DNA from: Spirochaetales bacterium | Lineage (GTDB): Bacteria > Spirochaetota > GWE2-31-10 > MWDO01 | Reading direction: 5' to 3' | DNA: 64,000 bases | Assembly (NCBI GenBank): GCA_017540815.1 | Contig: JAFYAI010000036.1 | Location: forward strand, 3,637-67,636 | Shown: positions 1-64,000 of the stretch, one piece after another | Layout: each line of letters opens with the position of its first letter | How positions within the stretch are numbered: the stretch's first letter is position 1 | Made by a program: the position numbers and the translations under genes | The notes under the pieces: generated by a model | Told to the model about the DNA's origin: nothing | Databases searched by the model: none | The model's input: only the letters and a program-made list of their open reading frames with translations

Positions 1-1
1 T

Positions 2-3000
2 TCATCGAAGATTACTTTGCTCTGTGGAACTGATACAGCGACTATCTACTATACAACTGACGGAACGACACCGACGACTTCATCGTCAATATATCCTGCA
101 GGCGGTATAGCATTGTTTAGCGGTATGAGTACAGCAGGCAGTAAAACTGTTAAAGCAATCGCTGCTGCGTCAGGGATGACCAACAGTGATGTGTTCAGTG
201 CGACATATAACTTTGATCCGCAGAAAGCGGCTTCTCCGTCATTCAGTCCTGTTGGCGGAACATATTCGGAGAATAAGAATGTAGAATTAACCAATAACGA
301 ATCAAGCGGAGTACTGCAGTATTCATTTACAGGCGATGATTGGACTAATTATACCGGTGCAATTTCTTTAACCGGAAGCAGTTCTGCTGATGTTATCAAA
401 ACGATCTATGCAAAAGTCATCAATGTTGACGGCAAGAGTGAATCTGATGCTGTATCTCAGACATATACGATTGCATATCCGAAGTTGGGTGAAGTATCGA
501 TAACTCCGCCTGCCGGACAGTATGGTACTACACAGTATTATACATTGTCTGCAACAGTTGCAGGTGCAACTATCTATTATACTAAGGATGGAACAACTCC
601 GACTAAGTCCTCGACGAAATATACAACACCGTTTAACTTTGTATCTGACGGTGAATATACTGTTAAGGCATTTGCAGTGGCAGACGGATATAAGGACTCG
701 GATATTGCAGAGTTTGGGCTGTATACAATATCAAGCAGTCAGAACGGAGGCGTGACATTCGATACTGCTAAGACTCTGTATCATGATCCTACAAGTGATA
801 CATGGTCCAATGATGAGAATGATGCTAATCTGAAGTCCGGCAGAACTATATTCTATGGTGCAGGATTTGAGGCAGGCGAGACTTATAAGCTGACATATTC
901 ACAGGGACTGTCTGCTTCAGTAACGATCTATGATAACAGTGAAAAAGCAATAGATAGTACACAGGAAGTTGGCTCTGTTTCATTCACTGCCGCATCTGGA
1001 ACGAAAGAGACGGATAAATACTACTTCGAGTTCAATGTAACCGAAGAGATGGATAATGTCCAGATCTCTATCGCTGTAGACGGTAATGCAATAGAAGTAA
1101 CAAGCATTAATATCACTCCGAACGGAGCATCGATGGATGTCGGTGGTGATGCAGTTACATTTACGGTAACATATCTGCCGGCGAATGCCAACAGCGGCAA
1201 GAGTGTAACATGGACTGTCGGTAACAGTGCTGTGATCTCTAAGAGTGGGACAGGTGATACTGTTACGATTACTGCTCTTGCAGAAGGCACATCGACACTT
1301 ACTGCCACAAGTTCAAACGGTAAAACAAAGAGTGTAACGATCACTGCCGCAACAACAACAACAACTACTACTACTACGACGACGACGACAACTATCGCTC
1401 CTGTAGTCAGTGACACACTCGGTGAAATGCATCCGACATCAGGACCGCTGTCACCTGTGAGCCAAGATTCATGGGGCAGCAGCAAGTATGTGCTTGGTGC
1501 TAATGTTAGCAGCGGCAATACGACATTTGCATTGTATTCTGCTAATGCTACTAAAGTGCTGCTGGAGATCTACGATGCTGCTTACGGCGAGGATGCTAAG
1601 TATGATTATTGGATGACACAGCATTCATCATCTAAGCAGTGGCAGGCAAAACTGCAGGGTGACTTATCCGGCAAGTATTACGCATTCCGAGTTTGGGGAC
1701 CGAACTGGAAGTATGATTCAGGTTGGAAGAGAGGCGGCAGTTCAGTCGGAATGGTCGGAACTCACGACTGTGACTCCAACGGAAACAGATTCAACCCGAA
1801 CAAAGTTGTATTCGATCCGTATGCACGGGAGATAACACATGATCCGAGCAATGCGACAGCGTTGGCATATTCTCCGACTGCACCTGCTAATCCTTACGGG
1901 GCACTGAGTACAGGTGATACATATCGAAACTATGACTCAGGCAAGATCGCACCTAAGGGTATCGTTGTAACAGACAATACAAACTACGGAACTAAACCGG
2001 CTATCCCGCAGAAAGATGCTATCATATATGAGGCACATGTCCGCGGTATAACGAAGCACAGTTCTTCTGCTAATCTGGCAACTCTGCTGTCGAAATACAG
2101 TCAGTTTGGCGATGTAGTCAACATCCCGACAGAATATCAGGGAACATATAAAGGTGCAGCAATGCTCGTGCCATATTTAAAGGCTCTCGGTATCAATACT
2201 ATCGAGTTGCTGCCTGTTCACGAGACGGACAATGATGCTAATCCTGATGACGGTCCCGGCGGCAACTTCTGGGGTTATATGACATTTAACTATTTCGCTC
2301 CGGACAGACGCTACTCCAGTGACAAGACACCGGGCGGACCTACGAAAGAGTTCAAAGAGATGGTTAAGGCATTCCACGATGCCGGAATGGAAGTATATCT
2401 CGATGTGGTATATAACCACACCGGTGAAGGCGGCACATGGCATGGAAGCAGCACAGATCCTAACTTCGATAACGGTAAGCAGTGCACAGTCGTAAGTATG
2501 CGAGGTATCGATAATGCGACATACTATTCATTGGTAAAAGGCTCGAAGTGGGCATATTGGGAGACAACAGGCTGCGGCAACAATATGCAGTGTGACAATG
2601 CTTATGTCCGACAGTTCATACTTGACTCTCTGACATATTGGATAGACACGATGGGTGTAGACGGCTTCCGATTTGACTTGGCTACCACACTCGGACGAGA
2701 GTACAACTCAACAACCGGTAACTGGAACTATAATGCAAGTGCTGCAACACTGACACAGATAGCAGCATTGGGTCAGACAAAGAATGCAGAGATGATTGCA
2801 GAGAGCTGGGACTGCGGAGATAACAGTTATCAGGTCGGCAACTTCCCTGACGGCTGGGCAGGCTGGAACGGTTACTATCGTGACAATATCAGAGGATTTG
2901 TCGGCAATGGTCAGGCAGAAGCTGCTATCTCATATACGACAGGATTGTATGGTGACTTGGATCACTTCGGTGTAAATGAGCCGTCGATCAACTTCATCGT

Positions 3001-6000
3001 TGCACATGACGGATTTACTCTGGCGGATCTGTGTTCATACAGCGGCAGCGGTAACTATTATAATGATAAACTGGCATGGCCGTTTGGTCCGAGTGACGGC
3101 GGCAACGGCGATCAGAACAGTATATCTACTAACATCTATGTAAACGGTTCTGTCGATGAACAGGCGAGCCGAAGACAGCGTGCAAGGAACTATTTCGCAA
3201 TGCAGATGTTCAGTGCAGGTATACCGATGATCGTATACGGTGATGAGTTCGGTCGAACACAGAACGGCAACAACAACCCGTATAACATCGACAGTGTAGC
3301 AACATGGAATAACTATAATATGGTTAATACCGCAAGTCCGCAGGCAGCAAGCACCGGAGGCAGTGGAACATATACCAATATGTTTGGTACATTCGGCAAT
3401 ACTGCCGGTAAGAACGGTAACTTCGACTTTGCGAGATTCGTAATGAATGAGCGTCTGAACAATAACAGTCTCCGACAGGTTAGCGGTGCTGCAGCTCCGA
3501 TGGAGTGGTATTCTACAACCGGAACAAAGGGTTGGGCTGACGAAGGCAATGCTAAGGCGATCATGATTAACGGAAGCAAAGGCGTAGATGGTGCTAAGTA
3601 CTATATGATGATCAATATGAAAGGCGACCAAACTACTTTCACAGTTCCGAAGTCAGATACAGGATCATCTTGGGTTCGTATCGTCGATACAGGCAATTGG
3701 GCTGAGGCAGACTGCAACTATTGGGAGATTACCGATCCTACGGCATACTCATTCAGTGCAGCAACCGAATACGGTGTAGGTCCATATACAGTTGTGATCT
3801 TTAAGCAGGTGGAAGATACACCGACTTGTGCAGCTCCGACTATCAGCGGAACGACTCCGTTTGACGGCAGCACATCGGTAACGATCAGTTCTGCTGACGG
3901 AGCAACAATCTACTATACAACAGACGGTTCTGCTCCGACTGCAAGCAGCACAAGATATACATCGGCTGTAACGATTACAAAGACGACGACATTCAAAGCT
4001 ATCGCTGTTAAGGCAGGGTATAACAACTCTTCAGTGACAACGAAGAAGTTCACTAAGAATGCTCTTACCTGTGCAACGCCTGTTATCAGCGGAACAACAC
4101 CGTTTACAGACAGCACAACTGTCAGTATCAGCTGCTCATCTCCGGCAGGTGCGAGCATCTATTATACGACAGACGGCAGTACACCGACAACATCAAGCAG
4201 TGTTTATTCTTCGCCGTTTACTTTGACAGAAACAAAGACTGTTAAGGCAATAGCTGTTTACAGCGGATATGAAGACTCGGAAGTATCGTCTAAGACATTC
4301 AGTGTTAAATCGGCTGAGTCGTCGAAGAGCGGTGTAATGCTGCAGGGATTCAACTGGGACAGTGCACCGAGAGGCAACAGTTCAAAGTGGTACAGATGGT
4401 ATGGTGTAATGACAGATAATGCTTCTGCAATTAAGAATACATTTGCTTATGTATGGTGTCCTCCGCCAAGCAAAACAGATACTGCTTCGTCAGAAGGATA
4501 TTCCCCGACAGAGCTTAACGATCTCAACAACTGCTATGGTTCAGAGACTCAGTTAAGGGCGATGATCAATGCAATCAGTCCGGCTAAAGCTGTTGCTGAT
4601 ATAGTTATTAATCACAGATCCGGTTCGACAAGCTGGGGTGACTTTGTAAATCCGGATTGGGGTGTAGTAAAGGGTTCTAACTATAAAGCAATCTGTTCTG
4701 ATGATGAAGGATTTAGCGGAGAGCCGTCTTTGATGGGAGCTGTTGCTGCTAATATGCGAGGTAATACAGACTCCGGTGAGCAGTATTCAGCATCACGAGA
4801 TCTTGATCACAAAGCATCATTTGTTCGCGATGGTATCAAGACTTGGATGAAAGATGTTCTCAAAGATGCAGGATTTGTCGGATGGAGATATGACTTTGTA
4901 AAAGGTTATAGTGGTCAGTATGTAGGCGAATATAATGCTTATACGAGTGCAGAGTTCTCAGTCGGCGAGTTCTGGCCAACGCCAACATATAGTTCATCTG
5001 ACTGGGGTAATCAGATTAAGAATTGGGTTGCGGCTACAGCAACAAACGGCGGACAAAAATCCAGAGCGTTTGACTTTGCACTGAAAGGTGCTATGAATAT
5101 GGTATTTGGTTATAATACATCAGGTCAGTCAAACAGCGGATTCGATGCCCTTGCAAGTTCAGATAACCTGTTCATAAGTCAGCCTGCTGATGCAGTCACA
5201 TTCATTGATAACCATGATACAGGTTCAACGCAAAAACATTGGTATCTTGATCCAAATGATATTGGTATCGGTTATACATTGATACTTACTCATCCGGGAT
5301 ATCCGTGTGTCGCTTGGCAGCATTATTTCACTTATGCTGAGAGCGGAAGCAACGGTACAGATGGCGGTGCTCAGTATGTTGCCGGTAATACTGTACCGGG
5401 AACAACATATACATTGCGACAGCATATTGATAACCTGATAGAACTTAGGAAGTCGATTGGTATTGAATATGATTCGGAGAGAACCACTGTTGCATCAACA
5501 TCAGGATATTATGTTGCAGAGATTACAGGAACAAACGGCAGCATACTTGTTGAGATAGGTTCAGGCTGGAGTCCGACAGGTGCGTATGCAGACTATGAGT
5601 TCCAATACAGCGGAACGGACTTTGCTATATGGACTAACGGACAGGCAAGCACGAAGTGTAAAGCACCTGTTATTACATTCAATAACGGAACTTGTACGCT
5701 GTCCTGCAGTAACGCAAGTGCGGCTATCAAATACCGTATAGGCACAAGCGGCAGTTACACAACATATTCGTCACCGTTCAGCGTAAGCGACGGTCAGACA
5801 GTATATGCGTATGCAACGGCTGACGGATTGGAAGACTCGACAACTGTAAACAAGAAATACAGTGCAGGACGAACTCTGACCGTAACTGTTGAAAGCTGGG
5901 TATGGAATGACAGTGCTGTAGTGTTTGCCTGGGTATGGGGAGACTCATCAGCGGGCGAGTGGATTACGGTCAACGGATCAGGCTCTACTGCAACTGTTGT

Positions 6001-6181
6001 TGTTCCTGCTGATACTAACGGATTTAATATGGCAAGATGTCCTGCCGGAACTACAACTCCAAGTTGGACGGCAACAGGCAACAGTGCAGGGCGTATCTAT
6101 AATAAAACAAACGATGTTACTGTTACATCGGGCAACAATTCATACTCAACAACATGGGTAGAATACAATTACACTCCCTGA
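2..6181 (+). CDS. Multidomain amylopullulanase-like enzyme, 5' end outside the window. It carries CHB_HEX_C/Fn3-like repeats, a Big_2 domain and a Thr14 linker. A pullulanase-type GH13 catalytic domain is followed by a second, alpha-amylase-type GH13 domain and a C-terminal starch-binding module (CBM25/26-like)
   Basis: Single ORF with no stop from the window edge. GH13 pullulanase/debranching motifs: YNHTGEG, GVDGFRFDLA, AESWD, FIVAHDGFTL. Second GH13 block: LQGFNWDS, DIVINHRS, GWRYDFVKGY, GEFW, FIDNHD. Repeated TIYYTTDG(T/S)xPT motifs. Ig-like Big_2 stretch (ITPNGASMDVGGDAVTFTV...). W-rich C-terminal domain (WVWNDSAVVFAWVWGD). Confidence 0.85.
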   Translation, partial: SSKITLLCGTDTATIYYTTDGTTPTTSSSIYPAGGIALFSGMSTAGSKTVKAIAAASGMTNSDVFSATYNFDPQKAASPSFSPVGGTYSENKNVELTNNESSGVLQYSFTGDDWTNYTGAISLTGSSSADVIKTIYAKVINVDGKSESDAVSQTYTIAYPKLGEVSITPPAGQYGTTQYYTLSATVAGATIYYTKDGTTPTKSSTKYTTPFNFVSDGEYTVKAFAVADGYKDSDIAEFGLYTISSSQNGGVTFDTAKTLYHDPTSDTWSNDENDANLKSGRTIFYGAGFEAGETYKLTYSQGLSASVTIYDNSEKAIDSTQEVGSVSFTAASGTKETDKYYFEFNVTEEMDNVQISIAVDGNAIEVTSINITPNGASMDVGGDAVTFTVTYLPANANSGKSVTWTVGNSAVISKSGTGDTVTITALAEGTSTLTATSSNGKTKSVTITAATTTTTTTTTTTTTTIAPVVSDTLGEMHPTSGPLSPVSQDSWGSSKYVLGANVSSGNTTFALYSANATKVLLEIYDAAYGEDAKYDYWMTQHSSSKQWQAKLQGDLSGKYYAFRVWGPNWKYDSGWKRGGSSVGMVGTHDCDSNGNRFNPNKVVFDPYAREITHDPSNATALAYSPTAPANPYGALSTGDTYRNYDSGKIAPKGIVVTDNTNYGTKPAIPQKDAIIYEAHVRGITKHSSSANLATLLSKYSQFGDVVNIPTEYQGTYKGAAMLVPYLKALGINTIELLPVHETDNDANPDDGPGGNFWGYMTFNYFAPDRRYSSDKTPGGPTKEFKEMVKAFHDAGMEVYLDVVYNHTGEGGTWHGSSTDPNFDNGKQCTVVSMRGIDNATYYSLVKGSKWAYWETTGCGNNMQCDNAYVRQFILDSLTYWIDTMGVDGFRFDLATTLGREYNSTTGNWNYNASAATLTQIAALGQTKNAEMIAESWDCGDNSYQVGNFPDGWAGWNGYYRDNIRGFVGNGQAEAAISYTTGLYGDLDHFGVNEPSINFIVAHDGFTLADLCSYSGSGNYYNDKLAWPFGPSDGGNGDQNSISTNIYVNGSVDEQASRRQRARNYFAMQMFSAGIPMIVYGDEFGRTQNGNNNPYNIDSVATWNNYNMVNTASPQAASTGGSGTYTNMFGTFGNTAGKNGNFDFARFVMNERLNNNSLRQVSGAAAPMEWYSTTGTKGWADEGNAKAIMINGSKGVDGAKYYMMINMKGDQTTFTVPKSDTGSSWVRIVDTGNWAEADCNYWEITDPTAYSFSAATEYGVGPYTVVIFKQVEDTPTCAAPTISGTTPFDGSTSVTISSADGATIYYTTDGSAPTASSTRYTSAVTITKTTTFKAIAVKAGYNNSSVTTKKFTKNALTCATPVISGTTPFTDSTTVSISCSSPAGASIYYTTDGSTPTTSSSVYSSPFTLTETKTVKAIAVYSGYEDSEVSSKTFSVKSAESSKSGVMLQGFNWDSAPRGNSSKWYRWYGVMTDNASAIKNTFAYVWCPPPSKTDTASSEGYSPTELNDLNNCYGSETQLRAMINAISPAKAVADIVINHRSGSTSWGDFVNPDWGVVKGSNYKAICSDDEGFSGEPSLMGAVAANMRGNTDSGEQYSASRDLDHKASFVRDGIKTWMKDVLKDAGFVGWRYDFVKGYSGQYVGEYNAYTSAEFSVGEFWPTPTYSSSDWGNQIKNWVAATATNGGQKSRAFDFALKGAMNMVFGYNTSGQSNSGFDALASSDNLFISQPADAVTFIDNHDTGSTQKHWYLDPNDIGIGYTLILTHPGYPCVAWQHYFTYAESGSNGTDGGAQYVAGNTVPGTTYTLRQHIDNLIELRKSIGIEYDSERTTVASTSGYYVAEITGTNGSILVEIGSGWSPTGAYADYEFQYSGTDFAIWTNGQASTKCKAPVITFNNGTCTLSCSNASAAIKYRIGTSGSYTTYSSPFSVSDGQTVYAYATADGLEDSTTVNKKYSAGRTLTVTVESWVWNDSAVVFAWVWGDSSAGEWITVNGSGSTATVVVPADTNGFNMARCPAGTTTPSWTATGNSAGRIYNKTNDVTVTSGNNSYSTTWVEYNYTP
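1352..1393 (+). repeat. In-frame trinucleotide tract (ACA/ACT/ACG)14 encoding a Thr14 linker
   Basis: acaacaacaacaactactactactacgacgacgacgacaact is seen directly and translates to 14 consecutive Thr. Confidence 0.8.
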
Positions 6182-6198
6182 TATGTAAACAATCACAA

Positions 6199-6232
6199 CC
6201 ACAAATCGGCTTGCCGATTTGTGGTTTTATTT
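6199..6232 (+). terminator. Rho-independent terminator after the amylopullulanase gene
   Basis: ccacaaatcggc / gccgatttgtgg stem followed by ttttattt. Confidence 0.75.
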
Positions 6233-6261
6233 GACACTATTATAATAACAAGGAAAAAAAT

Positions 6262-7104
6262 ATGAAGAAATATATAGGACTTTTTATTGCAGCGGTTATG
6301 GCTTTCGCATTCTGTGCGATCGGATGTGATACTGAAGAGGGAGGATCTTCAAGCAGCAGCGGATCAGGCAGTGGGAACGGGAAAACAAGTATTACCGGTT
6401 TCACAGTAACCCCATCCGGTACAATCGAGATGAATGTTGATGAGACAAAAGATTTTACGATTGCATATCAGCCTGCTAATGCGACTTTCAATCCTGCCGA
6501 TCTTACTTATGATATGGACACATCATATCTGCAGGTCGTGCCTGAGTTAATTAAGTTTTCGTCCGGTTCGATTTCGATAACAGTGAAAGCGATTAAAGCG
6601 GGAACTACAACTGTTAATGCAAGTTTAATCAGCAATCCGAAAATAAAAGGCAGCATAAAATTTGACATCAAAGGAGCAGACTCATCAGGCAGCGGAGATG
6701 AAGGTATTCCTGCTGATGTTACTACATTGGATGTAACAGTAACATGTACTGATTTGACGATGGACAGCATTCATCATGCTGAGTTTTGGTTTGATAAAGG
6801 AAATTATGCAAGCAAAAAACAGGCAGGTTCTCTCAACTGGACAAAAAAGACTGTCCCTCATTCAAAGCTTACCGTTGAATATGAGGGGAGAAACGGAACA
6901 GTGAAATTCCAAATAGTTGATGAAGGGTTGGGAACGGAAATGAAGATGTACTATTATGTGAAACTGTTGAATGAAGATGATGTTTCTGTTGGAACATTAG
7001 AGGATGTTTATCAGGATACACGAGACATAAAACCTGAAACGAAATACACTTTATCATTAGAAAGTAATGGTGTATACGGAGATGCAGCAATAGAACTTAA
7101 CTAA
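6262..7104 (+). CDS. Lipoprotein with a bacterial Ig-like (Big_2-type) domain
   Basis: Signal peptide plus lipobox (FCAIGC). Big_2-like segment ITGFTVTPSGTIEMNVDETKDFTIAY. C-terminal region is paralogous to the next ORF. Confidence 0.5.
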   Translation: MKKYIGLFIAAVMAFAFCAIGCDTEEGGSSSSSGSGSGNGKTSITGFTVTPSGTIEMNVDETKDFTIAYQPANATFNPADLTYDMDTSYLQVVPELIKFSSGSISITVKAIKAGTTTVNASLISNPKIKGSIKFDIKGADSSGSGDEGIPADVTTLDVTVTCTDLTMDSIHHAEFWFDKGNYASKKQAGSLNWTKKTVPHSKLTVEYEGRNGTVKFQIVDEGLGTEMKMYYYVKLLNEDDVSVGTLEDVYQDTRDIKPETKYTLSLESNGVYGDAAIELN

Positions 7105-7133
7105 AAGAGTTCATGCAGGTAGCAGATTCATGC

Positions 7134-7169
7134 AAAAAGCGATTTTATGATTCATAAAATCGCTTTTTT
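7134..7169 (+). terminator. Palindromic rho-independent terminator
   Basis: aaagcgattttatga|ttcataaaatcgcttt followed by ttt. It overlaps the annotated upstream start of the next ORF, arguing for the internal start at 7192. Confidence 0.65.
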
Positions 7170-7191
7170 AGACTATTATTCGGGGTGCGTA

Positions 7192-7704
7192 ATGAGACAA
7201 AGTATTTGGCGTATAATAGACTTAATAGCTGTGGCAATTATATTATGTATGAGTGCCTGCGATGCCGACTCTGATGTAAGTTCGATTCCGCCATGGGATA
7301 CTGACGGGTCTGACACCTCTGTTATCGAATCAGATATACAGGTTAGAGTGCATTTGGCTGATGTATCAGCTGATGATGTGGCTTTGGCAGAATTGAGATA
7401 TGGCATTGGAAGGTATGAAACAGAATTAACGACTCATTTTGCTGCCGGTATCAGAGTCAGTAAATCACAGCTGACGAAAAGTTTACCATCCGATACACAG
7501 CAGATTGTATCATTCCCGGTGACAGTTTCGATTCCTGACAACACAGCGTGGTACTGCAATGTCAGATTATTAAACTCAGATAATGTATGTATTGGTAATC
7601 TCGCAGAGATGTGGCAGAGTGATACAATCGATGGTGTATACGTCATTGATGTGACATGCGACGGCGTATACGGTGAGATAAATGTTGAGTACAATCCGCG
7701 GTAA
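7192..7704 (+). CDS. Small lipoprotein, paralog of the 6262-7104 product
   Basis: MRQSIWRIIDLIAVAIILCMSAC lipobox. C-terminus (NVRLLNSDNVCIGNL...DGVYGEINVEYNP) aligns with ORF 6262 C-terminus (YVKLLNEDDVSVGTL...NGVYGDAAIELN). Confidence 0.45.
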   Translation: MRQSIWRIIDLIAVAIILCMSACDADSDVSSIPPWDTDGSDTSVIESDIQVRVHLADVSADDVALAELRYGIGRYETELTTHFAAGIRVSKSQLTKSLPSDTQQIVSFPVTVSIPDNTAWYCNVRLLNSDNVCIGNLAEMWQSDTIDGVYVIDVTCDGVYGEINVEYNPR

Positions 7705-7740
7705 TGTATAGCAATATGCAATAACCAAGCATTAATTAAC

Positions 7741-7775
7741 AAAAAATCGGTTTTGGTCACAAAACCGATTTTTTG
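7741..7775. terminator. Bidirectional terminator between convergent genes
   Basis: aaaatcggtttt ggtcac aaaaccgatttt flanked by an A-run and a T-run. Confidence 0.7.
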
Positions 7776-7785
7776 TTATTCTCTT

Positions 7786-9324
7786 TTATTCCTTCACCCT
7801 AATATTTATCATCTTTATCGTTGCATCGATCGCTGCAAGGATCTGGTCAGAGTTTACGCTGCGAGTGGCTATGCGGTGGGGCGGCTCATCGTCAGAGTCA
7901 GAGTATTCCCAGACGATGTTTGTCTGCACAAGAGCATCGGTGCGGCCGCCGGGCGGGATCGTAACTGTATAGTCAACCAAGTGCGGCATGGTGATGCCGA
8001 ATTCTTTCAGTACGACTTGGAGTGCATTCATAAATGCGTCGTAGCCACCGTCTCCGTAGGAGTAGCCGTCTTTCTCTTCGCCGTTGTATGCACATTTGAT
8101 AGCGGCGTATGGTTTCATCCGATATGTCGTCGTTATGGCACAATTAACCAAACGGAATGCGGCATGTTTCTTGTCATCAAATATATCGCTGACAAGATAC
8201 GGCAGATCATCGGCAGTGACATTCTCTTTGCGTTCGCCGAGTTGGATTATTTTCTTTAGGAGTATCTCTTTCTGAGTTTCATTGAGACTGATACCGAGCA
8301 TTTCGAGATTCAGATCAAGGCTCGCACGGCCTGATAGTTTGCCGAGAGCATATTCCTGAGTGCGTCCGAAACGCTGCGGAGTGAGTTTATTATGGTAGAG
8401 GTTGCCTTTGCGGTCGCCGTCGGCATGAATACCGGCAGTCTGCACGAACACATTGGAGCCGTATATCGGCTTGTGTGCAGAGACACGCTGGCCTGAGAAT
8501 GACTCAACAAGCCGTGAGACTTTGTGCAGATTGTGCTCATTAATCTGAGTATCAATGTTAAGGAAATCACGAAGACTTACAACAACTTCATCAAGCGGAC
8601 AGTTGCCGGCTCGCTCACCGAGACCGTTGACGGTAGTATGGATGCCGCTGATACCGGCACGAGCCGCCGCCAAAGCATTGGCGGTAGCCATTCCGTAGTC
8701 ATTATGAGAATGAAAGTCGAAATGCACAAACGGAAACTCATCAACAAGGTTAGATATGATATTATAAGTATCGAATGGCTGTAAGATCCCCATTGTATCG
8801 GAGAGCATTATTCGCCGAACTCCGAGATCTTTGAGGAATGTGATAATATCATGCACATAGTCAGGACTGTCGGTAATGCCGTTGGAGAAGTGTTCCAGAT
8901 AGACATTGACGGTCATGTCATTATCCTGAGCATAATTAACAGTGTCTTCTATATTGCGGAAGTGTTCTTCCGGAGTCTTGCCGAGTTGGATCTGCAGATG
9001 TTTGGCAGAGCCTTTGACGAGCAGATTAACAGTCCGAACGCCGGTCTGTGCTATCCAGTCAACAGACTTGTGACCGTCTGTGAATCCGAGAACTTCAAGC
9101 CGTTCAATGCAGCCCATAGTCATCGCCCAATCAGCGATGCGGCGAACAGACTCAGTCTCAACATCCGAGCCGAGAGCAGACGCGATCTCTATCCTGTCGG
9201 CATTGACTTCGGACAGCAGCGTCTGAGCAAGAGTGTATTTCTCCGAAGGTGCGTAGGATATGTTCTGCATCTGCTCACCTTCGCGCAGAGTCGAGTCGAG
9301 TATTTCGACAGCGTGTGACGGCAT
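7786..9324 (-). CDS. 2-isopropylmalate synthase / (R)-citramalate synthase family protein (LeuA/CimA, HMGL-like plus LeuA dimerisation domain)
   Basis: N-terminal ILDSTLREGEQ (the DxTLRDGEQ-type motif). HxH metal site (HFDFHSHNDYGMATANALAA). Length of 512 aa, implying the regulatory domain is present. Confidence 0.8.
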   Translation of the reverse strand: MPSHAVEILDSTLREGEQMQNISYAPSEKYTLAQTLLSEVNADRIEIASALGSDVETESVRRIADWAMTMGCIERLEVLGFTDGHKSVDWIAQTGVRTVNLLVKGSAKHLQIQLGKTPEEHFRNIEDTVNYAQDNDMTVNVYLEHFSNGITDSPDYVHDIITFLKDLGVRRIMLSDTMGILQPFDTYNIISNLVDEFPFVHFDFHSHNDYGMATANALAAARAGISGIHTTVNGLGERAGNCPLDEVVVSLRDFLNIDTQINEHNLHKVSRLVESFSGQRVSAHKPIYGSNVFVQTAGIHADGDRKGNLYHNKLTPQRFGRTQEYALGKLSGRASLDLNLEMLGISLNETQKEILLKKIIQLGERKENVTADDLPYLVSDIFDDKKHAAFRLVNCAITTTYRMKPYAAIKCAYNGEEKDGYSYGDGGYDAFMNALQVVLKEFGITMPHLVDYTVTIPPGGRTDALVQTNIVWEYSDSDDEPPHRIATRSVNSDQILAAIDATIKMINIRVKE

Positions 9325-9334
9325 ACTTTGCCCC

Positions 9335-10408
9335 TTACATTGCAGCCTTGACCTGCCATGCCTTCTGAGTCGGAGTAAGTTTGCCCTGACTCCAAAGGAT
9401 GAGCAGTTCTTTCATATCGGTATTGCTGAATGTTACCTTACCGCCCTTCGGGAATGCAGCCATCTTCTCTTCGATGTCCAGATACTGTTTCGGTATAAGA
9501 CTGCGGAATTCTTTGCTTGTCACGATCTCATCGAGGATCTTGGCCGGTATCATATTGGCATTGTATGCGACTTTATAATACTCCTGAGAAATGCCATTGC
9601 CCTGCGAAACTGCGTCAATGACGATCGTCTTGATCTTCAGATTATTGATAACTGCGAGGCGATACTTATACTCATCGGCAGAAACATACTGACCGTAAGA
9701 ATGGAAATCACGGTTTTTGTCAAATGTGAACCCGATCTTAATCGGGCTGCCGTCCTTGCCTGTTGGAACAGGTTTAACCGCATTATCAGTCTTTGTAAAT
9801 CTCGGAGCAGGCATATTCTGACGCGGAGCGACAGGATTGCCGGAACTTGTTCTCGCCGGAGATGACGGCTTCTGCTGAGCAGCACTTTTGTCGTCAGTTT
9901 GAGCCGGAGTACTTGATTTTGCAGCAACTGTCGGTTGTGCCGATTTAATCGGAGCCGAGTCGGATGGAGTCCTTGTTGCAGTGACTGTATCCTGCTTCGG
10001 AGTATTGTTATCGGCTTCGTTTGTCGGTGCAGCAGTATTCGCAGCCTGTGATTCCTGTTCAGCCGGATTAAGATATGAGTATTTCTTCTGAGGATTGCCT
10101 GCACTGATGACAGGAGTATTGTCTGCCGGAACAGGCTCAGACCGGATAGCTTTATCCTGCACAGGCTGCTCGTTTGACTCATTATGACTCGTGCCGAGTA
10201 TAGCAGCGTGAGTCTGATCGCTGCCGATCTGTTCATCATCATTGATCACAAATCGGGCATCATTATCTGGAGTCGCAGTATACAGCGTATAGCCGGAGTT
10301 GGCCGGTTTCAGCCAGTCAAAGTAGTATATACCTATCAGGGCAACAATACAGCCCAGCACTAATACAATCGAAGTAATTAAGAAAATCAAACCGCCTTTA
10401 GTAGACAT
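9335..10408 (-). CDS. Membrane-anchored protein with an N-terminal TM helix, a long Pro/Thr/Ser/Ala/Gln-rich disordered linker and an uncharacterised C-terminal globular domain
   Basis: AAAGGAG RBS before ATG at 10408 (MSTKGGLIFLITSIVLVLGCIVALIGIYYF). Low-complexity linker. 10-bp gap to the downstream leuA/cimA-like gene. Confidence 0.45.
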   Translation of the reverse strand: MSTKGGLIFLITSIVLVLGCIVALIGIYYFDWLKPANSGYTLYTATPDNDARFVINDDEQIGSDQTHAAILGTSHNESNEQPVQDKAIRSEPVPADNTPVISAGNPQKKYSYLNPAEQESQAANTAAPTNEADNNTPKQDTVTATRTPSDSAPIKSAQPTVAAKSSTPAQTDDKSAAQQKPSSPARTSSGNPVAPRQNMPAPRFTKTDNAVKPVPTGKDGSPIKIGFTFDKNRDFHSYGQYVSADEYKYRLAVINNLKIKTIVIDAVSQGNGISQEYYKVAYNANMIPAKILDEIVTSKEFRSLIPKQYLDIEEKMAAFPKGGKVTFSNTDMKELLILWSQGKLTPTQKAWQVKAAM

Positions 10409-10560
10409 AGTTATCGCTCCTTTATTCTTTAAAAAAAGACTTTCTTTGTAGTCTTTTTGTTTATCGGTGAGATCGGGATTTTTTTTAGTAAAATTTAGCA
10501 TTAGCACAGATCGGGTGTAAAACTTGGCAGCGACACACAAACCGAGTTTGCATTTTTTTG

Positions 10561-10589
10561 TTGTCAGAATAATCTGAATATGTTACAAT
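10561..10589 (+). promoter_or_regulatory. Sigma-70-type promoter for the ATP-grasp fusion gene
   Basis: ttgtca, 17-bp spacer, tacaat; GGGAGG RBS before ATG 10623. Confidence 0.5.
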
Positions 10590-10622
10590 ATCTCTAAACA
10601 GCAAAGCGGGAGGCTTAAACGA

Positions 10623-12860
10623 ATGTACGAATACAAAGGTAAAACATTAGTTATAATTGGGGCTGGATTTCTACAGGTGCCGGTTATCGAGATTGCAAAA
10701 AATCTCGGCATAACAACGATCGTAACCGATATGGACAAAGATGCTCCGGGGATGAAGATAGCCGACTATCCGATCGTGATGTCTACCCGCGATACGGAAG
10801 GCACGGCAGAAGCGATGATAGAGTTCAATCAGACTCATCACATTGACGGTGTAATCACAGTCGGCACTGATATGTCGATGACTGTCGCTGCCGTATCGGA
10901 TGCACTTGATCTGCCGGGTATTCGCTACGAAGATGCCGTTGCCGCGAGCAATAAATTGGTTATGCGCAAGCGTTTGAGAATGTTCGATGTGCCTGAGCCT
11001 GACTTCTATGCGTGCCGAACTATGGAAGATCTTAGGAATGCCGCTGACAAGCTGGGGTATCCATTCGTGCTGAAGCCTGCCGACAATATGGGTGCGAGAG
11101 GCTGCATGAAAGTCGAAGACAGCTCAATGCTGGATTACGCATTCTCAAATGCTAAGAGCGGCAGTATCAATGGTGAGCTGATTGCCGAAGAGTATATGGA
11201 CGGACCTGAGCTGTCAATCGACGCACTTGTATATAACGGTGAGGTGTTTATAACCGGTATCGCAGACCGCATTATCGAGAGAGAGCCGTATTTTATCGAG
11301 ATGGGGCATGTGCTACCGTCTGCTCTGCCACAGAGTGAGACAGACAAGGGTGTGAATGTCTTCATCCGGGGTATCAAGGCTCTCGGTATCACAAACGGTG
11401 CTGCGAAAGGTGATATAAAAGTAACTAAGAATGGCGGTATGGTAGGAGAGATCGCTGCCCGGCTGTCTGGTGGATTTATGTCGGCATGCACATACCCTTA
11501 TGCAACAGGTGTGAGTTCTATCGCCAATGCGATCGATATTGCGTTGGGCTGGCCGCCGCATGACCTGACTCCGAAGACAGACTATGTGTCGATAGAGCAG
11601 GCGATTGTGCCTGAGCCGGGTATCGTCACTGAGATCAGCGGAGTGGAAGAAGCTCTTGCCATTGACGGCGTTAAGAATATCTTCCTTAGAGTTAATGTCG
11701 GCGATGAAGTAGTCGTGCCTCATAACAATGTGCAGAAAGCAGGCAACTTCATTGTGTGCTGTCCGACTTGTGAAGAGGCTTGGGAGACTGTCCGCAAGGT
11801 GCATAACATTCTTAAAGTCACTACTAAGAAAAAGAAACTGACATGGCAACAGATATGCGACAATTCCAGACCGATATATAACGGCACATGCAAAGTTTGT
11901 CCGATATGTGACGGTCGGGGCTGTCGGGGACAAGTGCCGGGTATGGGCGGCATCGGAAACGGTGACTCATTCGTGCGAAATGTCGAAGCATTGAGGAATA
12001 TTACTATTAATTCATCATATATCCATAATGTGCGTGAGCCGGATACATCAGCGGAGTTATTCGGGATAAAGTTCTCACTGCCGGTTGTTGCTGCTCCGAT
12101 TGCCGGGGCGGATATTAACTTCGGCAATAAGATCGCTGAGATTGACTATACTACTGCTCTGACCGAAGGATGCCGCCGTCACGGGAGTTTTGCATTCTTG
12201 GGAGACGGAGCACCGATCGACTTGTTCCTCACGGCGACTGAGGCTATCCGGCAGAATGACGGACACGGCGGTCTGATTATCAAGCCGAGATGTGATACAC
12301 AGCAGATCCGCCGCCGTGTTGATGCTGCAGTATCAGCCGGTGCTCCTATCCTCGGAATGGATGTGGACGGGTGTGCTATCCTGTCTATGAAACTCATCGG
12401 ACAGCCTGTCGAGCCTAAGAGCAGGCAGCAGCTGAAAGAGATTATCGGGATGTCGGATAAGCCGTTTATACTCAAAGGCATTATGACTGTCTCTGATGCA
12501 ATGGCTGCTGTCGAAGTCGGAGCGTCCGGCATAATCGTGGGCAACCACGGCGGACGGGTCAGTCAGTCCCATCCTGCAAGTATTGCTAATCTTGCGGCGA
12601 TTCGTGATGCTGTCGGCGATAAAGTCATGATCATCTATGACGGCGGAGTCCGCACAGGAGAGGATGTATTCAAAGCGATTGCTCTTGGTGCGAATCTTGT
12701 GATGGTTGGGCGGCCGTTCGTTACGGCTGTGCTTGGCGGCGGTGCTGACGGAGTAGGAGTGCTGATAGAGCAGCTGAGGATGCAGCTTGCACGGACAATG
12801 CTTATCGCCGGTACAAACAAGATCAGTGATATAACCAAAGAATGTGTCAGCATAGAGTGA
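10623..12860 (+). CDS. Fusion protein: N-terminal ATP-grasp ligase domain, Cys-rich motif (CKVCPICDGRGC), C-terminal FMN-dependent alpha-hydroxy-acid oxidase/dehydrogenase TIM barrel
   Basis: ATP-grasp hallmarks (LVIIGAG..., EEYMDGPELSID...). C-terminus IIVGNHGGRVSQS...IIYDGGVRTGEDVFKAIALGANLVMVGRPF matches the FMN_dh family (glycolate/lactate oxidase SNHGGRQ...DGGVRRG...GA..V.LGRP). Confidence 0.7.
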   Translation: MYEYKGKTLVIIGAGFLQVPVIEIAKNLGITTIVTDMDKDAPGMKIADYPIVMSTRDTEGTAEAMIEFNQTHHIDGVITVGTDMSMTVAAVSDALDLPGIRYEDAVAASNKLVMRKRLRMFDVPEPDFYACRTMEDLRNAADKLGYPFVLKPADNMGARGCMKVEDSSMLDYAFSNAKSGSINGELIAEEYMDGPELSIDALVYNGEVFITGIADRIIEREPYFIEMGHVLPSALPQSETDKGVNVFIRGIKALGITNGAAKGDIKVTKNGGMVGEIAARLSGGFMSACTYPYATGVSSIANAIDIALGWPPHDLTPKTDYVSIEQAIVPEPGIVTEISGVEEALAIDGVKNIFLRVNVGDEVVVPHNNVQKAGNFIVCCPTCEEAWETVRKVHNILKVTTKKKKLTWQQICDNSRPIYNGTCKVCPICDGRGCRGQVPGMGGIGNGDSFVRNVEALRNITINSSYIHNVREPDTSAELFGIKFSLPVVAAPIAGADINFGNKIAEIDYTTALTEGCRRHGSFAFLGDGAPIDLFLTATEAIRQNDGHGGLIIKPRCDTQQIRRRVDAAVSAGAPILGMDVDGCAILSMKLIGQPVEPKSRQQLKEIIGMSDKPFILKGIMTVSDAMAAVEVGASGIIVGNHGGRVSQSHPASIANLAAIRDAVGDKVMIIYDGGVRTGEDVFKAIALGANLVMVGRPFVTAVLGGGADGVGVLIEQLRMQLARTMLIAGTNKISDITKECVSIE

Positions 12861-12903
12861 ATATTTTATTATTGATAATATATAGTTTTATAGGAGTACT
12901 AAT

Positions 12904-14400
12904 ATGAAACAAAATATGTTTTTCAAGACGATGTTTGTGATTATATGTGCTGCATTTATCGGCTGTCAGACCGAGACTACAGGCAGCGGCGAGCTGACGG
13001 AGACTGTGCAGGAGACAGCATATTATCACATTATCTTTCATTATAATATCACGGATCAGAGTGTCGATATAGCAGTGCCGACGACCGAGAACTTCGCTGT
13101 CCCGGACTGCACCGATGATCGTATCGGATTTGAGATGCCTGACGGCAGACCTTTCGTTGAGTGGAATGATTCACCTAACGGAAAGGGGACTTCCTATAAA
13201 GCAGGGGAGCTTTTCAACAAACAAAAGAAAGGCACTGTCACAACTCTGTATGCGATCTGGAAAGACGCAGACAATGAACCGTATGATGTTGAGTATGATC
13301 CTAACGGCGGTTCAGGTGAGATGAAGAGGAGCACATTGTTTATCGATCGTTCCAAGCGTCTGCCGAAATGCACATTCAAAGCACCGACGGGCAAGAGATT
13401 TGATTGCTGGAACACAAAATCAGACGGATCTGGTAAGTCATATAAGGACGAGCAGACTGTGACTAATCTTACTGCCAAAGGCAAGACGATTACACTCTAC
13501 GCACAGTGGAAGAACAAGGAGTATTACATAGTCAGGTTTAGTGATGAGCAGCTCGACACGCAGACTGATGATCTTACATTCGACAATGCCAAAGCAGTCA
13601 AACTGCTGCCGACTCTGACCAAATCAGGCTACGCATTCGGCGGATGGTATGACAGTACATCCGACAGCGGTGAACATGTGACGGACACGAACAGTTTCTC
13701 GGATGATGTTACTGTCTATGCCCGTTGGACGGCGAATACTTATACTGTTATATTCGACAAGGATGCAGCTGATGCAGTCGGTTCAATGGATGAACAGAAT
13801 ATGACCTATGGAGAGGGAGCGGCTCTGACTGCCAATGCTTACATAAGAGCCGGCTATCGCTTTCTCGGCTGGCATACTGAGTCCGGAGCATCATCGCCGA
13901 TGTATGCCAATATGCAGCCTGTTGTCAATCTGACATCAGAGGCAGACGGCACTGTGACGCTCTATGCAGTTTGGGAAGAAGCCGATACATATACGATTGT
14001 ATTCAATGCCAACGGCGGCAGCGGTGATATGGATCAGGTGATCTATGTCATCGATGAAGATACCGTTCTGCCGAAGTGTGCATTCAAAGCACCTGCCGGA
14101 CAGAGTTTCAGTCATTGGAATACCGCATACGACGACACCGGGACTTCATACAATAATATGCAGTCTGTGAATGGCATCGCAGAGAAAAATGAGACTGTAA
14201 CCTTGTATGCACAATGGATTGACAGAGCATTCTATATAGCATATCTTAACGATGAAGAACGGCACACTGAGACGGAGGATCTGACATTTGACAAAGTTCA
14301 CGATGTCGAGCTGCCTGTCCCGACCGAGATCGGCTGGTCGTTCCTCGGCTGGTATAAGGATGCAGAGTTCACAGATGGTCCGGTCAGCGGTTGGTTGGCA
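12904..14400 (+). repeat. Dispersed paralogous repeat, partner at about 18802-20300
   Basis: The 5' halves of the two Flg_new lipoprotein genes are about 80-85% identical at DNA level by eye, e.g. ...gtcgatatagcagtgccgacgac...ccggactgcaccgatga...cctgacggcagacctttc... in both. Confidence 0.6.
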
Positions 14401-15468
14401 GGAGATGTGATCGACGACATCACACTGTATGCACATTGGGAGCTTAAGACTATTACTTACACATTCGATCCTCATGGCGGCAGCTGGGGCAGCAGTACTG
14501 ACAGCAAAACAGTCAGCGGCAAGTTCGGCACAACTGTCGGTGATGTGCCTGCCAATCCGACGAGAGAGGGCTACACATTCTCGGGATGGGATATGCCGAT
14601 TCCAGATGTGTTCGGTGACAGCAATCTGACATTCACAGCCGGTTATCTTCCGTATACTTATACAGTAGTATTCGATAGGAATGGCGGTGTCGGAACAATG
14701 TCGAACCAAACAATGTCCTATGATGTGCCAAAAAACCTGACGGCAAATCAATTCTCCAGGACAAATTGGACATTCTGCGGATGGAATACTAAGAGCGACG
14801 GCTCAGGTGAGTTCTATGCCGATAATGCAAGCGTGTCCAATCTTACATCGACCAATGGGGCGACAGTCACGCTTTATGCACTGTGGTCATCGGCGGCTGT
14901 CAAGGATATCGGTTATTTCCGGTACTCCGACGGCAGCTACAGTACTCAATATATCAAAAACAAAACCATTGAAGGCATCGTATTTGAGGTCGGCACTAAA
15001 GTTAAAGTAGTGACTGCTGTTCGTGATTATGCAAAGTGGTGCGCCAAGGATACAGTGCAGAGTGCGACCAATATATCGACAAGCGACTCTGACGGCAGCG
15101 GCAACTGGGCAAAGGTGGCAAGTGCCTGCTCCTGTGCGAGTTGGTATCCGACATCAAGTGACAACGATGCTTTTTATGATGTCGGAGCAAGAGGCTCTAC
15201 AGGAGCATATCTGCCTGCGATAGAGGAACTACAGTCTGTGTATGATAATATAACAGCGATAAACAATGCTTTCAAAATCTGGTACGATGCTGTTCGGTTT
15301 ACTGATTCTATCGCAGGTTCGCTGCCGATTAATTATACATATTGGTCTTCGTCAGCAGTCAGTTCGTCAGTCAACTCCCGGTATCTCGACTTTAAAACAG
15401 GCAATCGAGGAACTGGCAAAAGATCCGAATATCATGATTGCTTCGGAGTCAAGGCATTCGGCAACTGA
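12904..15468 (+). CDS. Surface lipoprotein with multiple Listeria-Bacteroides (Flg_new) repeats and a C-terminal DUF1566 (Lcl C-terminal-like) domain
   Basis: Lipobox AAFIGC. Repeated G(Y/W)xFxGW...T(L/V)YA(Q/V/H)W units. C-terminal GAYLPAIEELQSVY motif typical of DUF1566. Paralog of ORF 18802-21297. Confidence 0.7.
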   Translation: MKQNMFFKTMFVIICAAFIGCQTETTGSGELTETVQETAYYHIIFHYNITDQSVDIAVPTTENFAVPDCTDDRIGFEMPDGRPFVEWNDSPNGKGTSYKAGELFNKQKKGTVTTLYAIWKDADNEPYDVEYDPNGGSGEMKRSTLFIDRSKRLPKCTFKAPTGKRFDCWNTKSDGSGKSYKDEQTVTNLTAKGKTITLYAQWKNKEYYIVRFSDEQLDTQTDDLTFDNAKAVKLLPTLTKSGYAFGGWYDSTSDSGEHVTDTNSFSDDVTVYARWTANTYTVIFDKDAADAVGSMDEQNMTYGEGAALTANAYIRAGYRFLGWHTESGASSPMYANMQPVVNLTSEADGTVTLYAVWEEADTYTIVFNANGGSGDMDQVIYVIDEDTVLPKCAFKAPAGQSFSHWNTAYDDTGTSYNNMQSVNGIAEKNETVTLYAQWIDRAFYIAYLNDEERHTETEDLTFDKVHDVELPVPTEIGWSFLGWYKDAEFTDGPVSGWLAGDVIDDITLYAHWELKTITYTFDPHGGSWGSSTDSKTVSGKFGTTVGDVPANPTREGYTFSGWDMPIPDVFGDSNLTFTAGYLPYTYTVVFDRNGGVGTMSNQTMSYDVPKNLTANQFSRTNWTFCGWNTKSDGSGEFYADNASVSNLTSTNGATVTLYALWSSAAVKDIGYFRYSDGSYSTQYIKNKTIEGIVFEVGTKVKVVTAVRDYAKWCAKDTVQSATNISTSDSDGSGNWAKVASACSCASWYPTSSDNDAFYDVGARGSTGAYLPAIEELQSVYDNITAINNAFKIWYDAVRFTDSIAGSLPINYTYWSSSAVSSSVNSRYLDFKTGNRGTGKRSEYHDCFGVKAFGN

Positions 15469-15473
15469 CAATG

Positions 15474-15582
15474 CAGACTGTGCAAAAAACTCTATAAGAT
15501 GTCATTGTCGGTCTTGAACCGACAATCTGATTTAATAGATTGCCGTATCGAGTACGGCAATGACATGTTTTTGCACAGTCTG
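15474..15582. other. 109-nt nested inverted-repeat element: 15-bp perfect outer stem enclosing two internal hairpins; candidate small RNA or REP-like element
   Basis: cagactgtgcaaaaa (15474-88) / tttttgcacagtctg (15568-82). Inner hairpins attgtcgg-tcttgaa-ccgacaat and attgccgta-tcgag-tacggcaat. Alternative pairing atgtcattg / caatgacat is possible. Confidence 0.35.
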
Positions 15583-15592
15583 AATGAGCCGC

Positions 15593-15632
15593 AAAAAAAT
15601 AAATCGCCCGTAAGGGCGATTTATTTTTTTGC
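15593..15632. terminator. Bidirectional rho-independent terminator between convergent genes
   Basis: aaatcgcccg taa gggcgattt with A-run upstream and T-run downstream. Confidence 0.8.
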
Positions 15633-15640
15633 ATTTACAA

Positions 15641-16885
15641 TTATTTACGCACCAGCAGAGCCAGCATCTCGGCATGATGAGTCTGCGGGAACATATCTGC
15701 CAGCACAAGATCCTGAACTTCGTAGGCTTCGGAGAGTGTCTGAATGTCGCGGGCCATTGTCTGCACTTTGCACGACGAGTAGATGATCTTCCGCGGAGCG
15801 ATGTCGAGAATAACCTGACGGGTTTTATCGTCGAGACCTTTGCGCGGCGGATCGATGATCACTACATCGGCTGTGCCCAGTGTATCGACAACATTCTCAA
15901 CAGGCGACTCGATGAACCTAACATTACTCTCGATGTTGTTGATCTGTATGTTGTGATTGGCATCGCGGACGGAGCTCTTGGCGATCTCAACTCCGATAGT
16001 CTCCTTCGCAAAATGGCTGACAAACAGCGTAATGAGTCCTATACCGCAGTACAGGTCGAATATTCGCTCCGACTTGTTTTTCTCCAGGAATGAGATGATC
16101 TTCTCAAGCCACAGCGGAACAACATAATCATTGACTTGGAAGAAACTGTCCTTGCTTATCTTGAACTTAATGCTCAGTCCTGCCGCATTGATCGTCTCGT
16201 AGACTTCTCTGTCCTGATATTTGTCATTCTTGATCCAATGCACAACCGTATCGCCGTCAAGCGTTGTGCGGACTTTGAAGTTCTGCTGAGGATACTCGCC
16301 GGCACGCACTGAAGCAAGTGCGTCATTAATGCCCTGCATACCGATGGCACATTTATCGACATTGACGATAAACCGTGTGTCCTTGCGGAAAAAACCGATG
16401 TGCTTATTCTTGCCGCAGAATGTCTTAGCCAGTCCGCACTTGAATGTCTCAGTATTGCGGTAGGCAAACTGCTGCGGAGAGCGAATTACTTCCGATACTT
16501 TGATCTCATTCTTACCGATATAGCGGAACACTTCCTCGGCGAGCGTTGTCTTCATAGCGATCTGCGTCTCGTAGTCAGTCATCTGATAGTCACAGCCGCC
16601 GCATTCTCCGAAATACTGACAGTGCGGAGTGATCCTCTTGTCCGACTGCTCGATAATCTCCAGTGGCTCTGCCATAGCATATTCGCTTGTTTCGCGGTAA
16701 ATGTTTGCCTTAACCAATTCACCGGGCAGCACATATCGCACGAAAATAGTCTTGCCTTCGCTGTCGTGAGCGATACACACACCGTCGTTGGCAGCTTTCT
16801 CTATACGAAGAGTTTCCTCACGCTTAACAGACTTGATTTTTCGCGGCTGGAGTGTTTTCTGTGATTCGTTATCGATAATATCCAT
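15641..16885 (-). CDS. rlmD: 23S rRNA (uracil-C5)-methyltransferase RlmD/RumA family (TRAM domain, Fe-S cluster, SAM-dependent methyltransferase)
   Basis: Cys cluster CQYFGECGGCDYQ. Class I SAM methyltransferase motifs (FDLYCGIGLITL, IIDPPRKG). Confidence 0.85.
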   Translation of the reverse strand: MDIIDNESQKTLQPRKIKSVKREETLRIEKAANDGVCIAHDSEGKTIFVRYVLPGELVKANIYRETSEYAMAEPLEIIEQSDKRITPHCQYFGECGGCDYQMTDYETQIAMKTTLAEEVFRYIGKNEIKVSEVIRSPQQFAYRNTETFKCGLAKTFCGKNKHIGFFRKDTRFIVNVDKCAIGMQGINDALASVRAGEYPQQNFKVRTTLDGDTVVHWIKNDKYQDREVYETINAAGLSIKFKISKDSFFQVNDYVVPLWLEKIISFLEKNKSERIFDLYCGIGLITLFVSHFAKETIGVEIAKSSVRDANHNIQINNIESNVRFIESPVENVVDTLGTADVVIIDPPRKGLDDKTRQVILDIAPRKIIYSSCKVQTMARDIQTLSEAYEVQDLVLADMFPQTHHAEMLALLVRK

Positions 16886-16989
16886 ATTTGTATCTCCAAA
16901 AAATTTGTCACACGGATTTGCTCAGCCATAACGGTCTTCGCCTTGTGGTCATTCCGAACTTGTTTCGGAATCTTATTCATTGTTCTGAG

Positions 16990-17072
16990 ATGCTGAAACA
17001 GCTGCGGCGTATACATCCGTGTCGCCGCTTGCACAGCCGACTTCCTGTCGGCAGTAGTTCAGCATGACATTC
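16990..17072. other. Nested stem-loop region (outer stem plus two GC hairpins) in the divergent intergenic region upstream of rlmD
   Basis: atgctgaa ... ttcagcat outer pairing. gcggcg-N13-cgccgc and gccgac-ttcct-gtcggc hairpins. Confidence 0.25.
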
Positions 17073-17151
17073 CGTCACAACCATTTGCTCTTAACCTATA
17101 TTATCATTAAATTTGAATATTAGCAAATAATATTTTCAAAAAATCTTCATT

Positions 17152-17182
17152 CTTCTTGACGAATTTTAGAGAAATGATATAA
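17152..17182 (+). promoter_or_regulatory. Sigma-70-type promoter
   Basis: ttgacg, 17-bp spacer, tataat immediately upstream of ORF 17186. Confidence 0.5.
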
Positions 17183-17185
17183 TAA

Positions 17186-17734
17186 ATGAAAAAGGCGGCA
17201 CAAATGTTTATCAATACAACAAGACTCAATTTTGTTAAGATGCAGACATTATTTTGGATAATTTTTCACGGTTTTTTTACATTTTTATTTGGAATGGCAT
17301 TGTTTGGCAGCATTATCGAAAAAGAATTTCTCAAAGAATTGGATTTTGTCGCTATTGTGATTGTCTGTTTGGCACTGGCCGGATATTTGCTATTCTGCAC
17401 TGTAAACAATCGCAGACGGCTGTCGATGGCTTTGCGGCTTGATGATGCTCTGCGGAATGACGACAACGGCATTATTACAATGCAGGAGCTGGCAAATGCT
17501 CTGAATTACAACGGTAATATTCAGAAGACAGTAGAATACCTAATGAAGAAAAACATTCTGATAAACTGCCGATTTGACCAGCAGGATCGCAATAAAATCG
17601 TCTGCCGTGATGTCGATATTGACCGCTCCGTAGACTTGCGAACGATAAACTGTCCTCACTGCGGCAATATTGTGCAGGGCAGGATGAATGTGATAGTGAA
17701 ATGCCCGATGTGCGGCATTGAGATTAAGATGTAA
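17186..17734 (+). CDS. Membrane protein with two TM helices and a C-terminal zinc-ribbon (CPHCG...CPMCG)
   Basis: Hydrophobic segments. Paired CxxC motifs at the C-terminus. No recognisable family. Confidence 0.4.
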   Translation: MKKAAQMFINTTRLNFVKMQTLFWIIFHGFFTFLFGMALFGSIIEKEFLKELDFVAIVIVCLALAGYLLFCTVNNRRRLSMALRLDDALRNDDNGIITMQELANALNYNGNIQKTVEYLMKKNILINCRFDQQDRNKIVCRDVDIDRSVDLRTINCPHCGNIVQGRMNVIVKCPMCGIEIKM

Positions 17735-17768
17735 TTGTTTTTTCTGCATATTACGGTGAGGTGTCATT

Positions 17769-18680
17769 ATGAAACAAAAGCTGAAACTTATCGTTATTAT
17801 TTTGATCGCGGCGTATGTGGTGGTGCATGTCCTGCATGTTGATGTCGGCGGCTTATGGGTGACGGGCAAGACCTTCGTAATGGATATGGCAGCAAAAGTG
17901 ATACCTGCTGTCCGGGGTAAGTTCGAGAATACAGACAGGCAGATAAGCGGCGGACAAGTCAAGAGCGGCACTGCCAAGACTCTGCATGATGCGTCGCAGA
18001 ATGCAGTTAAGCAGGCTTCGACATTTATCAGCAAGGCTAAGATTGGTTTCGTCAGAACTATGCGTAAGATCGGCATTAAGCCGCCTGCCGGCAGATATGT
18101 GCCTAAAACATATACACCTAAGAAAGAAGGCGGCGAAGCGGAGAAGAAGTCCAATATCGCAGTCTATGATAATATGAACATTACTCAATCATCGTCACTG
18201 CGACAGAATTTCATCAATTACAGTATGACTCTCCGTGGCATCCCGTATGTATGGGGCGGCACAACTCCTCAGCCGGGGCTTGACTGTTCGGGATTCGTCG
18301 GTTATGCAGCGAAGAACAGTATCGGTGTGCAGCTGCCGCGCACTGCCCGACAGATGTATACGGCGACTGTCCGCATTCCGACGAATGAGCTTGAGCCGGG
18401 CGATCTTGTATTCTTCCGCAGCTTTGGCAAAGTCAACCATGTCGGCATATATCTCGGCCGCTATCAGGGCGAAGGACCGATGCACGGACGGGAGCTGTTC
18501 ATCAATGCTGCCAGCGAAGGTCCAAGCACGGGAGTTATAGTCAGTGCCCTTGATGAGCCATATTGGCGGCGGCACTACAGTTCTGCAGGGCGATTCCTGC
18601 CGTCATCACACGATGCCGCCGAAGCATTAGCTGAGCGAAAAGCCGATCAGAAAGAAAAACAATCTGAACAAGACGAGTGA
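17769..18680 (+). CDS. Membrane-anchored NlpC/P60 family (C40) cell-wall peptidase
   Basis: YVWGGTTPQPGLDCSGFVGY ... VNHVGIYLG catalytic Cys/His signature of NlpC/P60. Confidence 0.8.
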   Translation: MKQKLKLIVIILIAAYVVVHVLHVDVGGLWVTGKTFVMDMAAKVIPAVRGKFENTDRQISGGQVKSGTAKTLHDASQNAVKQASTFISKAKIGFVRTMRKIGIKPPAGRYVPKTYTPKKEGGEAEKKSNIAVYDNMNITQSSSLRQNFINYSMTLRGIPYVWGGTTPQPGLDCSGFVGYAAKNSIGVQLPRTARQMYTATVRIPTNELEPGDLVFFRSFGKVNHVGIYLGRYQGEGPMHGRELFINAASEGPSTGVIVSALDEPYWRRHYSSAGRFLPSSHDAAEALAERKADQKEKQSEQDE

Positions 18681-18685
18681 TAACA

Positions 18686-18727
18686 AAAAGGATGAGATTT
18701 TCGTAAGAAAATCTCATCCTTTTTCCA
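18686..18727 (+). terminator. Rho-independent terminator
   Basis: aaaaaggatgagatttt cgtaag aaaatctcatccttttt. Confidence 0.8.
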
Positions 18728-18737
18728 AAAAATTCTC

Positions 18738-18767
18738 TTGACAAAATCGTTTTTCTTTTTTACAATT
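18738..18767 (+). promoter_or_regulatory. Sigma-70-type promoter (TTGACAAAATC... family)
   Basis: ttgaca, about 18-bp spacer, tacaat. Confidence 0.45.
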
Positions 18768-18801
18768 TTATGTCATTTTTTTATGATATAGGAGCGTAAA
18801 A

Positions 18802-21297
18802 ATGAAACAAATTGTATCATTAGTAATATATATCTTCATCGTGCTGTTAATAGGCTGTCAGACGGAGACCGGTGAGTCCGAGCCTGTCTCGTCAACGATG
18901 CAGACATCGTATTATCACATTGTATTCTATAATACTCTCACCGATGCAAGCGTCGATATAGCAGTGCCGACGACGCAGAACTTTACTTTGCCGGACTGCA
19001 CCGATGACCGTATCAGGTTTGAGATCCCTGACGGCAGACCTTTCATAGAATGGAATATCTCGCCTGATGGAATAGATACTCATTACAAAGCAGGAGATGT
19101 TTTCCCAAAACAGAAGAAGAACTCTGTTACAGTGTTGTATGCGATATTCAAAGAGCCGGCAGCTGTATTCTATTATGTAGAGTATAACATAAACGGCGGC
19201 ACAGGCGGCAGCATGACGAGATCGACATTCGCTGTCGGTAAGTCATATCAGCTGCCGAAATGCACTTTCAAAGCACCGACAGGCAAGCGGTTTGATAAGT
19301 GGACAACCAATGCCGACGGAACGGGCAAGTCATATACCGACGAGCAGTCAATGACCAATCTGGCGACTGCTGCCGGCAGTATAGTGACTCTGTATGCACA
19401 GTGGAAGGTTAAGACTGACTTGTATATCACATATCACGATCCGAAGAATGCGGATAACTCCGACAATCCGACAACATTCCTTAAGACTGATAATGTAACT
19501 CTTACAGGTCTTGCCGGCATCACGGGCTACACATTCGGCGGGTGGTATGACAATGAGACTTGTACCGGCTCTGCGATCACAGGGTGGAGTGCCGGAGATA
19601 AAGACGATGACATTGAGCTGTGGGCTAAGTGGACAGCCAATGAGTATGCCGTAACATTCAACAAGAATGCCGAAGATGCGGTCGGCACTATGGCGGCTCA
19701 GAATATGACTTATGATACAGAGACGGCACTGACTGCCAACGGTTACTCGCTGACAGGGCATCGTTTCCTCGGCTGGCATACTGACAAAGGTGCATCGTCG
19801 GCAAAATATACCAATGAACAAACAGTGAAAAATCTCACTGCGATTAATGGCGGCAGTGTGACGCTGTATGCGATCTGGGAAGAGGCTGATACTTATACGA
19901 TTGCGTTCGCTGCAAACGGCGGCACTCTTACGATGGACAGTGTAACGGTTGTCGTCGATGAGGACTATGTTCTGCCGAAGTGTGCATTCAAAGCACCGTT
20001 AGGTAAGATCTTCGAGAAATGGTCCGACGGTAAAGGTTCATTTTATGATAATATGGCAACTGTTCGTGGACTTGCCGAGAAGGATCAGACGATAACGCTG
20101 ACAGCACAGTGGAAAGACAAAGCCTTCTATGTGATTACACTGCACGATGAGCTTCATCCGAATACAGAGGACCTCACATTCGATGCGGGGGACTATCCTG
20201 CTCTGCCGACTCCGAGTGAGACGGGCTGGACATTCGACGGATGGTGGACAGCCGCTGACGGAGGCGAGGAGATAACATCGTGGACTACCAATGATGATAC
20301 AGAACTTTATGCTCATTGGACACATAACTTGATTAGCTACACATTCCTCCTGTATGGCGGTAAGTGGGATGATGACACCGATTTGCCTAAGACAGTCAGC
20401 GGATATTACGGTGAGGCTGTGAGCGTGCCTGCCGATCCGACTAGGGCAGGCTGGACTTTCGCCGGCTGGAACGGAGCGGTTGACGGGCGGCCAACAACAT
20501 TTGGTGAGAGTAGTCAGGCATTTGCTGCACAGTGGACTTTGCCTTATACTGTTGTCTTCAATGCTAACGGCGGAACCGGCAGTATGAGTAATCAGGATAT
20601 GGTTTACGGTGAGGCGGCACAGCTGTCTGCGAATGCTTTTACCAGATCGGGTTGGACATTCTATGGATGGGATACATCATCTGACGGCGGAGGCACATTA
20701 TATCAGGATCGGCAGAGTGTGTCCAATCTGACAGATAAAGCTAATGGAACTGTCAGACTGTATGCGTTATGGCAGACATCGACACCTGCTGTCGGGCATA
20801 TCTGCTATGATAACGGCGGCAGCAAGATCTACAGCGACAAATATCTGTCAGACAAGACGGTGTTGGGTGTTGTGTTTGCAGTCGGAACTAAGGTGAAGAT
20901 TATCTATCCCGATCAAGAAGATTCCTGTGCTTGGGCCGGCTCTTCTGACACAATCGCATGTACTAATGAGGATGACGGTTCGGTCAATACGAGCAAAGTT
21001 CCCACATCAGTTGCTTATTGGCCGTTTCATTGGGTATACGGTTGCGGAGACGGCTGGTATCTGCCTGCTATTAATGAGCTGATTGCGATTTATAATGTTG
21101 ACGATACGATAAATCCTGTCTTGACATTATTGCATAATGCCGGAATATCAGCTGCCGAATTTTACGGCAATTATTGGTCGTCTACTACTGACGCATCTCA
21201 ATCACATAAATACGCATATTATTTGCAGGGTGGTGGAAAAGGCACTGAGCTAAAAACGAGACAGAGTGCTAAAGTTCGTGCCGTGATGGCATTTTGA
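18802..21297 (+). CDS. Surface lipoprotein with Flg_new repeats and C-terminal DUF1566 domain (paralog of 12904-15468)
   Basis: Lipobox LLIGC. N-terminal about 100 aa about 60% identical to ORF 12904. GWYLPAINELIAIYN DUF1566-like motif. Confidence 0.7.
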   Translation: MKQIVSLVIYIFIVLLIGCQTETGESEPVSSTMQTSYYHIVFYNTLTDASVDIAVPTTQNFTLPDCTDDRIRFEIPDGRPFIEWNISPDGIDTHYKAGDVFPKQKKNSVTVLYAIFKEPAAVFYYVEYNINGGTGGSMTRSTFAVGKSYQLPKCTFKAPTGKRFDKWTTNADGTGKSYTDEQSMTNLATAAGSIVTLYAQWKVKTDLYITYHDPKNADNSDNPTTFLKTDNVTLTGLAGITGYTFGGWYDNETCTGSAITGWSAGDKDDDIELWAKWTANEYAVTFNKNAEDAVGTMAAQNMTYDTETALTANGYSLTGHRFLGWHTDKGASSAKYTNEQTVKNLTAINGGSVTLYAIWEEADTYTIAFAANGGTLTMDSVTVVVDEDYVLPKCAFKAPLGKIFEKWSDGKGSFYDNMATVRGLAEKDQTITLTAQWKDKAFYVITLHDELHPNTEDLTFDAGDYPALPTPSETGWTFDGWWTAADGGEEITSWTTNDDTELYAHWTHNLISYTFLLYGGKWDDDTDLPKTVSGYYGEAVSVPADPTRAGWTFAGWNGAVDGRPTTFGESSQAFAAQWTLPYTVVFNANGGTGSMSNQDMVYGEAAQLSANAFTRSGWTFYGWDTSSDGGGTLYQDRQSVSNLTDKANGTVRLYALWQTSTPAVGHICYDNGGSKIYSDKYLSDKTVLGVVFAVGTKVKIIYPDQEDSCAWAGSSDTIACTNEDDGSVNTSKVPTSVAYWPFHWVYGCGDGWYLPAINELIAIYNVDDTINPVLTLLHNAGISAAEFYGNYWSSTTDASQSHKYAYYLQGGGKGTELKTRQSAKVRAVMAF

Positions 21298-21316
21298 TTA
21301 AGATAATTATAATAAC

Positions 21317-21355
21317 ACAAACCCCGATACAAAAGTATCGGGGTTTGTGTTATTA
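21317..21355. terminator. Terminator hairpin
   Basis: aacacaaaccccgatac aaaa gtatcggggtttgtgtt. Confidence 0.75.
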
Positions 21356-21370
21356 TCTGATGCTGCATTA

Positions 21371-21410
21371 CAAAAAAAGCCGCCTGCCCTGGAGTATCGG
21401 GCAGACGGCT
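21371..21410 (-). terminator. Rho-independent terminator for the sigma factor gene (minus strand)
   Basis: On the minus strand: gccgtctgccc-N10-gggcaggcggc followed by tttttt. Confidence 0.65.
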
Positions 21411-21486
21411 CATGGATAAAGGAAGAATTAATATGAATAAAACAAACTTTGCTAAATCATGGATCAGCAGCTGCTGACCTGTAGGG

Positions 21487-22350
21487 TTATGCGAAATCCT
21501 GCAGGAGAACCTGTCGGCTCTTCATGCGGAACTTGCGGATCGCTTTGGTCTGGATCTGGCGGACACGCTCTTTTGTTACACCCATATCACGACCTACATC
21601 CCGCAGTGATCTCTCGCCGCCGTTGTCCAAACCGTATCGCTTGATGACGACTTCACGCTCACCCGGTGTGAGGTCATTGAGTATGCGGTGGATAAGTTCG
21701 CTCAGATTTTGCTCCATCGCATTGTCCTCCGGAGTCACAGTCTGATTGTCAGCGATCACTTCATCGAGACAGCGACTGTCTTTGTCTGCAGCATTGCCGA
21801 TCTTGGCATCGATGGCGATCGGAGTCTTGATCGTATTGAGCAGGAATGCGACCTCTTTGTCTTTGATCCCGACTTTATCGGCAATGCGTGCTACAGTCGG
21901 CACTTTGCCTTCGGAGTGGATCTGCTCATACGCTCTCTCAATCTTGCATGCCTGATCACTTTTGTGTGCCGGCAGACGGATCAGACGACTCTTCTGTGAG
22001 AATGTCAGCTTAATCGCTTGTCTAATCCACCATACTGCATAAGTGAGGAAGTGGCAGTCTTTGCTCAGATCAAACTTCTCTACTGCATGTATCAGTCCGA
22101 TGTTGCCCTCGCTGATCAGATCTTCAAACGGGATGCCCCGATTGGCATATTGCTTAGCGATCTTTATAACGAATCTCTGATTAGCCATTACGATCTTGTT
22201 GCGGGCAGCAATATCGCCCTGCTTTGCTTTGATTAACAGAGCACGCTCTTCTTCGTGGTTTAACATCGGTATATTTGCTATCTGATTATAGTAATATTTA
22301 TAAGAACTCATCTCTTCTGTTTCTCTCTTGTTATGCACTAATTTTTTCAT
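21487..22350 (-). CDS. RNA polymerase sigma factor, sigma-70 family (RpoD-like paralog with regions 2, 3 and 4, no region 1.1)
   Basis: Region 2 (FEDLISEGNIGLIHAVEKFD...YAVWWIRQAI). Region 4.2 (SLRDVGRDMGVTKERVRQIQTKAIRKFR). Confidence 0.85.
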   Translation of the reverse strand: MKKLVHNKRETEEMSSYKYYYNQIANIPMLNHEEERALLIKAKQGDIAARNKIVMANQRFVIKIAKQYANRGIPFEDLISEGNIGLIHAVEKFDLSKDCHFLTYAVWWIRQAIKLTFSQKSRLIRLPAHKSDQACKIERAYEQIHSEGKVPTVARIADKVGIKDKEVAFLLNTIKTPIAIDAKIGNAADKDSRCLDEVIADNQTVTPEDNAMEQNLSELIHRILNDLTPGEREVVIKRYGLDNGGERSLRDVGRDMGVTKERVRQIQTKAIRKFRMKSRQVLLQDFA

Positions 22351-22393
22351 ATTCGAGTCCTCCGTTTTTTATTGGATAAGGATTATTATGCTT

Positions 22394-22416
22394 ATTATAA
22401 GCATACTGCGTGCCAA
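22394..22416 (-). promoter_or_regulatory. Candidate promoter of the sigma factor gene with a sigma-54-like -24/-12 (TTGGCACGCAGTATGCTT) overlapping a TATAAT
   Basis: Minus-strand TGGCAC-N5-ATGC resembles the TGGCACG-N4-TTGC consensus; GGAGG RBS downstream. Confidence 0.25.
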
Positions 22417-22504
22417 TTATTATTGAGCATTGTAATTTATTTTGTAATAACATTTTACAGTGTTATAACGCTTACCGCTGCATTGAGCCGGAATGCCACA
22501 TATT

Positions 22505-22560
22505 GGGTAATTTTTACACAGTAGGTGAGAACACCCGTAAAATCGGGTAATTTTTACACA
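22505..22560. promoter_or_regulatory. Two perfect 16-bp direct repeats (GGGTAATTTTTACACA) 40 bp apart, upstream of the sigma factor gene; candidate regulator binding sites
   Basis: Exact repeat at 22505-22520 and 22545-22560. Confidence 0.4.
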
Positions 22561-22602
22561 ATTTTTGTCGGAGATGATCAAAAAGCGGCAGTAAATAATG
22601 AT

Positions 22603-22639
22603 AAAAAAAGATGTCTCATATATGAGACATCTTTTTTCT
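22603..22639. terminator. Perfect palindromic bidirectional terminator
   Basis: aaaaaaagatgtctcata|tatgagacatcttttttc. Confidence 0.8.
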
Positions 22640-22648
22640 TTAATGATT

Positions 22649-23830
22649 TTATAACTTTACTACATCGTCGGTTCCGTCGAACTCAGGCAGAAGAGACTGA
22701 CCGAATGTAACTTTCGGACTTTGGATCACTGCAGGATCAAGCGGATTATCAGTCAGGTCAAGCCGAGTGAGGTTGGTGTCTTCCCAGATATATGACGGCA
22801 GATCTGTGATGCGGTTGCCTTTAAGCGAGAGTTTACGCAGCGAAGGCACGATATATTTCATATTATATTGGAATGAAGTATACGCATTATTGTCAAGGTA
22901 TAATGCTTTGAGTGAAGTGAGTCCTGAGAGGGCACTCGGTATAGTCGTCAGTTTATTGTCTGACAGATACAGAGTCTCCAGATTAGGCATCACACATATC
23001 GCAGCCGGGATAAAGCTGATATTGCATGCAGACAGGTTGAGGAGTTTCAGTCCGACCATGAGCTGCATCTCCGGTGGAAAATACCAAATATCGTTGCCTT
23101 CAAGCCGCAGTGAGGTGAGTGCAGTGCAGCGGACAATACTGTCAGGGATCTTGCGGAATGAGTTATATCCGGCATAAAGAGACAGCAGTCTGTTGGTCAA
23201 TATCTGCTCCGGTATGTCACGCAGCTGATTATGCTCGATATTAAGGATCTGGATATTGCGGTTGGTCATATCGAATCGCTTGATCTCATTGCTGCCGAAG
23301 TTGGCTATCCGCAGCTGTTTCAGAGTATTCAGTTCTCGCCCGACAGCAGAGAGTTTGTTATATCCGAGATACAGTTCCTGCAGTCCTGTCATCTTAGTCA
23401 GCACAGGCGGTATCGATGCAATGCGGTTGCCTGTCAGATTCAATATGCGGATATTTTTGAGGCTGTCAGCAGTCATAAAGTCTTCCGACAAATGCTCCAG
23501 TTTGTTGTGTGATATATCGATACGGGCAAGTTTCTCGTATTTAGTCAGATCTATCGCCGTGAAAGCATTATGTGACAGATCTATGCTTACCAGACCTGTG
23601 CAGTGTGCCAAGAGCGGCGGCAGGCTGTCGATATTCAGTCCTGACAGGTCAAGCTCCCGAATGTCGGCGAGTGCCGCTTCGGTTTTTTCACCTGTGACGA
23701 GATTATTCAGTATGTTGTCAATATCCGCATTGCCGGATCTGTATGATGACTCACATGAGCAGACAGATATTATAAGATAAAATGTGGCAGCAATGCAGAG
23801 ACATTTATTCAGAATGTGATACCCATTCAT
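22649..23830 (-). CDS. Secreted/lipoprotein leucine-rich-repeat (LRR) protein
   Basis: Signal peptide plus Cys (IISVCSC). About 12 tandem LxxLxLxxNxL repeats. Confidence 0.7.
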   Translation of the reverse strand: MNGYHILNKCLCIAATFYLIISVCSCESSYRSGNADIDNILNNLVTGEKTEAALADIRELDLSGLNIDSLPPLLAHCTGLVSIDLSHNAFTAIDLTKYEKLARIDISHNKLEHLSEDFMTADSLKNIRILNLTGNRIASIPPVLTKMTGLQELYLGYNKLSAVGRELNTLKQLRIANFGSNEIKRFDMTNRNIQILNIEHNQLRDIPEQILTNRLLSLYAGYNSFRKIPDSIVRCTALTSLRLEGNDIWYFPPEMQLMVGLKLLNLSACNISFIPAAICVMPNLETLYLSDNKLTTIPSALSGLTSLKALYLDNNAYTSFQYNMKYIVPSLRKLSLKGNRITDLPSYIWEDTNLTRLDLTDNPLDPAVIQSPKVTFGQSLLPEFDGTDDVVKL

Positions 23831-25173
23831 TAGAGCAGCTCCAATTTCTTAATGAGATACAGCATTACGAAGAGTTTAGCGGTGTTAGACTTCGTTGTTT
23901 CAGATTCACTGCGGATCTTCTGCAGGATATATTCGATATATAAGTCTTTGCGTTCGGCAAGCCGCTCCAATTCTGTATGCAGCCATTCGATCGTCTTGGG
24001 CGACAGCAGAGATACTGACTTCTTTAGACTCTCCCAGACATCATTGTCTAAACTGCTGCGGCAGTCTTTGCGATAGCGAGACAGTGTTTGCAGGAATATA
24101 AACTGCTTGCCGGTGTCTAATTTCACAAACTGTGATGCCATATCACTCGAGAATCGGTTGAATACCGAGACGCATTCTACCGGGTCATCGTTAAGGCTGT
24201 TTATGAACTCATCAAACTGATCTTTGGAGAACGGCTCGGAGAGCAGCCCTTTGCCTTTGGGATTAGCACCTGCCGAGGCAGTCTCTGTTCGCTTGGGAGC
24301 TGCTTTGCTGTCATCCGATTTATTGGTCTTCGCAGCCTGAGTCTTGTCAGCTGCCTCAGTTTGCACAGAATGTGTCGGATGCTCTTTGCGCTGGCGAACG
24401 GTCTCATTATGAAGGCTGGACAGCAACTGCTGAACAAGATCTTCCTCAGTTCCTGCAAATACCACTTCTCCTTCCACATTCTTGGCATAATCATCTACGA
24501 TCTGCGGATTGACAGCGATATTGGCGACGGAGTATTGCTTGCATGCTTCCATTATCGCCATGATGAGGAATGCCAGCCGCTTATCGTTGGATTTCTGTTT
24601 GATAAACTCCGCCATCAGATAATTCATCGCTTTAAGCACACTCTTGTCGAAGAAGTCTGCCTTATTGTCAAGTGAAGGATATATGAAAGTCGCATACAAG
24701 CCTACCCATTGCAGGAAGTTACCGATAGAGTCTTCTCTGCCTATGTTGTTTATACCGGCATTTAGATGCTGAGCTTCCAGCTGTTTCAGATTAGAGATGA
24801 TCGGATCGATAAGGGATGTATCCGGTTCTTCATCATATTCGTCACGCAGCTGCTCTATCTCGGCAGCAGGCTCAGACAGATCGGCAGTGAAGTTATAGCA
24901 GACACGGTTGATCGACAGCAGCCATAATGCGATCTTTTTATTATTGCCCTCGAATGCGAGATATTCTCCGAGCATATCCTGTATCAGCAGCAGGTCTATC
25001 GTGTCGAAGTCTGCGACTAACGCCGGTTTGCCAAACCACTGCACACAGAACTTGTCGATAATGCGGTAAAACTGTTCTAATGATTCGGTATCTTCGTTGA
25101 AGTCCTCAATGGCATCAAGAATCGGTTTGAGCATTCCGGCATCACTGCCTAAGATCGCTTTATTTCTTTGCAT
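23830..25173 (-). CDS. Hypothetical protein with no recognisable domain, translationally coupled between the TPR and LRR lipoprotein genes
   Basis: Stop/start overlaps (TAATG at 23830; 14-nt overlap at 25160-25173). Confidence 0.4.
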   Translation of the reverse strand: MQRNKAILGSDAGMLKPILDAIEDFNEDTESLEQFYRIIDKFCVQWFGKPALVADFDTIDLLLIQDMLGEYLAFEGNNKKIALWLLSINRVCYNFTADLSEPAAEIEQLRDEYDEEPDTSLIDPIISNLKQLEAQHLNAGINNIGREDSIGNFLQWVGLYATFIYPSLDNKADFFDKSVLKAMNYLMAEFIKQKSNDKRLAFLIMAIMEACKQYSVANIAVNPQIVDDYAKNVEGEVVFAGTEEDLVQQLLSSLHNETVRQRKEHPTHSVQTEAADKTQAAKTNKSDDSKAAPKRTETASAGANPKGKGLLSEPFSKDQFDEFINSLNDDPVECVSVFNRFSSDMASQFVKLDTGKQFIFLQTLSRYRKDCRSSLDNDVWESLKKSVSLLSPKTIEWLHTELERLAERKDLYIEYILQKIRSESETTKSNTAKLFVMLYLIKKLELL

Positions 25174-26329
25174 TATCGTCCTCCTGTGAGAGCTGCTTTA
25201 TCGCAGCCGTGAGCTTTGCTGCACGCTTGCTGTCGCCAAGTCGGCGGCTTATTTCCAGATTCGTTTCCAATAATTTTATATTATTTGACTCGATTTGTAA
25301 AGCATAATCGCTTAATAATTTTGCAGTCGGCAGATTATCCTGCTGCAGCACAAGTCTGGCAAACTCGTCATACATCCGGCCCCAACCGGATCCAAGCGAC
25401 ACTGCCTTATAGAACATTGTCTGAGCTTTGTCTGTCTTGCCTGCTTCTGCGGCTTTCAGTCCTTCCAGAGCGAAATGCTCCGGGAAATTCGGATTTGCTT
25501 CGGCCATTTTATTGAATATCTCTTCACATTCTGCGAGTCTGCCTTCGTTGTAGAGGATCTCTGCTTTCTTCACTATGATATGTTCGCTGTATCTGTCCGC
25601 TAAGAATCCGTCAATCAGTTCTAAGGCTGAGTCTGCTCCGCGCTGCTTGTATTGTCTGTCGATGACACGGTTATATTTCTCAGTCATGTCTTTTTCGTAG
25701 AATGCCGCATCTGTCAGATACTTCTCAAGTATAGCATAATTATCATCGTAATATTCTGCACTTCCTGCACCAAACTTTGCATAGATGACAGACTTGGTCA
25801 GATCCTTGACCTGTATTCGCTCTGCCGGCAGGCTCGGACATTCGCCCAATGTTTTGGAGACGAGTGTCTTGGGAGTAAGAGATACGCTGCCTGGTTTAAC
25901 TTTCAGGCTGGATATATTGCACTGCTGACGCAGACAGCCTAATGAGATATTGACCTTAGCGTCTTTGTCGAACGGGATAGATATGATCACATCCGAGAAT
26001 CCTGTCGCTTTGAACTCCGGCTTGCCGGTCTTATGCTCCGCCAGCCAAAATCCGGCACGATATACACCTGCCGGCAGTCCCTGATAATAGAAGAGATTTT
26101 TCTCATCCCAAGTCATTTCATACAGGCGGTATGTGTGTGTATCCTGCAGGAAGAACTTATCCGGCAGGACATCCTCTGTCCGCAGAGTGAGCTTAACCTC
26201 GATAACGACATTGACTTTAACTGACAAGTCGGCGAAGTCTTCTCGTATATCATGAGCAGACTTGCATCCGATGCAGCATAGTATCATCAGCAGCAAAAAG
26301 AAATTTCCCGTTTTATTCAATGCATTCAT
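25160..26329 (-). CDS. Lipoprotein with C-terminal TPR repeats
   Basis: Lipobox CCIGC. TPR-like helical repeats in the C-terminal 150 aa. Confidence 0.6.
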   Translation of the reverse strand: MNALNKTGNFFLLLMILCCIGCKSAHDIREDFADLSVKVNVVIEVKLTLRTEDVLPDKFFLQDTHTYRLYEMTWDEKNLFYYQGLPAGVYRAGFWLAEHKTGKPEFKATGFSDVIISIPFDKDAKVNISLGCLRQQCNISSLKVKPGSVSLTPKTLVSKTLGECPSLPAERIQVKDLTKSVIYAKFGAGSAEYYDDNYAILEKYLTDAAFYEKDMTEKYNRVIDRQYKQRGADSALELIDGFLADRYSEHIIVKKAEILYNEGRLAECEEIFNKMAEANPNFPEHFALEGLKAAEAGKTDKAQTMFYKAVSLGSGWGRMYDEFARLVLQQDNLPTAKLLSDYALQIESNNIKLLETNLEISRRLGDSKRAAKLTAAIKQLSQEDDNAKK

Positions 26330-26353
26330 TTGTATTCCGATTTAAGCGTATTT

Positions 26354-26656
26354 TTACTCCGAATGAAGCGGATTAGTCTTGACTTTCTCTATAGCCTGTC
26401 TGACAGCCTCTTCGATCTGATTCTTGGTCTCATCCTCATTGTATAGTTTCTGTGCATAGATCACGCCTACAAGCGAAGACCGATATGCCGGTTTGACATT
26501 ATTCAGAGCCAATGCAGCCATATCAAGCACGCAGTCGTGACATCGGCAGGCGTCGGCATTCTCTTCAAGTGACAACTGATAGTCCAGTTCTGCAATAACT
26601 GCATCGACAGCATCATTGACGAGCAGTCCGAATTCATAATCATCTGCTAAAGCCAT
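26354..26656 (-). CDS. ComFB family protein (late competence development protein ComFB-like)
   Basis: 100-aa protein with CxCxxC (CRCHDCVLDMAALALNNVKPAY) matching the ComFB pattern. Confidence 0.55.
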   Translation of the reverse strand: MALADDYEFGLLVNDAVDAVIAELDYQLSLEENADACRCHDCVLDMAALALNNVKPAYRSSLVGVIYAQKLYNEDETKNQIEEAVRQAIEKVKTNPLHSE

Positions 26657-26791
26657 TATGTCCTCCGTGTGATTAATTAGTTTTATAATAAAATTCCCTT
26701 TTTGTCAATAATCGACTCAATTATATGAAAAACTTTAAAAAAAGAGGAAAAAAAATGAGTCGTTTCGCAGAATGTGAAAATAGCTTGCTTT

Positions 26792-28027
26792 TTAGATGAC
26801 ATTAAGCCGTGATGAAATGCCGCTGCAAATTTTATCCAGCAAATTATTATCCGCTTTATCATCATTCTGCAATGATGTGACCGCCTGCTCAAAATGTTTG
26901 CCGAGATCTGCTGCTATATCAAATATTACATTCGGAGCAATGTCAATCTTCTGCGACATTAAAATAAAATCTTCTTTATCAATCTTATCCAATTCATAAT
27001 GGTTGCCGATCTTCATAGACAATTTGCTCGTTAGATCAGGATAGATCGCCGTTGAAACGGCATCATACAGCGGAGCTAATTTTGTCTTCTTATCATATAA
27101 AACAGAGTAGTTCTTACTGTGTGCATCACAGTTGCCAATGAGAAAATTGAAAATAATCTGCCGTAAAAATTGCCGGCAATCAATAATCGGGATTGTCATA
27201 TTAGCACGAATGCAGCTGTAAATATCGGCAATACTCGGACCGCCGTCATTTTCATATTTGAGATCATTCATCACACCTAAAGCCTGACAAAAGTCTTCCT
27301 GATGCAGTCGCATAATCTCGGTATCAGTCTGTATGCGGTCATAGCGGCTTACAACGAATATGTCTTTGTCGGCAATATTGATTAGATCAATATCAGGAAC
27401 AGGCAATCCGAGCATCTTCGCCAATCTCATACAGATATATTCATTCTGAGCAAGAGAGCTGAGTTCTCCGTCGCGAGTCGGTTTAAGAATATGCGTAGAA
27501 GGAGCACCGTTAATCGGTAAATGCCATTTGTTATCAAATCTTGCCAAAGCGATTTTTTCCTGTGCTCCGGCTAACGACAGCCGCAATTTGTTGTTTGATT
27601 TAATAAGCGGCTTCTGAGGCAGCTGCTTAATCATAAGCTCCAGATCATTCTCAGACAGGACCTGATAATTTGATTCATTAATTCGGTAGTTATTGGGGGC
27701 AGCCGCATCTTCATCTTCTGATACAACAGAGATCAAACCGGCACATTCTCCGCCTAATATCTCCAATAATTTTATCGTGCTGTTCTCAGAAACTTGGAAA
27801 TATTGAGCAATTTTTCGGCGGGATTCTCCTTCAGGAAGCAGTCCTGCGAAAAAAGGCAGGCATTTTGCCTGAGAATACTCCGCCTTCTGCAGCGGCAATG
27901 ATAATGAGAGAGGTTTTGACTGCGGATCCGACAAATATGTTTCATCATACTGAAATATAACTCCGCGGTTATCTGTAGAAAAAAGCCGCCCTGCTAATTT
28001 TTGACCAAAATAAACATTCAGCGTCAT
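26792..28027 (-). CDS. hipA: Type II toxin HipA family Ser/Thr kinase
   Basis: HipA N-domain (LSLSLPLQ...FFAGLLPEGESRRKIA). Catalytic motif GNCDAHSKNYSVLYD. Confidence 0.85.
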   Translation of the reverse strand: MTLNVYFGQKLAGRLFSTDNRGVIFQYDETYLSDPQSKPLSLSLPLQKAEYSQAKCLPFFAGLLPEGESRRKIAQYFQVSENSTIKLLEILGGECAGLISVVSEDEDAAAPNNYRINESNYQVLSENDLELMIKQLPQKPLIKSNNKLRLSLAGAQEKIALARFDNKWHLPINGAPSTHILKPTRDGELSSLAQNEYICMRLAKMLGLPVPDIDLINIADKDIFVVSRYDRIQTDTEIMRLHQEDFCQALGVMNDLKYENDGGPSIADIYSCIRANMTIPIIDCRQFLRQIIFNFLIGNCDAHSKNYSVLYDKKTKLAPLYDAVSTAIYPDLTSKLSMKIGNHYELDKIDKEDFILMSQKIDIAPNVIFDIAADLGKHFEQAVTSLQNDDKADNNLLDKICSGISSRLNVI

Positions 28028-28245
28028 CTTTCATCCTCGCGATTGACGGCATAAAGATTAATGCCAAGCATTTCGATACATTGCAAAACTTTGTTTAACT
28101 GCAAAGTAGCTTTGCCGTTCTCTAATTCCGATAAGAAACGCTTCCCGACATGACACATTTGTGCTGTCTCTTCCTGTGTCAACCCCAAACTGATACGCCG
28201 CTGTTTAATTATCTGTCCGATAGAAATAGAATCCTGTATCTTCAT
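28024..28245 (-). CDS. hipB: HipB-like XRE-family HTH antitoxin
   Basis: 73-aa HTH_XRE protein (LGLTQEETAQMCHVGKRFLSELENGK) overlapping the hipA start by 4 nt. Confidence 0.75.
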   Translation of the reverse strand: MKIQDSISIGQIIKQRRISLGLTQEETAQMCHVGKRFLSELENGKATLQLNKVLQCIEMLGINLYAVNREDER

Positions 28246-28256
28246 AAATATATTAT

Positions 28257-28326
28257 AACATTCCCGTTCGGGAAAATCAAGAGAAATTTTATAATATTAA
28301 AGATAAATTTTCCCGTTCGGGAATGT
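28257..28326. promoter_or_regulatory. Two copies of a palindromic operator (TTCCCGTTCGGGAA) in inverted orientation upstream of hipBA; candidate HipB operators
   Basis: aacattcccgttcgggaaaat (28257-77) and attttcccgttcgggaatgtt (28306-26). A third degenerate copy near 29368. Confidence 0.55.
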
Positions 28327-28332
28327 TAAACC

Positions 28333-28368
28333 GATCAAAAAGGTGTGCTTTCGCACACCTTTTTGATC
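28333..28368. terminator. Palindromic terminator
   Basis: gatcaaaaaggtgtgc tttc gcacacctttttgatc. Confidence 0.75.
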
Positions 28369-28373
28369 GTATC

Positions 28374-29324
28374 TTACAGCTTTATCGCCATCGCGATAGT
28401 AACTTCTTTTTTCTCCCAATCGTATCCGCCGCCGATAGATGACCGCTCGAAGAAAGCAAGCCTCTGACCTGTAGTCTTGCGGTAAACAGATGCAATCCTA
28501 GATGCAAAACAAAACGGAATGGAACAAAATGGAGCTATGATACATCCTGTTATTAACAAAGGAATACCTGCAATTCCCGCTACATATGATATTCCCATCC
28601 ACATCATTTCACATACAATTCCAGAAAATGCAAAAGTTCCTCCAACAACTGCCAACGCAATACCTCCTCCGACATGCTTTTTGTAATAATATCGCATATC
28701 ATCTTCACTGTCAGGATCAATGCCCCATTTGTCGATGATATATGTGTCTCGGAATATCTCTTCCTTTCTCGTCATTCTGCCTCTCTTACTGCTGCGGCTG
28801 CGAGTCGGGCGATAGTCGTCATCGTAAGCATCCTCTTCCGATCCTGCAGCCACGCCGTGTTCATCTTTAGTGATCTGAGCGGCGATCGTCTTTATAGCGG
28901 CTTCAAGTTTGATGTCTGTGTCGCCGTTTGCCTGTTTGGCATATTTGAGCGTTGCAGTTTTGATGTCCATTCCTTTGACAGATATGACATTCTTGTTGCC
29001 GAATCTGAAAATAGTTCCGAAGAATACCATTTCCGCACCTGACATTTTACCTAACTCGACAGCTGATCCTTCATCAAACAGTTCACCCCGTTGGAATTTC
29101 ATCTCTTTCAGAGCGGCATCAAGTTTGCTTCGCTCTACAACAACGAAATTATTGGAATTAACCATCTCAACTGTAAAAACTTCAGTCAGATATGTCAGCA
29201 CAGCTGGGCTGATCTTCTCTTCCGATGAAAACGGCAGCACTGCAATACGCGTCTGTCCCTGTGCCGATACGCTTATAACTACAGCCATGATCATAATGAC
29301 TGCATACAATGTTTTTTTGTTCAT
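28374..29324 (-). CDS. Secreted protein with CsgG/LpoB-like N-terminal domain and C-terminal polytopic Gly-rich membrane segment
   Basis: AGGAG RBS before ATG 29324 (MNKKTLYAVIMIMAVVISVSAQ signal). IAVLPFSS...FVVVERSKLDAALKE...GAEMVFFGTI pattern. Paralog of 49367-50296. Confidence 0.5.
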   Translation of the reverse strand: MNKKTLYAVIMIMAVVISVSAQGQTRIAVLPFSSEEKISPAVLTYLTEVFTVEMVNSNNFVVVERSKLDAALKEMKFQRGELFDEGSAVELGKMSGAEMVFFGTIFRFGNKNVISVKGMDIKTATLKYAKQANGDTDIKLEAAIKTIAAQITKDEHGVAAGSEEDAYDDDYRPTRSRSSKRGRMTRKEEIFRDTYIIDKWGIDPDSEDDMRYYYKKHVGGGIALAVVGGTFAFSGIVCEMMWMGISYVAGIAGIPLLITGCIIAPFCSIPFCFASRIASVYRKTTGQRLAFFERSSIGGGYDWEKKEVTIAMAIKL

Positions 29325-29535
29325 AAATAAATATCTCCTGTAAAAAGTGTTTTTTACGAATGAGTATAACATTCCCGACGGCATGATGCCGACCGAGGCA
29401 CGATCCCATCCGCATTTGTAAATTAGAATACCACAATTGAATAACCGAAAAAATATGAAATTATGAAGAAATATTTGTTCTCATAAGCAAGAACCTCCGT
29501 CTATGTATTAAACAAAAACGCCCGCATCAAAGAAG

Positions 29536-29666
29536 CTAGACCGGACAGACACATTCCATAGACAAAAAACTCATCTCTCCCATCTTTGATACGGGGAGTT
29601 CACGAGGAATACCCATTATGAGAGTGTCTATGAAAAATGTCTGTGTGCAGTGTCGGGGTCTAGACC
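29536..29666. mobile_element. About 130-bp element bounded by about 28-bp imperfect terminal inverted repeats (MITE-like) in the bioB upstream region; alternatively a long-stem cis-regulatory RNA
   Basis: ctagaccggacagacacattccatagac ... gtctatgaaaaatgtctgtgtgcagtgtcggggtctagacc. Internal ctccc/gggag hairpin. Confidence 0.3.
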
Positions 29667-29777
29667 GATATTGCACAAGTTTTTATTCGATTAGAGTTTA
29701 CATAAAAAAAGTATTTTAGTCAAGAAATAATTGAAAAAATCCAAAGTTAGTGCTATAATACGATTGGGGAGGTAAGT

Positions 29778-30761
29778 ATGAACATTTCAGAATTAGCAGA
29801 CAATATCATAAACGGATACCGCATAATGCGTGATACGGATCTGCCGGACGGTACAAAGGTTCCGCAGATATTTTTCGACAGTGAGCTGTCTCAATTGTGC
29901 GAAGCGGCAGACAGGATAAGGCAGTCGCTGAAAGGCAACAATGTCGGGCTGTGCAGCATAATAAACGGCAAGAGCGGTAAGTGCTCGGAGAACTGCCGAT
30001 ACTGTGCACAATCTGCTCATAACAAGACAGGAGTCAAAGAATATCCGTTCTTAGATCCTGATGTCATTATAAAGGAAGGCAAATACAATGCGTCAAAAGG
30101 CGTGCATCGTTTCGCTATCGTAACGGCAGGGCGTGCTCTGACAGGAGATGACTTTGAGAAGGCTTTGACCGCTTACCGCACTCTGCACAATGAGACTAAT
30201 CTCGGACTGTGTGCATCGATGGGACTGCTCACCGATGAACAGTTTGCTCAGCTCAAGGACAGCGGCGTTACCCGCTATCACTGCAACATAGAGACCTCGA
30301 AACGCAACTTCCCCAATATCTGCACGACGCATACCTACGAAGACAAGATCAAGCGATTAAAGCAGGCCCGGTCTCACGGGTTAAGCATTTGCTCCGGAGG
30401 TATCATCGGCATGGGTGAGACTTGGGAGGATAGATTTGATATGGCTGTGAGTCTCGCCGAGCTTGGTGTGGACTCTATCCCTCTCAATGCACTGACTCCG
30501 ATACCTGGAACTCCGCTGGAGCATCAGGAGCAGTTATCCGCCGATGACATTCTTAGGACTGTGGCGATGTTCCGATTCGTTGCACCGACTGCCGATGTCA
30601 GGATGGCGGCAGGCAGATGTATCATCGATAATGCCGGAGCGGCAGCATTCTTGTCCGGAGCGAACTCCGCTATAACAGGCGATATGCTGACTACGACCGG
30701 CAGCACTATCGACACTGATATGGCGATGCTTAAAGATAACGGATTTGATGTGAATGTGTAA
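29778..30761 (+). CDS. bioB: Biotin synthase (radical SAM)
   Basis: CSENCRYCAQS radical-SAM cluster motif. CSGGIIGMGET, IPLNALTPIPGTPLE, VRMAAGR, FLSGANSAITGD colinear with BioB. Confidence 0.85.
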   Translation: MNISELADNIINGYRIMRDTDLPDGTKVPQIFFDSELSQLCEAADRIRQSLKGNNVGLCSIINGKSGKCSENCRYCAQSAHNKTGVKEYPFLDPDVIIKEGKYNASKGVHRFAIVTAGRALTGDDFEKALTAYRTLHNETNLGLCASMGLLTDEQFAQLKDSGVTRYHCNIETSKRNFPNICTTHTYEDKIKRLKQARSHGLSICSGGIIGMGETWEDRFDMAVSLAELGVDSIPLNALTPIPGTPLEHQEQLSADDILRTVAMFRFVAPTADVRMAAGRCIIDNAGAAAFLSGANSAITGDMLTTTGSTIDTDMAMLKDNGFDVNV

Positions 30762-30856
30762 TCACATTATAATAAATAGTAATATTATTATGCTTTTTCT
30801 GATTGACAGAAACTGTCTAAAGTTATAAAATAATAAAAAAATATATGGAGCAAAAT

Positions 30857-31609
30857 ATGAAAAAAATCCTGACTTTATTAATTGCTTTCGTAACGCTTTT
30901 TTCGTTCAGTTCCTGCAAGAAAAGCGAATCAGCCAAAGTTTGGATCATTGCGACAGATACGGTATTCAGACCATTTGAATATACTGATGCAGATAATAAT
31001 TTTGTCGGCATTGATGTCGATATACTTGCTGCGATAGCAGAAGATCAGGGATTCCGATATACACTGCAGAGTCTTGGTTGGGATGCCGGCGTTGGAGCTG
31101 TGCAGGTTGGACGGGCAGATGCACTTATCGCCGGTGCTACGATCAAACAGTCACGCATTGATGCAGGATGGATTTTTTCTGACGGGTATTTTAATGCGAC
31201 GCAGACATTTGTTGTTGCTGCGGACAGCTCGATCTCTAAGTTTGAAGACCTTGCCGGTAAGAATGTTGCCGTTAAATACGGAACTGCCGGAGCGGATTTC
31301 GCTAACTCGCTCAAAGACAAATACGGTTTTACAGTCAGTGTATTTGAAGACTCACCTGCAATGTATGAAGATGTCATCTCCGGCAATAGTGCCGCATGTT
31401 GTGAAGATACTCCTATTATGGCTGATTCTATTAAACATGCCGGTCTTGCTCTTAAGATCCCGGATGGTATGGAGAGTGAAGGTGCTCCGTATGGATTTGT
31501 AATTATGAATCCTGCCAACAGTGTTTTGATCGAGATGTTTAACAAAGGTCTGGCAAATATCAAAGCTGACGGCAAATATCAGGCAATCCTTGATAAATAT
31601 CTGAAATAA
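30857..31609 (+). CDS. Polar amino-acid ABC transporter substrate-binding lipoprotein (SBP_bac_3 family), orphan with no adjacent permease/ATPase
   Basis: GGAG RBS before MKKILTLLIAFVTLFSFSSC lipobox. Periplasmic binding-protein type II fold motifs. Confidence 0.75.
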   Translation: MKKILTLLIAFVTLFSFSSCKKSESAKVWIIATDTVFRPFEYTDADNNFVGIDVDILAAIAEDQGFRYTLQSLGWDAGVGAVQVGRADALIAGATIKQSRIDAGWIFSDGYFNATQTFVVAADSSISKFEDLAGKNVAVKYGTAGADFANSLKDKYGFTVSVFEDSPAMYEDVISGNSAACCEDTPIMADSIKHAGLALKIPDGMESEGAPYGFVIMNPANSVLIEMFNKGLANIKADGKYQAILDKYLK

Positions 31610-31637
31610 TCAGATTTCACGCCGTGAATGTGTAAAT

Positions 31638-31694
31638 ACCAACAAAAAAAGTCATCATTTATGATAAAAAATGATGACTTTTTTTGTTGGTATT
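31638..31694. terminator. Long perfect palindromic terminator
   Basis: accaacaaaaaaagtcatcatttatgataaaaaatgatgactttttttgttggt. Confidence 0.85.
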
Positions 31695-31784
31695 TATTAA
31701 TTTTATATTATTTTCACATTTTTTATTGAATTTTCTTCCAAAATACAATAAAATATAAAAAAATACTAATTCGGAGTAAAACTT

Positions 31785-32942
31785 ATGGGTTTATTTAGTG
31801 CGATTAAGGGTCAGTTAATCGATGTAATCGAATGGACTGACAACAGCCAGAATACAATGGTTTGGAAATTCCAGAATCCAAATAATAAAGATGAGATTAA
31901 AAACGGTGCTCAGTTGATTGTGCGTGAGTCGCAGAGTGCTGTATTCCTGCTGGAAGGTGAGTTTGGTGAAGTTTACGGTCCGGGCCGTCATGAATTGGTC
32001 ACAAGAAATATGCCGATCATTACTTCATTGAAGTCTTGGAAGTACGGATTTGACTCGCCGTTTAAGTGCGATGTTTATTTCGTCAATACGAAGCAGTTCC
32101 TCGATCAGAAATGGGGAACGAGCAATCCGATAATGATGCGCGATGCTGAGTTCGGTGCTATTCGTCTGCGAGGTTTCGGTAATTACGCATTCCGCGTAAC
32201 AGATCCCGTGAAGTTCCTCAAAGATGTATTCGGCACGAATGCTAACTTTAAGACAGAAGATCTGACAGGACATATCAAGAGATTGATTCTTTCCGGTCTG
32301 ACAGATTATATCGCAGAGTCGAAGATACCTGCACTTGATCTGGCTATGAATTACGACGAGCTGGGCGAAGGCACACTGAAGAAGCTGCGATCTAAGTTCG
32401 GCGATATGGGTATCGACATTACTCAGTTCTGTATTGAGAATCTGTCTCTGCCGGAAGAAGTGGAGAAGATGCTCGACAAGAAAACTCAGATGGGTATCAT
32501 CGGCAATACACAGCAGTATGCACAGTTCCAGATGGCTGACAGTATTAAGGACTTTGCCAATAAGCAGGGCGGCATGGGCGGCGGATTCGCTGATGCCGGT
32601 ATGGGTATGGCTATGGGGCAGATGATGGGCAATATGATGGGCGGCATGATGAATAACGGCTATCAGCAGCAGCCTCCTCAGTATAATCAGGGCGGAGCAA
32701 TGCCGCCGCCGATGCCGGGTGCGGTTAAGTTCCATGCAGTGATTAATGGTGCTCAGTCAGGTCCGTTCGAGATTGGAGCACTGCAGCAGATGATAGCAAG
32801 CGGTCAGTTTAATCGCCAGACACTTGTATGGAAAGACGGTATGGCTAATTGGGCTGCAGCAGGCACTGTGCCTGAGTTGTCTCAGCTCTTCGGAGCAGTT
32901 CCACCGCCACCGCCGGTTCCACCAGTGCCACCGCAGATGTAA
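31785..32942 (+). CDS. SPFH/band-7 domain protein (COG4260-type) with Gly/Met-rich linker and C-terminal DUF4339 (GYF-like) domain
   Basis: N-terminal MGLFSAIKGQLIDVIEW...LIVRESQ typical of this SPFH subfamily. C-terminal KFHAVINGAQSGPFEIGALQQMIASGQFNRQTLVWKDGMANW matches DUF4339. Confidence 0.7.
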   Translation: MGLFSAIKGQLIDVIEWTDNSQNTMVWKFQNPNNKDEIKNGAQLIVRESQSAVFLLEGEFGEVYGPGRHELVTRNMPIITSLKSWKYGFDSPFKCDVYFVNTKQFLDQKWGTSNPIMMRDAEFGAIRLRGFGNYAFRVTDPVKFLKDVFGTNANFKTEDLTGHIKRLILSGLTDYIAESKIPALDLAMNYDELGEGTLKKLRSKFGDMGIDITQFCIENLSLPEEVEKMLDKKTQMGIIGNTQQYAQFQMADSIKDFANKQGGMGGGFADAGMGMAMGQMMGNMMGGMMNNGYQQQPPQYNQGGAMPPPMPGAVKFHAVINGAQSGPFEIGALQQMIASGQFNRQTLVWKDGMANWAAAGTVPELSQLFGAVPPPPPVPPVPPQM

Positions 32943-32972
32943 TGCATAATGCATAATTCATAATGCATAATT
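32936..32972 (+). repeat. Tandem heptamer repeat (TGCATAA)x4 with one variant, overlapping the SPFH gene stop
   Basis: gtaatgcataatgcataattcataatgcataatt. Confidence 0.6.
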
Positions 32973-33016
32973 AGCCGTGCACTTTGTCAGCCAAAGGCTG
33001 GCAAAGTGCACGGCTG
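32973..33016 (+). terminator. 20-bp-stem hairpin (terminator-like, no T-run)
   Basis: agccgtgcactttgtcagcc aaa ggctggcaaagtgcacggct. Confidence 0.45.
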
Positions 33017-33032
33017 AATTTAGGATAATATT

Positions 33033-34415
33033 ATGGCAATAATTTCAGACATTGTAACTAAACAGAGAGAGTTTTATCTGACCAATCGAACAAGGGATGT
33101 GAGATTTCGGGTGGAGCAGCTGAAACTGCTCAAACAGAATATAATTAAATATGAGTCACGCATTATCGAAGCTTTAAATACAGATCTGCATAAGTCGCAG
33201 TTCGAGGCATTTACAACTGAGATCGGGATGGTTTTGTCGGAGCTGACATTTATGATTAATCATGTCAAAAAGTATGCCAGACCGACGAAAGTAAAGACTC
33301 CTATACATCAGTTCCCTGCTAAGAGTATCATATATCATGAACCGTTCGGAACGGTGCTTATCATGTCGCCGTGGAATTATCCTGTTAATCTTACTTTGAC
33401 ACCGCTTGTCGGAGCGATCGCCGGAGGCAATACTGCGGTGATTAAGCCGTCGGCGTATTCCGCATCAGTATCGGCAACAATTGCAGAGCTGATTAAAGAC
33501 ACATTCGAGCCTGAGTATGTCACGGTTATTCAGGGCGGCAGAGCGGAGAATCAGGATCTGCTGAAGCAGCACTTTGATCTGATATTTTTTACCGGCAGTC
33601 CGGCTGTCGGCAAGGAAGTTATGGCTGCCGCTGCTGCCAATCTTACTCCTGTTGTGCTGGAGTTGGGCGGTAAGAGTCCGGCGATTATAGATGACTCGGC
33701 TGATATGGATTTGGCTGCTAAGCGGCTGATGTGGGGCAAGACAGTTAATGCCGGTCAGACATGTGTTGCACCTGATTATGTATTTGTGTCACGGCGGAAT
33801 GCGGAAGTATTTCTAAAGAAATGTATCGAACAGCTGCATGTCCTCTATCCTTCGCAGAATGGCGGAGAGCCGGACTACAGCGGTATGACTCATATCATTA
33901 ATGACAAGCATTATAAGCGTTTGGAGAATCTGCTTAAGCATTCGCCGATATATTACGGCGGAGAATGCGATGCAAGCCAGAGAATGATCAAGCCTACGCT
34001 GATATATCCTGCCGCAGAGTCTGACGAGATAATGCAGTCGGAGATATTCGGCCCTATACTCCCGGTTATGGTGTATGACGATATGGATGAAGTTGCAGAG
34101 TTCGTCTGCAGCCGTCCGCGTCCTCTGGCATTGTATCTGTTTGCCGAGGATAAAGATGTGATTAACCGCATTATGAATAATGTTCCGTTCGGCGGCGGCT
34201 GTGTCAATGACACAATTGTGCATCTTGCCAGCGATACTTTGCCTTTCGGCGGTATCGGCAACAGCGGTATGGGCAGATATCACGGCAAAGCGAGCTTTGA
34301 CTGTTTCACATGCGATAAGTCTGTGCTGAACAAGTCCACTAAGATGGATCTGCCGATGCGTTATCCGCCGTATACGGAGCAGTCTCTTAATCTGGTCAAG
34401 AAGTTCTTAAAATAA
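33033..34415 (+). CDS. Aldehyde dehydrogenase, class-3-like NAD(P)+ ALDH family
   Basis: ELGGKSP and catalytic GQTCVAPDY motifs; length 460 aa. Confidence 0.85.
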   Translation: MAIISDIVTKQREFYLTNRTRDVRFRVEQLKLLKQNIIKYESRIIEALNTDLHKSQFEAFTTEIGMVLSELTFMINHVKKYARPTKVKTPIHQFPAKSIIYHEPFGTVLIMSPWNYPVNLTLTPLVGAIAGGNTAVIKPSAYSASVSATIAELIKDTFEPEYVTVIQGGRAENQDLLKQHFDLIFFTGSPAVGKEVMAAAAANLTPVVLELGGKSPAIIDDSADMDLAAKRLMWGKTVNAGQTCVAPDYVFVSRRNAEVFLKKCIEQLHVLYPSQNGGEPDYSGMTHIINDKHYKRLENLLKHSPIYYGGECDASQRMIKPTLIYPAAESDEIMQSEIFGPILPVMVYDDMDEVAEFVCSRPRPLALYLFAEDKDVINRIMNNVPFGGGCVNDTIVHLASDTLPFGGIGNSGMGRYHGKASFDCFTCDKSVLNKSTKMDLPMRYPPYTEQSLNLVKKFLK

Positions 34416-35230
34416 TGTCACAGTTGTATATCGGCACGAGCGGTTATGATTATCCGGAATGGGCAGGCGTATTTTATCCTGATAATCTTAAGCGTAAGGA
34501 CTATCTTGCGTATTATGCTGATGTATTTAATGCCGTTGAGCTGAATGGCACATTTTATCGGATGCCGACGAGCCGGCAGATGATGAGTTTAGCCAACCGC
34601 AGCGGGGACAGACTTCGCTTTAGCGTCAAAGCCAACCGTCTGCTCACACATGAGATCCCGGCAAATTGGAAAGATGAGGCTCAGTCATTTATTGAGGCGG
34701 TGAAGCCGCTGCATGACAGAGGGCTGCTTGGCAATATCCTCTTCCAGCTGCCGCAGTCATTTCACAGGACTCCTGATAACAGGCTTTATCTGGCGGAATT
34801 GCTTAAAGTTTTTGGAGATTATCCGCTTGCAGTGGAGTTTCGCCACAAAGAATGGATAAGATATTCTGTATTTGAGGGACTTGCCGAGCGTAATGCTTCA
34901 TTTGTATTCTGTGATATGCCGCGGCTGCCGTCGCTGCCGTCATTATTATATGACAATAGTATAACAGAACGGGTGCAGCATTCTGCGGGTATGGAGCGAA
35001 TGTATCTGAGACTGCATGGGCGTAACTCGGATGCGTGGTATGCCGGTGACAGCAGCTCAAACGGCAGTCAGCGATATGATTATCAGTATACCGAAGATGA
35101 ACTTGCACTGTTTGCATCCGAGATCCGCATTATTGCCGGGCACAGCAAATCTGTCGATGTTTTTTTTAATAACCATCCGCGGGGATATGGGGTGCAGAAT
35201 GCGATCAGGCTGAAGGAATTTTTATCTTAA
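34415..35230 (+). CDS. DUF72 (UPF0759/YecE-like) family protein
   Basis: YIGTSGYDYPEW...FYP N-terminal signature of DUF72. TAATG overlap with the ALDH gene. Confidence 0.75.
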   Translation: MSQLYIGTSGYDYPEWAGVFYPDNLKRKDYLAYYADVFNAVELNGTFYRMPTSRQMMSLANRSGDRLRFSVKANRLLTHEIPANWKDEAQSFIEAVKPLHDRGLLGNILFQLPQSFHRTPDNRLYLAELLKVFGDYPLAVEFRHKEWIRYSVFEGLAERNASFVFCDMPRLPSLPSLLYDNSITERVQHSAGMERMYLRLHGRNSDAWYAGDSSSNGSQRYDYQYTEDELALFASEIRIIAGHSKSVDVFFNNHPRGYGVQNAIRLKEFLS

Positions 35231-35311
35231 AAATATATAATCTTATAGACAAAAATCAAATTTTTTTGTAAAATACCACTGTATTATTTATCATTTCTCA
35301 AGGGGTATTAT

Positions 35312-36268
35312 ATGAAAAAATTTTTGATTTCGTTATTGATGGTGTGTGCTTTGGCATTCGGAGCTTTCGCTGATGAAGTGGCTGATGCAGAAGTCGAAGC
35401 ACAGAATGAGGCAATCGCTGCAGAGCAGGAAGCAGCTCAGAATGATGAGGCAGCAGAAGATGCTGCAGCAGAAGAAAACGCAGAAGGTGAAACCGTTGCC
35501 GAAGAAGCTCCGGCTGAAGAGGCTGCTGAAGTGGCAGAGCCTACAGAGAATACGGAAGAGCCTGTCGTTGCAGAAGGCGATAATGGCGAAGAAGAAGCAG
35601 AGCCTGCTGCAAACGGTGAAGATATTGCTGCTGCAGAGGATACTCCGGCTGAAGAACCAGAAGCTGCTGCAGAAGAAACAGAACCGACCGCAGAAGAGGC
35701 AGTTGCCGAGACTGTAACCGAAACAGCTGCAGAAGAGACCACAGAGCCTGAGCCGATTGTAGTGCAGGAAGATAATCCGGAAGAACCTTATGATAATGCG
35801 GGTGAAGAAGAGCAGACAGAAACTGCAGAAACTTCACTGCCGGATATGGGTGATGTCACTGCTGCAGCCGAAGATATTGCAGATACCGCTATTGAAACTG
35901 CCGCAGGTGTTGCAGAGGAAGAACTCAACGCTCTTATTGCGTCATTCCCGAAAGGCGTGTGGATCGATGAGAAGTATAACGCTGCATGGGTATTCGACGA
36001 GAACGGAACACTGACTGTTCAGAATGCCAAAACAGGCAAGGTTTATTTCACATTCTCGCTTAATAAGATCAACAGTTACTCGGTTGTACCGACTGCCGAC
36101 GGTATCGCAGTATCGTTCGTCTGCGGTGAGACTAAGCGTCAGTACACATTCACCAAGTCTAATGAAAACGATTACAATATGACGCTGCAGATCCAAGCTA
36201 AATGGCTCAAAGGCGGCTATACGACGACAATGACCAAGAAACAGGATATTAATGTCGGGAAGAATTAA
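35312..36268 (+). CDS. Secreted highly acidic (Glu/Ala-rich) low-complexity protein with small C-terminal folded domain
   Basis: Signal peptide MKKFLISLLMVCALAFGAFA. About 170 aa of E/A/T-rich low complexity. Confidence 0.5.
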   Translation: MKKFLISLLMVCALAFGAFADEVADAEVEAQNEAIAAEQEAAQNDEAAEDAAAEENAEGETVAEEAPAEEAAEVAEPTENTEEPVVAEGDNGEEEAEPAANGEDIAAAEDTPAEEPEAAAEETEPTAEEAVAETVTETAAEETTEPEPIVVQEDNPEEPYDNAGEEEQTETAETSLPDMGDVTAAAEDIADTAIETAAGVAEEELNALIASFPKGVWIDEKYNAAWVFDENGTLTVQNAKTGKVYFTFSLNKINSYSVVPTADGIAVSFVCGETKRQYTFTKSNENDYNMTLQIQAKWLKGGYTTTMTKKQDINVGKN

Positions 36269-36287
36269 TTCACTTTAAGATAAGAAA

Positions 36288-36358
36288 ACGAATTTTACCA
36301 CGCTTTTTGCTTGATAAAATTCGTTTTTTATTGACTAAATCCGATTTTATGCTATAAT
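36288..36358 (+). promoter_or_regulatory. Terminator-promoter cassette, copy 1 (hairpin acgaatttta...taaaattcgt + T6, then TTGACTAAAT-N-TATAAT)
   Basis: 10-bp stem hairpin with T-run, then ttgact, 16 bp, tataat directly upstream of hicA. Confidence 0.6.
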
Positions 36359-36364
36359 AATATT

Positions 36365-36622
36365 ATGTCATCTTGGGATAAATTATTAGAAAAAATTAAA
36401 TCTTTGAATAAAGATATGCGTTTTGCAGAACTGCAAAAAGTCTTGCAAAATTATGGATATGTTATGACTGCACCGCGAAGTGGAAGCAGTCATTATATAT
36501 TCAGGAAAAAAGGTTGTAATCCAATTACAATACCGAAGCATGAACCGATAAAAACAGTTTATGTAAAAATGGTGCGTGAAATTATTGAGACTGAACAGAC
36601 CAGTGGAAATGCGGAGGAGTAA
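36365..36622 (+). CDS. hicA: HicA family toxin (mRNA interferase)
   Basis: 85-aa protein with LQKVLQNYGYVMTAPRSGSSHYIFRKKG...ITIPKH pattern of HicA. Confidence 0.75.
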   Translation: MSSWDKLLEKIKSLNKDMRFAELQKVLQNYGYVMTAPRSGSSHYIFRKKGCNPITIPKHEPIKTVYVKMVREIIETEQTSGNAEE

Positions 36623-36624
36623 TA

Positions 36625-36879
36625 ATGACTGTAGATGAATATATGGAACTGCCTTATAGAATTGAAATCATTCCTGATACAGAAGAGTCGGGGTTTGTTG
36701 CTTATTACCCTGAGTTGCCCGGATGTATTTCGTGCGGAGAGACAGTAACAGATGCTGTTGCAAATATTGAAGATGCAAAACGTGAATGGATTACTGCTGC
36801 ACTTGAAGATGGTATTGTAATCGCCAAACCTGAGAATCGGTATGTTTATTTCAAAAAGATTCAAAGACAGAGTATGTGA
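36625..36879 (+). CDS. hicB: HicB family antitoxin (UPF0150)
   Basis: YRIEIIPDTEESGFVAYYPELPGCISCGETVTDAVANIEDA matches the HicB N-domain; 2-nt gap after hicA. Confidence 0.75.
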   Translation: MTVDEYMELPYRIEIIPDTEESGFVAYYPELPGCISCGETVTDAVANIEDAKREWITAALEDGIVIAKPENRYVYFKKIQRQSM

Positions 36880-36942
36880 TAATACTATAATTTCAATATT
36901 TTTGTAAGTATACAAAGAGAAAACAATAACTTGAGGTAATCT

Positions 36943-37842
36943 ATGAAAGATCTTTGTTCCCTTACTTATGGAATTGTCGGGCTGGGTATAATGGGCGGCT
37001 CGATCGCCAAGGCTATACGGCAGAATATACTGAGCCGTCATGATGCTACAGGGCGGATACTTGCCTGCAACCGCAGTGCGGCGAGTTTGTCGCAGGCACT
37101 GTCGGAAGGAGTTATTGACGAGGGGTATTCGTCTGAGAATGTGGATGAAATGCTTTGTGAATGTGACATCCTGTTTATATGTCTCTATCCGCATGCAACA
37201 CTTGACTTCATGCGGCAGCACAGAGAGTCGTTTAAGTCCGGTTCGATTATGACTGACATAAGCGGTGTCAAAGGAATATTTCCGCCTGTGCTTGCTGACA
37301 TTCTCAGACAGGATGTGGATTTCATCATCGGGCATCCGATGGCAGGCGGTGAGAAGGAAGGCTACATCAACTCTTCGGCTGCGTATTTCGTCAATCATAA
37401 CTACATTCTCATTCCGCAGAATTATAATAAACAAGAAAATCTGGAATTGATGCGGTGTCTTATCCGCGAGATGGGATTTACACGGATTACCGAGACGACT
37501 TGTGACATTCATGATTATAAGATAGGATTTACCAGCCAGCTCTGCCATGTCATCGCCAGTGCGTTGGTCGAGAGTGCCAAAGATGAGCAGATAACGGCAT
37601 TCGGCGGCGGCAGTTTCGAGGATCTGACGCGAATTGCGATGATCAACGCACCGCTGTGGACGGAGCTGTTCATCAGCAATAAAGACAAACTCATCGAGCA
37701 TATCGAAAACTTCGAGCATAAGATGGACGAGTTCAAGCAGGCGATCGCCAGTGAGAATGCCGAAGCCCTGCGTTCCTTGCTGGAAGACACTCGTGAGAAG
37801 CGAATTAAAATGGGATCGATTAGAACGGTGGTTAAAAAATAA
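36943..37842 (+). CDS. tyrA: Prephenate dehydrogenase
   Basis: GIVGLGIMGGSIAKA Rossmann motif and IIGHPMAGGEKEG signature. Confidence 0.85.
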   Translation: MKDLCSLTYGIVGLGIMGGSIAKAIRQNILSRHDATGRILACNRSAASLSQALSEGVIDEGYSSENVDEMLCECDILFICLYPHATLDFMRQHRESFKSGSIMTDISGVKGIFPPVLADILRQDVDFIIGHPMAGGEKEGYINSSAAYFVNHNYILIPQNYNKQENLELMRCLIREMGFTRITETTCDIHDYKIGFTSQLCHVIASALVESAKDEQITAFGGGSFEDLTRIAMINAPLWTELFISNKDKLIEHIENFEHKMDEFKQAIASENAEALRSLLEDTREKRIKMGSIRTVVKK

Positions 37843-37850
37843 ATTGGAAA

Positions 37851-37914
37851 AACGAATTTTGCCTTAGCAAAATTCATTTTTTTTGTTTGACTAAATGTTG
37901 TTTTGTGGTATAAT
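37851..37914 (+). promoter_or_regulatory. Terminator-promoter cassette, copy 2 (hairpin gaattttgc...gcaaaattc + T8, then TTGACTAAAT-N-TATAAT)
   Basis: Near-identical architecture and motif to the cassette at 36288-36358. Confidence 0.6.
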
Positions 37915-37921
37915 ACAACTA

Positions 37922-37972
37922 AGCCGAACGGCGAAATTTTCCTTGTAGAATGAGAAATTTCGCCGTTCGGCT
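37922..37972 (+). promoter_or_regulatory. Perfect 18-bp-stem hairpin in the 5' leader of dinJ-yafQ (candidate operator or attenuator; no T-run)
   Basis: agccgaacggcgaaattt tccttgtagaatgag aaatttcgccgttcggct. Confidence 0.5.
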
Positions 37973-37995
37973 AAATCTGATATAGGAGATTTAAG

Positions 37996-38202
37996 ATGAC
38001 AATTACATTAAGAAATGTGGATTATCAATTTCTAAATATTATTCAAAGTCTATTGCCGTTATGTCAAAATGTTCAGATGGAGACAGAAGAAGAAATCCCC
38101 AATGAACTTACTATGCAAGTAATTGCAGACAGTGAATCCGGTAAAAATTTAAGTCCTGTCTATACCAATACATCGGATTTTATGGCGGCATTGAATGCTT
38201 GA
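37996..38202 (+). CDS. DinJ/RelB-like antitoxin
   Basis: C-terminal PNELTMQVIADSESGKNL...DFMAALN resembles the DinJ C-terminus. Overlaps the downstream yafQ-like toxin gene by 8 nt. Confidence 0.55.
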   Translation: MTITLRNVDYQFLNIIQSLLPLCQNVQMETEEEIPNELTMQVIADSESGKNLSPVYTNTSDFMAALNA

Positions 38203-38473
38203 TCTTCGCTTTACAGTACAATTCAAGAAGGATTATAAATTAGCTCAAAAAAGCGGTTATGATTTATCAGAATTTGAAACACTTGTAAATCGTTTGCGAA
38301 ATCAGCAGCCTCTTGATGTTAAATACAAAGATCATCCATTGAAAGGTAAATTGAAAAATCATCGGGATTTCCATTTGCATCCTGATTTGGTTGTTATTTA
38401 TCGTATTTGTCAAAATGAGTTAATACTAGAAATGGTTCGTATGGGGACTCATGCTGAATTGTTTAATAATTAA
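38195..38473 (+). CDS. yafQ: YafQ family toxin (RelE/ParE superfamily mRNA interferase)
   Basis: FKKDYKLAQKSGYDL...YKDHPLKGKLKNHRDFHLHPDLVVIYRI...LEMVRMGTHAELF matches YafQ along its length. Confidence 0.8.
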   Translation: MLDLRFTVQFKKDYKLAQKSGYDLSEFETLVNRLRNQQPLDVKYKDHPLKGKLKNHRDFHLHPDLVVIYRICQNELILEMVRMGTHAELFNN

Positions 38474-38543
38474 TCGATAAAATGAAACAAACCAAAAGAA
38501 ATAATTACGCTTTAATAAAATTCCCAAAATTTTCTCTATAAAT

Positions 38544-38572
38544 TTGACAAAATCCGCTGTGTGGTGTATAAT
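38544..38572 (+). promoter_or_regulatory. Sigma-70-type promoter (TTGACAAAATCC... family) for the caspase-gene islet
   Basis: ttgaca, 17 bp, tataat. Confidence 0.55.
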
Positions 38573-38579
38573 TATAGTA

Positions 38580-38766
38580 CAGATATAAGAATCGGTGCGA
38601 AGTCTGAACCCTTTGCACTGATTGAGGTGATTTCTATCCACCATCCTCATTCCATGGGTTGTTGCCGTCGGAAACAATGCCCGTAAGCAGGATGGAGGCA
38701 TTGGTGATTGTTGGTGGATAGGATTACTGTGCCCGGTTCAGCATTCTGCTGTAGGGCAGTCTTGTA
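38580..38766 (+). ncRNA. About 190-nt structured 5' leader (candidate riboregulator) upstream of the caspase-domain gene
   Basis: Nested pairings ctatccacca/tggtggatag and ccatcct/aggatgg enclose gggttgttgccg-tcgg-aaacaatgccc. GC-rich relative to flanks. No ORF. Confidence 0.35.
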
Positions 38767-38790
38767 TTGAGTCTACCCATGGAGCGAGCC

Positions 38791-40923
38791 ATGCAAAAAA
38801 GCGTTTGTCTGTATTTATTTCTATTCATTTCATTTACTGTTTCTTCATTATTATATGCAGAGCCTCGTCACGCATTGCTGATTGCGAATGGGGAGTATAA
38901 GCATTTTGCGGGATTAGCCAATCCGGTTGGAGAGGCAGATATGCTTGCAAAATCTTTGCGGCAACTTGGATTTGAAGTGACTATTAAACAGAATCTCTCA
39001 ATGGAACAAATGAAAGATGCTTTGTTTATATTTGAAGAGACAGTAAAACAATCAGGCGGTATAGCTTTTTTCCACTATGGTGGTCATGCTGTACAGGTCA
39101 AAGGTGAGAATTATCTAATCCCTACAGATGCTGATATTCCTGACGAACGTCGTGTAGATACAAGAGCATTGAATCTTGATGAAGTAATGGATAGTATGTG
39201 CGGCGAGATAAATATTGTAATCCTTGATGCATGCCGAAATAATCCATTGCCGTCAGGTGAAGGACGAAGTGCAAGCCGAGGTCTTTTGCCTATTACACAT
39301 AAACCTCAAAATTCCGTTATTGTTTATTCTGCTCAAGCAGGAGCTGTAGCTCAAGACGGAGTGTTTACACCTATAATGGCAGATAAAATATTAGAGCCAA
39401 AATCATTTTCCAAGATAATTCGTGATGTTCGTGTGGCTGTTAAAGAGAAAACAGTAAATATGCAAATTCCCGGTTGCTATGATGATTCAGATAATGATAT
39501 ATTTCTTGCTGGTATTGTAATGTCAGATGAGCAGAAGAAACTGGAAAATAGTAGAAAAGAATATGATGATCTTGAAAAAGAAATTGCTGATATTAAGGCG
39601 AGAATAAATGAAAAACGAAATGAAAAAGAGAACGAGTTGTCAATGCTTGAACTGCAAAAGAAAGAGGCGGCTGCAAAACAAAAGAAAATCGAACTAGAAC
39701 AACAACAAGAGTTGGAGAATAGACGGCAGGCAATGATCAAGCGTCAAAAAGAAATTCAAAGTGAATATGAGCAAAACCAACAGGAACAAGAATTACAGTT
39801 TATTAAAGTTCAGCAGGCAAATGCAGAAAAACAGAAACTTTTACAACAACTTCAAAAAGATGCAATCTCGATTGATGATATTATGGATAGTAATGATAAA
39901 CTTCAGAATGCGATAAATGAAGTGGCGAGTAATTATAATAATGCAAGGGACAAAGCATTAAGTCAGATTACCTCATTTTATAAACAAAAATTTGATGAAA
40001 TTGTGAATATGAAAAAAGAAAAATGGGAACGCCCCGAAGAATTTACAGAAAGGCAAAATGTTGAACGAACTACATATAGTGATAATGAGAAAGAAGAGTT
40101 GGAGCAAATTAATCAGCGATATAATAATGAAATTAAAGAAAGTACGAAAGAACTGAAACGACAGCTGAAAGAGAACGCTCAAAAAATAATCACTGTAACA
40201 AAAGATGTCAATGTGTTATTCGGAGAATATAATGATGTTGGGGAGTTTTTTCCTGCTTCTGTTTCCTATAATGGTAAATATGTCAGTATAGATGATTCGT
40301 TTGAGATAAGCATTAAAAGTGATAATGTAGCAGAACGGCGTGGCAAAGGAATAGAAATAGAAAATAAAATAAAATCCAATGGCTATGTCGGTGAGATTGA
40401 GCAGTGTTTGTCTGACGGCAAAGCGATGATTAGGAAATATCGTATTATAGACATATCAGATAATTCTGTATTGTTTGAGAAAGAAGTAAATAAAATCGGT
40501 ACAAATGTGCAAATTCAAAAGAAATATGAAGCGGCTGAGAAATATAAAAAACATACCTACGCTTACGGCAGTCTTATAGGCATTGGCAGTGGAATTGGTG
40601 CTGTGTCGCTTACACTTATACCTGTTGGAGCAGCTAATATGGCAGACTGCTATGAGCGTCGGCTTGATTACGGAGTTGGAGTTAGTGTAGCTATTCTTGG
40701 TGTCGGTTTTGGAACGGCTGTTGTATCGGCTATTATGCTTAGTGTGACTAGTGTTATTTGGTATCGTGATATTTCTGCGAATGGTATTAGATGGCAAATA
40801 AAGCGGTATAATTCATCAAGAATGACAGTGAAACAGAAAACCATAGCCACATTATCGACACTCGCTCCCAATGTTCTGTGTGGTGATGGTATTATAGAAG
40901 TAGGAATGAGGATTAGATTATAA
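38791..40923 (+). CDS. Secreted, membrane-anchored caspase-domain (peptidase C14) protein. Signal peptide and caspase domain, then about 150-aa coiled coil, a globular region, and two C-terminal TM helices
   Basis: HALLIANGEYKH...FFHYGGHAVQ (catalytic His) ... IVILDACRNNP (catalytic Cys). KKLENSRKEYDDLEKEIADIKARINEKRNEKENEL... heptad-rich. Hydrophobic C-terminus. Confidence 0.8.
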   Translation: MQKSVCLYLFLFISFTVSSLLYAEPRHALLIANGEYKHFAGLANPVGEADMLAKSLRQLGFEVTIKQNLSMEQMKDALFIFEETVKQSGGIAFFHYGGHAVQVKGENYLIPTDADIPDERRVDTRALNLDEVMDSMCGEINIVILDACRNNPLPSGEGRSASRGLLPITHKPQNSVIVYSAQAGAVAQDGVFTPIMADKILEPKSFSKIIRDVRVAVKEKTVNMQIPGCYDDSDNDIFLAGIVMSDEQKKLENSRKEYDDLEKEIADIKARINEKRNEKENELSMLELQKKEAAAKQKKIELEQQQELENRRQAMIKRQKEIQSEYEQNQQEQELQFIKVQQANAEKQKLLQQLQKDAISIDDIMDSNDKLQNAINEVASNYNNARDKALSQITSFYKQKFDEIVNMKKEKWERPEEFTERQNVERTTYSDNEKEELEQINQRYNNEIKESTKELKRQLKENAQKIITVTKDVNVLFGEYNDVGEFFPASVSYNGKYVSIDDSFEISIKSDNVAERRGKGIEIENKIKSNGYVGEIEQCLSDGKAMIRKYRIIDISDNSVLFEKEVNKIGTNVQIQKKYEAAEKYKKHTYAYGSLIGIGSGIGAVSLTLIPVGAANMADCYERRLDYGVGVSVAILGVGFGTAVVSAIMLSVTSVIWYRDISANGIRWQIKRYNSSRMTVKQKTIATLSTLAPNVLCGDGIIEVGMRIRL

Positions 40924-40971
40924 TAATCAATGGTTAGTTTGTCGTGGGTAATGCATAGTTAGGAGATTTAT

Positions 40972-42852
40972 ATGAAGAAGATTTGTTTGTTATTATTAAT
41001 TACGACTATTACTTTGTCAAGTTGTGTTTATGAAGGATTGAAATCGTTGTATGGTGATGAATGGATTGAAGAGCATACAACAGAAACTGGTGATACTGTT
41101 AATGATGGAGAGAAACAAACACCAATATTGATTATTAAAGATGACACAACTGACACAAGTTCTGAGATTTCTTATACTATTATATTTGATGCTAATGGCG
41201 GCAGTGGTGAGATGAATCCATTAACACTGCATAGTGGGGAAGCAATAACCTTACCGCTGTGTTCATTTATTGCACCAAGGGGGAAGGAATTTTCCTGTTG
41301 GCATGCTTCGGATAATAATTATGCGTCTTATTTTGGTAATGGGACTGTCGTAAAAAACTTGTTATCGGAAGATGGGGCGGTAGTTATATTGTCTGCTCAG
41401 TGGGCTAATTTGCCACAATATACTATCTCTTACTATAATACAAAAAATGCTTATAATGCTAATCCAGTCACATTTGATGAATCAGAATCTATTACTTTAC
41501 AAAGTTTGTCTATGACAGGATATGATTTTCTAGGTTGGTATGATGCTGAGAATGGCGGTACGCAAGTTACAGGCTGGGATGCAGGATGTAAAACATCTGA
41601 TGTTACATTATATGCACATTGTAATGCTCATACATATACAGTTATATATTACGGCAACGGCGGTATTGGGCAAACCAAGAGACAAACCGTATCCTACGGA
41701 GAGAGTTTTGCCCTGCGTGAGAATGGCTTTACAAGAGATGGTTATACATTCATTGGTTGGTGTACCAACAGTAATGGTGGCGGCACTGGATATAGTGCTG
41801 GACAGACTGTATCAAATTTGACTGCTGAAGACGGCGGAATTGTGGAGTTATATGCACTGTGGGAAGAAGATACGACAGATAAATGGAATATTAATAATGC
41901 AGGAAATATTACGCTAAACGGAGAAGAATTTCCGTTTACAAGTTTTGTGCAGGTTATATCTGAACCTGTGACGGTTGTGGGGAGTGAGCCTAATTGTTCT
42001 TATAATATTCCTGTTTCATATTTACCGACTGAACAGTTAAAAGGTGTTTTTGTTGCTGGCACTTCAACAACAATTAATCCATATTGTGTTGGGCGATATA
42101 CAGTGACGGATAAATTATATAAGACAGTAATGCATATAGAAAATGAATCTGATACAGAGATAAGCAAAATATTTCCGGTTATTAAAGTAAATTGGTACGA
42201 TGCTATTACATTTTGTAATAAACTTAGCATATTGGTTGGAAAGCAGACTTGTTATTCTGTAAAAGGGATTGCAGATTGGTTATCTATAAACTATTCAGAA
42301 ATTCCACATACAGGAGATGAAAGTTGGGATGTTAATGTTAATCCTAACGCAAACGGTTATAGATTACCAACTGAAGCAGAATGGGAGTTCGCTGCACGAG
42401 GTGGAGACCCAACAATAGAGGATTGGGATTATTATTATGCAGGAATAAAAACTAAAGGAGATTCTTTGTATCTTTGTAATGTTAAAGGTTCTAGTGGGAG
42501 GTCTATACTAGATCACTTATTATATAAGGTCGGTAGATCAGCTATAGAATCAATAGAATATACATCAATAGGAGGTACTAATGTCGATTATTATAAATGT
42601 TCCAAAGCAACCTCATTGGAGTCTGTTGGATTGAGACTCCCAAATAGATTAGGTATATATGACATGTCAGGTAATGTTGGAGAATGGTGTTGGGATAAGT
42701 ATGATGATAGTAATAAAAGAATATTGCGTGGAGGTAATTATTACGGCTGCCCTTCGACTTACAGTTGTTCTGTTTATTATCATGGATATTACTATGATTG
42801 TTCACGCGGAGAAGGTTGTAGTTTTAGGCTTGCTTATTCTAAGAGAGAGTAA
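40972..42852 (+). CDS. Lipoprotein with Flg_new repeats and C-terminal FGE-sulfatase (SUMF1/formylglycine-generating-enzyme-like) domain
   Basis: Lipobox LSSC. GYDFLGWYD...TLYAHC and GYTFIGWCT...ELYALW repeats. VNWYDAITFCNKLS...GYRLPTEAEWEFAARGG...GIYDMSGNVGEWCWD...ILRGGNY is the FGE-sulfatase signature. Confidence 0.75.
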   Translation: MKKICLLLLITTITLSSCVYEGLKSLYGDEWIEEHTTETGDTVNDGEKQTPILIIKDDTTDTSSEISYTIIFDANGGSGEMNPLTLHSGEAITLPLCSFIAPRGKEFSCWHASDNNYASYFGNGTVVKNLLSEDGAVVILSAQWANLPQYTISYYNTKNAYNANPVTFDESESITLQSLSMTGYDFLGWYDAENGGTQVTGWDAGCKTSDVTLYAHCNAHTYTVIYYGNGGIGQTKRQTVSYGESFALRENGFTRDGYTFIGWCTNSNGGGTGYSAGQTVSNLTAEDGGIVELYALWEEDTTDKWNINNAGNITLNGEEFPFTSFVQVISEPVTVVGSEPNCSYNIPVSYLPTEQLKGVFVAGTSTTINPYCVGRYTVTDKLYKTVMHIENESDTEISKIFPVIKVNWYDAITFCNKLSILVGKQTCYSVKGIADWLSINYSEIPHTGDESWDVNVNPNANGYRLPTEAEWEFAARGGDPTIEDWDYYYAGIKTKGDSLYLCNVKGSSGRSILDHLLYKVGRSAIESIEYTSIGGTNVDYYKCSKATSLESVGLRLPNRLGIYDMSGNVGEWCWDKYDDSNKRILRGGNYYGCPSTYSCSVYYHGYYYDCSRGEGCSFRLAYSKRE

Positions 42853-43078
42853 TTACTTGATAAGATTTATGCGATAGAGGAGTGATGGAAAGAGACTTGT
42901 TTTAAAATAGATTTGTTGAATAAATAATTTTGATAGTTGCAAAAGTTATAACTTTGTGTTACACTTGAAAGAATGCGAATGGAGATATAATCATCGAAAC
43001 GATGATTTAGTTAAAATTTTAAAGGAGATTTTGACTCTAAACTAGTCAAGAGCCTTAAATAATATATAGGAGTATAAT

Positions 43079-43774
43079 ATGGTAGAGTACCTTTGTTGTA
43101 TTAATTGGGATATGTGGAGTGCAATCGGAACTTGTGGAGCGGTGATAGCCGCTGTAATAATTGCTAATAAGCAGAATAACTTGTCTGAAAAGATTGCAGA
43201 CAAACAAGCCGGTCAAGAAGATTTACAGATTAGAATTTCATTGTTTGACAAGCGATATGAGATTTATCAATGCTTTATGAAATATTGGAATATTGCTAAT
43301 AAATATTTTGCAACTGAATGGAATGATCAGATGAACGACAGTTTGATTAAATTATATAACGAATTATTTGATAACAACAGCAGTGATGTTAGAGCCGAAA
43401 TGAAAAGTGAATATATAGATCTTAAAGAAAAGAATGCCATAAAGCCATCTACTCAAGAATTAGCCTATATTCAGCAACAAATATACAAAGAAGATAACAT
43501 TGTTGCAAATAAGGATTCTGATACCGTTTCTCGTATTGCTTTTTGTTTTGATAATATTCCATGTACAGATGATATAAAAGATTTGTTGAGTAAAATAACT
43601 AGAATAATAATAGATGTAGATAAAAATGGAACTACTCAGAAAGAAATATATAAAGACATTCAATCGACTATACAAATAATTCAAAATAATAAAGTTCAAG
43701 AAAAATTAGAAGAACAATTACAAATCTCTTATGATGATTTGAGAAAGAGTAAGAAGAAAAATAAAATAGTATAG
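43079..43774 (+). CDS. Small hypothetical membrane protein (one N-terminal TM), very AT-rich
   Basis: ORF with TM segment SAIGTCGAVIAAVIIA; no recognisable domain. Confidence 0.4.
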   Translation: MVEYLCCINWDMWSAIGTCGAVIAAVIIANKQNNLSEKIADKQAGQEDLQIRISLFDKRYEIYQCFMKYWNIANKYFATEWNDQMNDSLIKLYNELFDNNSSDVRAEMKSEYIDLKEKNAIKPSTQELAYIQQQIYKEDNIVANKDSDTVSRIAFCFDNIPCTDDIKDLLSKITRIIIDVDKNGTTQKEIYKDIQSTIQIIQNNKVQEKLEEQLQISYDDLRKSKKKNKIV

Positions 43775-44221
43775 TTCATCTCTCTGACAACATCTCCCCA
43801 CAGCAACTCAGGGCGGCACCCCAGCTGTGTTTTTGCGACGACATTCGGACTGTCCCCGAATAACTTCAGTGGTTAGAAGATGCACCGCCGCGGAAAATGT
43901 TGTTTATTAACCCCTCTTCGCTTCATCCTCACTCAAATCTTCTGTCAGATTTTTATAATCAAGACGTTCGATTGCAAATAATCCATGTTCAATCTGTTAG
44001 AAAATTTTGCTATTGCACAAACAGCAAAATTTCCATAAATTTTCATTATACTACACTCGTATTTAGCATTAACAGTAGGCGACGGAGCTGACCGACTGCC
44101 GTTTGTCGAAACACATTATCTTTTTGGTTTTTAGAATATTTTACTCATTTTCGGTCTCAAAATAAAAATCCAATATTTTTTTACATATTATGGCAAATTA
44201 TGCTATAATAAAGGAGCAGAA

Positions 44222-45070
44222 ATGGGTGAAAACAAGCAGATAAAGGACAGTTTATTTGTCGATTTGTTTCAAAATGATGTAACTGCGAAAGAGAATTTTT
44301 TGTCTCTGTATAATGCGATTAAGGGAACAGATTTGAAGTCGGAGAATACTGAGATCGTTCCGAAAAGATTAGAGCAGGTTGCTTATCGGTCTTTGTATAA
44401 TGATGTGTCGATGCTTGTAAATAATCGGCTGATAGTGCTGGTTGAACATCAGTCTACCGTGAATGAGAATATGCCGCTGAGATTTTTGCTATATGTGGCA
44501 CATTTGTATGAGGCTATTATCAAGACTCGTGATAAATATCGCAGGACTTTGGTGAAGATACCTACGCCTGAATTTTATGTGATATATAATGGAACAGAAG
44601 ATTATCCTGCGATGAAAGAGTTGCACCTGAAAGATGCGTTTATGGAATTACAGGCAGAAGCGAAACTTGATTTGACAGTAACAGTGTATAATGTAAATAA
44701 GCCGCAGGAATCGGGCATAGTGCAGCATTGTCGAATGCTGAATGATTACTGTAAGTTTATTGAGATAGTTAATGAAGAAAAAGATAAAGGAACGGAAGAA
44801 GGAATAAAACAGGCTTTAGAGAAAGCTCTAAAAATGGGATTGTTGCCAAACTATCTTGAAAGGAAGGTGAGCGAAGTGTATAATTTTTTATTGGGTGAAT
44901 ATGATTATGACACGGATATTGCCGTGCAGAGAGAAGAGGCTTTCGAGCAAGGTGCTTACAATGCAATGAGATCTTCGGCTCAGGCTATGCTTGAAATGAA
45001 TATTCCGATTGATCAGATTATGAAAATTACAAAATTACCAGAGGCAGAGATTTATTCACTGCGGCAATAA
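44222..45070 (+). CDS. Rpn family recombination-promoting nuclease / putative transposase (Transposase_31, PD-(D/E)XK YhgA-like)
   Basis: DSLFVDLFQN N-terminus, LIVLVEHQSTV motif, C-terminal helical MGLLP...E..A...G domain typical of Rpn/YhgA. Confidence 0.7.
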   Translation: MGENKQIKDSLFVDLFQNDVTAKENFLSLYNAIKGTDLKSENTEIVPKRLEQVAYRSLYNDVSMLVNNRLIVLVEHQSTVNENMPLRFLLYVAHLYEAIIKTRDKYRRTLVKIPTPEFYVIYNGTEDYPAMKELHLKDAFMELQAEAKLDLTVTVYNVNKPQESGIVQHCRMLNDYCKFIEIVNEEKDKGTEEGIKQALEKALKMGLLPNYLERKVSEVYNFLLGEYDYDTDIAVQREEAFEQGAYNAMRSSAQAMLEMNIPIDQIMKITKLPEAEIYSLRQ

Positions 45071-45082
45071 TATAACAAACGA

Positions 45083-45130
45083 AAAAACCACAATATTTTT
45101 TGCAACACAAAAAATATTGTGGTTTTTTCA
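45083..45130 (+). terminator. Rho-independent terminator
   Basis: aaaccacaatatttttt gcaacac aaaaaatattgtggttttttc. Confidence 0.85.
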
Positions 45131-45171
45131 AATTTCCTCTTGACAAGCACTCTCTAATATGGTATAAATAT

Positions 45172-45227
45172 ATCGATAAAAAGATACCGATAACTAAATA
45201 TCGATACTAATTTATCCGATAATAATA
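45172..45227. promoter_or_regulatory. Array of four (A/T)T(A/C)(T/C)CGATA half-palindromes at 14-18-bp spacing in the rex leader region
   Basis: atatcgata, ataccgata, atatcgata, tatccgata seen between the putative -10 and the rex start. Confidence 0.3.
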
Positions 45228-45244
45228 ATGCGGAGGTGAGCAGG

Positions 45245-45868
45245 ATGAGTGACATTTCCAAGCGAAGTATTGACAGACTGTCGCTGTATCTGCATTACCT
45301 GCGGGACAAGAAGGAGCAGGGCATTAAGGACATATCGTCGGTGACGATCGCAGGCGATATGAATATCAATGCCGTAACTGTCAAGAAAGACCTCGCCCGC
45401 ATTGCAGGACAGTCAGGCAAACCGAGGATTGGATTTGACATTGAGACGCTTATACATGATATTCAGACGGCACTCGGTTACAACAAATTGGACAATGTGG
45501 TGCTGGTTGGTGTCGGACAGTTGGGACATGTGCTTTTGTCATACAACGGATTCGCAGGATACGGACTCAATATCGTTGCCGGGTTTGATACCGATCAAAG
45601 CAAGGTCGGGACGGTTGTCTGCGGCAAGCCGATATTCCACATTGACAGACTTGCCGATGTTGTGTCGAAATACGATGTCAGGATGGGGATCATAACAGTG
45701 CCGAAAGAGCATGCTCAGGCGGCGGCAGACTGCATGATTGCAGCAGGCATTCAGGGATTGTGGAACTTCGCCCCGACGCACATTAACATCCCTGAGAATG
45801 TGATGATAAAAAATGAAGACTTGGCAAGCTCTCTTGCGATCTTGTCCAATGAACTTAGAAAGAAATAA
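45245..45868 (+). CDS. rex: Redox-sensing transcriptional repressor Rex
   Basis: SKRSIDRLSLYLHYLR winged-helix N-terminus and GVGQLGHVLL Rossmann motif. GGAGGTG RBS before ATG 45245. Confidence 0.85.
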   Translation: MSDISKRSIDRLSLYLHYLRDKKEQGIKDISSVTIAGDMNINAVTVKKDLARIAGQSGKPRIGFDIETLIHDIQTALGYNKLDNVVLVGVGQLGHVLLSYNGFAGYGLNIVAGFDTDQSKVGTVVCGKPIFHIDRLADVVSKYDVRMGIITVPKEHAQAAADCMIAAGIQGLWNFAPTHINIPENVMIKNEDLASSLAILSNELRKK

Positions 45869-45877
45869 TTTCCCGCC

Positions 45878-45904
45878 TGCACAGTCGCCGGCGGCGGCTG
45901 TGCA
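45878..45904 (+). promoter_or_regulatory. GC-rich 12-bp-stem hairpin between rex and adhE (possible attenuator or processing site)
   Basis: tgcacagtcgcc ggc ggcggctgtgca. Confidence 0.35.
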
Positions 45905-45938
45905 AGCGAAAAAAAATTATAAAAAAAAGGAGACGGCT

Positions 45939-48551
45939 ATGGATACGAAGACTGACTTCATCGTCAATGACGAAGAAACATTGAAACAGAAAATGGCTGC
46001 GGTGCGTGAGGCACAGAAAAAGTTTGCAACTTATACGCAGGAACAGGTCGATAAGATCTTCCTTGCGGCAGCATTGGCAGCAAATAAAGCCCGCATTCCA
46101 CTGGCTAAGATGGCAGTGGAAGAGACCGGCATGGGAGTTGTGGAAGACAAGGTGATTAAAAATCACTACGCTTCGGAGTATATCTATAATGCTTACCGCA
46201 ATACCAAGACTTGCGGCATTATTGAGCAGGACGAGGCTGCAGGTATTACCAGGATAGCCGAGCCGATAGGCGTGTTGGCTGCTGTTATTCCGACGACTAA
46301 TCCGACTTCGACGGCGATATTCAAGTCGCTTATCTCGCTTAAGACCCGCAACGGTCTGATATTCAGTCCGCATCCGCGTGCCAAGAAGTCTACTATCGCC
46401 GCAGCAAAAGTTGTCCTCGATGCGGCAGTTGCAGTCGGTGCTCCGCAGGATATTATCGGCTGGATAGATGAGCCGAGCGTGCAGCTGTCTGCACTTATAA
46501 TGAAAGAAGCCGATATGACGCTGGCAACAGGCGGTCCGGGAATGGTTAAAGCGGCTTATTCGTCGGGCAAACCGGCTGTAGGTGTCGGTGCAGGCAATAC
46601 TCCTGCGATAATCGACTCTACGGCGGATATTAAGATGGCAGCAAGCGGCGTTCTCCTGTCTAAGACATTCGATAACGGTATGATCTGTGCTTCGGAGCAG
46701 TCGGTTATCGTGCTTGCCGATGTATATGACGCATTCAAGAAAGAATTCGCCGCACGGGGAGCATATTTCCTCACACCGGAAGAGACCGACAAAGTTCGCA
46801 AGACGATTATCATTAACGGTGCATTGAATGCGAAGATAGTCGGACAGTCTGCCAATAAGATTGCCAATCTTGCAGGATTTGACGCACCTGCCGGAGCAAA
46901 AGTTCTCGTCGGCGAAGTGGAAAGTGTAGATCTGTCGGAAGAGTTCGCTCATGAGAAGTTAAGCCCGGTTCTTGCGATGTATAAAGCAAAAGACTTCGAT
47001 GATGCTATTGCCAAAGCAGGTCAGCTCATTGCTGACGGCGGTTACGGTCACACTTCTGCAATATATCTCAATGAAAAAACAGAGCAAGACAAACTCGCCA
47101 AGTGGAGTGCGGCAATGAAGACCTGCCGATGTTTGATTAACTGTCCGACTTCACACGGCGGTATCGGTGATCTGTTCAACTTCCGCCTTACTCCGTCACT
47201 TACTCTGGGATGCGGCTCGTGGGGCGGCAACAGTGTCAGTGAGAATGTCGGCGTAAAACATCTGTTAAATATTAAATCAGTTGCAGCAAGGAGGGAAAAC
47301 ATGCTGTGGTTTAGAGCACCTGAGAAGGTATATTTCAAGCGGGGCAGCCTTGATGTTGCTCTGTCCGAACTGAAGAATGTCATGAATAAGAAAAAAGCAT
47401 TTGTAGTGACAGACGAGTTTCTCTTCAACAGCGGTATGAGCAAAGTCATCACTGACAAACTCGACAGTATGGGCATAATGAATGCGACATTCTTCAAAGT
47501 TGCTCCGGATCCGACTCTTGCCTGTGCCAAAGAAGGTGTTGCACAGATGAGTGCATTCGCTCCTGATGTGATCATCGCACTGGGTGGCGGCTCGGCAATG
47601 GATGCAGCGAAAATCATGTGGGTTCTCTATGAACACCCGGAAGCAGACTTCCTTGATATGGCTATGCGGTTTATGGATATACGCAAGCGTGTCTACACAT
47701 TCCCGAAGATGGGTGAGAAAGCGTACTTCATCGCAGTGCCGACTACTGCCGGAACAGGCTCGGAAGTTACACCGTTTGCAGTTATTACAGACGAGACGAC
47801 AGGTACGAAATATCCGCTTGCAGACTATGAACTGATGCCTGATATGGCGATCGTAGATGCCAATCTGATGGACAACCAGCCGAAGGGATTGACAAGCAAC
47901 TCCGGTATCGATGTCCTGACTCACGCTCTGGAAGCGATCGCTTCGGTAATGGCGAGCGACTATACAAACGGCATTGCCAAAGAAGCTGCTAAACTTGTAT
48001 TTGAGTATCTGCCGCGTGCTTATCAGAATGGTGCAGCCGATCCCGAGGCTCGTGAGAAGATGGCTAACGCATCATGTCTTGCAGGTATGGCATTCGCTAA
48101 CGCATTCTTAGGTGTATGTCACTCAATGGCTCACAAGCTCGGTGCATATCACCACTTGCCGCACGGTATGGCCAACGCTCTCTTGCTTGACGAGGTGATC
48201 AGATTCAATGCAAGTGAAGTTCCTGCCAAGATGGGGACATTCTCACAGTATAAGTATCCTGATGCTTTGCGACGCTATGCTGATGTGGCTGCGTATGTCG
48301 GCTGCGAAGGCAAGAATGACGAAGCAAAAGTTGAAGCTCTTATCAAGAAGATTGATGAGCTGCGAAAAGTTATCGGTCAGCCGATGACGATTAAGGAAGC
48401 CGGTGTTGACGAGAAGAAATTCCTGGAGACACTGGATAAAATGACGGAAGACGCATTCGACGATCAGTGTACAGGTGCTAATCCGCGTTATCCGCTTATG
48501 GCTGAGATCAAGCAGATGTATCTCAACTCATACTACGGCAAAAAGCAGTAA
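45939..48551 (+). CDS. adhE: Bifunctional acetaldehyde-CoA / alcohol dehydrogenase AdhE
   Basis: 870 aa. N-terminal ALDH domain and C-terminal Fe-ADH domain (GGGSAMDAAK, HxxxH motifs). GGAG RBS before ATG 45939. Confidence 0.9.
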   Translation: MDTKTDFIVNDEETLKQKMAAVREAQKKFATYTQEQVDKIFLAAALAANKARIPLAKMAVEETGMGVVEDKVIKNHYASEYIYNAYRNTKTCGIIEQDEAAGITRIAEPIGVLAAVIPTTNPTSTAIFKSLISLKTRNGLIFSPHPRAKKSTIAAAKVVLDAAVAVGAPQDIIGWIDEPSVQLSALIMKEADMTLATGGPGMVKAAYSSGKPAVGVGAGNTPAIIDSTADIKMAASGVLLSKTFDNGMICASEQSVIVLADVYDAFKKEFAARGAYFLTPEETDKVRKTIIINGALNAKIVGQSANKIANLAGFDAPAGAKVLVGEVESVDLSEEFAHEKLSPVLAMYKAKDFDDAIAKAGQLIADGGYGHTSAIYLNEKTEQDKLAKWSAAMKTCRCLINCPTSHGGIGDLFNFRLTPSLTLGCGSWGGNSVSENVGVKHLLNIKSVAARRENMLWFRAPEKVYFKRGSLDVALSELKNVMNKKKAFVVTDEFLFNSGMSKVITDKLDSMGIMNATFFKVAPDPTLACAKEGVAQMSAFAPDVIIALGGGSAMDAAKIMWVLYEHPEADFLDMAMRFMDIRKRVYTFPKMGEKAYFIAVPTTAGTGSEVTPFAVITDETTGTKYPLADYELMPDMAIVDANLMDNQPKGLTSNSGIDVLTHALEAIASVMASDYTNGIAKEAAKLVFEYLPRAYQNGAADPEAREKMANASCLAGMAFANAFLGVCHSMAHKLGAYHHLPHGMANALLLDEVIRFNASEVPAKMGTFSQYKYPDALRRYADVAAYVGCEGKNDEAKVEALIKKIDELRKVIGQPMTIKEAGVDEKKFLETLDKMTEDAFDDQCTGANPRYPLMAEIKQMYLNSYYGKKQ

Positions 48552-48561
48552 GGAGGACAAA

Positions 48562-49308
48562 ATGCAGTTAAACAATATTATCTCTCAGAGAACAAATAAG
48601 ACGATATACCGTGACGGCGACTTATGTATCAAGTTATTCAACGAAGACTACTCCAAGTCAGATGTTCTGAATGAGGCTCTCAATCAGGCCCGTGTCGAAG
48701 AGACCGGTCTTAACATTCCTAAGATCGTCGAAGTTACCAAGATTGACGGCAAGTGGGCGATCATACTTGAATACATCGAAGGCGTAACTCTTGACAAGCT
48801 GATGAATGACAATCCTGACAAACTCGACGAGTATCTTAATCAGTTCGTCGATCTGCAGCTTCAGATGCACACTAAGCGTTGTCCGCTGCTCAACAAGTGG
48901 AAAGACAAGATGAACCGCAAGATCAGTTCTACTAACCTTGAGGCAACAATCCGCTATGAGCTGCACATTCGCACCGATGCTATGCCCAAGAGCAGCTGCC
49001 TCTGCCACGGTGACTACAATCCGAGCAATATCATCATCGGCAGCGACGGCAAGTCATACATCATTGACTGGGCTCATGCTACGCAGGGCAATCCTGAGTC
49101 TGATGCTGCCCGCACATATCTGCTCTTCGCTATGAAGGACATGAACCTCGCCGAGAAATACATCGAGCTGTTCTGTAAGAAGTCAGACACTGCCCGACAG
49201 TGGATTCAGAAATGTCTGCCGATCGTTGCGGCAAGTCAGTCTGTTAAAGGCCGACCTGAGGAGCGGGAGTTCCTGCTGAAATGGGTTGATGTTGTGGATT
49301 TTGAGTAA
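48562..49308 (+). CDS. Aminoglycoside-phosphotransferase/choline-kinase-like (APH family) small-molecule kinase
   Basis: CHGDYNPSNIII (HGD catalytic loop) and IIDWAHA (metal-binding D) motifs. AGGAGG RBS before ATG 48562. Confidence 0.6.
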   Translation: MQLNNIISQRTNKTIYRDGDLCIKLFNEDYSKSDVLNEALNQARVEETGLNIPKIVEVTKIDGKWAIILEYIEGVTLDKLMNDNPDKLDEYLNQFVDLQLQMHTKRCPLLNKWKDKMNRKISSTNLEATIRYELHIRTDAMPKSSCLCHGDYNPSNIIIGSDGKSYIIDWAHATQGNPESDAARTYLLFAMKDMNLAEKYIELFCKKSDTARQWIQKCLPIVAASQSVKGRPEEREFLLKWVDVVDFE

Positions 49309-49316
49309 AATGGTGA

Positions 49317-49355
49317 AACAAAAAACAAGGGACATATTGTCCCTTGTTTTTTGTG
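49317..49355. terminator. Bidirectional terminator
   Basis: aaacaaaaaacaagggacatattgtcccttgttttttgtg. Confidence 0.8.
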
Positions 49356-49366
49356 CGTTCAGATTT

Positions 49367-50296
49367 TTATATTCTTGTTGATACATATAGTCCGAGCTGT
49401 TTGTCTTTGTAATTATACGAAACGGATAGTGAACTTTGCATTAAAAAAGTTGTAAATTTGTTTTTCCTAATGGTATTATATATCCCATGAAGACAGTATG
49501 CTGTGTAATACGGACATGCAGAACATATCATAACAGCAAGTCCTGGGAATATCCCGGCAAATATACCGGCAACAATCATACCATCGTATGCGTCACTGTT
49601 CCCTGTTGCATTATGGACAGCATCTGCGAATCCCATTGCGATACCGCCTCCGCCTATAATTGCCATCCCAAGCATAATCATAACTGTTCCACCGGCAATA
49701 AAAGCGTTGCGTTTGTGTAAAACAGGAATTGGATCATCAGTTTTAAGTTTCCATTTATAGAAATTATTTTGGATAAATACGGTTTCGGAATTTGTAAAGC
49801 CAGGTAAGTTTGTAGATATTCTTGGTTTTAATGAAGATGATATTGTTCTTGCAATCTTCTCTACGGATGTTAAAATCTCTGATTGTGATGAGACAGTATC
49901 TCTTTCAGCGAATACTGCTACACCGGTAGCAACATCAATTCCTCGAACTGTTATGACTAATTGATTCTGAATTTCAGTAATAGAACCGCTTATGACATAA
50001 ACAGCACCTGTAAGCTTGCCTATCTCAACTGCGTTGTCAGAATCAAATTCGTCGTTATTTTGTAAATGCAGTTCATCCGTAATGAGTTTCAGATTTGCCC
50101 GTTCTGTTACAGTAAAGTAGTTATCTTTAATCATCTGTGTCATAAATATCTCTTGCGATGTTTCTGCATATACCTCATTGATGTTGCCTTCCAAAGTAAA
50201 CGGCAAAACAGCAACCGGTTGACCTTTTAAGTTTTTTTTTATCAATAGAGTTTAATAATGATATTGATAACAGTGAAATAATAATGATGAATTGAA
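49367..50296 (-). pseudogene. CsgG/LpoB-like secreted plus membrane protein (paralog of 28374-29324), frameshifted at a poly(A)9 tract between signal peptide and mature domain
   Basis: On the minus strand, AGGGGA RBS and ATG at 50296 encode MKKIQFIIIISLLSISLLNSIDKKK. After the A9 run (plus-strand T9 at 50232-50240) the conserved domain (KNLKGQPVAVLPF...) continues in the -1 frame. Removing one A would fuse them. Confidence 0.5.
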
Positions 50297-50340
50297 TTTT
50301 TTTCATAATGGTCCCCTAAAATTTATTTTTTTGAATTATA

Positions 50341-51996
50341 TTAATACAGTTTAACAGACTTAAGATCCAAAAAGCATTTTTTTGCATAGTTTATTGTATT
50401 TTCAATAGAATGCTTATCGCTCCTAGTTTTTGGAGTCGTTACAGAGTAACGAGAATCACCACATAGGAACATTTCATTGTGATTAGCAGTTCTTTCAAGT
50501 TCAAAGCCGCATTTTTCTAACAACTTTACACAATCTTTGTCTGTTTGTGGTATTTTATCTAATTCTTGAAGGCGTTTATATGTGTCAGATTGTAAAAAAT
50601 CAAAATCAGGATTATTGTCAAATATAGATTTTAATACATGATAAATACGAATAAAACCTTTTTCGTCTTTTTTAGTTCCGCCATTGTACTTTTCATAGCT
50701 TTTTGCTACATTGTAGATTAATCCTTTAACAAAATTTTCGATTTCATTAGGATAAAGAGAATGTTCAGAACATTTGATAAAGATGTTGATGTCTTGATTG
50801 CCATCTCTTTTCTTTTCAAATGCTATTTTATAAGTATTCAGTTTTTCATTTTCTTTTATAAGTTCGTTTATCTTATTTTGTTTTTCCTGTATTTCATAAT
50901 CGAATGTTTTAGGATATTCATCAAATTCGTTTTTGAGATTTTCTAAATCTCGTGTGCGTTTATCTAATTCTTGCTGTATGTTTTCTTTTTCTGCTTTTTC
51001 AGCATTAAGTTCTTGTCTTAGATTTTCGATTAGTTGATCTTTCGTTGTAAGTTTTTCTTCTAATTCGTCAAGTTTCGTTTGCAGATTCTTTTTCTCTTTT
51101 TCTGAGTTGGCAAGTTTAATACTTTTGGCAATATCCTGTATGATTGTCTGAAATGTAATCTTAGCAACTTGTTTTGTAATCGTTTCTGTCTGTGATTTTA
51201 TCTTTTCACTTACTTTTTGCAGATATGGCATTACCATCCCATACCATGTGAAATGTTCATCTCTTGGAATCAGTATGGATAATTTGGAAATTCTATAGAA
51301 ATATTCATAATCTCTAACATTTGCCGGAGCTATAATTGTGCGTTTGTTCCCATAATAGATACCAACAGCGCCGTTATAGGCTGCCCTTCCTCCTGTCAGG
51401 TCTGATAGTGTTTCCGATACAGAATAGTCTGTTTCCTTATAAACGACGGCAATACCAAATAATTCTTCTGCGAGTTTATTTGGATTCAGTAAATATTCAT
51501 TATCTTTTGTTTCGCTTATATATACAACGGGAAGATTATGAATTTTTCCTTTCTGGCAGATTAGATTTGCAAGAACTGTATTGTTTGTTTCCGAATGAGC
51601 TGTCTTGGCATAAATATCCTTATCAAGAAACTGTTCTAAATATTCAAAGATTTTAGGACGGGAAATTTTTCTTTGCTGATTGTCTGTTCTTTCAATCTCT
51701 ATAGTAAAATTGCAGTCAGATCTTTGTATGTCAAAACAGATAGAAGTAATGACTGCACCTTCCTGTAATCTGAATGCAAATGATGTCTCGTTAGGTTTAT
51801 AGACGGATAATACGGTTTTGCTGTCTTTTTGCTCTGTTATGGAAGAAGAGAGTTTCTCGAAAGGGTGTTCGTTAAACCACTCTCGGAGTACAAGAGAAGT
51901 ATTTTTAGATTGTTTACGCCATTGAGATATAGCAGACCAGACTGCTTTTGCTGATACTTTATTCTTTAATGTAAGCTGTGAACGCAAAACTATCAT
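50341..51996 (-). CDS. Large hypothetical protein with central coiled coil and C-terminal HicA-like (YcfA/dsRBD-like) domain, in a low-GC islet
   Basis: C-terminal LLEKCGFELERTANHNEMF...RYSVTTPKTRSDKHSIENTINYAKKCFL aligns to the HicA pattern LLEKnGFvlvR.kGSH...T.P.H...i..gtl..IlKqaGL. Coiled-coil KLDELEEKLTTKDQLIENLRQELNAEKAEKENIQQELDKRTRDLENLKNEFDE. Confidence 0.45.
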   Translation of the reverse strand: MIVLRSQLTLKNKVSAKAVWSAISQWRKQSKNTSLVLREWFNEHPFEKLSSSITEQKDSKTVLSVYKPNETSFAFRLQEGAVITSICFDIQRSDCNFTIEIERTDNQQRKISRPKIFEYLEQFLDKDIYAKTAHSETNNTVLANLICQKGKIHNLPVVYISETKDNEYLLNPNKLAEELFGIAVVYKETDYSVSETLSDLTGGRAAYNGAVGIYYGNKRTIIAPANVRDYEYFYRISKLSILIPRDEHFTWYGMVMPYLQKVSEKIKSQTETITKQVAKITFQTIIQDIAKSIKLANSEKEKKNLQTKLDELEEKLTTKDQLIENLRQELNAEKAEKENIQQELDKRTRDLENLKNEFDEYPKTFDYEIQEKQNKINELIKENEKLNTYKIAFEKKRDGNQDINIFIKCSEHSLYPNEIENFVKGLIYNVAKSYEKYNGGTKKDEKGFIRIYHVLKSIFDNNPDFDFLQSDTYKRLQELDKIPQTDKDCVKLLEKCGFELERTANHNEMFLCGDSRYSVTTPKTRSDKHSIENTINYAKKCFLDLKSVKLY

Positions 51997-52025
51997 ATTA
52001 TACTTCTCCTTTATATACTCTGCAT

Positions 52026-52856
52026 TTAATCTGTAATCTTAAATGCAGAAACCGTTCCGTCATTATCATTCTTTTCAATATCTGCGATTTTACCGGTTAT
52101 GGTTACTTTTTTGCCGGCATCCGCATCAAGCATAGCATCATTATTGGAGTAATATGTAATAGGAATTGCAATCTCACCTGTTGACTGATTGGCTGTTCCG
52201 ACAGTTCCTGTTACTTTATACAGATAGTCCTCATTATCGCTTTCTTCAAGAGATGTAACTGTTACTTCCAGTTTCGCAGTTCTTCCGATAACATTGTTTC
52301 GTTTGAAGAAAGTCTTTACCCAAAGAGCATTTTTTGTTTTGGACAGCCCGTATAAGAACTGTACATCAGTCAAGGCAGAGTTGATATATTCATTATATTT
52401 TGCATCAGGTTCGGAGAGATAATTAGTTAGAATGCCTTTTGCCTGCTTAATCCAATCCCATGCATAGTTTGATTTTGTTCCATCAGACCACGATTGCAAT
52501 ACTTTATAATCATAACTGGCATGTGCGTTTTTAAAATTATCTGATAAATTTATGGTAATTGTACCATCATCTTTTTTTACTATGGTTGCATAATCCCAAA
52601 TATTAACACGATGTACATAATATCCTCTTATAGAACCACCTTCCCATCGCTGATAATTCAATCGGACATCTCTAAGAATATAAGTCTCTTCTCCTTTTCC
52701 GTTTACAGATATATCCGCACTCTCCAAATATCCATAATGTTCCTGACAATACTGATGGATTGCTCCGAAAAGCTGCCGACCATCAGGAACTGTTTGTGCA
52801 TTGATATATAAAGCACACAAACTCAGAATATAAGCGATAATAATTGATTTTTTCAT
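52026..52856 (-). CDS. Secreted hypothetical protein (signal peptide), co-operonic and upstream of ORF 50341-51996
   Basis: MKKSIIIAYILSLCALYINAQ signal peptide; 29-bp gap to the downstream gene. Confidence 0.4.
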   Translation of the reverse strand: MKKSIIIAYILSLCALYINAQTVPDGRQLFGAIHQYCQEHYGYLESADISVNGKGEETYILRDVRLNYQRWEGGSIRGYYVHRVNIWDYATIVKKDDGTITINLSDNFKNAHASYDYKVLQSWSDGTKSNYAWDWIKQAKGILTNYLSEPDAKYNEYINSALTDVQFLYGLSKTKNALWVKTFFKRNNVIGRTAKLEVTVTSLEESDNEDYLYKVTGTVGTANQSTGEIAIPITYYSNNDAMLDADAGKKVTITGKIADIEKNDNDGTVSAFKITD

Positions 52857-53067
52857 TTTAATCTCCTTAATTTAATTATAAAAAAGTGAATCATTATAAA
52901 AAAAAAGTTGTTCTGTCAATACTTAAAGCAAAAATTTTTGAAAAATTTATACTATTTATATATGAGCTTTTTTGAAAATTGCCTAAAAAAATCTGTAAAT
53001 TTCTGTTGAATTTTCTGTTTTTTTTGTTATAATAAATATAATTAAATATTTATATAAGGGAGACGAT

Positions 53068-53904
53068 TTGAGCAGCGATGGTATATTAGGGAAGTGGTTC
53101 TCTAAAAAGAATGTAAAGGAAAGTGAATCTTTGTCAGAGGCGGTTAAGGACGCTCAGGCATCGATCAGTGAATACAGCGAAAAGATGATAAGGAATATCA
53201 TCGAATTGGAAAGTATAACAGCGAAAGAGATTATGGTGCCGCGTGTAGATGTGGTTTATCTTGATGTTCGCAGTGACATTGATGAGATTATTAAGATTGT
53301 TGATGCGAAAGGCCGCACTCGGCTGCCTGTTTATGACGGCAATCTCGACAATATAATAGGCATCCTGCATGCCAAGGATCTGTTGAAATACTTTAATAAA
53401 GAAGAAAAATTTGACCTGTCTAAGAATCTGAGGACGGCATACTTTGTGCCTGAGTCCAAACTGATCGGAGATCTGCTTGTCGAGCTTCGCGAGAAGCGGA
53501 TACATCTGGCTGTCGTTGTCGATGAATACGGCGGGATGAGCGGCATCGTCTGTCTGGAAGACATTATCGAGAAGATAGTCGGCGAGATACAGGATGAGTT
53601 CGACAATGAGACAGATGAAGTAATCGAGATAGGCAATGATCAGTATTTGGTTGATCCGCACATTTCTGTCGAAGATCTTAACGAGCGGTTGGGTCTTAGC
53701 CTGCCGGAAGATGAGGTAGACACTCTCGGTGGTCTGATATACGCATTCTTCGGACGCATCCCGATTAAGAATGAGTCGATCATCCATGATAATATCAAAT
53801 ATACGATAAACTCTATCGCAGGACGCAAACTTAAGCGCGTCAAACTTGAACTGCTGCATAATGATAAAGCCGACAAGGCGAAGGATGATAATGATGAGAA
53901 GTGA
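53068..53904 (+). CDS. CBS-pair plus CorC/HlyC transporter-associated domain protein (TlyC/CorC family, lacking the DUF21 membrane domain); TTG start
   Basis: AGGGAG RBS before [20 protein letters not shown]...[13 protein letters not shown] pair. C-terminal CorC_HlyC-like region. Confidence 0.65.
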
Positions 53905-55579
53905 CAATGTAAAATTAGGAGTGCAGCGAGCACCCCACAGATCGCTTTTTTATGCGATGGGCTATACTAAGGAAGAGTTGGACAGACCGCTTATTGGCGT
54001 TTGCTGTGCCAAGAATGAGATTATACCGGGACATATAGAGCTGGACAGGATAGCTGAGGCTGTCAAAGCCGGCATACGGCTATCAGGCGGCACTCCGATT
54101 GAGTTCCCTGCGATAGGAGTCTGCGACGGTATAGCGATGGGGCATGAGGGAATGAAGTATTCTCTAGTTACGCGGGAGCTTATCGCTGACTCTATAGAAT
54201 GTATGGCTAAGGCTCATCAATTCGACGGACTTGTTATGATCCCCAACTGTGACAAGATAGTTCCGGGGATGCTTATGGCAGCAGCAAGGCTCGATCTGCC
54301 TACTGTATTTGTGTCGGGCGGACCTATGATGCCGGGACATTTGCCAGAGCGTAACGAGGATAATATCTACTCTGATAAAAATCTCAGTCTCACTGATATG
54401 TTCGAGGCTGTCGGAGCATTGGCTGCAGGGCGGATTACAGAGCAGCAGCTGACCGAGATGGAAGAGACCGCCTGTCCGGGATGCGGAGCATGCTCCGGTA
54501 TGTTTACTGCCAACTCGATGAACTGTCTGACCGAGGCACTCGGGCTCGGACTGCCGGGCAACGGCACTATCCCTGCTGTAACAGGCCGCAGAATATCACT
54601 GGCGAAGCATGCCGGTATGCAGGTAATGGAGATGTTCAATCGAGGCATCACTGCCCGGCAGATGATGACGATGGAGAACTTCAAGAATGCTCTGGCTGCC
54701 GATATGGCACTTGGCTGCTCGTCGAATACTATCCTGCATGTCCCTGCGATCGCTCACGAAGCAGGATTGTCTATAGATCTCAATATGATTAATCAGATAA
54801 GCAACCGCACTCCTAATCTGTGCCACCTTGCTCCTGCAGGTCACACATTTATGTGTCAGCTTGATGATGCAGGCGGCGTGCAGGCGGTTTATGCTGAGCT
54901 TGCGAAGAAGAATCTCATCAATACAAGCCTTATCACCGTTACGGGCAAGACTATCGCCGAGAATATAGCAGGTGTGCGAAACCGCAATACAAATATTATA
55001 CGCCCGATCGAAGATCCGTATTCCGATAATGGCGGCATTGCAATCCTTTTCGGCAATCTTGCTCCGAATGGAACTGTTGTCAAGCGATCCGCTTGTGCGG
55101 CTGAACTTATGCACCACACAGGTCCGGCTAAAGTATTCAATGATGAAGAGTCGGCGATGGCTGCAGTGCAGTCACAGAAGATCAAGCCCGGAGATGTAGT
55201 GGTTATCCGCTACGAAGGACCGAAAGGCGGTCCGGGAATGAGAGAGATGCTCGCTGTAACAGGAGCATTGGCAGGTCAGGGGCTTGATAAGCAGGTTGCT
55301 CTTATTACAGACGGACGGTTCAGCGGGGCGACTCGCGGTGCGTCACTCGGACACTGTTCGCCTGAGGCTGCTGACGGCGGTCCTATTGCTTTCGTGCAGG
55401 ATGGAGATATGATCGAGCTGGATATTAATAACTACAAGATCACTTTGCATGTATCTGATGAAGAACTTGTCCGCCGTAAGTCTGAGTGGAAACCGCTTCC
55501 GCCGAAAGTCACAAGCGGTTATCTTGCCAGATATGCAAAACTTGTATCAAGTGCCGATAAAGGTGCGATATTGGAATAA
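53894..55579 (+). CDS. ilvD: Dihydroxy-acid dehydratase
   Basis: [42 protein letters not shown], and SGATRG/ C-terminal motifs colinear with IlvD. Confidence 0.9.
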
Positions 55580-55584
55580 ACAAA

Positions 55585-55622
55585 AAAGTGTCTGCTTAAC
55601 GCAGACACTTTTTTGTTTATTC
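55585..55622 (+). terminator. Rho-independent terminator
   Basis: aaaaaagtgtctgc ttaac gcagacacttttttgttt. Confidence 0.85.
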
Positions 55623-55727
55623 CAATCAACTGGTTTTATGCAGTTCCGAATAATCATAAATATTCCTTGCAAAATCCTGAAAAATTTTATATAATATAGT
55701 TGTCATTTTTATAAATAATTATCGTTT

Positions 55728-57311
55728 ATGGGGGCTATTGTGGCTAATATTACAATCAAACGAGCACTGATTAGTGTATTTGACAAGACAGGTGTTGTTG
55801 ATCTGGCGAAGACACTTGCCGGAGACGGTGTTGAGATCCTCTCTACAGGCGGTACATACAAACTGTTGTGTGAGCAGGGTATTCCGTGTGTAAAGATCGA
55901 AGACTTCACCGGACAGAAAGAGATATTCGGCGGTCGTGTCAAGACTCTGCATACCAAGATACATGCCGGCATCTTAAGCAAGAGGGATAAAGAGGCTCAG
56001 GAGCTTAATACCGAGCATATCGATCTCGTATGTGTCAATCTCTATCCGTTCGGCAAACTGATTAACGATAATGTGCGTGAGATGGATAAGTTGATTGAGA
56101 TGATAGACATCGGCGGTCCGACAATGATCCGAGCGGCATCGAAGAACTATAAGCATGTTTGTGTCATTCCGTCTGCCGCTTACTATGACGAGTTTATCGA
56201 GGCATATAAGAATAACAATATTACCGAAGAGTTCCGGCTTAAGATGGCGATCGAGACATTCCGCACAACGGCATATTATGACAGTGTGATCTCTAAGTCT
56301 CTGTTCAATGTTTCGACAGGCAAAGGTTTGTTCGACACTATCGAGAATGAAACAGTTGCTCTGCCGCTTAATAAAGTCCTTGATATGCGATATGGCGAGA
56401 ATCCTCACCAGTATGCTTCCTACAATGCGATACCGACATTTGCAGATGAAGATATATCGAAGTTCTTCACTGACGGCAAGATTCACGGCAAAGAGCTGAG
56501 CTATAACAATATCGCTGATATTTCAGGCGCAATGAGGATTTTGTCCGACCTGCCGGATAATGCCTGCGTAGTCGTAAAGCATTCCAATCCGTGCGGCTGT
56601 GCTGCTAAGGCTACGACATTCGAGTCATATAAGGCGGCTTATGAAGGCGACAGCGTTTCGATATTCGGCGGTATCGTCGGATTCCGAGGCACAGTCAATA
56701 AGCAGACGGCTGAGCTGCTGTCACAGATATTCCTTGAGATCATTATCTGTGAGAAATTCGATGCTGATGCTCTGGAGATACTCTCTGCGAAGAAGAACAT
56801 CCGCCTGATGGAATATGCAGCCTGGAAAGACAAGATCTTACAATATGAGAATAACTTCGAGATGAAGAAAGTGTTGGGCGGTGTGCTTATTCAGGAGCGT
56901 GACCGCATCAATCCGGGCAAAGACGAGGAGATGAATGTCATCACTAATGCTAAGCCGACTGATGCTCAGATCGAAGATATGAAATTCGGTCAGACACTCG
57001 TCAAGCATGTGAAGTCCAATGCGATCGTAGTTGTTAAAGACAAAATGCTGTTGGGCGTTGGTGCAGGTCAGATGAATCGTGTAACTTCTGCACGCATTGC
57101 TCTTGATTGGGCGGGCGACAAGGCAAAAGGTGCGATCCTTGCATCTGATGCATTCTTCCCGATGCCGGACACAGTAGAACTTGCTATCGAGCGTGGCATA
57201 TCTGCTATCGTGCAGCCGGGCGGATCTATCAGAGATCAGGACTCAATTGATGTCTGCAATGCCAATAACCTGCCGATGGTATTTACAGGCAAGAGACACT
57301 TTTTGCACTAA
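55728..57311 (+). CDS. purH: Bifunctional AICAR transformylase / IMP cyclohydrolase
   Basis: IKRALISVFDKTG...STGGT...GGRVKTLH MGS-like N-terminus and AICARFT C-terminal domain. The true start may be GTG at 55740. Confidence 0.9.
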   Translation: MGAIVANITIKRALISVFDKTGVVDLAKTLAGDGVEILSTGGTYKLLCEQGIPCVKIEDFTGQKEIFGGRVKTLHTKIHAGILSKRDKEAQELNTEHIDLVCVNLYPFGKLINDNVREMDKLIEMIDIGGPTMIRAASKNYKHVCVIPSAAYYDEFIEAYKNNNITEEFRLKMAIETFRTTAYYDSVISKSLFNVSTGKGLFDTIENETVALPLNKVLDMRYGENPHQYASYNAIPTFADEDISKFFTDGKIHGKELSYNNIADISGAMRILSDLPDNACVVVKHSNPCGCAAKATTFESYKAAYEGDSVSIFGGIVGFRGTVNKQTAELLSQIFLEIIICEKFDADALEILSAKKNIRLMEYAAWKDKILQYENNFEMKKVLGGVLIQERDRINPGKDEEMNVITNAKPTDAQIEDMKFGQTLVKHVKSNAIVVVKDKMLLGVGAGQMNRVTSARIALDWAGDKAKGAILASDAFFPMPDTVELAIERGISAIVQPGGSIRDQDSIDVCNANNLPMVFTGKRHFLH

Positions 57312-57321
57312 GAACTGCTAT

Positions 57322-57368
57322 GAAATCGTAAAAAAAGCGGAAAAATCTTTGAGATTTTTCCGCTTTTT
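57322..57368 (+). terminator. Rho-independent terminator
   Basis: aaaaagcggaaaaatc tttgag atttttccgcttttt. Confidence 0.85.
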
Positions 57369-57388
57369 AATTAAAAATCTTTTTGCTA

Positions 57389-57417
57389 TTGACACTTAGA
57401 TTTTTTTAGATTATAAT
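57389..57417 (+). promoter_or_regulatory. Sigma-70-type promoter
   Basis: ttgaca, 17 bp, tataat. Confidence 0.55.
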
Positions 57418-57451
57418 AATTCTAAATTATTCGTTATTAAGGAGTTCATAA

Positions 57452-57877
57452 GTGCTGTATAATAAAATTCTGACATTCACAATGCTGTTAATCCTCTTGG
57501 CGGGGATGCAGGTGTTTGCCGCTTCTCAGGAAGATATTGACAGGGCAACAGAGAAGACGATGAATTACAGACTTGATGTCAAGAACTGTCCGACTTTACA
57601 GGAAGTTGCAGATAAGCAGCTCGTAGATATTCGATGGAGCAATCCGGGCGGCGGTGATCAGAACTATTGCTTTGTGAAACTTCAGGGCTTTCAGAAAAAT
57701 CACGAATTTTTTTCTGTTATATTCAAATACGATGTTATCTCGCAAAGGACAGAGCCGTATTCTGTTCGGCGAGGATCGAAAGAAACATTCAAAATTGACG
57801 AAGTGCAGCGTCAGCTGATGAGATTCTATGCTACAGAGTCTATGGAAGTATGGCAGTTAATGAAAAGAGCGAAATAA
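57452..57877 (+). CDS. Small secreted hypothetical protein
   Basis: Signal peptide MLYNKILTFTMLLILLAGMQVFAA. Confidence 0.35.
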   Translation: MLYNKILTFTMLLILLAGMQVFAASQEDIDRATEKTMNYRLDVKNCPTLQEVADKQLVDIRWSNPGGGDQNYCFVKLQGFQKNHEFFSVIFKYDVISQRTEPYSVRRGSKETFKIDEVQRQLMRFYATESMEVWQLMKRAK

Positions 57878-57895
57878 CTCGGTTGTAAAATATTT

Positions 57896-58717
57896 ATGCA
57901 CATAATAGATTGTCATACACATGCTTTCCCTGATGCGATCGCTGCAAGAGCGGTTGCCGGACTTGCTCAGAAAAGTAAGCCGTATATTCCGCATACAGAC
58001 GGCACTGCTGCTGACTTAGCACAGACTGCAGCCCGTAATGGTGTAGATACATGCCTTATATGCAATATCGCCACTAAGCCGGCTCAAGTCCATTCTATTC
58101 TTCGCTGGTCTGCGGAAGTGCGCCGGCAATACGGAGACAGACTTATCCCGCTTGCTTCATTCTATCCGAAGAGTGAGACTTGGGAGTCTGATCTGCAGTT
58201 GTGTCTTGACTCTGATCTGCCCGGGCTGAAGTTCCATCCTATGTATCAGGACTTCAATATCGATGATGATATTATGTGGGAGATATACCGCCGCATTGCA
58301 GCGTCAGGCAAGTTTGTGATATTTCATAACGGTTATGATGTCGGATTTCCGATGGATTATGACAATGCGTCTCCGCAGCGGCTGGCGAAAGTTTTGGACA
58401 AAGTGCCTGATCTGACAGTTATCGCATCGCATGTAGGCGGCTGGCATGATTGGGATAATGTCGAACAGTATCTGGCAGGCTGTGATGTCTATATAGAATG
58501 TTCATTTATCAATGAAGTCCCGCTTGACATCCTGTATAAGATTTTTGCGAGTCATGATCCCGATAAATTCCTCTTCGGCAGCGATACGCCGTGGCTTGAG
58601 CAGGGCAAATTGATAGCTTATATTAATGGACTTGATATTGAAGATTCGTTTCGCCAGAAATTGTTTTATCAGAATGCTGCACAATTGTTAAGATTATCAA
58701 ATATAAACGGAGCATAA
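57896..58717 (+). CDS. Amidohydrolase-2 family (TIM-barrel metal-dependent hydrolase)
   Basis: MHIIDCHTHAFP N-terminal His-x-His and downstream His/Asp ligands. Confidence 0.65.
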   Translation: MHIIDCHTHAFPDAIAARAVAGLAQKSKPYIPHTDGTAADLAQTAARNGVDTCLICNIATKPAQVHSILRWSAEVRRQYGDRLIPLASFYPKSETWESDLQLCLDSDLPGLKFHPMYQDFNIDDDIMWEIYRRIAASGKFVIFHNGYDVGFPMDYDNASPQRLAKVLDKVPDLTVIASHVGGWHDWDNVEQYLAGCDVYIECSFINEVPLDILYKIFASHDPDKFLFGSDTPWLEQGKLIAYINGLDIEDSFRQKLFYQNAAQLLRLSNINGA

Positions 58718-58718
58718 T

Positions 58719-59141
58719 ATGAAACTTGCAGTCGCTTATGACAGATCAAATAATCAGATATGGCAGCATTTTGGGCGGACTGAGTATTTCCGCATTGTGA
58801 CTATTGACGGGACGAATGTGACTGCCGATAAGATTGTCTCTGCTAACGGCACCGGGCACGGAGCATTGGCGGGATTTCTGCACGAATATGGAGTAGAGGC
58901 TCTAATCTGCGGCGGTATCGGTGGCGGTGCGAAGAATGCGTTGGCGGATGCCGGTATTACTCTGTATGGCGGAGTGTCCGGTGATGCAGATGAAGCGATT
59001 GTTGCTTTTGTGACGGGTAATCTGCAATATAGCACTGAGCCGACATGTGATCATAACGAACATGGGGAAGGCCACGACTGCGGCAGCCAACATTCTCATT
59101 CCTGCGGCGGACATAGCCGGAGTTCTTTGCTGAAACATTGA
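58719..59141 (+). CDS. NifB/NifX-like FeMo-cofactor-biosynthesis-domain (Nitro_FeMo-Co) protein with His-rich tail
   Basis: MKLAVAYDRSNNQIWQHFGRTEYFRI... pattern of the dinitrogenase FeMo-cofactor binding fold. C-terminal H/C-rich tail. Confidence 0.6.
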   Translation: MKLAVAYDRSNNQIWQHFGRTEYFRIVTIDGTNVTADKIVSANGTGHGALAGFLHEYGVEALICGGIGGGAKNALADAGITLYGGVSGDADEAIVAFVTGNLQYSTEPTCDHNEHGEGHDCGSQHSHSCGGHSRSSLLKH

Positions 59142-59302
59142 AAAATACGAAAATCCAAGTTATCAATCAATTATATAACTGCCATGAAAAAAGATCTAAA
59201 GAGAGTTCAAAAACGAGGCTATGATATGCAAGAGATTGCTAAAGTTATTGAGAAAGCCGAGCAATCCTGCCTGTTAAAAAACATTGACATAATCAGAAAT
59301 TA
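59142..59302 (+). pseudogene. Remnant of a YafQ/RelE-family toxin gene (N-terminal about 50 codons only, no proper start)
   Basis: The frame immediately after the preceding stop reads KIRKSKLSINYITAMKKDLKRVQKRGYDMQEIAKVIEKAEQSCLLKN*. This is similar to the YafQ N-terminus (compare the intact copy FKKDYKLAQKSGYDLSEFETLVNRL at 38195). Confidence 0.35.
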
Positions 59303-59341
59303 ATTTTATTATTATTTACCATGTATTCAAGGAGTTACATT

Positions 59342-60607
59342 ATGAAATTAGATACAATATGTGTGCAGGGTGCATATCAGCCTAAGAATGGCGAACCGCG
59401 GGTAATGCCGATCGTGCAGAGCACAACTTATAAATACGAATCAAGCGATGAGATGGGACAGTTATTCGACCTGAAGAAGCCTGGGTATTTCTACTCTCGT
59501 CTGGCGAATCCGACATGTGACCTCGTCGCACAGAAGATCGCGATGATGGAAGGCGGAGTCGGCGGTATGCTGACGGGCAGCGGACAGGCCGCTAACTTTT
59601 ATGCTATATTTAACATCGCTAATGCGGGAGATCATATCGTATCATCTTCGGCTATCTATGGCGGCACATTCAATCTGTTTAATGTCACGATGCGGAAGCT
59701 CGGTATTGACTTCACTTTCGTCAAGCCTAACGCTACTGAGGCAGAGATCGAGGCTGCTTTTAAGCCCAATACTAAAGCCGTTTTCGGAGAGACTATCTCC
59801 AATCCGAGTCTTGATATTTTCGACTTCGATAAGTTTGCCAAGGCGGCTCATGCTCATGGCGTGCCTCTTATCGTGGATAATACATTCGCTACTCCGATTA
59901 ACTGCCGCCCGATTGAGTTCGGCACTGACATCGTAACTCATTCTACGACTAAGTATATGGACGGTCACGCTTCGACTGTCGGCGGTGTTATCGTAGACAG
60001 TGGCAACTTCGATTGGACTCAGAATGACAAGTTCCCCGGACTAACGACTCCGGATGAGAGTTATCACGGCATCGTCTATGCAGATCAGGGCAAGATGGCT
60101 TATACAACCAAACTTGTTGCACAACTTATGCGAGACCTCGGTTCTGTTCAGTCTCCGCAGAGTGCATTCCTTATTAACATCGGTCTTGAGACACTGCATC
60201 TTAGGATGCCGAAACACTGCCAGAATGCTCTGGCTGTCGCTAAATATCTGAAAAAGAACCCGAAGATTGGCTGGGTAAACTGTGCTATGCTGGAAGACGA
60301 TCCGCAGTATGCTCTTGCCAAAAAATATATGCCTCATGGCACATGCGGTGTTGTTTCATTCGGGATAAAAGGCGGACGAGCAGCGGCTACGACATTTATG
60401 GATAGTCTCAAACTTGCAGCGATAGTAACTCATGTTGCAGATGCCCGCACATGCTGCCTGCATCCGGCTTCGACGACACATCGTCAGCTTACCGACAAGC
60501 AGCTCGAAGAATGCGGTGTTTCACCTGATCTGGTGAGATTCAGCGTTGGTATCGAAGATGCGGAAGACATTATAGCTGATATACAGCAGGCATTGGATAG
60601 ATGCTGA
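59342..60607 (+). CDS. metY: O-acetylhomoserine sulfhydrylase / PLP-dependent Cys-Met metabolism enzyme
   Basis: PLP-lysine region (HSTTKYMDGH) and fold-type I gamma-family motifs. AAGGAG RBS before ATG 59342. Confidence 0.85.
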   Translation: MKLDTICVQGAYQPKNGEPRVMPIVQSTTYKYESSDEMGQLFDLKKPGYFYSRLANPTCDLVAQKIAMMEGGVGGMLTGSGQAANFYAIFNIANAGDHIVSSSAIYGGTFNLFNVTMRKLGIDFTFVKPNATEAEIEAAFKPNTKAVFGETISNPSLDIFDFDKFAKAAHAHGVPLIVDNTFATPINCRPIEFGTDIVTHSTTKYMDGHASTVGGVIVDSGNFDWTQNDKFPGLTTPDESYHGIVYADQGKMAYTTKLVAQLMRDLGSVQSPQSAFLINIGLETLHLRMPKHCQNALAVAKYLKKNPKIGWVNCAMLEDDPQYALAKKYMPHGTCGVVSFGIKGGRAAATTFMDSLKLAAIVTHVADARTCCLHPASTTHRQLTDKQLEECGVSPDLVRFSVGIEDAEDIIADIQQALDRC

Positions 60608-60619
60608 TGATGTTGTTAT

Positions 60620-60662
60620 AAAAAATGAGATTTTCGCTTGCGAAAATCTCATTTTTTTATTT
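60620..60662. terminator. Bidirectional terminator
   Basis: aaaaaatgagattttcgc ttgc gaaaatctcattttttt. Confidence 0.85.
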
Positions 60663-61808
60663 CTTTTTTATTCCCCAGCCTTTCCTGGAAGGCTCATTGA
60701 TAGTGGTAGTAGTTGCAGCAGATTCTGCAGTGCTTCCCCGTGCTGCTGATTCGTCAGGCTTCTCGGTGTCCTGCTCCTGTCGGCGGTCTTCTGTTGAGTG
60801 CCGCGGCTGAAATGTCATATTCTCAGGGATCTCTGTGATCGTCAGTTTGAGGACATCCGGCTTGACCGATACGAGCGTGACATTCATCGGCGGGTTGACA
60901 TTGATGCGCGTAGAGTATTCTCCCTGATATGATATGTTGCGGCAGTCAACACTGAGGATAATGCTTGTCTTCTGCAGAGACTCCAGCGTCTTTTTATCGC
61001 CGCTTATCGTGACTGCAATCTTGTCGTCAATGTGATATTCTGCTTTAAGGAACTTTTTCAGATTGTTGATCTCAACAGCATTGTATGTGAATGTAACATT
61101 CTCAATATCCTTGACAATACGGATCGTGACTTTTGCATTTGACTTGCCGACAAATGTAACGAGAGGGCTCGGTGATATAAGGCTCACATCCTGACTGATG
61201 ATCGAGTCTATTGCCTTTTCTATATTGATCGCTTCTGTTCTGACAGACTGAATGTCGTTAATCACACCGGCAGGTCCCTGTATCCTGATGTAGTTAATAT
61301 CAAGCTGCTGATCGTGTATAATGTAGCCGTCAGCAGGGAGGCCCTTAGTGTTGATCTGTATCGGTACACTCTTCTGCTGGATATTTTCGATATTGACGGT
61401 AATCTTGGCAGGATTAAGTTCTACCGTGCTGAACAGCATTGAGTTCCTCATGTGCTGAAATGCTTTCGGCATATCCCATTCTATCGGCAGAGTGTAGTTA
61501 TTCTGCTCGTTGATACCTGACAGATCGAGATGCACATTGAAGTCCTCTTCGGTAATACTGTCCAAGACATTCTGCTTATCTTTGACTGTAACACGGATCA
61601 CATCCGGCAGCGTGTTGGTGATCACAAAGTCATCGGCATTCAGACCTTCGATACGGAGACGGCATGAGAAAACCTTGTCATTGCGCTGGTTGAATGCAAC
61701 AATCGTATACAGAAGCAGTGCTCCGGCAAGACATATCAGATAATGAATGACTATCTTGTGTTTAGACATCTTATTTGTCTGATCTTTTGTTCGTTTATCA
61801 GTTTTCAT
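60657..61808 (-). CDS. cdaR: YbbR-domain protein CdaR (regulator of diadenylate cyclase CdaA)
   Basis: N-terminal TM anchor and repeated YbbR-like beta domains. Immediately downstream of and overlapping cdaA. Confidence 0.7.
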   Translation of the reverse strand: MKTDKRTKDQTNKMSKHKIVIHYLICLAGALLLYTIVAFNQRNDKVFSCRLRIEGLNADDFVITNTLPDVIRVTVKDKQNVLDSITEEDFNVHLDLSGINEQNNYTLPIEWDMPKAFQHMRNSMLFSTVELNPAKITVNIENIQQKSVPIQINTKGLPADGYIIHDQQLDINYIRIQGPAGVINDIQSVRTEAINIEKAIDSIISQDVSLISPSPLVTFVGKSNAKVTIRIVKDIENVTFTYNAVEINNLKKFLKAEYHIDDKIAVTISGDKKTLESLQKTSIILSVDCRNISYQGEYSTRINVNPPMNVTLVSVKPDVLKLTITEIPENMTFQPRHSTEDRRQEQDTEKPDESAARGSTAESAATTTTINEPSRKGWGIKKK

Positions 61809-62628
61809 CTTCGTCCTCCTCTTCGTCAGTATCTTGGTATCCGAGCTGAGTTGTCAGTTCTTCACGCAGTGCATCTATATCATAGTTGCTCCATATCTTG
61901 CCGTCTTTGGCTACGCTTATTTTGCCTGTCTCTTCCGATACGACAACGACAAGAGCGTCTGTTTCCTCAGTTATGCCGACTGCAGCTCTGTGGCGTGTGC
62001 CGAGATCTCGGCTTATCTGTGTACTGCCACTGACAGGCAGGTAGCATCCTGCGGCTGCGATCTTGTCATTCCTAATGATGACTGCTCCGTCATGCAGCGG
62101 TGAGAATACGCTGCCTCCCTGTTCATGGTAGCATCCGAAGATGGCGATGAGCAGCGGTGCGGAAATCCTGGCATTAAGTGTTGTGCCTGTCTTGATATAT
62201 TTCTTTAGACCGTCGTTTTTCTCAAATACTATGAGTGCACCTGTATGGAGAATCGAGAAGTTATCGACGGATTTGAGTATTTCTTCAAGGTTCGTCTTAT
62301 CAGCCTGCTGGTGGCGGTTGAAGTACAGCCCGCCCTTGCCGATAGACGAGAGCAATTCGCGTATCTCCGGTTGGAACAGTATTATTAAAGCGATGGCGAG
62401 GACTCCAGCGATCTGATTCATCAGCCATAGACATGTGTTTAACTGGAAGATGCGTACTACGATATACAGGGCGACGAATGCAACAACTCCGACGATAACC
62501 TGCACACCTTTTGTTCCGGACAGAATGCGATATATTCCGTAGAACAAAGCAGAAATAAGGAAAATGTCGAGCATAGTAAAAATAATGTTACCTATCTTTA
62601 CAATCAGCGGAGCATATAACCAAACCAT
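61798..62628 (-). CDS. cdaA: Diadenylate cyclase CdaA (DisA_N domain, membrane-anchored)
   Basis: Three N-terminal TM helices. DGAVII and LGTRHRAAVG DAC-domain motifs. Confidence 0.85.
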   Translation of the reverse strand: MVWLYAPLIVKIGNIIFTMLDIFLISALFYGIYRILSGTKGVQVIVGVVAFVALYIVVRIFQLNTCLWLMNQIAGVLAIALIILFQPEIRELLSSIGKGGLYFNRHQQADKTNLEEILKSVDNFSILHTGALIVFEKNDGLKKYIKTGTTLNARISAPLLIAIFGCYHEQGGSVFSPLHDGAVIIRNDKIAAAGCYLPVSGSTQISRDLGTRHRAAVGITEETDALVVVVSEETGKISVAKDGKIWSNYDIDALREELTTQLGYQDTDEEEDEDEN

Positions 62629-62745
62629 CGTAATTCCTTCATAAAGTTTTGCACTGATATTATACCCACATTTTCGGTTTTTTTCTAAATTTATTTATAA
62701 ATAAAGTAAATAAAGAAGTCTTTACTTATGTTTTAACTTCTTTTT

Positions 62746-63951
62746 TTATTCATCTCCTTCACCTTTAGCTGTCGCATTAATCAGGATCTTCATCACTTTA
62801 GCTTCTTCCTGAGAGTGCACTCTGACGATATTTGCACCATTAATAATCGCTATAGTATTAGTTATAATCGTGCTGACAAGGGAGTGATCCAATTTGCCTT
62901 TGAGTGCCGAACGCAGGAATGACTTGCGTGACAACCCGACGAGCAGCGGTCTGTTGAAATATTTGAAACTTGTCAGCTGCTTCATCATAAGGAAGTTATC
63001 ATCGTCATTTTTGCCGAAACCGATACCCGGATCTATAATGATATTTTTGCGGTCGATGCCAAGCCCGATTGCATAGGATATATTGGATTGTATCTCTCTT
63101 ATTGCATCAGGGATCGCAGTGAAAGGTTTAGGCTGGCTGCTGATATTCTGAGGATTGCATATCAGTGCAACAGGACATTTCTTGCGGGCTGCTACTCGGA
63201 CAAGACTCTCGCAATATCGCAGAGGCAGGATCATATTGATCATATCAATGCCGGCATCTATACATGCCGATGCGACTTCTGCCCGCGTTGTGTCTATAGT
63301 TGTGATTATATTAGGGAATCTATCCCTTATATCTTTGACCAATGCAGACAGATATTCTGTTATATTCTCCGGGATATTTGCGATGATGCTTTTTGCATAC
63401 AGTTCTTCTCCGCAGATGTCTATCATTGCAGCATTGCCTTCAACCAGCTGCTCAATCTTGTTCATGATCTCGATGCGTTCCGGATCTTCTGTTACCATAT
63501 CAGTCGTGAATGGCACAACTCCCATAATATAGCATGTTTTATTGAAGTCCAACACTTTGCCGTTAATGTCGATAGCAGTGATCTTAGCTTCGATATTGCG
63601 GGCTATCTCTTTGGCTATCTCTGCAAGTCCGTTTTTGCCGCCGGCTATCTTCTTGATGAGGATGCGGAAGTCACTCTTAGAACCTGAGATGATCATATCT
63701 GTAGTGTGTTCGGTGAAGTTATATGCGTCGTAAGAAATTGCCACTTCACCGCCGATCGTTCCCATATACTGCTTGATAGTGTTCGCTGCACGGGTATCGA
63801 CATTCTCCAGTTTGAGATGGAGAAATGACATTTTCTGAACAAGCAGATCAATAGATTTGGCATCGACTTTGATATTGGCGAGTTCTTTCTTGATCTCATA
63901 ATCATTGTCTAATGTGATAAGATGCGTATTATATTCCGTATTGTTAGGCAT
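62746..63951 (-). CDS. folP: Dihydropteroate synthase with about 130-aa N-terminal extension
   Basis: Pterin-binding domain motifs (IINATPDSFSDGG-like core) and C-terminal GANIVRVH signature. Confidence 0.75.
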   Translation of the reverse strand: MPNNTEYNTHLITLDNDYEIKKELANIKVDAKSIDLLVQKMSFLHLKLENVDTRAANTIKQYMGTIGGEVAISYDAYNFTEHTTDMIISGSKSDFRILIKKIAGGKNGLAEIAKEIARNIEAKITAIDINGKVLDFNKTCYIMGVVPFTTDMVTEDPERIEIMNKIEQLVEGNAAMIDICGEELYAKSIIANIPENITEYLSALVKDIRDRFPNIITTIDTTRAEVASACIDAGIDMINMILPLRYCESLVRVAARKKCPVALICNPQNISSQPKPFTAIPDAIREIQSNISYAIGLGIDRKNIIIDPGIGFGKNDDDNFLMMKQLTSFKYFNRPLLVGLSRKSFLRSALKGKLDHSLVSTIITNTIAIINGANIVRVHSQEEAKVMKILINATAKGEGDE

Positions 63952-64000
63952 ATAACATCTCCGTTTACTCCAGTGTATATTGCAGCGGTGTAAGTATCTG

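Follow-up and report, generated by a model that had tools for sequence, protein, structure and literature searches.

The gene at positions 10623..12860 (+ strand) of the window, that is, of the whole 64,000-nucleotide stretch of Spirochaetales DNA that was analysed, encodes a single protein in which an ATP-grasp ligase is followed by an FMN_dh flavin barrel bearing a conserved four-cysteine (Cys4) motif. Our preferred reading, to which we give close to an even chance, is that this one gene with its own promoter encodes a genuine bifunctional enzyme, in which a metal-wired flavin domain and an amide-forming ligase would act in two steps. The preliminary description of this DNA had proposed such a polypeptide, with the ATP-grasp part first and the FMN_dh part second, and both Pfam and Foldseek agree with it over one ORF that starts with ATG and encodes 745 amino acids. 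The features of the locus are as follows:

10561..10589, + strand: candidate sigma-70-like promoter TTGTCA-17-TACAAT with a TG extension (consensus scan, 10/12 matches)
10608..10613, + strand: putative ribosome-binding site GGGAGG, 9 nt 5' of the ATG (read from the sequence)
10623..12860, + strand: ORF of the ATP-grasp / Cys4-FMN_dh fusion protein, 745 aa plus stop (NCBI MBR6199186.1)
10623..11828, + strand: ATP-grasp ligase module, residues 1-402, comprising pre-ATP-grasp, ATP-grasp and LAL_C2 (Pfam, PDB search, Foldseek)
11829..11843, + strand: true inter-domain linker KKKLT, residues 403-407 (mean pairwise identity 0.21)
11844..11879, + strand: N-terminal helix of the FMN_dh module, residues 408-419 (AlphaFold2 secondary structure)
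11889..11924, + strand: Cys4 motif C423-x2-C426-x2-C429-x4-C434, CKVCPICDGRGC, residues 423-434, a presumed metal or Fe-S site
11937..11957, + strand: P-G-x-G-G-x-G loop after the Cys motif, residues 439-445 (alignment conservation)
11964..12857, + strand: FMN-binding (beta/alpha)8 barrel, residues 448-745 (Pfam, PDB, hhalign, Foldseek)

The candidate promoter ends 33 nt before the start codon; its assignment comes from a pattern match and its function is putative.

The gene is real and widely conserved across spirochaetes and Nitrospinota. Its product is identical to an NCBI entry (MBR6199186.1) from a Spirochaetales MAG, and the same 745-amino-acid sequence is found on at least seven independent contigs. 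More than 120 full-length homologues share 47-99% identity, and 79 fusion loci were recovered from 32 lineages (counted at the 70% identity level), a phylogenetic distribution that spans Spirochaetota and Nitrospinota and has Leptospiraceae among the carriers. The chance that sequencing or assembly joined two separate genes, which the preliminary description had named among the findings that would overturn it, is negligible on these contigs and homologues, since the gene is one continuous ORF in all 79 fusion loci. In a related locus (L021) the gene is broken into two ORFs (502 and 266 aa), but this occurs in a single MAG, and the break falls within the barrel and away from the domain boundary. 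In the tree the C-terminal domains of the fusions form one clade nested within stand-alone Cys4-FMN_dh proteins, which points to one fusion, retained ever since. Averaged over pairs of sequences, identity is 0.62 in the ligase module and 0.51 in the barrel, and these values, together with catalytic residues that are fully or almost invariant across 87 sequences, indicate that both modules are under selection. An AlphaFold2 model of the whole protein has a mean pLDDT of 92.1 and a pTM of only 0.70. Searches of the literature and the PDB returned no paper, characterised enzyme or solved structure with the ATP-grasp–FMN_dh architecture, in line with the preliminary description, which knew of no characterised enzyme of this kind.

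The first 402 residues form an ATP-grasp ligase of the L-amino-acid-ligase type, which upholds the earlier assignment of the N-terminal 400 or so residues. Three Pfam domains score above their cut-offs, namely ATPgrasp_N (PF18130, residues 23-99), ATP-grasp_4 (PF13535, residues 145-285, E 6e-14) and LAL_C2 (PF18603, residues 329-401, 55.9 bits with the cut-off at 29.4). The best match in the PDB sequence search is the L-amino-acid ligase BL00235 of Bacillus licheniformis (3vot, E 1.4e-24), on which Foldseek superimposes the N-terminal half with a TM of 0.86-0.88 and an rmsd of 2.8. Alignments of 54 and 87 sequences have K151, N155-G160, E189, E196, D200, R216, E226, H229, K262, D264, E276, R280 and S282-G284 invariant; K151, E189, E196, D264, E276 and R280, all invariant in the 87, align with BL00235, and E226 aligns with a Glu of that ligase. 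BL00235, RizA (4wd3) and BacD/YwfE (3vmm) have the same domain order, including LAL_C2, and share the ATP/Mg and catalytic Arg positions with the module; the identity is only 22-24%, and all three are without a flavin domain. No orthology to BacD, DdaF, PylC, Ddl, PurT or PurK was found with the NCBIfam equivalogs, all of which score far below their cut-offs (BacD 32 against 850, DdaF 42 against 840); the best match is PRK02186, with 106.7 bits against 625.

The cysteine cluster was described at first as the joint between the two domains, and this part of the proposal has to be revised. The true linker consists of about five poorly conserved residues (403-407), and stand-alone FMN_dh proteins of about 340 aa have the same motif some 15-20 residues from their own N-terminus, so the motif belongs to the flavin domain. 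Moreover, the helix at residues 408-419 corresponds to the first helix of these stand-alone homologues, which open with an equivalent segment. Across 87 sequences, a constant 28-30 residues separate residue 395 from the first Cys, and a linker that varies in sequence yet keeps its length suggests that the geometry between the domains is constrained.

The exact C-x2-C-x2-C-x4-C spacing is present in 120/120 top homologues, down to 47% identity, and in all 87 aligned sequences, while NHGGR is kept in 119/120; this is conservation beyond chance. In a profile alignment C426 falls on the active-site Tyr24 of glycolate oxidase, which would put a metal site here beside the flavin and substrate pocket. 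The cluster, suggested earlier to be a metal or Fe-S site, plausibly binds a metal, either Fe-S or Zn. A PDB sequence search with the Cys segment by itself gave no match even at E <= 10. In the loop that follows, P439, G440 and G442 are invariant and G445 nearly so, and the loop is also present in the stand-alone homologues.

By its sequence features the segment 408-745 is a full member of a Cys4-bearing FMN_dh subfamily. The FMN_dh assignment of the C-terminal region was correct: the Pfam profile (PF01070) gives 204.5 bits (cut-off 24.9, E 3e-60) and fits best over residues 601-742, and the strings quoted in the preliminary description were all located (NHGGR at residues 641-645, DGGVR at 673-677 and GRP at 696-698). 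The barrel aligns with glycolate oxidase in hhalign with a probability of 100 and E 3e-40, Foldseek places the C-terminal half on lactate oxidase (6r9v) with a TM of 0.75, and lactate oxidases are also its best PDB sequence matches. Its landmarks are K554-P555-R556 at the end of beta3, D580/D582, K618, N641-H642-G-G-R645, D673-G-G-x-R677 and G696-R697-P698. The FMN phosphate motifs (D673-G-G-x-R677 and G696-R697) and the beta5 Lys K618 are invariant, and D582, K618, H642 and R645 show little or no variation across 87-120 sequences, Brachyspira excepted. Glycolate oxidase (1GOX), lactate oxidase, LldD, flavocytochrome b2 and mandelate dehydrogenase have the same FMN barrel and phosphate motifs.

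The active site departs from that of these enzymes. The seven active-site residues of the family, which we take to be Y24, Y129, D157, R164, K230, H254 and R257 of glycolate oxidase, can be placed on the fusion with a glycolate oxidase sequence whose numbering agreed with the seven positions. Four of them are present, with Asp157, Lys230, His254 and Arg257 corresponding to D582, K618, H642 and R645. Of the others, Tyr24 is replaced by C426, a Cys within the 13-residue Cys4 insertion, Tyr129 is replaced by R556, and Arg164 is deleted together with loop 4, which has lost some 37 residues relative to glycolate oxidase; Gly takes the place of Trp108. With only four of the seven residues and a short loop 4 the domain is probably not a classical oxidase, and with three of them missing even the substrate class is uncertain. 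The seven conserved residues of the family have been mapped on spinach glycolate oxidase, and eight of ten inactive FMN_dh proteins lacked at least one of them (PMC8491902). The NCBIfam scores offer no orthology to LldD (118 against 550 bits), lactate oxidase (121 against 645) or MftD (121 against 470).

The subfamily is defined here by an N-terminal C-x2-C-x2-C-x4-C motif, P-G-x-G-G, a short loop 4 and K-P-(W/R) ending beta3, and the window protein has these features at residues 423-434, 439-445 and 554-556, with the Arg variant of K-P-x. Among stand-alone homologues they are found in 50/73 cluster representatives of 300-400 aa, and the motif is present in 235/238 close homologues listed for two stand-alone members, in gut clostridia and sulfate reducers. 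The subfamily is a large one: searches that started from the stand-alone members collected 7865 and 6601 proteins at E <= 1e-20, counts that include all FMN_dh relatives at that threshold. The stand-alone proteins of about 340 aa occur in strict anaerobes (Desulfovibrionaceae, Peptostreptococcaceae), with those of Oleidesulfovibrio alaskensis G20 (P0359) and Romboutsia ilealis (P0415) as examples, and are 36-44% identical to the C-terminal half of the window protein. They have the Cys motif, P-G-x-G-G loop, short loop 4, K-P-x and HGGR as in the fusion, and are without the ligase module. At the position of Arg556 they mostly have Trp (KPW 256 versus KPR 133), which implies a different substrate. 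They are uniformly auto-annotated as 'alpha-hydroxy-acid oxidizing protein' or 'L-lactate oxidase', and from the active-site comparison this oxidase annotation is probably wrong for the subfamily.

The term oxidase, which the preliminary description had also used, is doubtful for the fusion as well, given the four of seven active-site residues and the truncated loop 4. The host genome encodes AdhE, which suggests a fermentative lifestyle, and this, together with the abundance of the Cys4 subfamily in strict anaerobes, argues against an O2-dependent oxidase. Nitrospinota and Leptospiraceae are known as aerobes, and the presence of the fusion in them makes the argument from anaerobic lifestyle weaker. 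A literature search found no characterised member of the Cys4-FMN_dh subfamily. Desulfovibrio vulgaris DVU2784, listed as an LldD orthologue (PMC4481167), may belong to it.

The genomic context was followed by clustering of neighbours in 23 GTDB loci and then in the 79 fusion loci. No family was found in more than four of the 32 lineages, the Pfam labels of the flanks are largely those of housekeeping genes and no biosynthetic gene cluster surrounds the fusion gene in the 79 loci. With no conserved neighbour the context is silent on the substrate; a fusion kept in 32 lineages without a shared neighbour fits a self-contained function. In addition, no FMN_dh gene lies within 10 kb of 57 ATP-grasp-only loci, no ATP-grasp gene adjoins the stand-alone Cys4-FMN_dh genes examined, and no genome with the two modules as adjacent separate genes was found. 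Nothing but the fusion itself links the ligase and flavin activities. MnmG or MnmE adjoins the fusion gene in a few lineages; a link to tRNA modification was considered and set aside, as this adjacency is too sparse.

Relatives of the ligase module occur without an intact barrel. The module is found by itself as a protein of about 400 aa with 55% identity, and a sister clade of Treponema-type ATP-grasp proteins (about 530 aa) has the same Pfam domains and 40-47% identity over about 380 residues, with an unrelated 130-aa tail where the fusion has the barrel. That this tail is a remnant of the barrel was rejected (hhalign probability about 1%). The Treponema-type gene stands in a conserved operon with spiro-SPASM, PseG-like/methyltransferase fusion, cytidylyltransferase, amidase and FlaA genes, whereas the fusion has no conserved neighbours. 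The other genes of the operon were considered as replacements for the barrel, and hhalign found none of clusters 3, 4 and 5 to be related to it. When the operon genes were sought in the window, the ATP-grasp module was the sole match. In Brachyspira the barrel is full-length but decayed, with the Cys motif, HGGR and DGG lost, and the ligase half is 56-59% identical to that of the window. A ligase alone, with the Treponema tail or with a decayed barrel means that the flavin chemistry is dispensable for the ligase in some lineages.

Some of these loci may bear on glycans. In one fusion locus the gene forms a tight operon with pyruvyl-transferase and methyltransferase genes, and in another it lies directly 3' of murB; these two of the 79 loci and the sister clade hint at a glycan connection of the fusion. 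The flagellin glycan of T. denticola is a nonulosonic acid with a 2-methoxy-4,5,6-trihydroxy-hexanoyl group (PMC13439194). Such a group is a derivative of a 2-hydroxy acid.

Other functions have to be weighed for the fusion. A classical O2-using (S)-2-hydroxy-acid oxidase joined to an L-amino-acid (dipeptide) ligase, making a small modified peptide or secondary metabolite, would suit the strong FMN_dh match with its HGGR and DGG, the lactate oxidases and L-amino-acid ligases that are the best PDB matches and the alignment of E226 with the Glu of BL00235. We nevertheless regard it as quite improbable, because of the depleted active site with its truncated loop, NCBIfam scores far below the cut-offs for both halves, the seemingly fermentative host, the strict anaerobes in which the subfamily abounds, and housekeeping flanks where a biosynthetic gene cluster would be looked for. 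It is only a little less unlikely that the flavin/Cys4 module serves in redox sensing or as a scaffold, to regulate or stabilise the ligase, with no second catalytic step. The Brachyspira proteins, in which a well-conserved ligase half accompanies a full-length barrel stripped of its Cys motif, His/Arg pair and DGG, speak for such a role, as do the lineages that have the ligase without any barrel. However, a catalytic set and FMN phosphate motifs that are fully or almost invariant across 87-120 sequences outside Brachyspira are hard to square with a sensor, and the stand-alone homologues are plainly independent proteins without a ligase.

The two halves could also be independent enzymes of one pathway or regulon, fused for co-expression only and sharing no intermediate. 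This is unlikely, if somewhat more credible than a sensor; the lack of any link between the families by context or gene pairs, besides the fusion, is in keeping with it, but the fusion arose once and, with a linker whose length is fixed, was kept in 32 lineages of two phyla. As a rule, fusions that combine unrelated activities are rarely so stable.

The preferred bifunctional enzyme would work as follows. In the ligase, by the established ATP-grasp mechanism, a carboxylate would be phosphorylated by ATP to an acyl-phosphate, and attack by an amine would give the amide; K151 and the N155-G160 loop would serve ATP, D264 and E276 would bind Mg and R280 would be the catalytic Arg. In the flavin domain His642 would be the base, Arg645 the carboxylate anchor and Lys618 the flavin stabiliser, with Asp582 also kept, while the substrate-binding helix of Tyr24 gives way to the presumed C-x2-C-x2-C-x4-C metal site and the loop 4 lid with Arg164 is absent. 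This domain would interconvert an (S)-2-hydroxy acid and the corresponding 2-oxo acid, with electrons exchanged through a metal centre next to the flavin, probably Fe-S, and not with O2. The ligase would join the same acid, or its partner, to an amine and so yield an N-(2-hydroxy- or 2-oxo-acyl) amine, for which a role as a building block of the cell envelope or of a glycan is most plausible. A two-step reaction, with oxidation before ligation or in the reverse order, can reasonably be inferred. The data show the architecture, its conservation, the retained catalytic residues and the origin of the Cys motif, and from there we infer that a metal is bound, which way the redox step runs, that the two steps are coupled and what the substrate would be.

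Partial analogies exist for both features of this scheme. PylC and PylD carry out ligation and then oxidation, and FbiB is a ligase fused to an FMN reductase that acts on an enolpyruvyl/lactyl group. MftD is an FMN_dh enzyme that acts on a peptide-derived amine. Trimethylamine dehydrogenase and 2,4-dienoyl-CoA reductase have an FMN barrel of the old-yellow-enzyme type followed by a C-x2-C-x2-C-x11-12-C 4Fe-4S site. What these precedents have in common with the scheme is either an amide-forming step paired with a flavin redox step or a flavin barrel with a Cys-ligated cluster beside it; their folds or families differ. The fusion has a barrel of another family (FMN_dh) than the last two enzymes, and its motif is N-terminal to the barrel with the x4 spacing. 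A pantothenate-like scheme (ketopantoate reduction, then ligation) was set aside on stereochemistry, as pantoate is D-configured and the FMN_dh flavoenzyme family is L-specific.

A bolder form of this reading, which we hold to be possible but rather doubtful, is that an Fe-S cluster beside the flavin marks an unrecognised class of 2-hydroxy-acid:ferredoxin-type oxidoreductases, which in the fusion would feed the ligase for an undescribed N-(2-hydroxy/2-oxo-acyl) product. If true, this would be an Fe-S flavoenzyme class with thousands of members in anaerobes, and the N-acyl metabolite or glycan substituent would belong to core biology in many Spirochaetota and Nitrospinota. The ATP-grasp and FMN_dh superfamilies are well studied, but the resources searched gave no paper, solved structure or characterised member for either the fusion or the Cys4 subfamily. 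Once metal centre and substrate are identified, an annotation in wide use would be corrected, and it could become clear how anaerobes run FMN_dh chemistry without oxygen. Moreover the fusion, kept in two phyla without a partner gene, would represent a compact two-step reaction, possibly in the building of the cell envelope or of glycans.

The fusion protein is encoded on the forward strand (10623..12860) by one continuous open reading frame of 745 codons with an ATG start, in agreement with the single polypeptide proposed in the preliminary description. A Pfam scan confirmed the N-terminal ATP-grasp and C-terminal FMN_dh assignments made there, and every sequence string quoted was found at its residues in the protein.

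Features of the fusion gene and its product
Residues 23-99: ATPgrasp_N (Pfam)
Residues 145-285: ATP-grasp_4 (Pfam)
Residues 329-401: LAL_C2 (Pfam, 55.9 bits)
C-terminal half: FMN_dh (Pfam, 204.5 bits, E 3e-60)
Residues 423-434: CKVCPICDGRGC, the Cys4 motif
Residues 641-645: NHGGR
Residues 673-677: DGGVR
Residues 696-698: GRP
Positions 10561-10589, upstream of the gene: predicted sigma-70-like promoter, a good match (TTGTCA-17-TACAAT)
Upstream of the gene: ribosome-binding site GGGAGG

LAL_C2 is the C-terminal domain typical of L-amino-acid ligases. No terminator-like hairpin was found between the fusion gene and the next gene, 43 nt downstream (12904..15468, +), which encodes a surface protein with Listeria-Bacteroides (Flg_new) repeats and may be co-transcribed. 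Two other large Flg_new proteins are encoded at 18802..21297 and 40972..42852 (+); one of the three has an Lcl_C domain and one an FGE-sulfatase domain. On the other side, an ORF of 401 aa (9335..10540, -) is divergent from the fusion gene, with a common intergenic region of 82 nt, and was not found beside the fusion at any other locus. Neither this ORF nor those at 6262..7104 and 7147..7704 (+; 280 and 185 aa) matched a Pfam or NCBIfam family.

The fusion is genuine. An identical protein from a Spirochaetales MAG is present in NCBI (MBR6199186.1, 'alpha-hydroxy-acid oxidizing protein'), and at least seven independent contigs carry the same 745-aa sequence. Full-length homologues number more than 120 (708-782 aa, 47-99% identity) and come mostly from Spirochaetota MAGs. 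In the GTDB species genomes and metagenomes scanned, 79 loci had a continuous fusion ORF. Grouped at 70% identity they represent 32 lineages, which belong to unclassified Spirochaetota, the Leptospirales group and Nitrospinota. At one further locus, from a single MAG (L021:9995-12224), two ORFs of 502 and 266 aa stand in place of the single gene. The break falls within the barrel, away from the domain boundary, and therefore looks like a frameshift; it is probably an error of this kind or a pseudogene rather than a natural two-gene form. A sequencing-derived joining of two genes, the objection considered in the preliminary description, is extremely improbable in view of these loci and contigs.

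An AlphaFold2 model obtained from 87 homologues had a mean pLDDT of 92.1 and a pTM of 0.70. With residues 1-400 the best Foldseek match was the L-amino-acid ligase BL00235 (3vot; TM 0.86-0.88, rmsd 2.8), followed by 4dim, RizA and BacD, and the C-terminal half matched lactate oxidase 6r9v (TM 0.75). Searches of PDB sequences agree with both assignments. Pyruvate carboxylase was also among the matches, which was taken to reflect only the shared ATP-grasp-then-barrel layout. The ligase positions expected to serve in ATP/Mg binding and in catalysis do not vary (K151, the N155-G160 loop, E189, E196, D264, E276 and R280), and by the NCBIfam models the module is an orthologue of no named ligase. It occurs in four architectures.

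Architectures of the ligase module
Architecture 1: ligase module alone, about 400 aa, 55% identical (locus L155)
Architecture 2: ligase module and Cys4 barrel (window)
Architecture 3: ligase module and apparently decayed barrel (Brachyspira), ligase half 56-59% identical
Architecture 4: ligase module and unrelated 130-aa tail (Treponema and relatives)

The Brachyspira-type fusions (L019-L023, L146, L148, L153 and L167) are full length (717-726 aa), and in their barrel the Cys motif and the DGG phosphate motif are gone, as is the His/Arg pair (NNNKY for NHGGR). This flavin domain, kept on an intact ligase, is apparently decayed and probably non-catalytic. The four architectures thus suggest that the ligase reaction is the constant feature and the flavin step an accessory lost by some lineages.

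The Cys4 motif had been described as the joint between the two domains, and this does not hold. Residues 405-745 were searched against 1.84 billion cluster representatives (E <= 1e-30), giving 182 matches. Among the best 150 of these, many are stand-alone proteins of 335-345 aa, aligned from their own residue 3-18 and having the same C-x2-C-x2-C-x4-C about 15-20 residues from the N-terminus, followed by the same P-G-x-G-G loop. Two further searches, started from stand-alone members, brought up thousands of scored relatives; the motif is present in 235 of the 238 close homologues listed, from Desulfovibrionaceae (e.g. Oleidesulfovibrio alaskensis G20) and Peptostreptococcaceae (Romboutsia, Terrisporobacter). 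By this comparison the motif belongs to the flavin module. The true linker is residues 403-407, a poorly conserved stretch whose mean identity in the fusion family is 0.21, versus 0.62 in the ligase and 0.51 in the barrel. It hardly varies in length: in 87 of 87 sequences, 28-30 residues separate position 395 from the first Cys. In a neighbour-joining tree the fusion C-domains group in what is essentially a single clade, within the stand-alone proteins. Most simply, a Cys4-FMN_dh gene was joined once to an ATP-grasp gene, a history which a distance tree with midpoint rooting can only indicate.

Annotation of the stand-alone close homologues goes no further than 'alpha-hydroxy-acid oxidizing protein' or 'L-lactate oxidase'. 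A putative member, DVU2784 of Desulfovibrio vulgaris, is given as an LldD orthologue without biochemistry in the only paper found to touch on this group (PMC4481167). In O. alaskensis G20 (L081:7064-9883) the gene is flanked by a GntR regulator on one side and a TauE/SafE-type exporter on the other, and a cluster representative of 557 aa (P0134) is fused to a HAD-family hydrolase. These may be clues to the stand-alone substrates, possibly sulfonated or phosphorylated hydroxy acids.

The fusion C-domains were aligned as a profile with spinach glycolate oxidase (probability 100, E 3e-40), whose numbering matches the known positions. The barrel keeps Asp157 (D582), Lys230 (K618), His254 (H642) and Arg257 (R645), along with the FMN phosphate motifs D673-G-G-x-R677 and G696-R697. 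However, Tyr24, an active-site residue of glycolate oxidase, is replaced by C426 within a 13-residue insertion that holds C429 and C434, Trp108 by Gly and Tyr129 by Arg556, a position occupied by Trp in most stand-alone members (KPW 256 vs KPR 133). Arg164 is absent, as are about 37 residues of the loop 4 that carries it. Moreover, the protein scores far under the cut-offs of the NCBIfam models LldD, lactate oxidase and MftD. PDB homologues of this half align only from downstream of the Cys motif, and a search of PDB sequences with the motif segment gave no match. A published screen of this enzyme class covered 24 FMN_dh proteins (PMC8491902). Of the 14 that were active, 12 had the complete set of seven conserved residues; of the 10 that were inactive, 8 lacked one or more of them.

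Judged by its residues, the flavin domain is almost certainly an FMN enzyme with the His/Arg/Lys/Asp core. Its substrate pocket seems rebuilt around the Cys4 site, and it would not be a canonical 2-hydroxy-acid oxidase. From the aligned position of Tyr24, a metal bound at the motif would adjoin flavin and substrate; a 4Fe-4S cluster, Fe and Zn are all candidates. AdhE is encoded in the window, which suggests a fermentative host, and strict anaerobes have many stand-alone members of the subfamily. Both argue for electron exchange via a metal centre or protein partner and against O2, although Nitrospinota and Leptospiraceae, which are aerobes, also carry the fusion.

No family was found as a conserved neighbour in more than 4 of the 32 fusion lineages. 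Most flanking genes have housekeeping roles (MnmG, MnmE, LplA/B, GlpX, LexA, PNPase, MiaA), and in Nitrospinota the neighbours are citryl-CoA lyase/synthetase-like genes. Outside Nitrospinota the most recurrent neighbours (L007, L011, L012, L013, L017 and related metagenome loci) are MnmG at -1 or -2 in three lineages, MnmE at +1 in two and a 4HBT thioesterase at -1 in three of the 32; these may merely mark a conserved housekeeping region. One fusion gene lies immediately 3' of murB, near glmS, and another is in a tight operon with a polysaccharide pyruvyl transferase, a methyltransferase and an uncharacterised 628-aa protein; both loci hint at glycan chemistry. In addition, the ATP-grasp of the sister clade to the ligase module lies in a strongly conserved operon of Treponema and Spirochaetaceae (L024-L080, e.g. 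L034:4844-15922), which encodes, in this order, a spiro-SPASM protein (TIGR04321), an uncharacterised 335-aa protein, a CTP_transf_3 cytidylyltransferase, a PseG-like/methyltransferase fusion, the ATP-grasp, Amidase_3, GerMN, FlaA and RelA_SpoT/TPR. The flagellin glycan of T. denticola is reported to be 2-methoxy-4,5,6-trihydroxy-hexanoyl-nonulosonic acid (PMC13439194). In this compound the acyl group on the amino sugar is a 2-hydroxy acid with an O-methyl group, and obvious candidates for its synthesis are a methyltransferase and a ligase of the ATP-grasp type. The operon could be where the acylated, O-methylated nonulosonic acid found on flagellins of Treponema is made. It is suggestive that the fusion clade pairs a similar ligase with a 2-hydroxy/2-oxo-acid oxidoreductase, but the glycan link is a chain of inferences of low likelihood.

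Elsewhere in the window, an ORF of 2054 aa (17..6181, +), starting 17 nt from the edge, has an alpha-amylase/pullulanase-type catalytic core, CBM48 and four CHB_HEX_C_1 and four Fn3_assoc repeats; it is a probable glycoside hydrolase of the cell surface, of very large size. At 26792..28027 (-) lies a gene for a HipA-family toxin kinase (HipA_C and Couple_hipA). The G+C content is markedly low at 38000..44000 and 50000..52900 (0.32-0.37 vs about 0.45-0.49 elsewhere). The former stretch encodes a caspase-like (Peptidase_C14) protein of 718 aa and the latter two ORFs (551 and 276 aa, minus strand) without family match; both may be acquired islands.

Our tentative reading, for which the case falls somewhat short of even, is a self-contained two-step enzyme combining flavin redox chemistry, with an electron path through the Cys4 site, and amide formation by the ATP-grasp module. 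The flavin module would interconvert an (S)-2-hydroxy acid and a 2-oxo acid, with His642 as base, Arg645 and probably Arg556 holding the carboxylate, Lys618 stabilising reduced FMN and electrons travelling via the adjacent metal site. The ATP-grasp module would convert a carboxylate to an acyl-phosphate and condense it with an amine. As the carboxylate-binding Arg is kept, the redox step would most likely occur on the free acid, ahead of ligation. The resulting compound, perhaps part of the cell envelope or a glycan, would be an N-(2-hydroxy- or 2-oxo-acyl) amine.

That unrelated activities were joined for co-expression is rather unlikely for a fusion kept in 32 lineages with a linker of nearly fixed length. 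A barrel acting as sensor or scaffold, a reading that the Brachyspira-type domain would suit, is unlikely for a domain with the catalytic core and FMN motifs in place. A classical oxidase joined to a dipeptide ligase would suit the two best structural matches, and is quite improbable with a pocket so altered. Both modules of the favoured two-step enzyme belong to superfamilies already known. In the literature and PDB sequences searched, no characterised member of the fusion architecture or the Cys4-FMN_dh subfamily was found, in line with the preliminary description as regards the architecture. The fusion and its subfamily are well conserved, probably mis-annotated at large scale, and open to direct testing.

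What the first reader, a model, noticed from the sequence alone, without database searches (positions are those of the whole stretch)
12904..21297. Three-member family of Flg_new-repeat lipoproteins with a swapped C-terminal 'head' domain (DUF1566 x2, FGE-sulfatase x1)
ORFs 12904-15468 and 18802-21297 are recent paralogs; their 5' halves are about 80-85% identical at the DNA level. Both end in a DUF1566 (Legionella Lcl-C-terminal-like) domain with the (W/A)YLPxI(E/N)EL motif. ORF 40972-42852 shares the lipobox and Listeria-Bacteroides repeat stalk but carries an FGE-sulfatase-like domain instead. This looks like a modular surface protein family: a conserved repeat stalk with a variable ligand-binding tip, possibly adhesins or receptor decoys. 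Each copy is monocistronic, with its own promoter and terminator. The duplicated DNA could also support recombination or inversion between copies.
Basis: partly seen in the sequence, partly recalled or inferred. Interest (0 to 1): 0.55.

Follow-up and report, generated by a model that had tools for sequence, protein, structure and literature searches.

The report
Stalked lectin-tipped spirochete surface lipoproteins
Three genes of a ruminant-gut spirochete encode lipid-anchored surface proteins built as a repeat stalk carrying a lectin-like binding head; this is a common, already annotated design, and the two similar copies are old duplicates, not recent ones.

Summary
The three ORFs are real, at the stated coordinates. 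All have a lipobox Cys and strong Flg_new (InlB B-repeat) stalks: 8 repeat units in A and B, 3 in C. C's FGE-sulfatase head is solid, and its nearest solved structure is TvpA of Treponema denticola. The DUF1566/Lcl_C call for A and B falls below Pfam's threshold on each protein alone. A profile of the head family does support it, hitting Lcl-CTD (8Q4E) and the Bacteroides pilus-tip protein 4EPS.

The "recent paralogs, 80-85% DNA identity" claim is wrong. A and B share 48% protein identity, 67.6% DNA identity over the best 1.1 kb and 58% overall. Their longest identical run is 29 nt. Both are conserved in the same places in two other strains. C shares only repeat-level similarity with A and B and lies in a low-GC island, apparently co-transcribed with a caspase-domain gene. 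Only B is clearly monocistronic. A and B are direct repeats, so they cannot cause an inversion.

New points: A is a recombination mosaic whose head tip differs sharply between strains, while B is stable. C ends in a variable-region-like stretch typical of diversity-generating retroelement (DGR) targets. No template repeat or reverse transcriptase was found in the window, the roughly 10 kb read beyond each window end, or the flanks of two relatives.

Verdict: an ordinary member of a widespread architecture.

The parts
12904..15468 (+). Gene A, 854-aa lipoprotein: signal peptide and lipobox, 8 Flg_new-type repeat units, Lcl_C/DUF1566-like head
   Evidence: ORF; Pfam. Orthologs of 854 and 858 aa sit in the same synteny in L002 and L001.
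12904..12966 (+). Signal peptide of A ending in lipobox FIGC (Cys21 codon at 12964-12966)
   Evidence: Read directly from the sequence. Lipidation itself was not tested.
13021..14886 (+). Stalk of A: 8 repeat units, each ending in an L-Y-A-x-W-type motif (residues 119, 202, 275, 357, 438, 512, 581, 661)
   Evidence: Pfam Flg_new with 7 matched stretches, E 5.4e-49; motif positions.
14887..15465 (+). Head of A (residues 662-854): a small beta N-terminal part plus an Lcl_C/DUF1566-like domain with AYLPAIEEL and YWSS...CFGVKAF
   Evidence: Lcl_C 22.2 bits, below the gathering score. The family profile hits 4EPS and 8Q4E. 57 cluster representatives hit at E<=1e-3.
15124..15465 (+). Strain-variable distal half of the A head (codons 741-854)
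   Evidence: Against L001 and L002: dS 0.18, dN 0.19, with indels of 1 and 3 codons. Codons 41-662 against L001 give dS 0.005.
15472..15590 (.). Palindromic insert of about 115 nt after the A stop codon, present only in this strain (side feature)
   Evidence: Absent from L001 and L002. Fold z-score -14.6 for the 175-nt stretch 15466-15640, which also contains the downstream terminator hairpin. Single copy.
15591..15632 (.). 19-bp hairpin followed by a T-run between A and the convergent tRNA-U5-methyltransferase-like gene; likely a bidirectional terminator
   Evidence: Sequence; fold. Conserved in L001 and L002.
18738..18766 (+). Promoter-like site for B (TTGACA-17-TACAAT, 11 of 12 matches), preceded by a hairpin and T-run at about 18687-18726 that ends the NlpC/P60 gene
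   Evidence: sequence. This is a consensus match only.
18802..21297 (+). Gene B, 831-aa lipoprotein, full-length collinear paralog of A (48% aa identity)
   Evidence: Its 99%-identical homolog P0001 is annotated 'InlB B-repeat-containing protein [Spirochaetales bacterium]'.
18907..20772 (+). Stalk of B (Flg_new repeats, collinear with the 8 units of A)
   Evidence: Pfam Flg_new with 6 matched stretches, E 2.9e-43; collinear alignment.
20773..21294 (+). Head of B (residues 658-831) with WYLPAINEL and YWSS...VRAVMAF
   Evidence: Lcl_C 28.8 bits, E 1.6e-6. A single-sequence PDB search hits 4EPS at E 0.005. Conserved between strains, dN <= 0.014.
21309..21356 (.). 20-bp palindromic hairpin between B and the convergent sigma-70 gene; terminator-like
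   Evidence: sequence.
38544..38572 (+). Perfect-consensus promoter-like site upstream of the caspase-domain gene; probably also drives C
   Evidence: 12 of 12 matches. No promoter-like or terminator-like site lies in the 40924-40971 gap.
38767..40923 (+). Upstream neighbour of C: Peptidase_C14 (caspase) domain protein with a coiled coil and C-terminal transmembrane helices
   Evidence: Pfam E 4.3e-28; sequence.
40972..42852 (+). Gene C, 626-aa lipoprotein (lipobox LSSC, Cys18): 3 Flg_new repeats plus a TvpA-like FGE-sulfatase head
   Evidence: Identical to MBR6199212.1. Lies in a low-GC region.
41869..42849 (+). Head of C (residues 300-626): all-beta extension plus an FGE-type C-type-lectin fold
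   Evidence: AF2 pLDDT 74.4, pTM 0.82. Foldseek best hit 2Y3C (TvpA), E 3e-17, TM 0.72. phmmer to 2Y3C gives E 6e-26.
42736..42825 (+). Variable-region-like stretch of C (codons 589-618, NYYGCPSTYSCSVYYHGYYYDCSRGEGCSF)
   Evidence: 25 of 30 codons are NNY against 54% gene-wide, Fisher p 5e-4. Adenine content is 22% against 32%. It aligns to the hypervariable RGG...GFR segment of the family.

Best explanation
A, B and C are surface-exposed lipoproteins of an uncultured ruminant-gut spirochete (Spirochaetales, Treponema-like).

How they are built and probably work:
- Each is exported, and acylated at the lipobox cysteine (inferred from the sequence).
- A chain of Flg_new / InlB-B-repeat domains forms a stalk: 8 units in A and B, 3 in C.
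- The stalk holds out a C-terminal binding domain. By homology to proteins of known structure this domain has a C-type-lectin-like fold. In A and B it is the Lcl_C/DUF1566 type, as in Legionella Lcl and Bacteroides type V pilus tip proteins. In C it is the FGE-sulfatase type closest to T. denticola TvpA.
- The most likely job is non-enzymatic binding of a glycan or protein ligand on feed particles, host surfaces or other microbes. In other words, they are adhesins or receptors.

How they arose:
- A and B are old tandem-region paralogs kept at fixed positions in the species.
- C arrived separately inside a low-GC island and is probably co-transcribed with a caspase-domain membrane protein.
- Between strains, A changes by homologous recombination that imports divergent segments. 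The largest covers the distal half of its head. B stays conserved.

The domain content, homology and strain comparisons are shown here. Surface exposure, ligand binding and the stalk function are inferred.
For: - ORFs, lipoboxes and Shine-Dalgarno-like AGGAG sequences are present.
- Flg_new is strong in all three.
- C head: PF03781 at 82 bits; phmmer to TvpA 2Y3C E 6e-26; AF2 model (pTM 0.82) best matches 2Y3C at TM 0.72, E 3e-17, ahead of true FGEs.
- A/B head: 26 of 27 family members hit Lcl_C; the family profile hits 4EPS at 7.7e-9 and Lcl-CTD 8Q4E at 3.3e-7.
- Lcl-CTD is a C-type-lectin-like GAG-binding head on a stalk (PMC11162425). 4EPS is a type V pilus tip-like protein (bioRxiv 10.1101/2024.11.15.621889). 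TvpA has no FGE activity and is thought to bind ligands (PMC5758913).
- The architecture is common. Thousands of Flg_new proteins carry varied partner domains, many of them PF09479 plus PF03781, and many come from Spirochaetales or Treponema. Relatives of the head sit mostly on Flg_new stalks.
- Old paralogy: 48% aa, 58-68% nt, with conserved synteny in two other strains.
- A is a mosaic and B is stable.
- C lies in a 33-37% GC stretch, against 45-48% for most of the remaining window. It follows the caspase gene after 48 nt with no terminator.
Against: - No experiment or expression data bears on localisation or binding.
- The Lcl_C score of A and B is below Pfam's threshold.
- The AF2 model of the B head was poor (pLDDT 60.6) and gave no meaningful fold match. 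Its C-type-lectin fold therefore rests on profile homology and on the literature.
- hhalign found no link between the two head families.
- C's head carries cysteines near the positions of the FGE catalytic pair, so an enzymatic or metal-binding role is not formally excluded.
- C's tail looks like a DGR variable region, which would make 'static adhesin' incomplete.
Confidence: 0.62

Rival explanations
1. C is, or was, a target of a diversity-generating retroelement (DGR). On this reading its last 30 or so variable codons were written by adenine-mutagenic retrohoming from a template repeat located elsewhere in the genome (a remote target). Alternatively the retroelement has since been lost, leaving a relic target, as described for T. 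denticola.
For: - The closest solved structure is the DGR variable protein TvpA, including the all-beta N-terminal extension noted for TvpA-type domains (PMC7159879).
- Codons 589-618 sit exactly where FGE-type variable regions lie. They are 25 of 30 NNY (p 5e-4), adenine-poor and rich in Y, C, S, G, H and D.
- The same segment is hypervariable across the family.
- T. denticola has up to 7 FGE-type lipoprotein targets. Some lie far from the RT/TR and some are in strains lacking RT and TR (PMC4891356).
Against: - No template repeat was found in the window or in any fetched locus.
- No reverse transcriptase was found among 33 ORFs scanned in the window or in the gene calls reaching about 10 kb beyond each window end.
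- No GC-rich element or hairpin follows the stretch.
- The three other assemblies that include the tail are identical to the window there, and every copy found is the same strain, so no variation could be observed.
- The tail of a second FGE-type protein from the same sample shows no DNA similarity, so there is no shared template.
Confidence: 0.3
2. The hypervariable distal half of the A head is also produced by a targeted diversification mechanism rather than by ordinary recombination. That mechanism would be a DGR acting on a CLec2/DUF1566-type variable region, or cassette-style gene conversion.
For: - Differences between strains fall in tight multi-nucleotide clusters separated by perfectly conserved runs.
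- They coincide with the YWSS...F..G.....K....V.C segment, which is the variable region in DUF1566-type DGR targets (PMC5758913).
- dN is about equal to dS there.
Against: - The changes include third-codon positions, synonymous transitions and indels of 1 and 3 codons.
- A template with adenine at every variable site would often generate in-frame stop codons (my reading).
- There is no NNY bias.
- dS rises in step with dN (0.18 against 0.005 in the stalk), and the divergent tract runs on into the intergenic insert. This is the pattern expected for import of a divergent allele.
- No donor copy was found in any fetched sequence.
Confidence: 0.08
3. The C head is an enzyme. It would be either a formylglycine-generating enzyme or another SUMF1/EgtB/PvdO-type oxidase, as NCBI names some relatives, tethered on the cell surface.
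For: - PF03781 membership.
- Structural matches to FGE, EgtB, PvdO and OvsA at E 1e-5 to 1e-8.
- Two cysteines (C593, C599) lie near the position of the FGE Cys pair.
Against: - The best matches are the non-catalytic TvpA and then CarF.
- Sequence matches to true FGEs cover only about 20-30 residues around the RLPTEAEWE motif.
- The Cys spacing (C-x5-C) differs from that of FGE (C-x4-C, from my own knowledge).
- Those cysteines sit in the hypervariable segment, where relatives have a single Cys.
- TvpA lacks FGE activity (PMC5758913).
Confidence: 0.06
4. A and B are recent duplicates whose shared DNA drives recombination or inversion, and A, B and C form one three-member family made by swapping head domains.
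For: - A and B are collinear over their full length.
- One 150-nt window near the 5' end reaches 81% identity.
Against: - Overall nt identity is 58%, and third-position identity at conserved residues is 55%. The longest identical run is 29 nt.
- A-B protein identity is 50.7-51.1% for every pairing of A and B from the three strains, so there has been no recent exchange.
- Direct orientation excludes inversion.
- C has no significant DNA similarity to A or B, and its GC content differs.
Confidence: 0.03

Closest known systems
Treponema denticola TvpA (PDB 2Y3C), the FGE-type C-type-lectin variable protein of a DGR
   Same: - Spirochete lipoprotein with an FGE-sulfatase-type C-type-lectin head preceded by an all-beta extension.
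- Best sequence match (E 6e-26) and best structural match (TM 0.72) for the C head.
- The C-terminal segment has a variable-region-like composition.
   Different: - C carries a three-repeat Flg_new stalk that TvpA lacks.
- No template repeat or reverse transcriptase was found near C, and no allelic variation was observed.
- C has an extra insertion of about 50 residues, modelled at low confidence (head residues 195-247).
Legionella pneumophila Lcl (collagen-like stalk plus DUF1566 C-terminal domain, PDB 8Q4E)
   Same: - A 'lollipop' design: an elongated repeat stalk presenting a DUF1566/Lcl_C head that binds host glycosaminoglycans (PMC11162425).
- The A/B head family profile hits Lcl-CTD at E 3.3e-7, with the W-x-LP...EL and YWSS...VRAVRAF motifs aligned.
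   Different: - The stalk here is made of Flg_new domains, not a collagen triple helix, so nothing implies trimerisation.
- The anchor is a lipobox Cys, not an N-terminal helix.
- The A/B head has an extra N-terminal beta segment and a longer helical insert.
- The individual Pfam scores are below threshold.
Bacteroides ovatus BovFim1C (PDB 4EPS) and DGR-diversified type V pilus tip adhesins
   Same: - Best PDB hit of the A/B head family (E 7.7e-9). It covers both the small N-terminal 'VGD..Y.DGS...IGIV' piece and the lectin-like C-terminal domain.
- These are lipoprotein precursors with an adhesive tip role.
   Different: - There are no FimA-like pilin domains or pilus operon here. The head sits on a Flg_new stalk in a stand-alone gene.
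- No DGR was found.
Generic 'InlB B-repeat-containing proteins' (PF09479/TIGR02543 with varied partner domains)
   Same: This is exactly the annotation the near-identical database entries carry. Flg_new arrays fused to FGE-sulfatase, Lcl_C, LRR_5, transglutaminase, NlpC/P60, SLH and other domains are abundant.
   Different: These are not internalins. A, B and C have no LRR domain and no LPXTG or GW anchoring, because the organism is a diderm spirochete and the anchor is a lipid.

Membership tests
Flg_new / Listeria-Bacteroides repeat (PF09479, TIGR02543) | Score at or above the curated threshold of the family HMM, in several tandem copies | tested here: met
   164.6, 146.3 and 89.1 bits against a cutoff of 27, with 7, 6 and 3 stretches. 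TIGR02543 is also above its cutoff in all three.
Lcl_C / DUF1566 (PF07603) | Score at or above Pfam's gathering threshold (34.9 bits) | tested here: not met
   A scores 17.6 bits (22.2 for the head alone) and B 28.8 bits. The precomputed hits on the orthologs are marked weak or faint.
Lcl_C / DUF1566 (PF07603) | Profile-level homology to the solved namesake domain, with conserved core motifs (W-x-LP-x-x-x-EL; YWSS; V-R-x-V-R-x-F) | tested here: met
   The family profile (27 heads) hits 8Q4E Lcl-CTD at E 3.3e-7 with the motifs aligned. 26 of 27 relatives match PF07603, best 9.4e-13. The motifs are visible in A and B; in A the final motif is degenerate (CFGVKAF).
Lcl_C / DUF1566 (PF07603) | C-type-lectin-like fold of the head | tested here: inconclusive
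   The AF2 model of the B head reached only pLDDT 60.6 from a 7-sequence alignment, and Foldseek gave only noise. The fold is inferred from PMC11162425.
FGE-sulfatase (PF03781) | HMM score at or above threshold, and the FGE-type fold | tested here: met
   82.4 bits against a cutoff of 23.3. The AF2 model (pTM 0.82) matches 2Y3C, CarF, FGE, EgtB and PvdO with probability 1.00.
Catalytic formylglycine-generating enzymes | Conserved catalytic Cys pair / Cu(I) site and full-length similarity to active FGEs | tested here: inconclusive
   Sequence matches to FGEs cover only about 20-30 residues. Two Cys are present but with different spacing, inside a hypervariable segment.
DGR variable protein (TvpA-like target) | [quoted passage not shown] | tested here: met
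   TvpA is the best structural and sequence match. The NNY-rich, adenine-poor stretch is at codons 589-618.
DGR variable protein (TvpA-like target) | A cognate template repeat differing from the variable region at adenine positions | tested here: not met
   No similar sequence was found in the 64-kb window or in the 48 fetched loci. The rest of the genome could not be searched, because it is absent from genome contigs and metagenome contigs.
DGR variable protein (TvpA-like target) | A DGR-type reverse transcriptase in the genome | tested here: inconclusive
   None was found among 33 window ORFs scanned with Pfam or in the gene calls for the flanks. About 30 kb of the 104-kb scaffold and all other scaffolds remain unseen.
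DGR variable protein (TvpA-like target) | Allelic variation confined to template-adenine positions | not testable with these tools
   All other copies of C are 99.99-100% identical in DNA, which means the same strain.
Bacterial lipoprotein | Signal peptide with a lipobox and invariant Cys | tested here: met
   FIGC, LIGC and LSSC occur at residues 18-21, 16-19 and 15-18, each after a Lys-containing N-region and a hydrophobic core. The Phe at position -3 in A is atypical for E. coli rules; that it is tolerated in spirochetes is my own knowledge. Acylation was not tested.
Internalins (InlA/InlB/InlH) | N-terminal LRR domain plus inter-repeat region | tested here: not met
   No LRR family hit was found. 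The NCBIfam internalin models match only through the B-repeat, at 34-40 bits against cutoffs of 1050-1600.

The most novel reading that the evidence does not exclude
C, and possibly the fast-changing head of A, may be serviced in trans by a diversity-generating retroelement located elsewhere in this genome. In that case one rumen spirochete would display stalked Flg_new lipoproteins tipped with both classes of DGR-type lectin domain: FGE/CLec1 and DUF1566/CLec2. C would be wired to a caspase-domain membrane protein in a two-gene unit, giving a surface 'variable receptor plus protease' module.
Probability: 0.1. Interest if true: 0.5.

Novelty: new member of a known kind. Interest (0 to 1): 0.25.

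Why it matters
These are probably among the main adhesive surface molecules of an uncultured ruminant-gut spirochete. Knowing that their tips are lectin-fold domains of the Lcl/pilus-tip and TvpA types gives concrete candidates for ligand screening, such as glycan arrays or plant-fibre and mucin binding.

The strain comparison shows that selection or recombination acts on the tip of A but not of B. That is the kind of contrast expected if A faces a changing ligand, phage or host immune pressure.

None of this changes current understanding. The architecture is widespread and already carries a generic annotation. The only route to higher interest is a demonstration that C is an active DGR target linked to the neighbouring caspase-domain protein.

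Tried and rejected
- A word-indexed homolog search with the B head alone returned nothing, not even the 99%-identical P0001. That search was wasted.
- AF2 of the B head from a 7-sequence alignment was poor, and its Foldseek search gave only noise.
- hhalign of the A/B head family against the C head family gave probability <1%. The shared-superfamily idea therefore rests on the literature, not on my test.
- Template-repeat searches all found nothing: low-stringency BLASTN of the three 3' ends against the window and of the A and C tails against all loci. Alignment of C's tail with the tail of P0123 from the same sample showed no similarity. Direct-repeat scans around relatives and a hairpin search downstream of C were also negative.
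- Reverse-transcriptase hunt: Pfam on 33 window ORFs and gene calls about 10 kb beyond each window end found none. Loci around P0123 and P0014 had none either.
- The genome contigs and metagenome-contig scans with C found only relatives of 35% identity or less over any substantial alignment, and not this species.
- An apparent 132-nt insertion in C in L003 is a scaffold gap of Ns.
- I considered gene conversion from B, or from other repeats, as the source of the divergent patch in A of L002. The patch has no better match elsewhere, so I rejected it.
- Rfam on 12.5-21.8 kb gave only sub-threshold hairpin matches.
- The literature search for 'HbP1' was uninformative. The PDB code search resolved 8Q4E as Lcl-CTD.

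Full report
OBSERVATION

Each starts with a short Lys-containing N-region and a hydrophobic core, followed by a lipobox: FIGC, LIGC and LSSC, with Cys at residues 21, 19 and 18. Each is preceded by an AGGAG ribosome-binding site.

Pfam finds Flg_new (the Listeria-Bacteroides / InlB B repeat) very strongly in all three, at E 5e-49, 3e-43 and 2e-25. Counting the L-Y-A-x-W-type motif that closes each unit gives 8 units in A, the same 8 collinear units in B, and 3 in C. A six-frame phmmer search shows that no other member is encoded in the 64-kb window.

THE HEADS

C's head is a secure FGE-sulfatase domain, at 82.4 bits against a cutoff of 23.3.
- Its closest solved relative by sequence is 2Y3C (E 6e-26). 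This is TvpA, the variable protein of the Treponema denticola diversity-generating retroelement.
- An AlphaFold model built on 15 sequences (pLDDT 74.4, pTM 0.82) again matches TvpA best (Foldseek E 3e-17, TM 0.72). CarF comes next, then FGE paralogs, PorK, EgtB and PvdO.

- The scores are 17.6 bits for A (22.2 for the head alone) and 28.8 bits for B, against a gathering score of 34.9.
- An exhaustive HMMER search with the A head found 57 cluster representatives.
- In an alignment of 27 such heads, 26 hit PF07603, the best at 9e-13.
- The profile of that alignment hits two solved structures. One is 4EPS (E 7.7e-9), the Bacteroides ovatus type V pilus tip-like protein BovFim1C (bioRxiv 10.1101/2024.11.15.621889). 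The other is 8Q4E (E 3.3e-7), the Legionella Lcl C-terminal domain itself (PMC11162425).

I therefore accept the assignment at the family level and record that the per-protein threshold is not met.

The Lcl paper describes that domain as C-type-lectin-like and as the GAG-binding knob of a 'lollipop' adhesin. FGE-type domains are a recognised subclass of the same fold. By the literature, then, the two 'swapped' heads are variants of one fold. I could not show this myself. hhalign between the two head families gave probability <1%. The AF2 model of the B head was too poor to search with (pLDDT 60.6).

A AND B ARE NOT RECENT DUPLICATES

A and B are collinear over their full length but only 48% identical in protein.
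- BLASTN gives 67.6% identity over nt 110-1190 and nothing substantial beyond that.
- A codon-aware alignment gives 58% overall and 50-68% per 300 nt in the 5' half. A single 150-nt window reaches 81%, and the longest identical run is 29 nt. Third-position identity at conserved residues is only 55%.
- Near-identical genes were found in two other assemblies: a Spirochaetales MAG, GCA_017529645.1 (L001), and an ENA metagenome contig (L002).
- Both show the same order: ATP-grasp/FMN_dh gene, A, a convergent tRNA-U5-methyltransferase-like gene, a 176-aa ORF, NlpC/P60, B, a convergent sigma-70 gene, and an LRR protein.
- A-B identity is 50.7-51.1% for every pairing of A and B from the three strains. 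The duplication is therefore far older than the strains, and there is no sign of A-B gene conversion.
- A and B are direct repeats. Recombination between them would delete the DNA in between, not invert it.

C IS A SEPARATE ACQUISITION

C resembles A and B only through the generic repeats (about 35% aa) and has no significant DNA similarity to them. It lies in a 33-37% GC stretch (about 38-46 kb), while most of the remaining window is 41-49%.

TRANSCRIPTION UNITS

Only B looks monocistronic. A hairpin with a T-run ends the NlpC/P60 gene. A TTGACA-17-TACAAT site sits at 18738-18766, and a 20-bp palindromic hairpin follows the stop codon.

A begins 43 nt after the upstream ORF, with only a weak promoter-like match and no terminator in between. 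It does end at a strong hairpin at 15591-15632.

C begins 48 nt after a Peptidase_C14 (caspase-domain) protein that has a coiled coil and C-terminal transmembrane helices. That gene has a perfect 12/12 promoter-like site at 38544-38572. No terminator-like site lies between it and C, or after C. These are consensus matches only.

STRAIN COMPARISON

A diverges faster than its surroundings. Nucleotide identity to L001 and L002 is 97.0% and 94.6% for A, against 99.4% and 98.2% for the flanks.

Between the window and L002:

| Gene | dN | dN/dS |
|---|---|---|
| A | 0.048 | 0.47 |
| B | 0.014 | 0.25 |
| Neighbours | 0-0.010 | 0-0.26 |

The divergence in A is mosaic.
- Against L001, the stalk (codons 41-662) is almost identical (dS 0.005).
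- The first 40 codons differ (dS 0.11, dN 0.09).
- The last 114 codons differ strongly (dS 0.18, dN 0.19), with indels of 1 and 3 codons.
- The divergent tract runs on into a palindromic insert of about 115 nt after the stop codon, which only this strain has.
- L002 has its own divergent patch in one stalk repeat, with no donor elsewhere in the locus.

The parallel rise of dS and dN, the indels and the third-position changes indicate import of divergent alleles by homologous recombination, with relaxed or diversifying selection on the head tip. The changed residues do coincide with the YWSS...F..G.....K segment, which is the variable region in DUF1566-type DGR targets. I therefore keep targeted diversification as a low-probability rival. 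B's head is essentially invariant.

THE DGR LEAD FOR C

The two head types found here are the two main DGR target domain classes: FGE-sulfatase/CLec1, as in TvpA, and DUF1566/CLec2, as in Legionella LdtA (PMC5758913).

C's last 30 codons before FRLA (42736-42825, NYYGCPSTYSCSVYYHGYYYDCSRGEGCSF) have several features of a variable region.
- 25 of 30 codons are NNY, against 54% for the whole gene (Fisher p 5e-4). This is the highest such window in the gene.
- They are adenine-poor, at 22% against 32%.
- They align with the hypervariable RGG...GFR segment of the family.
- In T. denticola, targets are FGE-type and often lipoproteins. They can lie far from the RT/TR, and they persist in strains that have lost the RT and TR (PMC4891356).

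Against the lead:
- No template repeat was found.
- No reverse transcriptase was found among 33 window ORFs or in the roughly 10 kb read beyond each window end.
- No hairpin follows the stretch.
- Every other copy of C that I could find is the same strain, at 99.99-100% DNA identity.
- The organism is absent from the genome and JGI metagenome collections.

The window maps to positions 5985-69984 of a 104,031-bp scaffold from a ruminant gastrointestinal metagenome. About 30 kb of that scaffold, and the rest of the genome, remain unseen. I put 'C is or was a DGR target' at about 0.3.

HOW COMMON THE DESIGN IS

The 99%-identical homolog of B and the exact database match of C are already annotated 'InlB B-repeat-containing protein [Spirochaetales bacterium]'.

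Thousands of Flg_new proteins exist with varied partner domains. Partners include FGE-sulfatase, LRR_5, transglutaminase, NlpC/P60, SLH and Big_2. Many combine PF09479 with PF03781, and many come from Spirochaetales or Treponema.

Of ten relatives of the A/B head that I scanned:
- eight carry Flg_new repeats;
- two have three Lcl_C domains in tandem;
- one has Lcl_C and FGE-sulfatase in the same chain.

The same metagenome sample also holds two further proteins of this kind on other scaffolds: P0014, with an A/B-type head, and P0123, with an FGE head. The modular idea is right, but it is a known and widespread pattern.

VERDICT

The finding is partly confirmed and ordinary. These are stalked, lectin-tipped surface lipoproteins, most likely adhesins. 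They are new members of a known kind.

Three modest points of added value emerge:
- the mosaic, fast-changing head of A contrasted with the stable B;
- the TvpA-like, variable-region-like tail of C;
- C's apparent pairing with a caspase-domain gene in a low-GC island.

Noticed in passing
window 15472-15590: A near-perfect palindromic element of about 115 nt, with 15-nt terminal inverted repeats (CAGACTGTGCAAAAA / TTTTTGCACAGTCTG), sits right after the stop codon of A. It is absent from the two other strains. It is single-copy in the window and in all fetched loci, and it has no Rfam match. It could be a MITE-like insertion or part of the imported recombinant tract.
   Followed up: partly
window ~38000-46000: A low-GC island (33-37% GC) holds a caspase-domain (Peptidase_C14) coiled-coil membrane protein with a perfect promoter-like site. 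Gene C follows directly downstream, then a 231-aa unknown ORF and a PD-(D/E)XK/YhgA-like transposase-like ORF. HicAB and YafQ/ParE-like toxin-antitoxin pairs lie just upstream. Caspase plus FGE-type lectin domains recur in described conflict systems (PMC7159879). No vWA/MoxR or STAND partner turned up among the ORFs scanned.
   Followed up: partly
L048:10001-12388 and L005:10001-12592 (same metagenome sample as the window): Two further Flg_new lipoproteins come from sample ERZ28653461. P0014 (795 aa) has an A/B-type head whose tail is rich in Y, N, S and D. P0123 (863 aa) has an FGE head and follows an OmpA-family gene inside a polysaccharide-synthesis locus. If they belong to the same genome, the family has more than three members.
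   Followed up: partly
P0247, P0236, P0243 (database relatives): One relative carries two Lcl_C domains plus an FGE-sulfatase domain in a single chain. Two others carry three tandem Lcl_C domains. The two lectin-type heads are therefore combined as well as exchanged.
   Followed up: no
window 17-6181 (extends left of the window; L020:2997-9920): This ORF is part of a 2307-aa protein with alpha-amylase, CBM48 and isoamylase-C domains plus four CHB_HEX_C/Fn3_assoc repeats. A second giant of the same kind (more than 1594 aa) precedes it. Together they look like a large surface starch- or glycogen-degrading apparatus.
   Followed up: no
window 10623-12860: A 745-aa fusion of an ATP-grasp ligase with an FMN-dependent dehydrogenase (FMN_dh/IMPDH-like) lies directly upstream of A and is possibly co-transcribed with it.
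   Followed up: no
window 36559-37719 (-) versus 36943-37842 (+): The long minus-strand ORF in the mechanical list is probably spurious. Gene calls in the identical contig L023 place a prephenate-dehydrogenase-like gene on the + strand there.
   Followed up: no
window ~50000-53000 and 28374-29384: A second low-GC patch (32% GC) contains a CsgG/LpoB-like lipoprotein and two ORFs with no family hit. Another CsgG-like lipoprotein lies at 28374-29384, and a HipA toxin gene at 26792-28027.
   Followed up: no

Follow-up and report, generated by a model that had tools for sequence, protein, structure and literature searches.

A 2-TM-tail caspase and a tether-bearing lipoprotein as a probable two-gene envelope module in a Treponema-like Spirochaetales MAG

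The present analysis of a 64,000-nucleotide stretch (the window) of a gut-type, Treponema-like Spirochaetales MAG suggests that a caspase (gene 38791-40923) and the lipoprotein encoded next to it (40972-42852) probably work as a dedicated envelope module of two genes, in which the known single-chain proteins that join a caspase to a lectin/FGE head appear in split form. It was found that in all observable loci (7/7: the window, L001, L086, L005, L092, L093 and L094) a caspase with a conserved two-helix (2-TM) tail is followed by a lipoprotein with a conserved tether motif. The caspase-lectin fusion architecture is known; the pair would, with somewhat better than even probability, be its split, exported variant. 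An earlier sequence-only reading had assumed a Clostridia setting, which was wrong, while both of its ORFs are present where it had placed them, and the NCBI annotation of an identical caspase has its start at ATG 38791 and 710 aa.

The comparison set consisted of fetched related loci, 946 kb in six-frame translation with 94 caspase genes. The tether motif occurs in it seven times, always directly downstream of a 2-TM-tail caspase, and is missing from 84+ tail-less caspase loci, from 117 other Flg_new/FGE proteins and from the other Flg_new lipoproteins of the window. The seven loci, three of which are closely related to each other, represent three lineages and six caspase alleles, and the module does not extend beyond a narrow lineage. 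The gaps between caspase and lipoprotein are short (10-150 nt, same strand), and no terminator-like site was found between the three genes of the window block. The head of the partner varies between FGE, LRR and Lcl_C-like domains; in L001, a syntenic relative, LRR_5 takes the place of FGE. The earlier proposal of a functional pair therefore stands for tail and tether but not for the FGE domain, which is not the conserved partner: stand-alone FGE genes are seldom neighbours of a caspase, with 1 case directly beside it and 3 at a distance of up to three genes for the 94 caspase genes, and around the closest relative of the lipoprotein that lies on a long contig there is no caspase. The statement that caspase and FGE domains are fused elsewhere was confirmed in 20 of the 94 fetched-locus genes, in 13 of the 120 closest homologs and in a published survey (4.9%; PMC3501461). 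The 2-TM caspase forms are without a head of their own and the gene after them has one. In P0010 and P0016 the fused domain is Lcl_C, and the sequence of P0013 breaks off directly past an FGE-like motif. PADLOC holds no model for the caspase-lipoprotein pair. It is most improbable that the two genes are unrelated and adjacent only via an accessory-gene recombination hotspot. The slot is indeed highly variable, with TA cassettes and a third gene that change independently between its alleles, and these genomes abound in FGE lipoproteins, but the strict co-occurrence of tail and tether (none elsewhere) in three lineages with different contexts argues against such an accident.

Table 1. Features of the caspase-lipoprotein locus and its surroundings (positions in the window)
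Feature	Position	Strand	Details
HicA/HicB toxin-antitoxin pair (context)	36365-36879	+	Pfam
Antitoxin-like ORF and YafQ toxin (context)	37996-38473	+	Pfam YafQ_toxin E=3e-29
Sigma-70-type promoter, TTGACA-17-TATAAT, 12/12	38544-38572	+	only perfect match in 37900-45300
Structured 5' leader, ~210 nt	38580-38790	+	multi-branch fold
Caspase Sec-type signal peptide	38791-38859	+	residues 1-23; predicted cleavage LYA/E; hydropathy
Peptidase C14 (paracaspase-like) domain	38863-39510	+	residues 25-240; Pfam E=4e-28; AlphaFold2 pLDDT >90
Catalytic residues	H99 39085-39087; C148 39232-39234	+	alignment with MALT1 H415/C464
Charged alpha-helical stalk	39526-40179	+	residues 246-463; ~220 residues; AlphaFold2 six helices, pLDDT 70-90
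Beta-rich middle domain	40186-40485	+	residues 466-565; AlphaFold2 pLDDT 70-88
C-terminal 2-TM tail module	40546-40920	+	residues 586-710; TM helices 597-622, 626-652
Lipoprotein signal peptide and lipobox L-S-S-C18	40972-41025	+	read from sequence; also in every partner lipoprotein
Conserved tether motif of mature lipoprotein	41023-41067	+	C-VYEGLKSLYGDEWI
Three Flg_new (InlB B-repeat) domains	41167-41871	+	Pfam E=2e-25, 3 stretches
TvpA-like FGE-sulfatase / C-type-lectin-fold domain	42067-42831	+	Pfam FGE-sulfatase E=5e-23
Variable-region-like tip	42733-42807	+	codons 588-612; NYYGCPSTYSCSVYYHGYYYDCSRG
ORF3, 231 aa	43079-43774	+	N-terminal TM helix and domain homologous to bSEFIR C-terminal domain
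Terminator-like hairpin after ORF3	43813-43828	+
Rpn-family PD-(D/E)XK nuclease (context)	44222-45070	+	TIGR01784 53.6 bits, cut-off 52.1

The C14 hallmarks of the protease domain had been recognised correctly: H99 (YGGHAVQ) and C148 (LDACRNN) are invariant in 47 relatives. The closest solved protease is the MALT1 paracaspase (PDB 3V4O and others; sequence E=4e-10, identity ~22%), which is also the top Foldseek match (E=3e-14, TM 0.74). The dyad, whose alignability had been left to be checked, aligns with that of MALT1 by sequence as well as by fold. Judged from these residues the caspase looks catalytically competent. By alignment, two of the three acidic S1-pocket positions of MALT1 are acidic in the caspase, D146 being invariant and E48 present in at least 90% of the relatives. 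MALT1, however, is cytosolic and is switched on by a CARD/BCL10 scaffold, whereas the window caspase is predicted to be exported and membrane-anchored and is without death-fold or Ig domains.

The caspase begins with a textbook cleavable signal peptide (K/R n-region, h-region of 12-15 residues, AxA-like site before an invariant E24). Hydropathy and AlphaFold2 both show a signal-like segment there, but it is not the oddity that it had been called, because 116 of the 119 members of the caspase clade have a comparable N-terminus. Relatives of the caspase bear periplasm-type partner domains (Sel1, TPR, OmpA, solute-binding), and we infer that the caspase is exported and held outside the cytoplasm. 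The stalk is highly charged (47% E/K/Q/R, 1 Pro, 1 Gly) and longer than the coiled coil of about 150 residues described before; the coiled-coil label is unproven because the heptad periodicity lacks significance (the observed value is reached by 130 of 500 shuffles). What had been taken for a 41-kDa region between stalk and membrane is actually a domain of ~100 residues, which is common to P0002, P0010, P0013 and P0016 and has no significant Foldseek or Pfam match and no recognisable fold. The two C-terminal hydrophobic helices are predicted, as proposed, by hydropathy and by AlphaFold2, whose confidence in the tail is low. The tail has a VGA(A/V)N..DC turn, LGVGxG and a C-terminal G(M/V)G(I/V)KL as invariants (alignment A2). 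The tail is carried by the 10 closest of 120 caspase homologs and is nearly exclusive to such caspases: 1.84 billion proteins yielded only 3 credible representative clusters, two of them full-length caspases and one a fragment of 123 aa. The K/R counts are 4 ahead of TM1, 2 in the loop between the helices and 6 beyond TM2. The positive-inside rule thus disfavours the N-out/C-out hairpin that N-terminal export requires, and the topology is uncertain. The rule favours cytoplasmic hairpin flanks, as they would be if the caspase were a cytoplasmic abortive-infection effector with an uncleaved N-terminal anchor, of the kind known from caspase/CHAT defence systems. Such an effector would also agree with the defence-island context and with weak matches to the PADLOC generic caspase (31 bits) and to an NCBIfam EACC1-type model (30, cut-off 140). 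It is nevertheless very unlikely, as these scores are far below family level, the signal peptide looks cleavable, the relatives carry periplasm-type domains and the partner is a lipoprotein.

In the partner, the tether makes up the first ~15 mature residues, with the consensus C-V-Y-E-G-L-x-x-x-Y-G-D-E-W. The Flg_new part is 53-56% identical to the partner lipoproteins of L001 and L086. These repeats are also what the lipoprotein has in common with the window paralog family to which it had been assigned, but the FGE domain, which the Pfam search recovered as expected, is not found among the paralogs. The best solved relative of the FGE domain is T. denticola variable protein 1 (PDB 2Y3C, E=4e-26), and true FGEs match the head over a ~20-residue motif only (E of 3e-6 or weaker). 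By these matches the domain is TvpA-like, of the variable-protein type that belongs to diversity-generating retroelements (DGRs), rather than an enzyme. The head may be regarded as a variable binder since TvpA is its best PDB match, the family has a DGR-type scaffold and L035 carries a complete DGR (with HRDC and RVT_1 genes) whose target is a caspase-FGE fusion with a signal peptide and in which 21 of the 23 mismatches fall at template adenines. TvpA and the other T. denticola DGR variable lipoproteins (PMC4891356) resemble the window protein in being lipoproteins of a Treponema-type organism with a C-terminal stretch of AAY-derived character. The window lipoprotein differs in its three InlB repeats, its caspase-linked tether and its altered tip scaffold residues, and neither a cognate template repeat nor a reverse transcriptase was found for it in the 64-kb window.

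The tip of the head aligns with the DGR-type variable stretch of family members, has 88% NNY codons (54% gene-wide) and is rich in Y/C/S/H/G/D. Several scaffold positions that DGRs normally spare (W, R, P, IG) are altered too, which fits a relic or another template. Another reading is that a DGR elsewhere in the genome actively diversifies the lipoprotein from afar, so that head variability and low GC would come from retro-mutagenesis and the caspase would be a mere neighbour. The TvpA-like head, the tip composition, the DGR scaffold of the family and the bona fide DGR of L035 on a related protein point that way, and in T. denticola a DGR serves 2-7 targets, many of which lie far from the RT/TR core (PMC4891356). 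This is still unlikely: the window has no template repeat or reverse transcriptase, normally spared scaffold residues have changed, and the sole other sampled copy of the lipoprotein, independently assembled, is identical, so that active diversification in the window lipoprotein is unsupported. Retro-mutagenesis would also leave the co-occurrence of tail and tether and the FGE/LRR/Lcl_C head swaps unexplained.

The single-chain caspase proteins with FGE/C-type-lectin domains (PMC3501461; PMC7517822) are built from the same two families in the same order, the protease followed by the lectin-fold head, and DGR variable proteins with orthocaspase N-termini are among them. Close relatives of the window caspase are fused to FGE, and L035:6093-7802 is a DGR-diversified form with a signal peptide. 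In the window, by contrast, the domains are on separate polypeptides, each with its own anchor (2-TM tail or lipid), the pair has matched conserved membrane-proximal modules and a head exchangeable for LRR or Lcl_C-like domains, and there is no DGR. The NTP-dependent ternary conflict systems likewise combine a TvpA-like, DGR-associated FGS head with caspase-like or trypsin peptidases and have been read as devices of invader recognition (PMC7159879). Those systems are cytoplasmic and built on MoxR-vWA, STAND or GTPase components together with EAD adaptor domains, none of which is present in the window.

If caspase and lipoprotein are indeed a split module, the exported caspase would be held in the cytoplasmic membrane by its hairpin, with the stalk pushing the catalytic domain out into the periplasm. 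Judging from co-occurrence and conservation, the lipid-anchored tether may dock on the conserved tail, giving the protease a variable ligand-binding head, composed here of InlB repeats and a TvpA-like domain and elsewhere LRR or Lcl_C-like. Capture of a ligand by the head could then bring a target to the protease, or activate the protease by proximity. Activation by proximity is known for MALT1-type enzymes. Alternatively, and this is possible though not probable, the lipoprotein is the substrate and the caspase cuts the tether, shedding or maturing the head off its lipid anchor. The conserved element does lie between lipid anchor and variable body, a Lys/Arg precedes the invariant YG by 1-4 residues in every partner, and MALT1, two of whose acidic S1 positions are kept, is Arg-specific. 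However, the basic residue shifts its position with respect to the motif, 15 invariant residues are more than a cleavage site usually has, and the equally conserved tail would have no role. Cleavage of the tether would be compatible with docking.

The block 37996-45100 is AT-rich, as noted earlier, with a GC content of 0.354 against 0.446 in the rest of the window. The caspase sits in the same slot in five related contigs, and sequence comparison shows the block to be a syntenic, hypervariable slot of mosaic make-up, with identities of 94.6% in the flanks, 88-100% in the constant parts and 25-70% in the exported parts. Leader, signal peptide (100%), tail (88-98%) and tether remain constant between alleles, while protease/stalk and lipoprotein head are replaced or swapped; the stalk is 25-35% identical and missing from short alleles. 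The promoter and the long structured leader predicted from the sequence were both upheld. The promoter is invariant in four syntenic loci, and the leader (-81.3 kcal/mol, z=-3.4; 0/200 shuffles fold as well) is ~98% identical in the window, L001, L004 and L086, though the flanking TA cassettes and CDS differ. The base pairs 38637/38718 and 38639/38716 are kept although both partners have changed, and two further pairs show GU<->GC changes. A terminator-like hairpin (38746-38759 and a U-rich tail) stands just ahead of the RBS. The leader, which is attenuator-like, may control expression; it has no Rfam match and is not in any other fetched locus.

Around the slot are TA cassettes, bSEFIR or its TM variant, Rpn and PDC-S26. 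Both upstream TA cassettes of the sequence-only reading exist, but tyrA sits between them; where the window has the antitoxin-like ORF and YafQ, L004 has a RelB-YafQ pair. The downstream Rpn nuclease passes its family cut-off. The region is thus variable and rich in conflict genes, as had been claimed, but recent horizontal acquisition is unsupported because the slot is shared by five contigs, its flanks have no att-like or IS-like repeats and its alleles are mosaic. ORF3, taken before for a tiny AT-rich third partner, probably stands apart from the pair. With residues 163-352 of the L001 SEFIR/TIR protein, which occupies the same genomic position and matches PADLOC bSEFIR (E=5e-74), it shares 33% identity (E=3e-31). 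Residues 28-218 of ORF3 are homologous to the C-terminal domain of that full-length bSEFIR protein, bSEFIR being a single-gene anti-phage system (bioRxiv 10.1101/2022.05.11.491447), but ORF3 has a single TM helix instead of the SEFIR/TIR domain and falls below the PADLOC model. On this homology ORF3, whose family has only 4 members found, is probably an independent single-gene defence relative outside a three-gene system.

As the exposed parts of the module are hypervariable and it lies among defence genes, its target is probably foreign, a phage, competitor or host molecule, and a role in biological conflict is plausible. It should be noted here that the defence role rests on gene association and that lipoproteins of Flg_new, LRR or TvpA type could equally be adhesins. 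Dentilisin (PrtP-PrcA-PrcB) of T. denticola is an operon-encoded envelope protease with accessory lipoproteins. It resembles the module as a Treponema envelope protease working with lipoproteins, but it is a subtilisin of unrelated family without variable head or 2-TM tail, so the likeness is one of analogy only. A dentilisin-like surface complex for adhesion or nutrient acquisition, with an adhesin lipoprotein and a processing protease, is a possible though not probable alternative to a conflict device. Domains of the Flg_new, BspA-type LRR_5, Lcl_C and TvpA kinds are characteristic of surface adhesins, TvpA-type lipoproteins have been proposed to mediate interactions with other organisms (PMC4891356), both families are strongly expanded in Treponema (at least 3134 lipoprotein and at least 1297 caspase matches), and P0124 has polysaccharide-synthesis genes around it. 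On the other hand TA, bSEFIR, PDC-S26 and patatin genes surround the module in two lineages, the predicted anchor of the protease is in the inner membrane rather than at the surface, and no secretion or outer-membrane component is encoded nearby. If the module does serve adhesion, its hypervariability would be driven by host immunity or by phages for which it is the receptor.

The ORF whose start is best placed at ATG 38791 encodes a protein of 710 aa, identical to an NCBI entry named 'MAG: caspase family protein [Spirochaetales bacterium]'. The sequence-only reading had described it as a C14 caspase with its catalytic His and Cys, the first of three ORFs, and all three were found where it had placed them (see the table). 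The protein matches the Pfam profile Peptidase_C14 (PF00656) with 99 bits against a cut-off of 21.4 (E=4e-28), and its closest solved protein by sequence is MALT1 (E=4e-10). Alignability of the dyad was checked against human MALT1, an active enzyme: H99 and C148 align with the catalytic H415 and C464 (YAGHG and LDMC motifs) and are invariant across 47 relatives. The AlphaFold2 model of the caspase domain has a pLDDT >90 and a caspase-hemoglobinase fold, and a Foldseek search with the isolated domain returned MALT1 as the top match (E=3e-14, TM 0.74), followed by caspases 1, 3, 6 and 9. By profile, dyad alignment and fold the ORF belongs to peptidase family C14 of clan CD. In the alignment E48 and D146 are acidic at two of the three MALT1 S1 positions, which suggests a preference for a basic P1 residue.

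The N-terminus of the caspase is a classical Sec signal peptide, with E24 as the expected first residue of the mature protein. It had been regarded as unusual, and this view could not be kept: 116 of the 119 family members have one, and the C-termini of relatives consist of Sel1, TPR, OmpA, solute-binding, Lcl_C or FGE-sulfatase domains, so the protein falls in a clade of exported caspase homologs in which a signal peptide is no anomaly. Earlier surveys had recorded N-terminal TM or signal segments in prokaryotic caspase homologs, and had ranked FGE-sulfatase fifth by frequency among the accessory domains of prokaryotic metacaspases (PMC3501461). In several Treponema, Spirochaetaceae and Bacteroidales MAGs the exported caspase paralogs stand in tandem, two or three genes at a time. 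The organism itself, to whose MAG the proteins MBR6199211.1 and MBR6199212.1 belong, is a spirochaete resembling Treponema, from metagenomes of the gut or rumen type, and not a member of the Clostridia as had been supposed. No functional work with exported caspase homologs of spirochaetes was found in the literature.

After the catalytic domain comes a charged helical segment of about 220 residues (residues 246-463; 47% E/K/Q/R, with one Pro and one Gly). It had been called a coiled coil of about 150 residues; its heptad periodicity is not significant, so that it may be either a coiled coil or a single alpha-helix, and it is named a helical stalk here. It is followed by a beta-rich middle domain of about 100 residues (466-565), for which no relatives could be detected, and by a tail of 125 residues (586-710) with two hydrophobic helices and invariant motifs. 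A fold search with the model of the middle domain and tail gave nothing significant (best E=7e-3, TM <0.25), and nothing in Pfam matched the tail, the middle domain, the lipoprotein linker or the third ORF (ORF3) even in permissive scans. The tail is very rare. Among 1.84 billion proteins it has only three credible representative clusters, two of them full-length and both caspases, the remaining one a fragment of 123 aa; a metagenome scan with the tail-module alignment produced pattern matches, none of which was confirmed. It should be noted that the K/R counts around the tail hairpin (4, 2, 6) are at odds with the N-out/C-out topology that export implies.

The gene downstream encodes a lipoprotein of 626 aa with the lipobox L-S-S-C18, three Flg_new/InlB B-repeats and an FGE-sulfatase domain. 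The two ORFs are 48 nt apart and each has its own export signal, so they are not a single-polypeptide fusion. It had been proposed that the two form a Rosetta-stone pair because caspase and FGE domains are fused elsewhere. Such fusions do exist, in 20 of 94 related caspase genes (85 fetched loci). A stand-alone FGE gene, however, is adjacent in only one of the 94, which is probably a split fusion, and lies within three genes in three. The Flg_new + FGE lipoprotein family is very large (>3000 matches, the nearest non-self member being 36-38% identical), its closest member on a long contig (protein P0124) has no caspase in its neighbourhood, and the syntenic locus L001 encodes a Flg_new + LRR_5 protein in place of the FGE lipoprotein. 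Caspase plus stand-alone FGE neighbour was therefore rejected as a general conserved pair.

The pairing is real, but in another form. Wherever the downstream gene is visible, each caspase with the two-TM tail precedes a lipoprotein on the same strand that carries a conserved tether at its mature N-terminus, with the consensus C-[VI]-[YS]-[ED]-[GS]-[LF]-x(2-3)-Y-G-[DE]-E-W-[IM]. This was observed in the window, L001, L086, L005, L092, L093 and L094, seven loci that cover six caspase alleles in three lineages. In a six-frame translation of 946 kb the core YG[DE]EW[MIL] turns up exactly seven times, each time in the partner of a tail caspase; none of the window's other Flg_new lipoproteins has it, nor do the 84+ caspase loci that lack the tail or 117 further members of the lipoprotein family. 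Past the tether the partners differ, having Flg_new + FGE in the window, Flg_new + LRR_5 in L001 and a Lcl_C-like end in the L005 group, and in tail-less caspases of this clade an FGE or Lcl_C domain is fused to the C-terminus of the caspase itself. As judged from sequence, tail caspase and tether lipoprotein are thus related in the Rosetta-stone sense through two matched modules, both predicted to be membrane-proximal. The window contains three other large exported repeat proteins, which have only Flg_new repeats in common with the caspase partner and are without the tether.

Coordinates of the features discussed (window positions unless another locus is named)
Feature	Locus	Position	Remark
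Low-GC block	window	37996-45100	GC 0.354
Leader	window	38580-38790
Leader	L001	952-1167
Leader	L004	6429-6644
Leader	L086	3108-3323
Leader	L091	~700-920
Leader pairs with double change	window	38637/38718, 38639/38716
Upstream ORF in leader	window	38655-38687	MGCCRRKQCP, 10 codons
Caspase	window	38791-40923	+ strand
Partner lipoprotein	window	40972-42852	+ strand
Tether peptide of partner	window		CVYEGLKSLYGDEWIEEH
ORF3	window	43079-43774	+ strand, 231 aa
Third gene	L001	4909-5979	bSEFIR-type
Second cassette context	L005	113-5795
Second cassette context	L092	697-6410
Second cassette context	L093	2-5565
Complete DGR	L035	4539-9540
VR	L035	7668-7800
TR	L035	9400-9533
Second low-GC stretch	window	49367-52856	minus strand, GC 0.30-0.34
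Exported repeat protein	window	12904-15468	Flg_new x7
Exported repeat protein	window	18802-21297	Flg_new x5 + Lcl_C
Exported repeat protein	window	22649-23830	LRR_8
HipA-family toxin gene	window	26792-28027
Promoter-like 36-nt sequence	window	36324-36359, 37880-37915
Palindrome, perfect, 18 bp	window	37922-37972	ahead of antitoxin-like ORF at 37996
Tandem caspase array	L009	5953-11825
Tandem caspase array	L013	5968-10595
Tandem caspase array	L068	5047-11082

The C-terminal domain (head) of the lipoprotein is not a formylglycine-generating enzyme. Among solved proteins its nearest relative is TvpA (Treponema denticola variable protein 1, PDB 2Y3C, E=4e-26), which is not an enzyme; the Pfam FGE-sulfatase match spans profile positions 78-223 of 255, and the true FGEs (SUMF1, SUMF2 and bacterial FGEs) match only over a RLPTEAEWE segment of about 20 residues (E 3e-6 to 1e-2), with no full-length similarity. 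Nor is it a PorK/GldK/GldJ protein of the T9SS, the scores being 59 bits against 350 for GldK and 28 against 458 for GldJ (NCBIfam equivalog cut-offs). TvpA is the variable protein of a diversity-generating retroelement (DGR), and in T. denticola the DGR targets, 2-7 per genome, are all FGE-sulfatase-domain proteins and mostly lipoproteins; many lie far from the RT/TR core, and some occur in strains without any such core (PMC4891356). The head has the fold of DGR variable proteins, a C-type-lectin/FGE-fold domain related to TvpA. In its tip (codons 588-612), rich in Y/C/S/H/G/D, 88% of codons are NNY as compared to 54% gene-wide. The scaffold common to the family, RGG.W...C.VSYR....P..R...IGFR.V with N/Y/S/D/C/G-rich variable positions, can be recognised there, yet several of its residues are altered. 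Neither blastn nor an adenine-tolerant scan, the latter doing no better than shuffled controls, turned up a template repeat for the tip in the 64-kb window, and there was no RVT_1 reverse transcriptase among the 27 large window ORFs scanned outside the three-gene block; an independently assembled copy of the lipoprotein is identical. For these reasons the head is called TvpA-like only. It is possibly a remote DGR target or a relic of one, and not a demonstrated target.

The template search had a positive control in L035, a locus of a Cloacimonadota MAG. The complete DGR there targets a caspase-FGE fusion that has a signal peptide and belongs to the caspase family seen in the window; the 134-nt variable and template repeats differ at 23 positions, 21 of them at template adenines, and an HRDC accessory gene and an RVT_1 reverse transcriptase lie between the repeats. 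Just upstream is a second caspase-FGE paralog, which is not targeted. Orthocaspase-CLec DGR targets were known earlier from cyanobacteria (PMC7517822), and cytoplasmic conflict systems also combine FGS heads with caspase peptidases (PMC7159879).

The caspase lies between tyrA and rex in the window, L001, L004, L086 and L091, and the toxin-antitoxin (TA) cassette ahead of it varies by locus between YafQ, PIN/DUF3368 and HipBA. The rex-adhE flanks of the window and L001 are 94.6% identical at the DNA level. Identity between the two caspases is 100% over residues 1-40, falls to 48-72% over the catalytic domain and 25-35% over most of the stalk and middle domain, and returns to 88-98% over the tail. 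The L086 allele is without stalk and middle domain. Between alleles the N-terminal half of the lipoprotein is 53-56% identical and the head is swapped. The composition check upheld the earlier statement that the block is AT-richer than its surroundings, GC in the remaining window being 0.446; its least AT-rich parts are the leader (0.474) and the constant caspase tail (0.413). The block had been taken for a horizontally acquired islet. No att-like or IS-like repeats flanking it were found and the slot is syntenic in relatives, so a recent mobile insertion is unsupported. The slot is mosaic and hypervariable, and the pattern looks like allelic replacement, in which exposed parts are exchanged as cassettes between constant segments. 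A second low-GC stretch of the window encodes a CsgG/LpoB-like lipoprotein and two ORFs of 551 and 276 aa, for which there was no Pfam match.

The block has its own promoter and a long structured leader, as had been noted. The 12/12 promoter and the leader of about 210 nt are ~98% identical in four loci, a conservation that exceeds that of the core flanks, in spite of differing upstream cassettes and divergent coding sequence. The leader RNA folds at -81 kcal/mol (z=-3.4). Two base pairs in its long helix change on both sides with pairing kept (UA to GC, CG to UA), and two more alternate GU with GC. Directly ahead of the RBS stands a hairpin that resembles a terminator and has a U-rich tail; its U-tract can instead pair with the 5' end of the leader. 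Rfam 15 gave no match to the leader at gathering thresholds, a permissive search gave only chance-level ones (E >2), and the whole window contained no Rfam family. Within 928 kb of fetched sequence, nhmmer found the leader in the four syntenic loci and in no others; a metagenome scan with an invariant 25-mer added one short contig, L091. As the leader is known from these few loci only, the covariation evidence could not be extended. It is a candidate new cis-regulatory RNA of an attenuator- or riboswitch-like kind, for which the data, with only two haplotypes, are suggestive and not conclusive. The short upstream ORF inside the leader is probably incidental; in L086 it has one non-synonymous change, at an unpaired position of the RNA model.

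Gene order in the window is HicAB, tyrA, an antitoxin-like ORF with YafQ, the caspase block, an Rpn-family nuclease, rex and adhE, in agreement with the two TA cassettes upstream and the Rpn nuclease downstream that had been noted. The two TA cassettes carry the same 36-nt promoter-like sequence, and the palindrome ahead of the antitoxin-like ORF is likely an operator. Elsewhere the window has a gene for a HipA-family toxin, and HipBA is also the TA cassette ahead of the caspase in L086. The proposed three-gene combination probably does not hold. ORF3 has one N-terminal hydrophobic helix and no Pfam match, and its residues 28-218 align at 33% identity (E=3e-31) with the C-terminal domain encoded by the third gene of L001, a gene that matches the PADLOC bSEFIR model over its full length (E=5e-74); ORF3 is absent from the L005 and L094 contexts. 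bSEFIR is a single-gene system that protects B. subtilis from phage phi29 (bioRxiv 10.1101/2022.05.11.491447). Two alleles thus occupy one genomic position, with a SEFIR/TIR head in L001 and a TM helix instead in ORF3; the TM-helix form is common to two other small homologs, and the family has only four members in 5.8 billion sequences. Most simply, ORF3 would be an independent defence-type gene with a swapped N-terminal domain, and not a component of the caspase module.

That no described defence system matches was borne out: PADLOC-DB 2.0 has no family-level match for the three proteins (the caspase has a generic match of 31 bits; the lipoprotein and ORF3 have none), and PHROGs gave nothing informative for either the caspase or ORF3. 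A second conserved context of the cassette is seen in the L005 lineage, where a PD-(D/E)XK protein matching the PADLOC candidate PDC-S26 lies 14 nt ahead and is followed by the tail caspase, the tether lipoprotein with its Lcl_C-like end, 2-3 small ORFs, an ion-channel gene and a patatin gene, all on one strand and tightly spaced. A conflict-island context therefore recurs, which is evidence by association only.

We consider it rather probable that caspase and lipoprotein form a dedicated protease-plus-adaptor module of the envelope. The protease would be exported and kept in the cytoplasmic membrane by its tail, the stalk keeping the catalytic domain off the membrane. The tether of the lipoprotein would dock on the tail module or be cut by the protease, and either event could couple the protease to a variable ligand-binding head. 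Variation of the exposed parts would arise through cassette exchange in this locus, and through DGR mutagenesis in the fused relatives. A changing exposed surface suggests a changing, probably foreign, ligand, and one may speculate that the captured ligand delivers the substrate or activates the protease through proximity. A role of the module in conflict or defence is less likely than the envelope module as such and is put forward tentatively. More doubtful still is the full reading of a so far unrecognised extracytoplasmic device, in which a hypervariable lectin-fold/LRR lipoprotein receptor, docked via tail and tether on a membrane-anchored paracaspase-like protease and with its expression gated by a leader RNA that responds to a ligand or signal, detects and cuts foreign molecules crossing the envelope, such as phage proteins, competitor toxins or host factors. 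If true, it would be a periplasmic bacterial counterpart of receptor-activated caspase signalling, with heads that are swappable or DGR-diversified.

Already known are the fused caspase-FGE architecture, lipoproteins of the TvpA type and DGR targets of the caspase-CLec kind. What is new is the split, exported two-gene form with its matched tail and tether and its interchangeable heads, the allelic mosaicism in a defence hotspot and the conserved leader RNA. Few architectures of prokaryotic caspases are commoner than caspase-lectin (FGE) fusions, some of which are targeted by DGRs; to our knowledge no function has been described for any of them. The locus is a genetically separable version of this architecture, with protease and variable binder on two genes and a small, precisely defined candidate interface of a 125-residue tail and a 15-residue tether, which makes the role of the FGE head for the caspase directly testable. 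It is, in addition, a documented case of exposed parts being replaced between alleles in cassette fashion at a defence-gene hotspot, and it raises the possibility that proteases of the caspase type work outside the cytoplasm in diderm bacteria.
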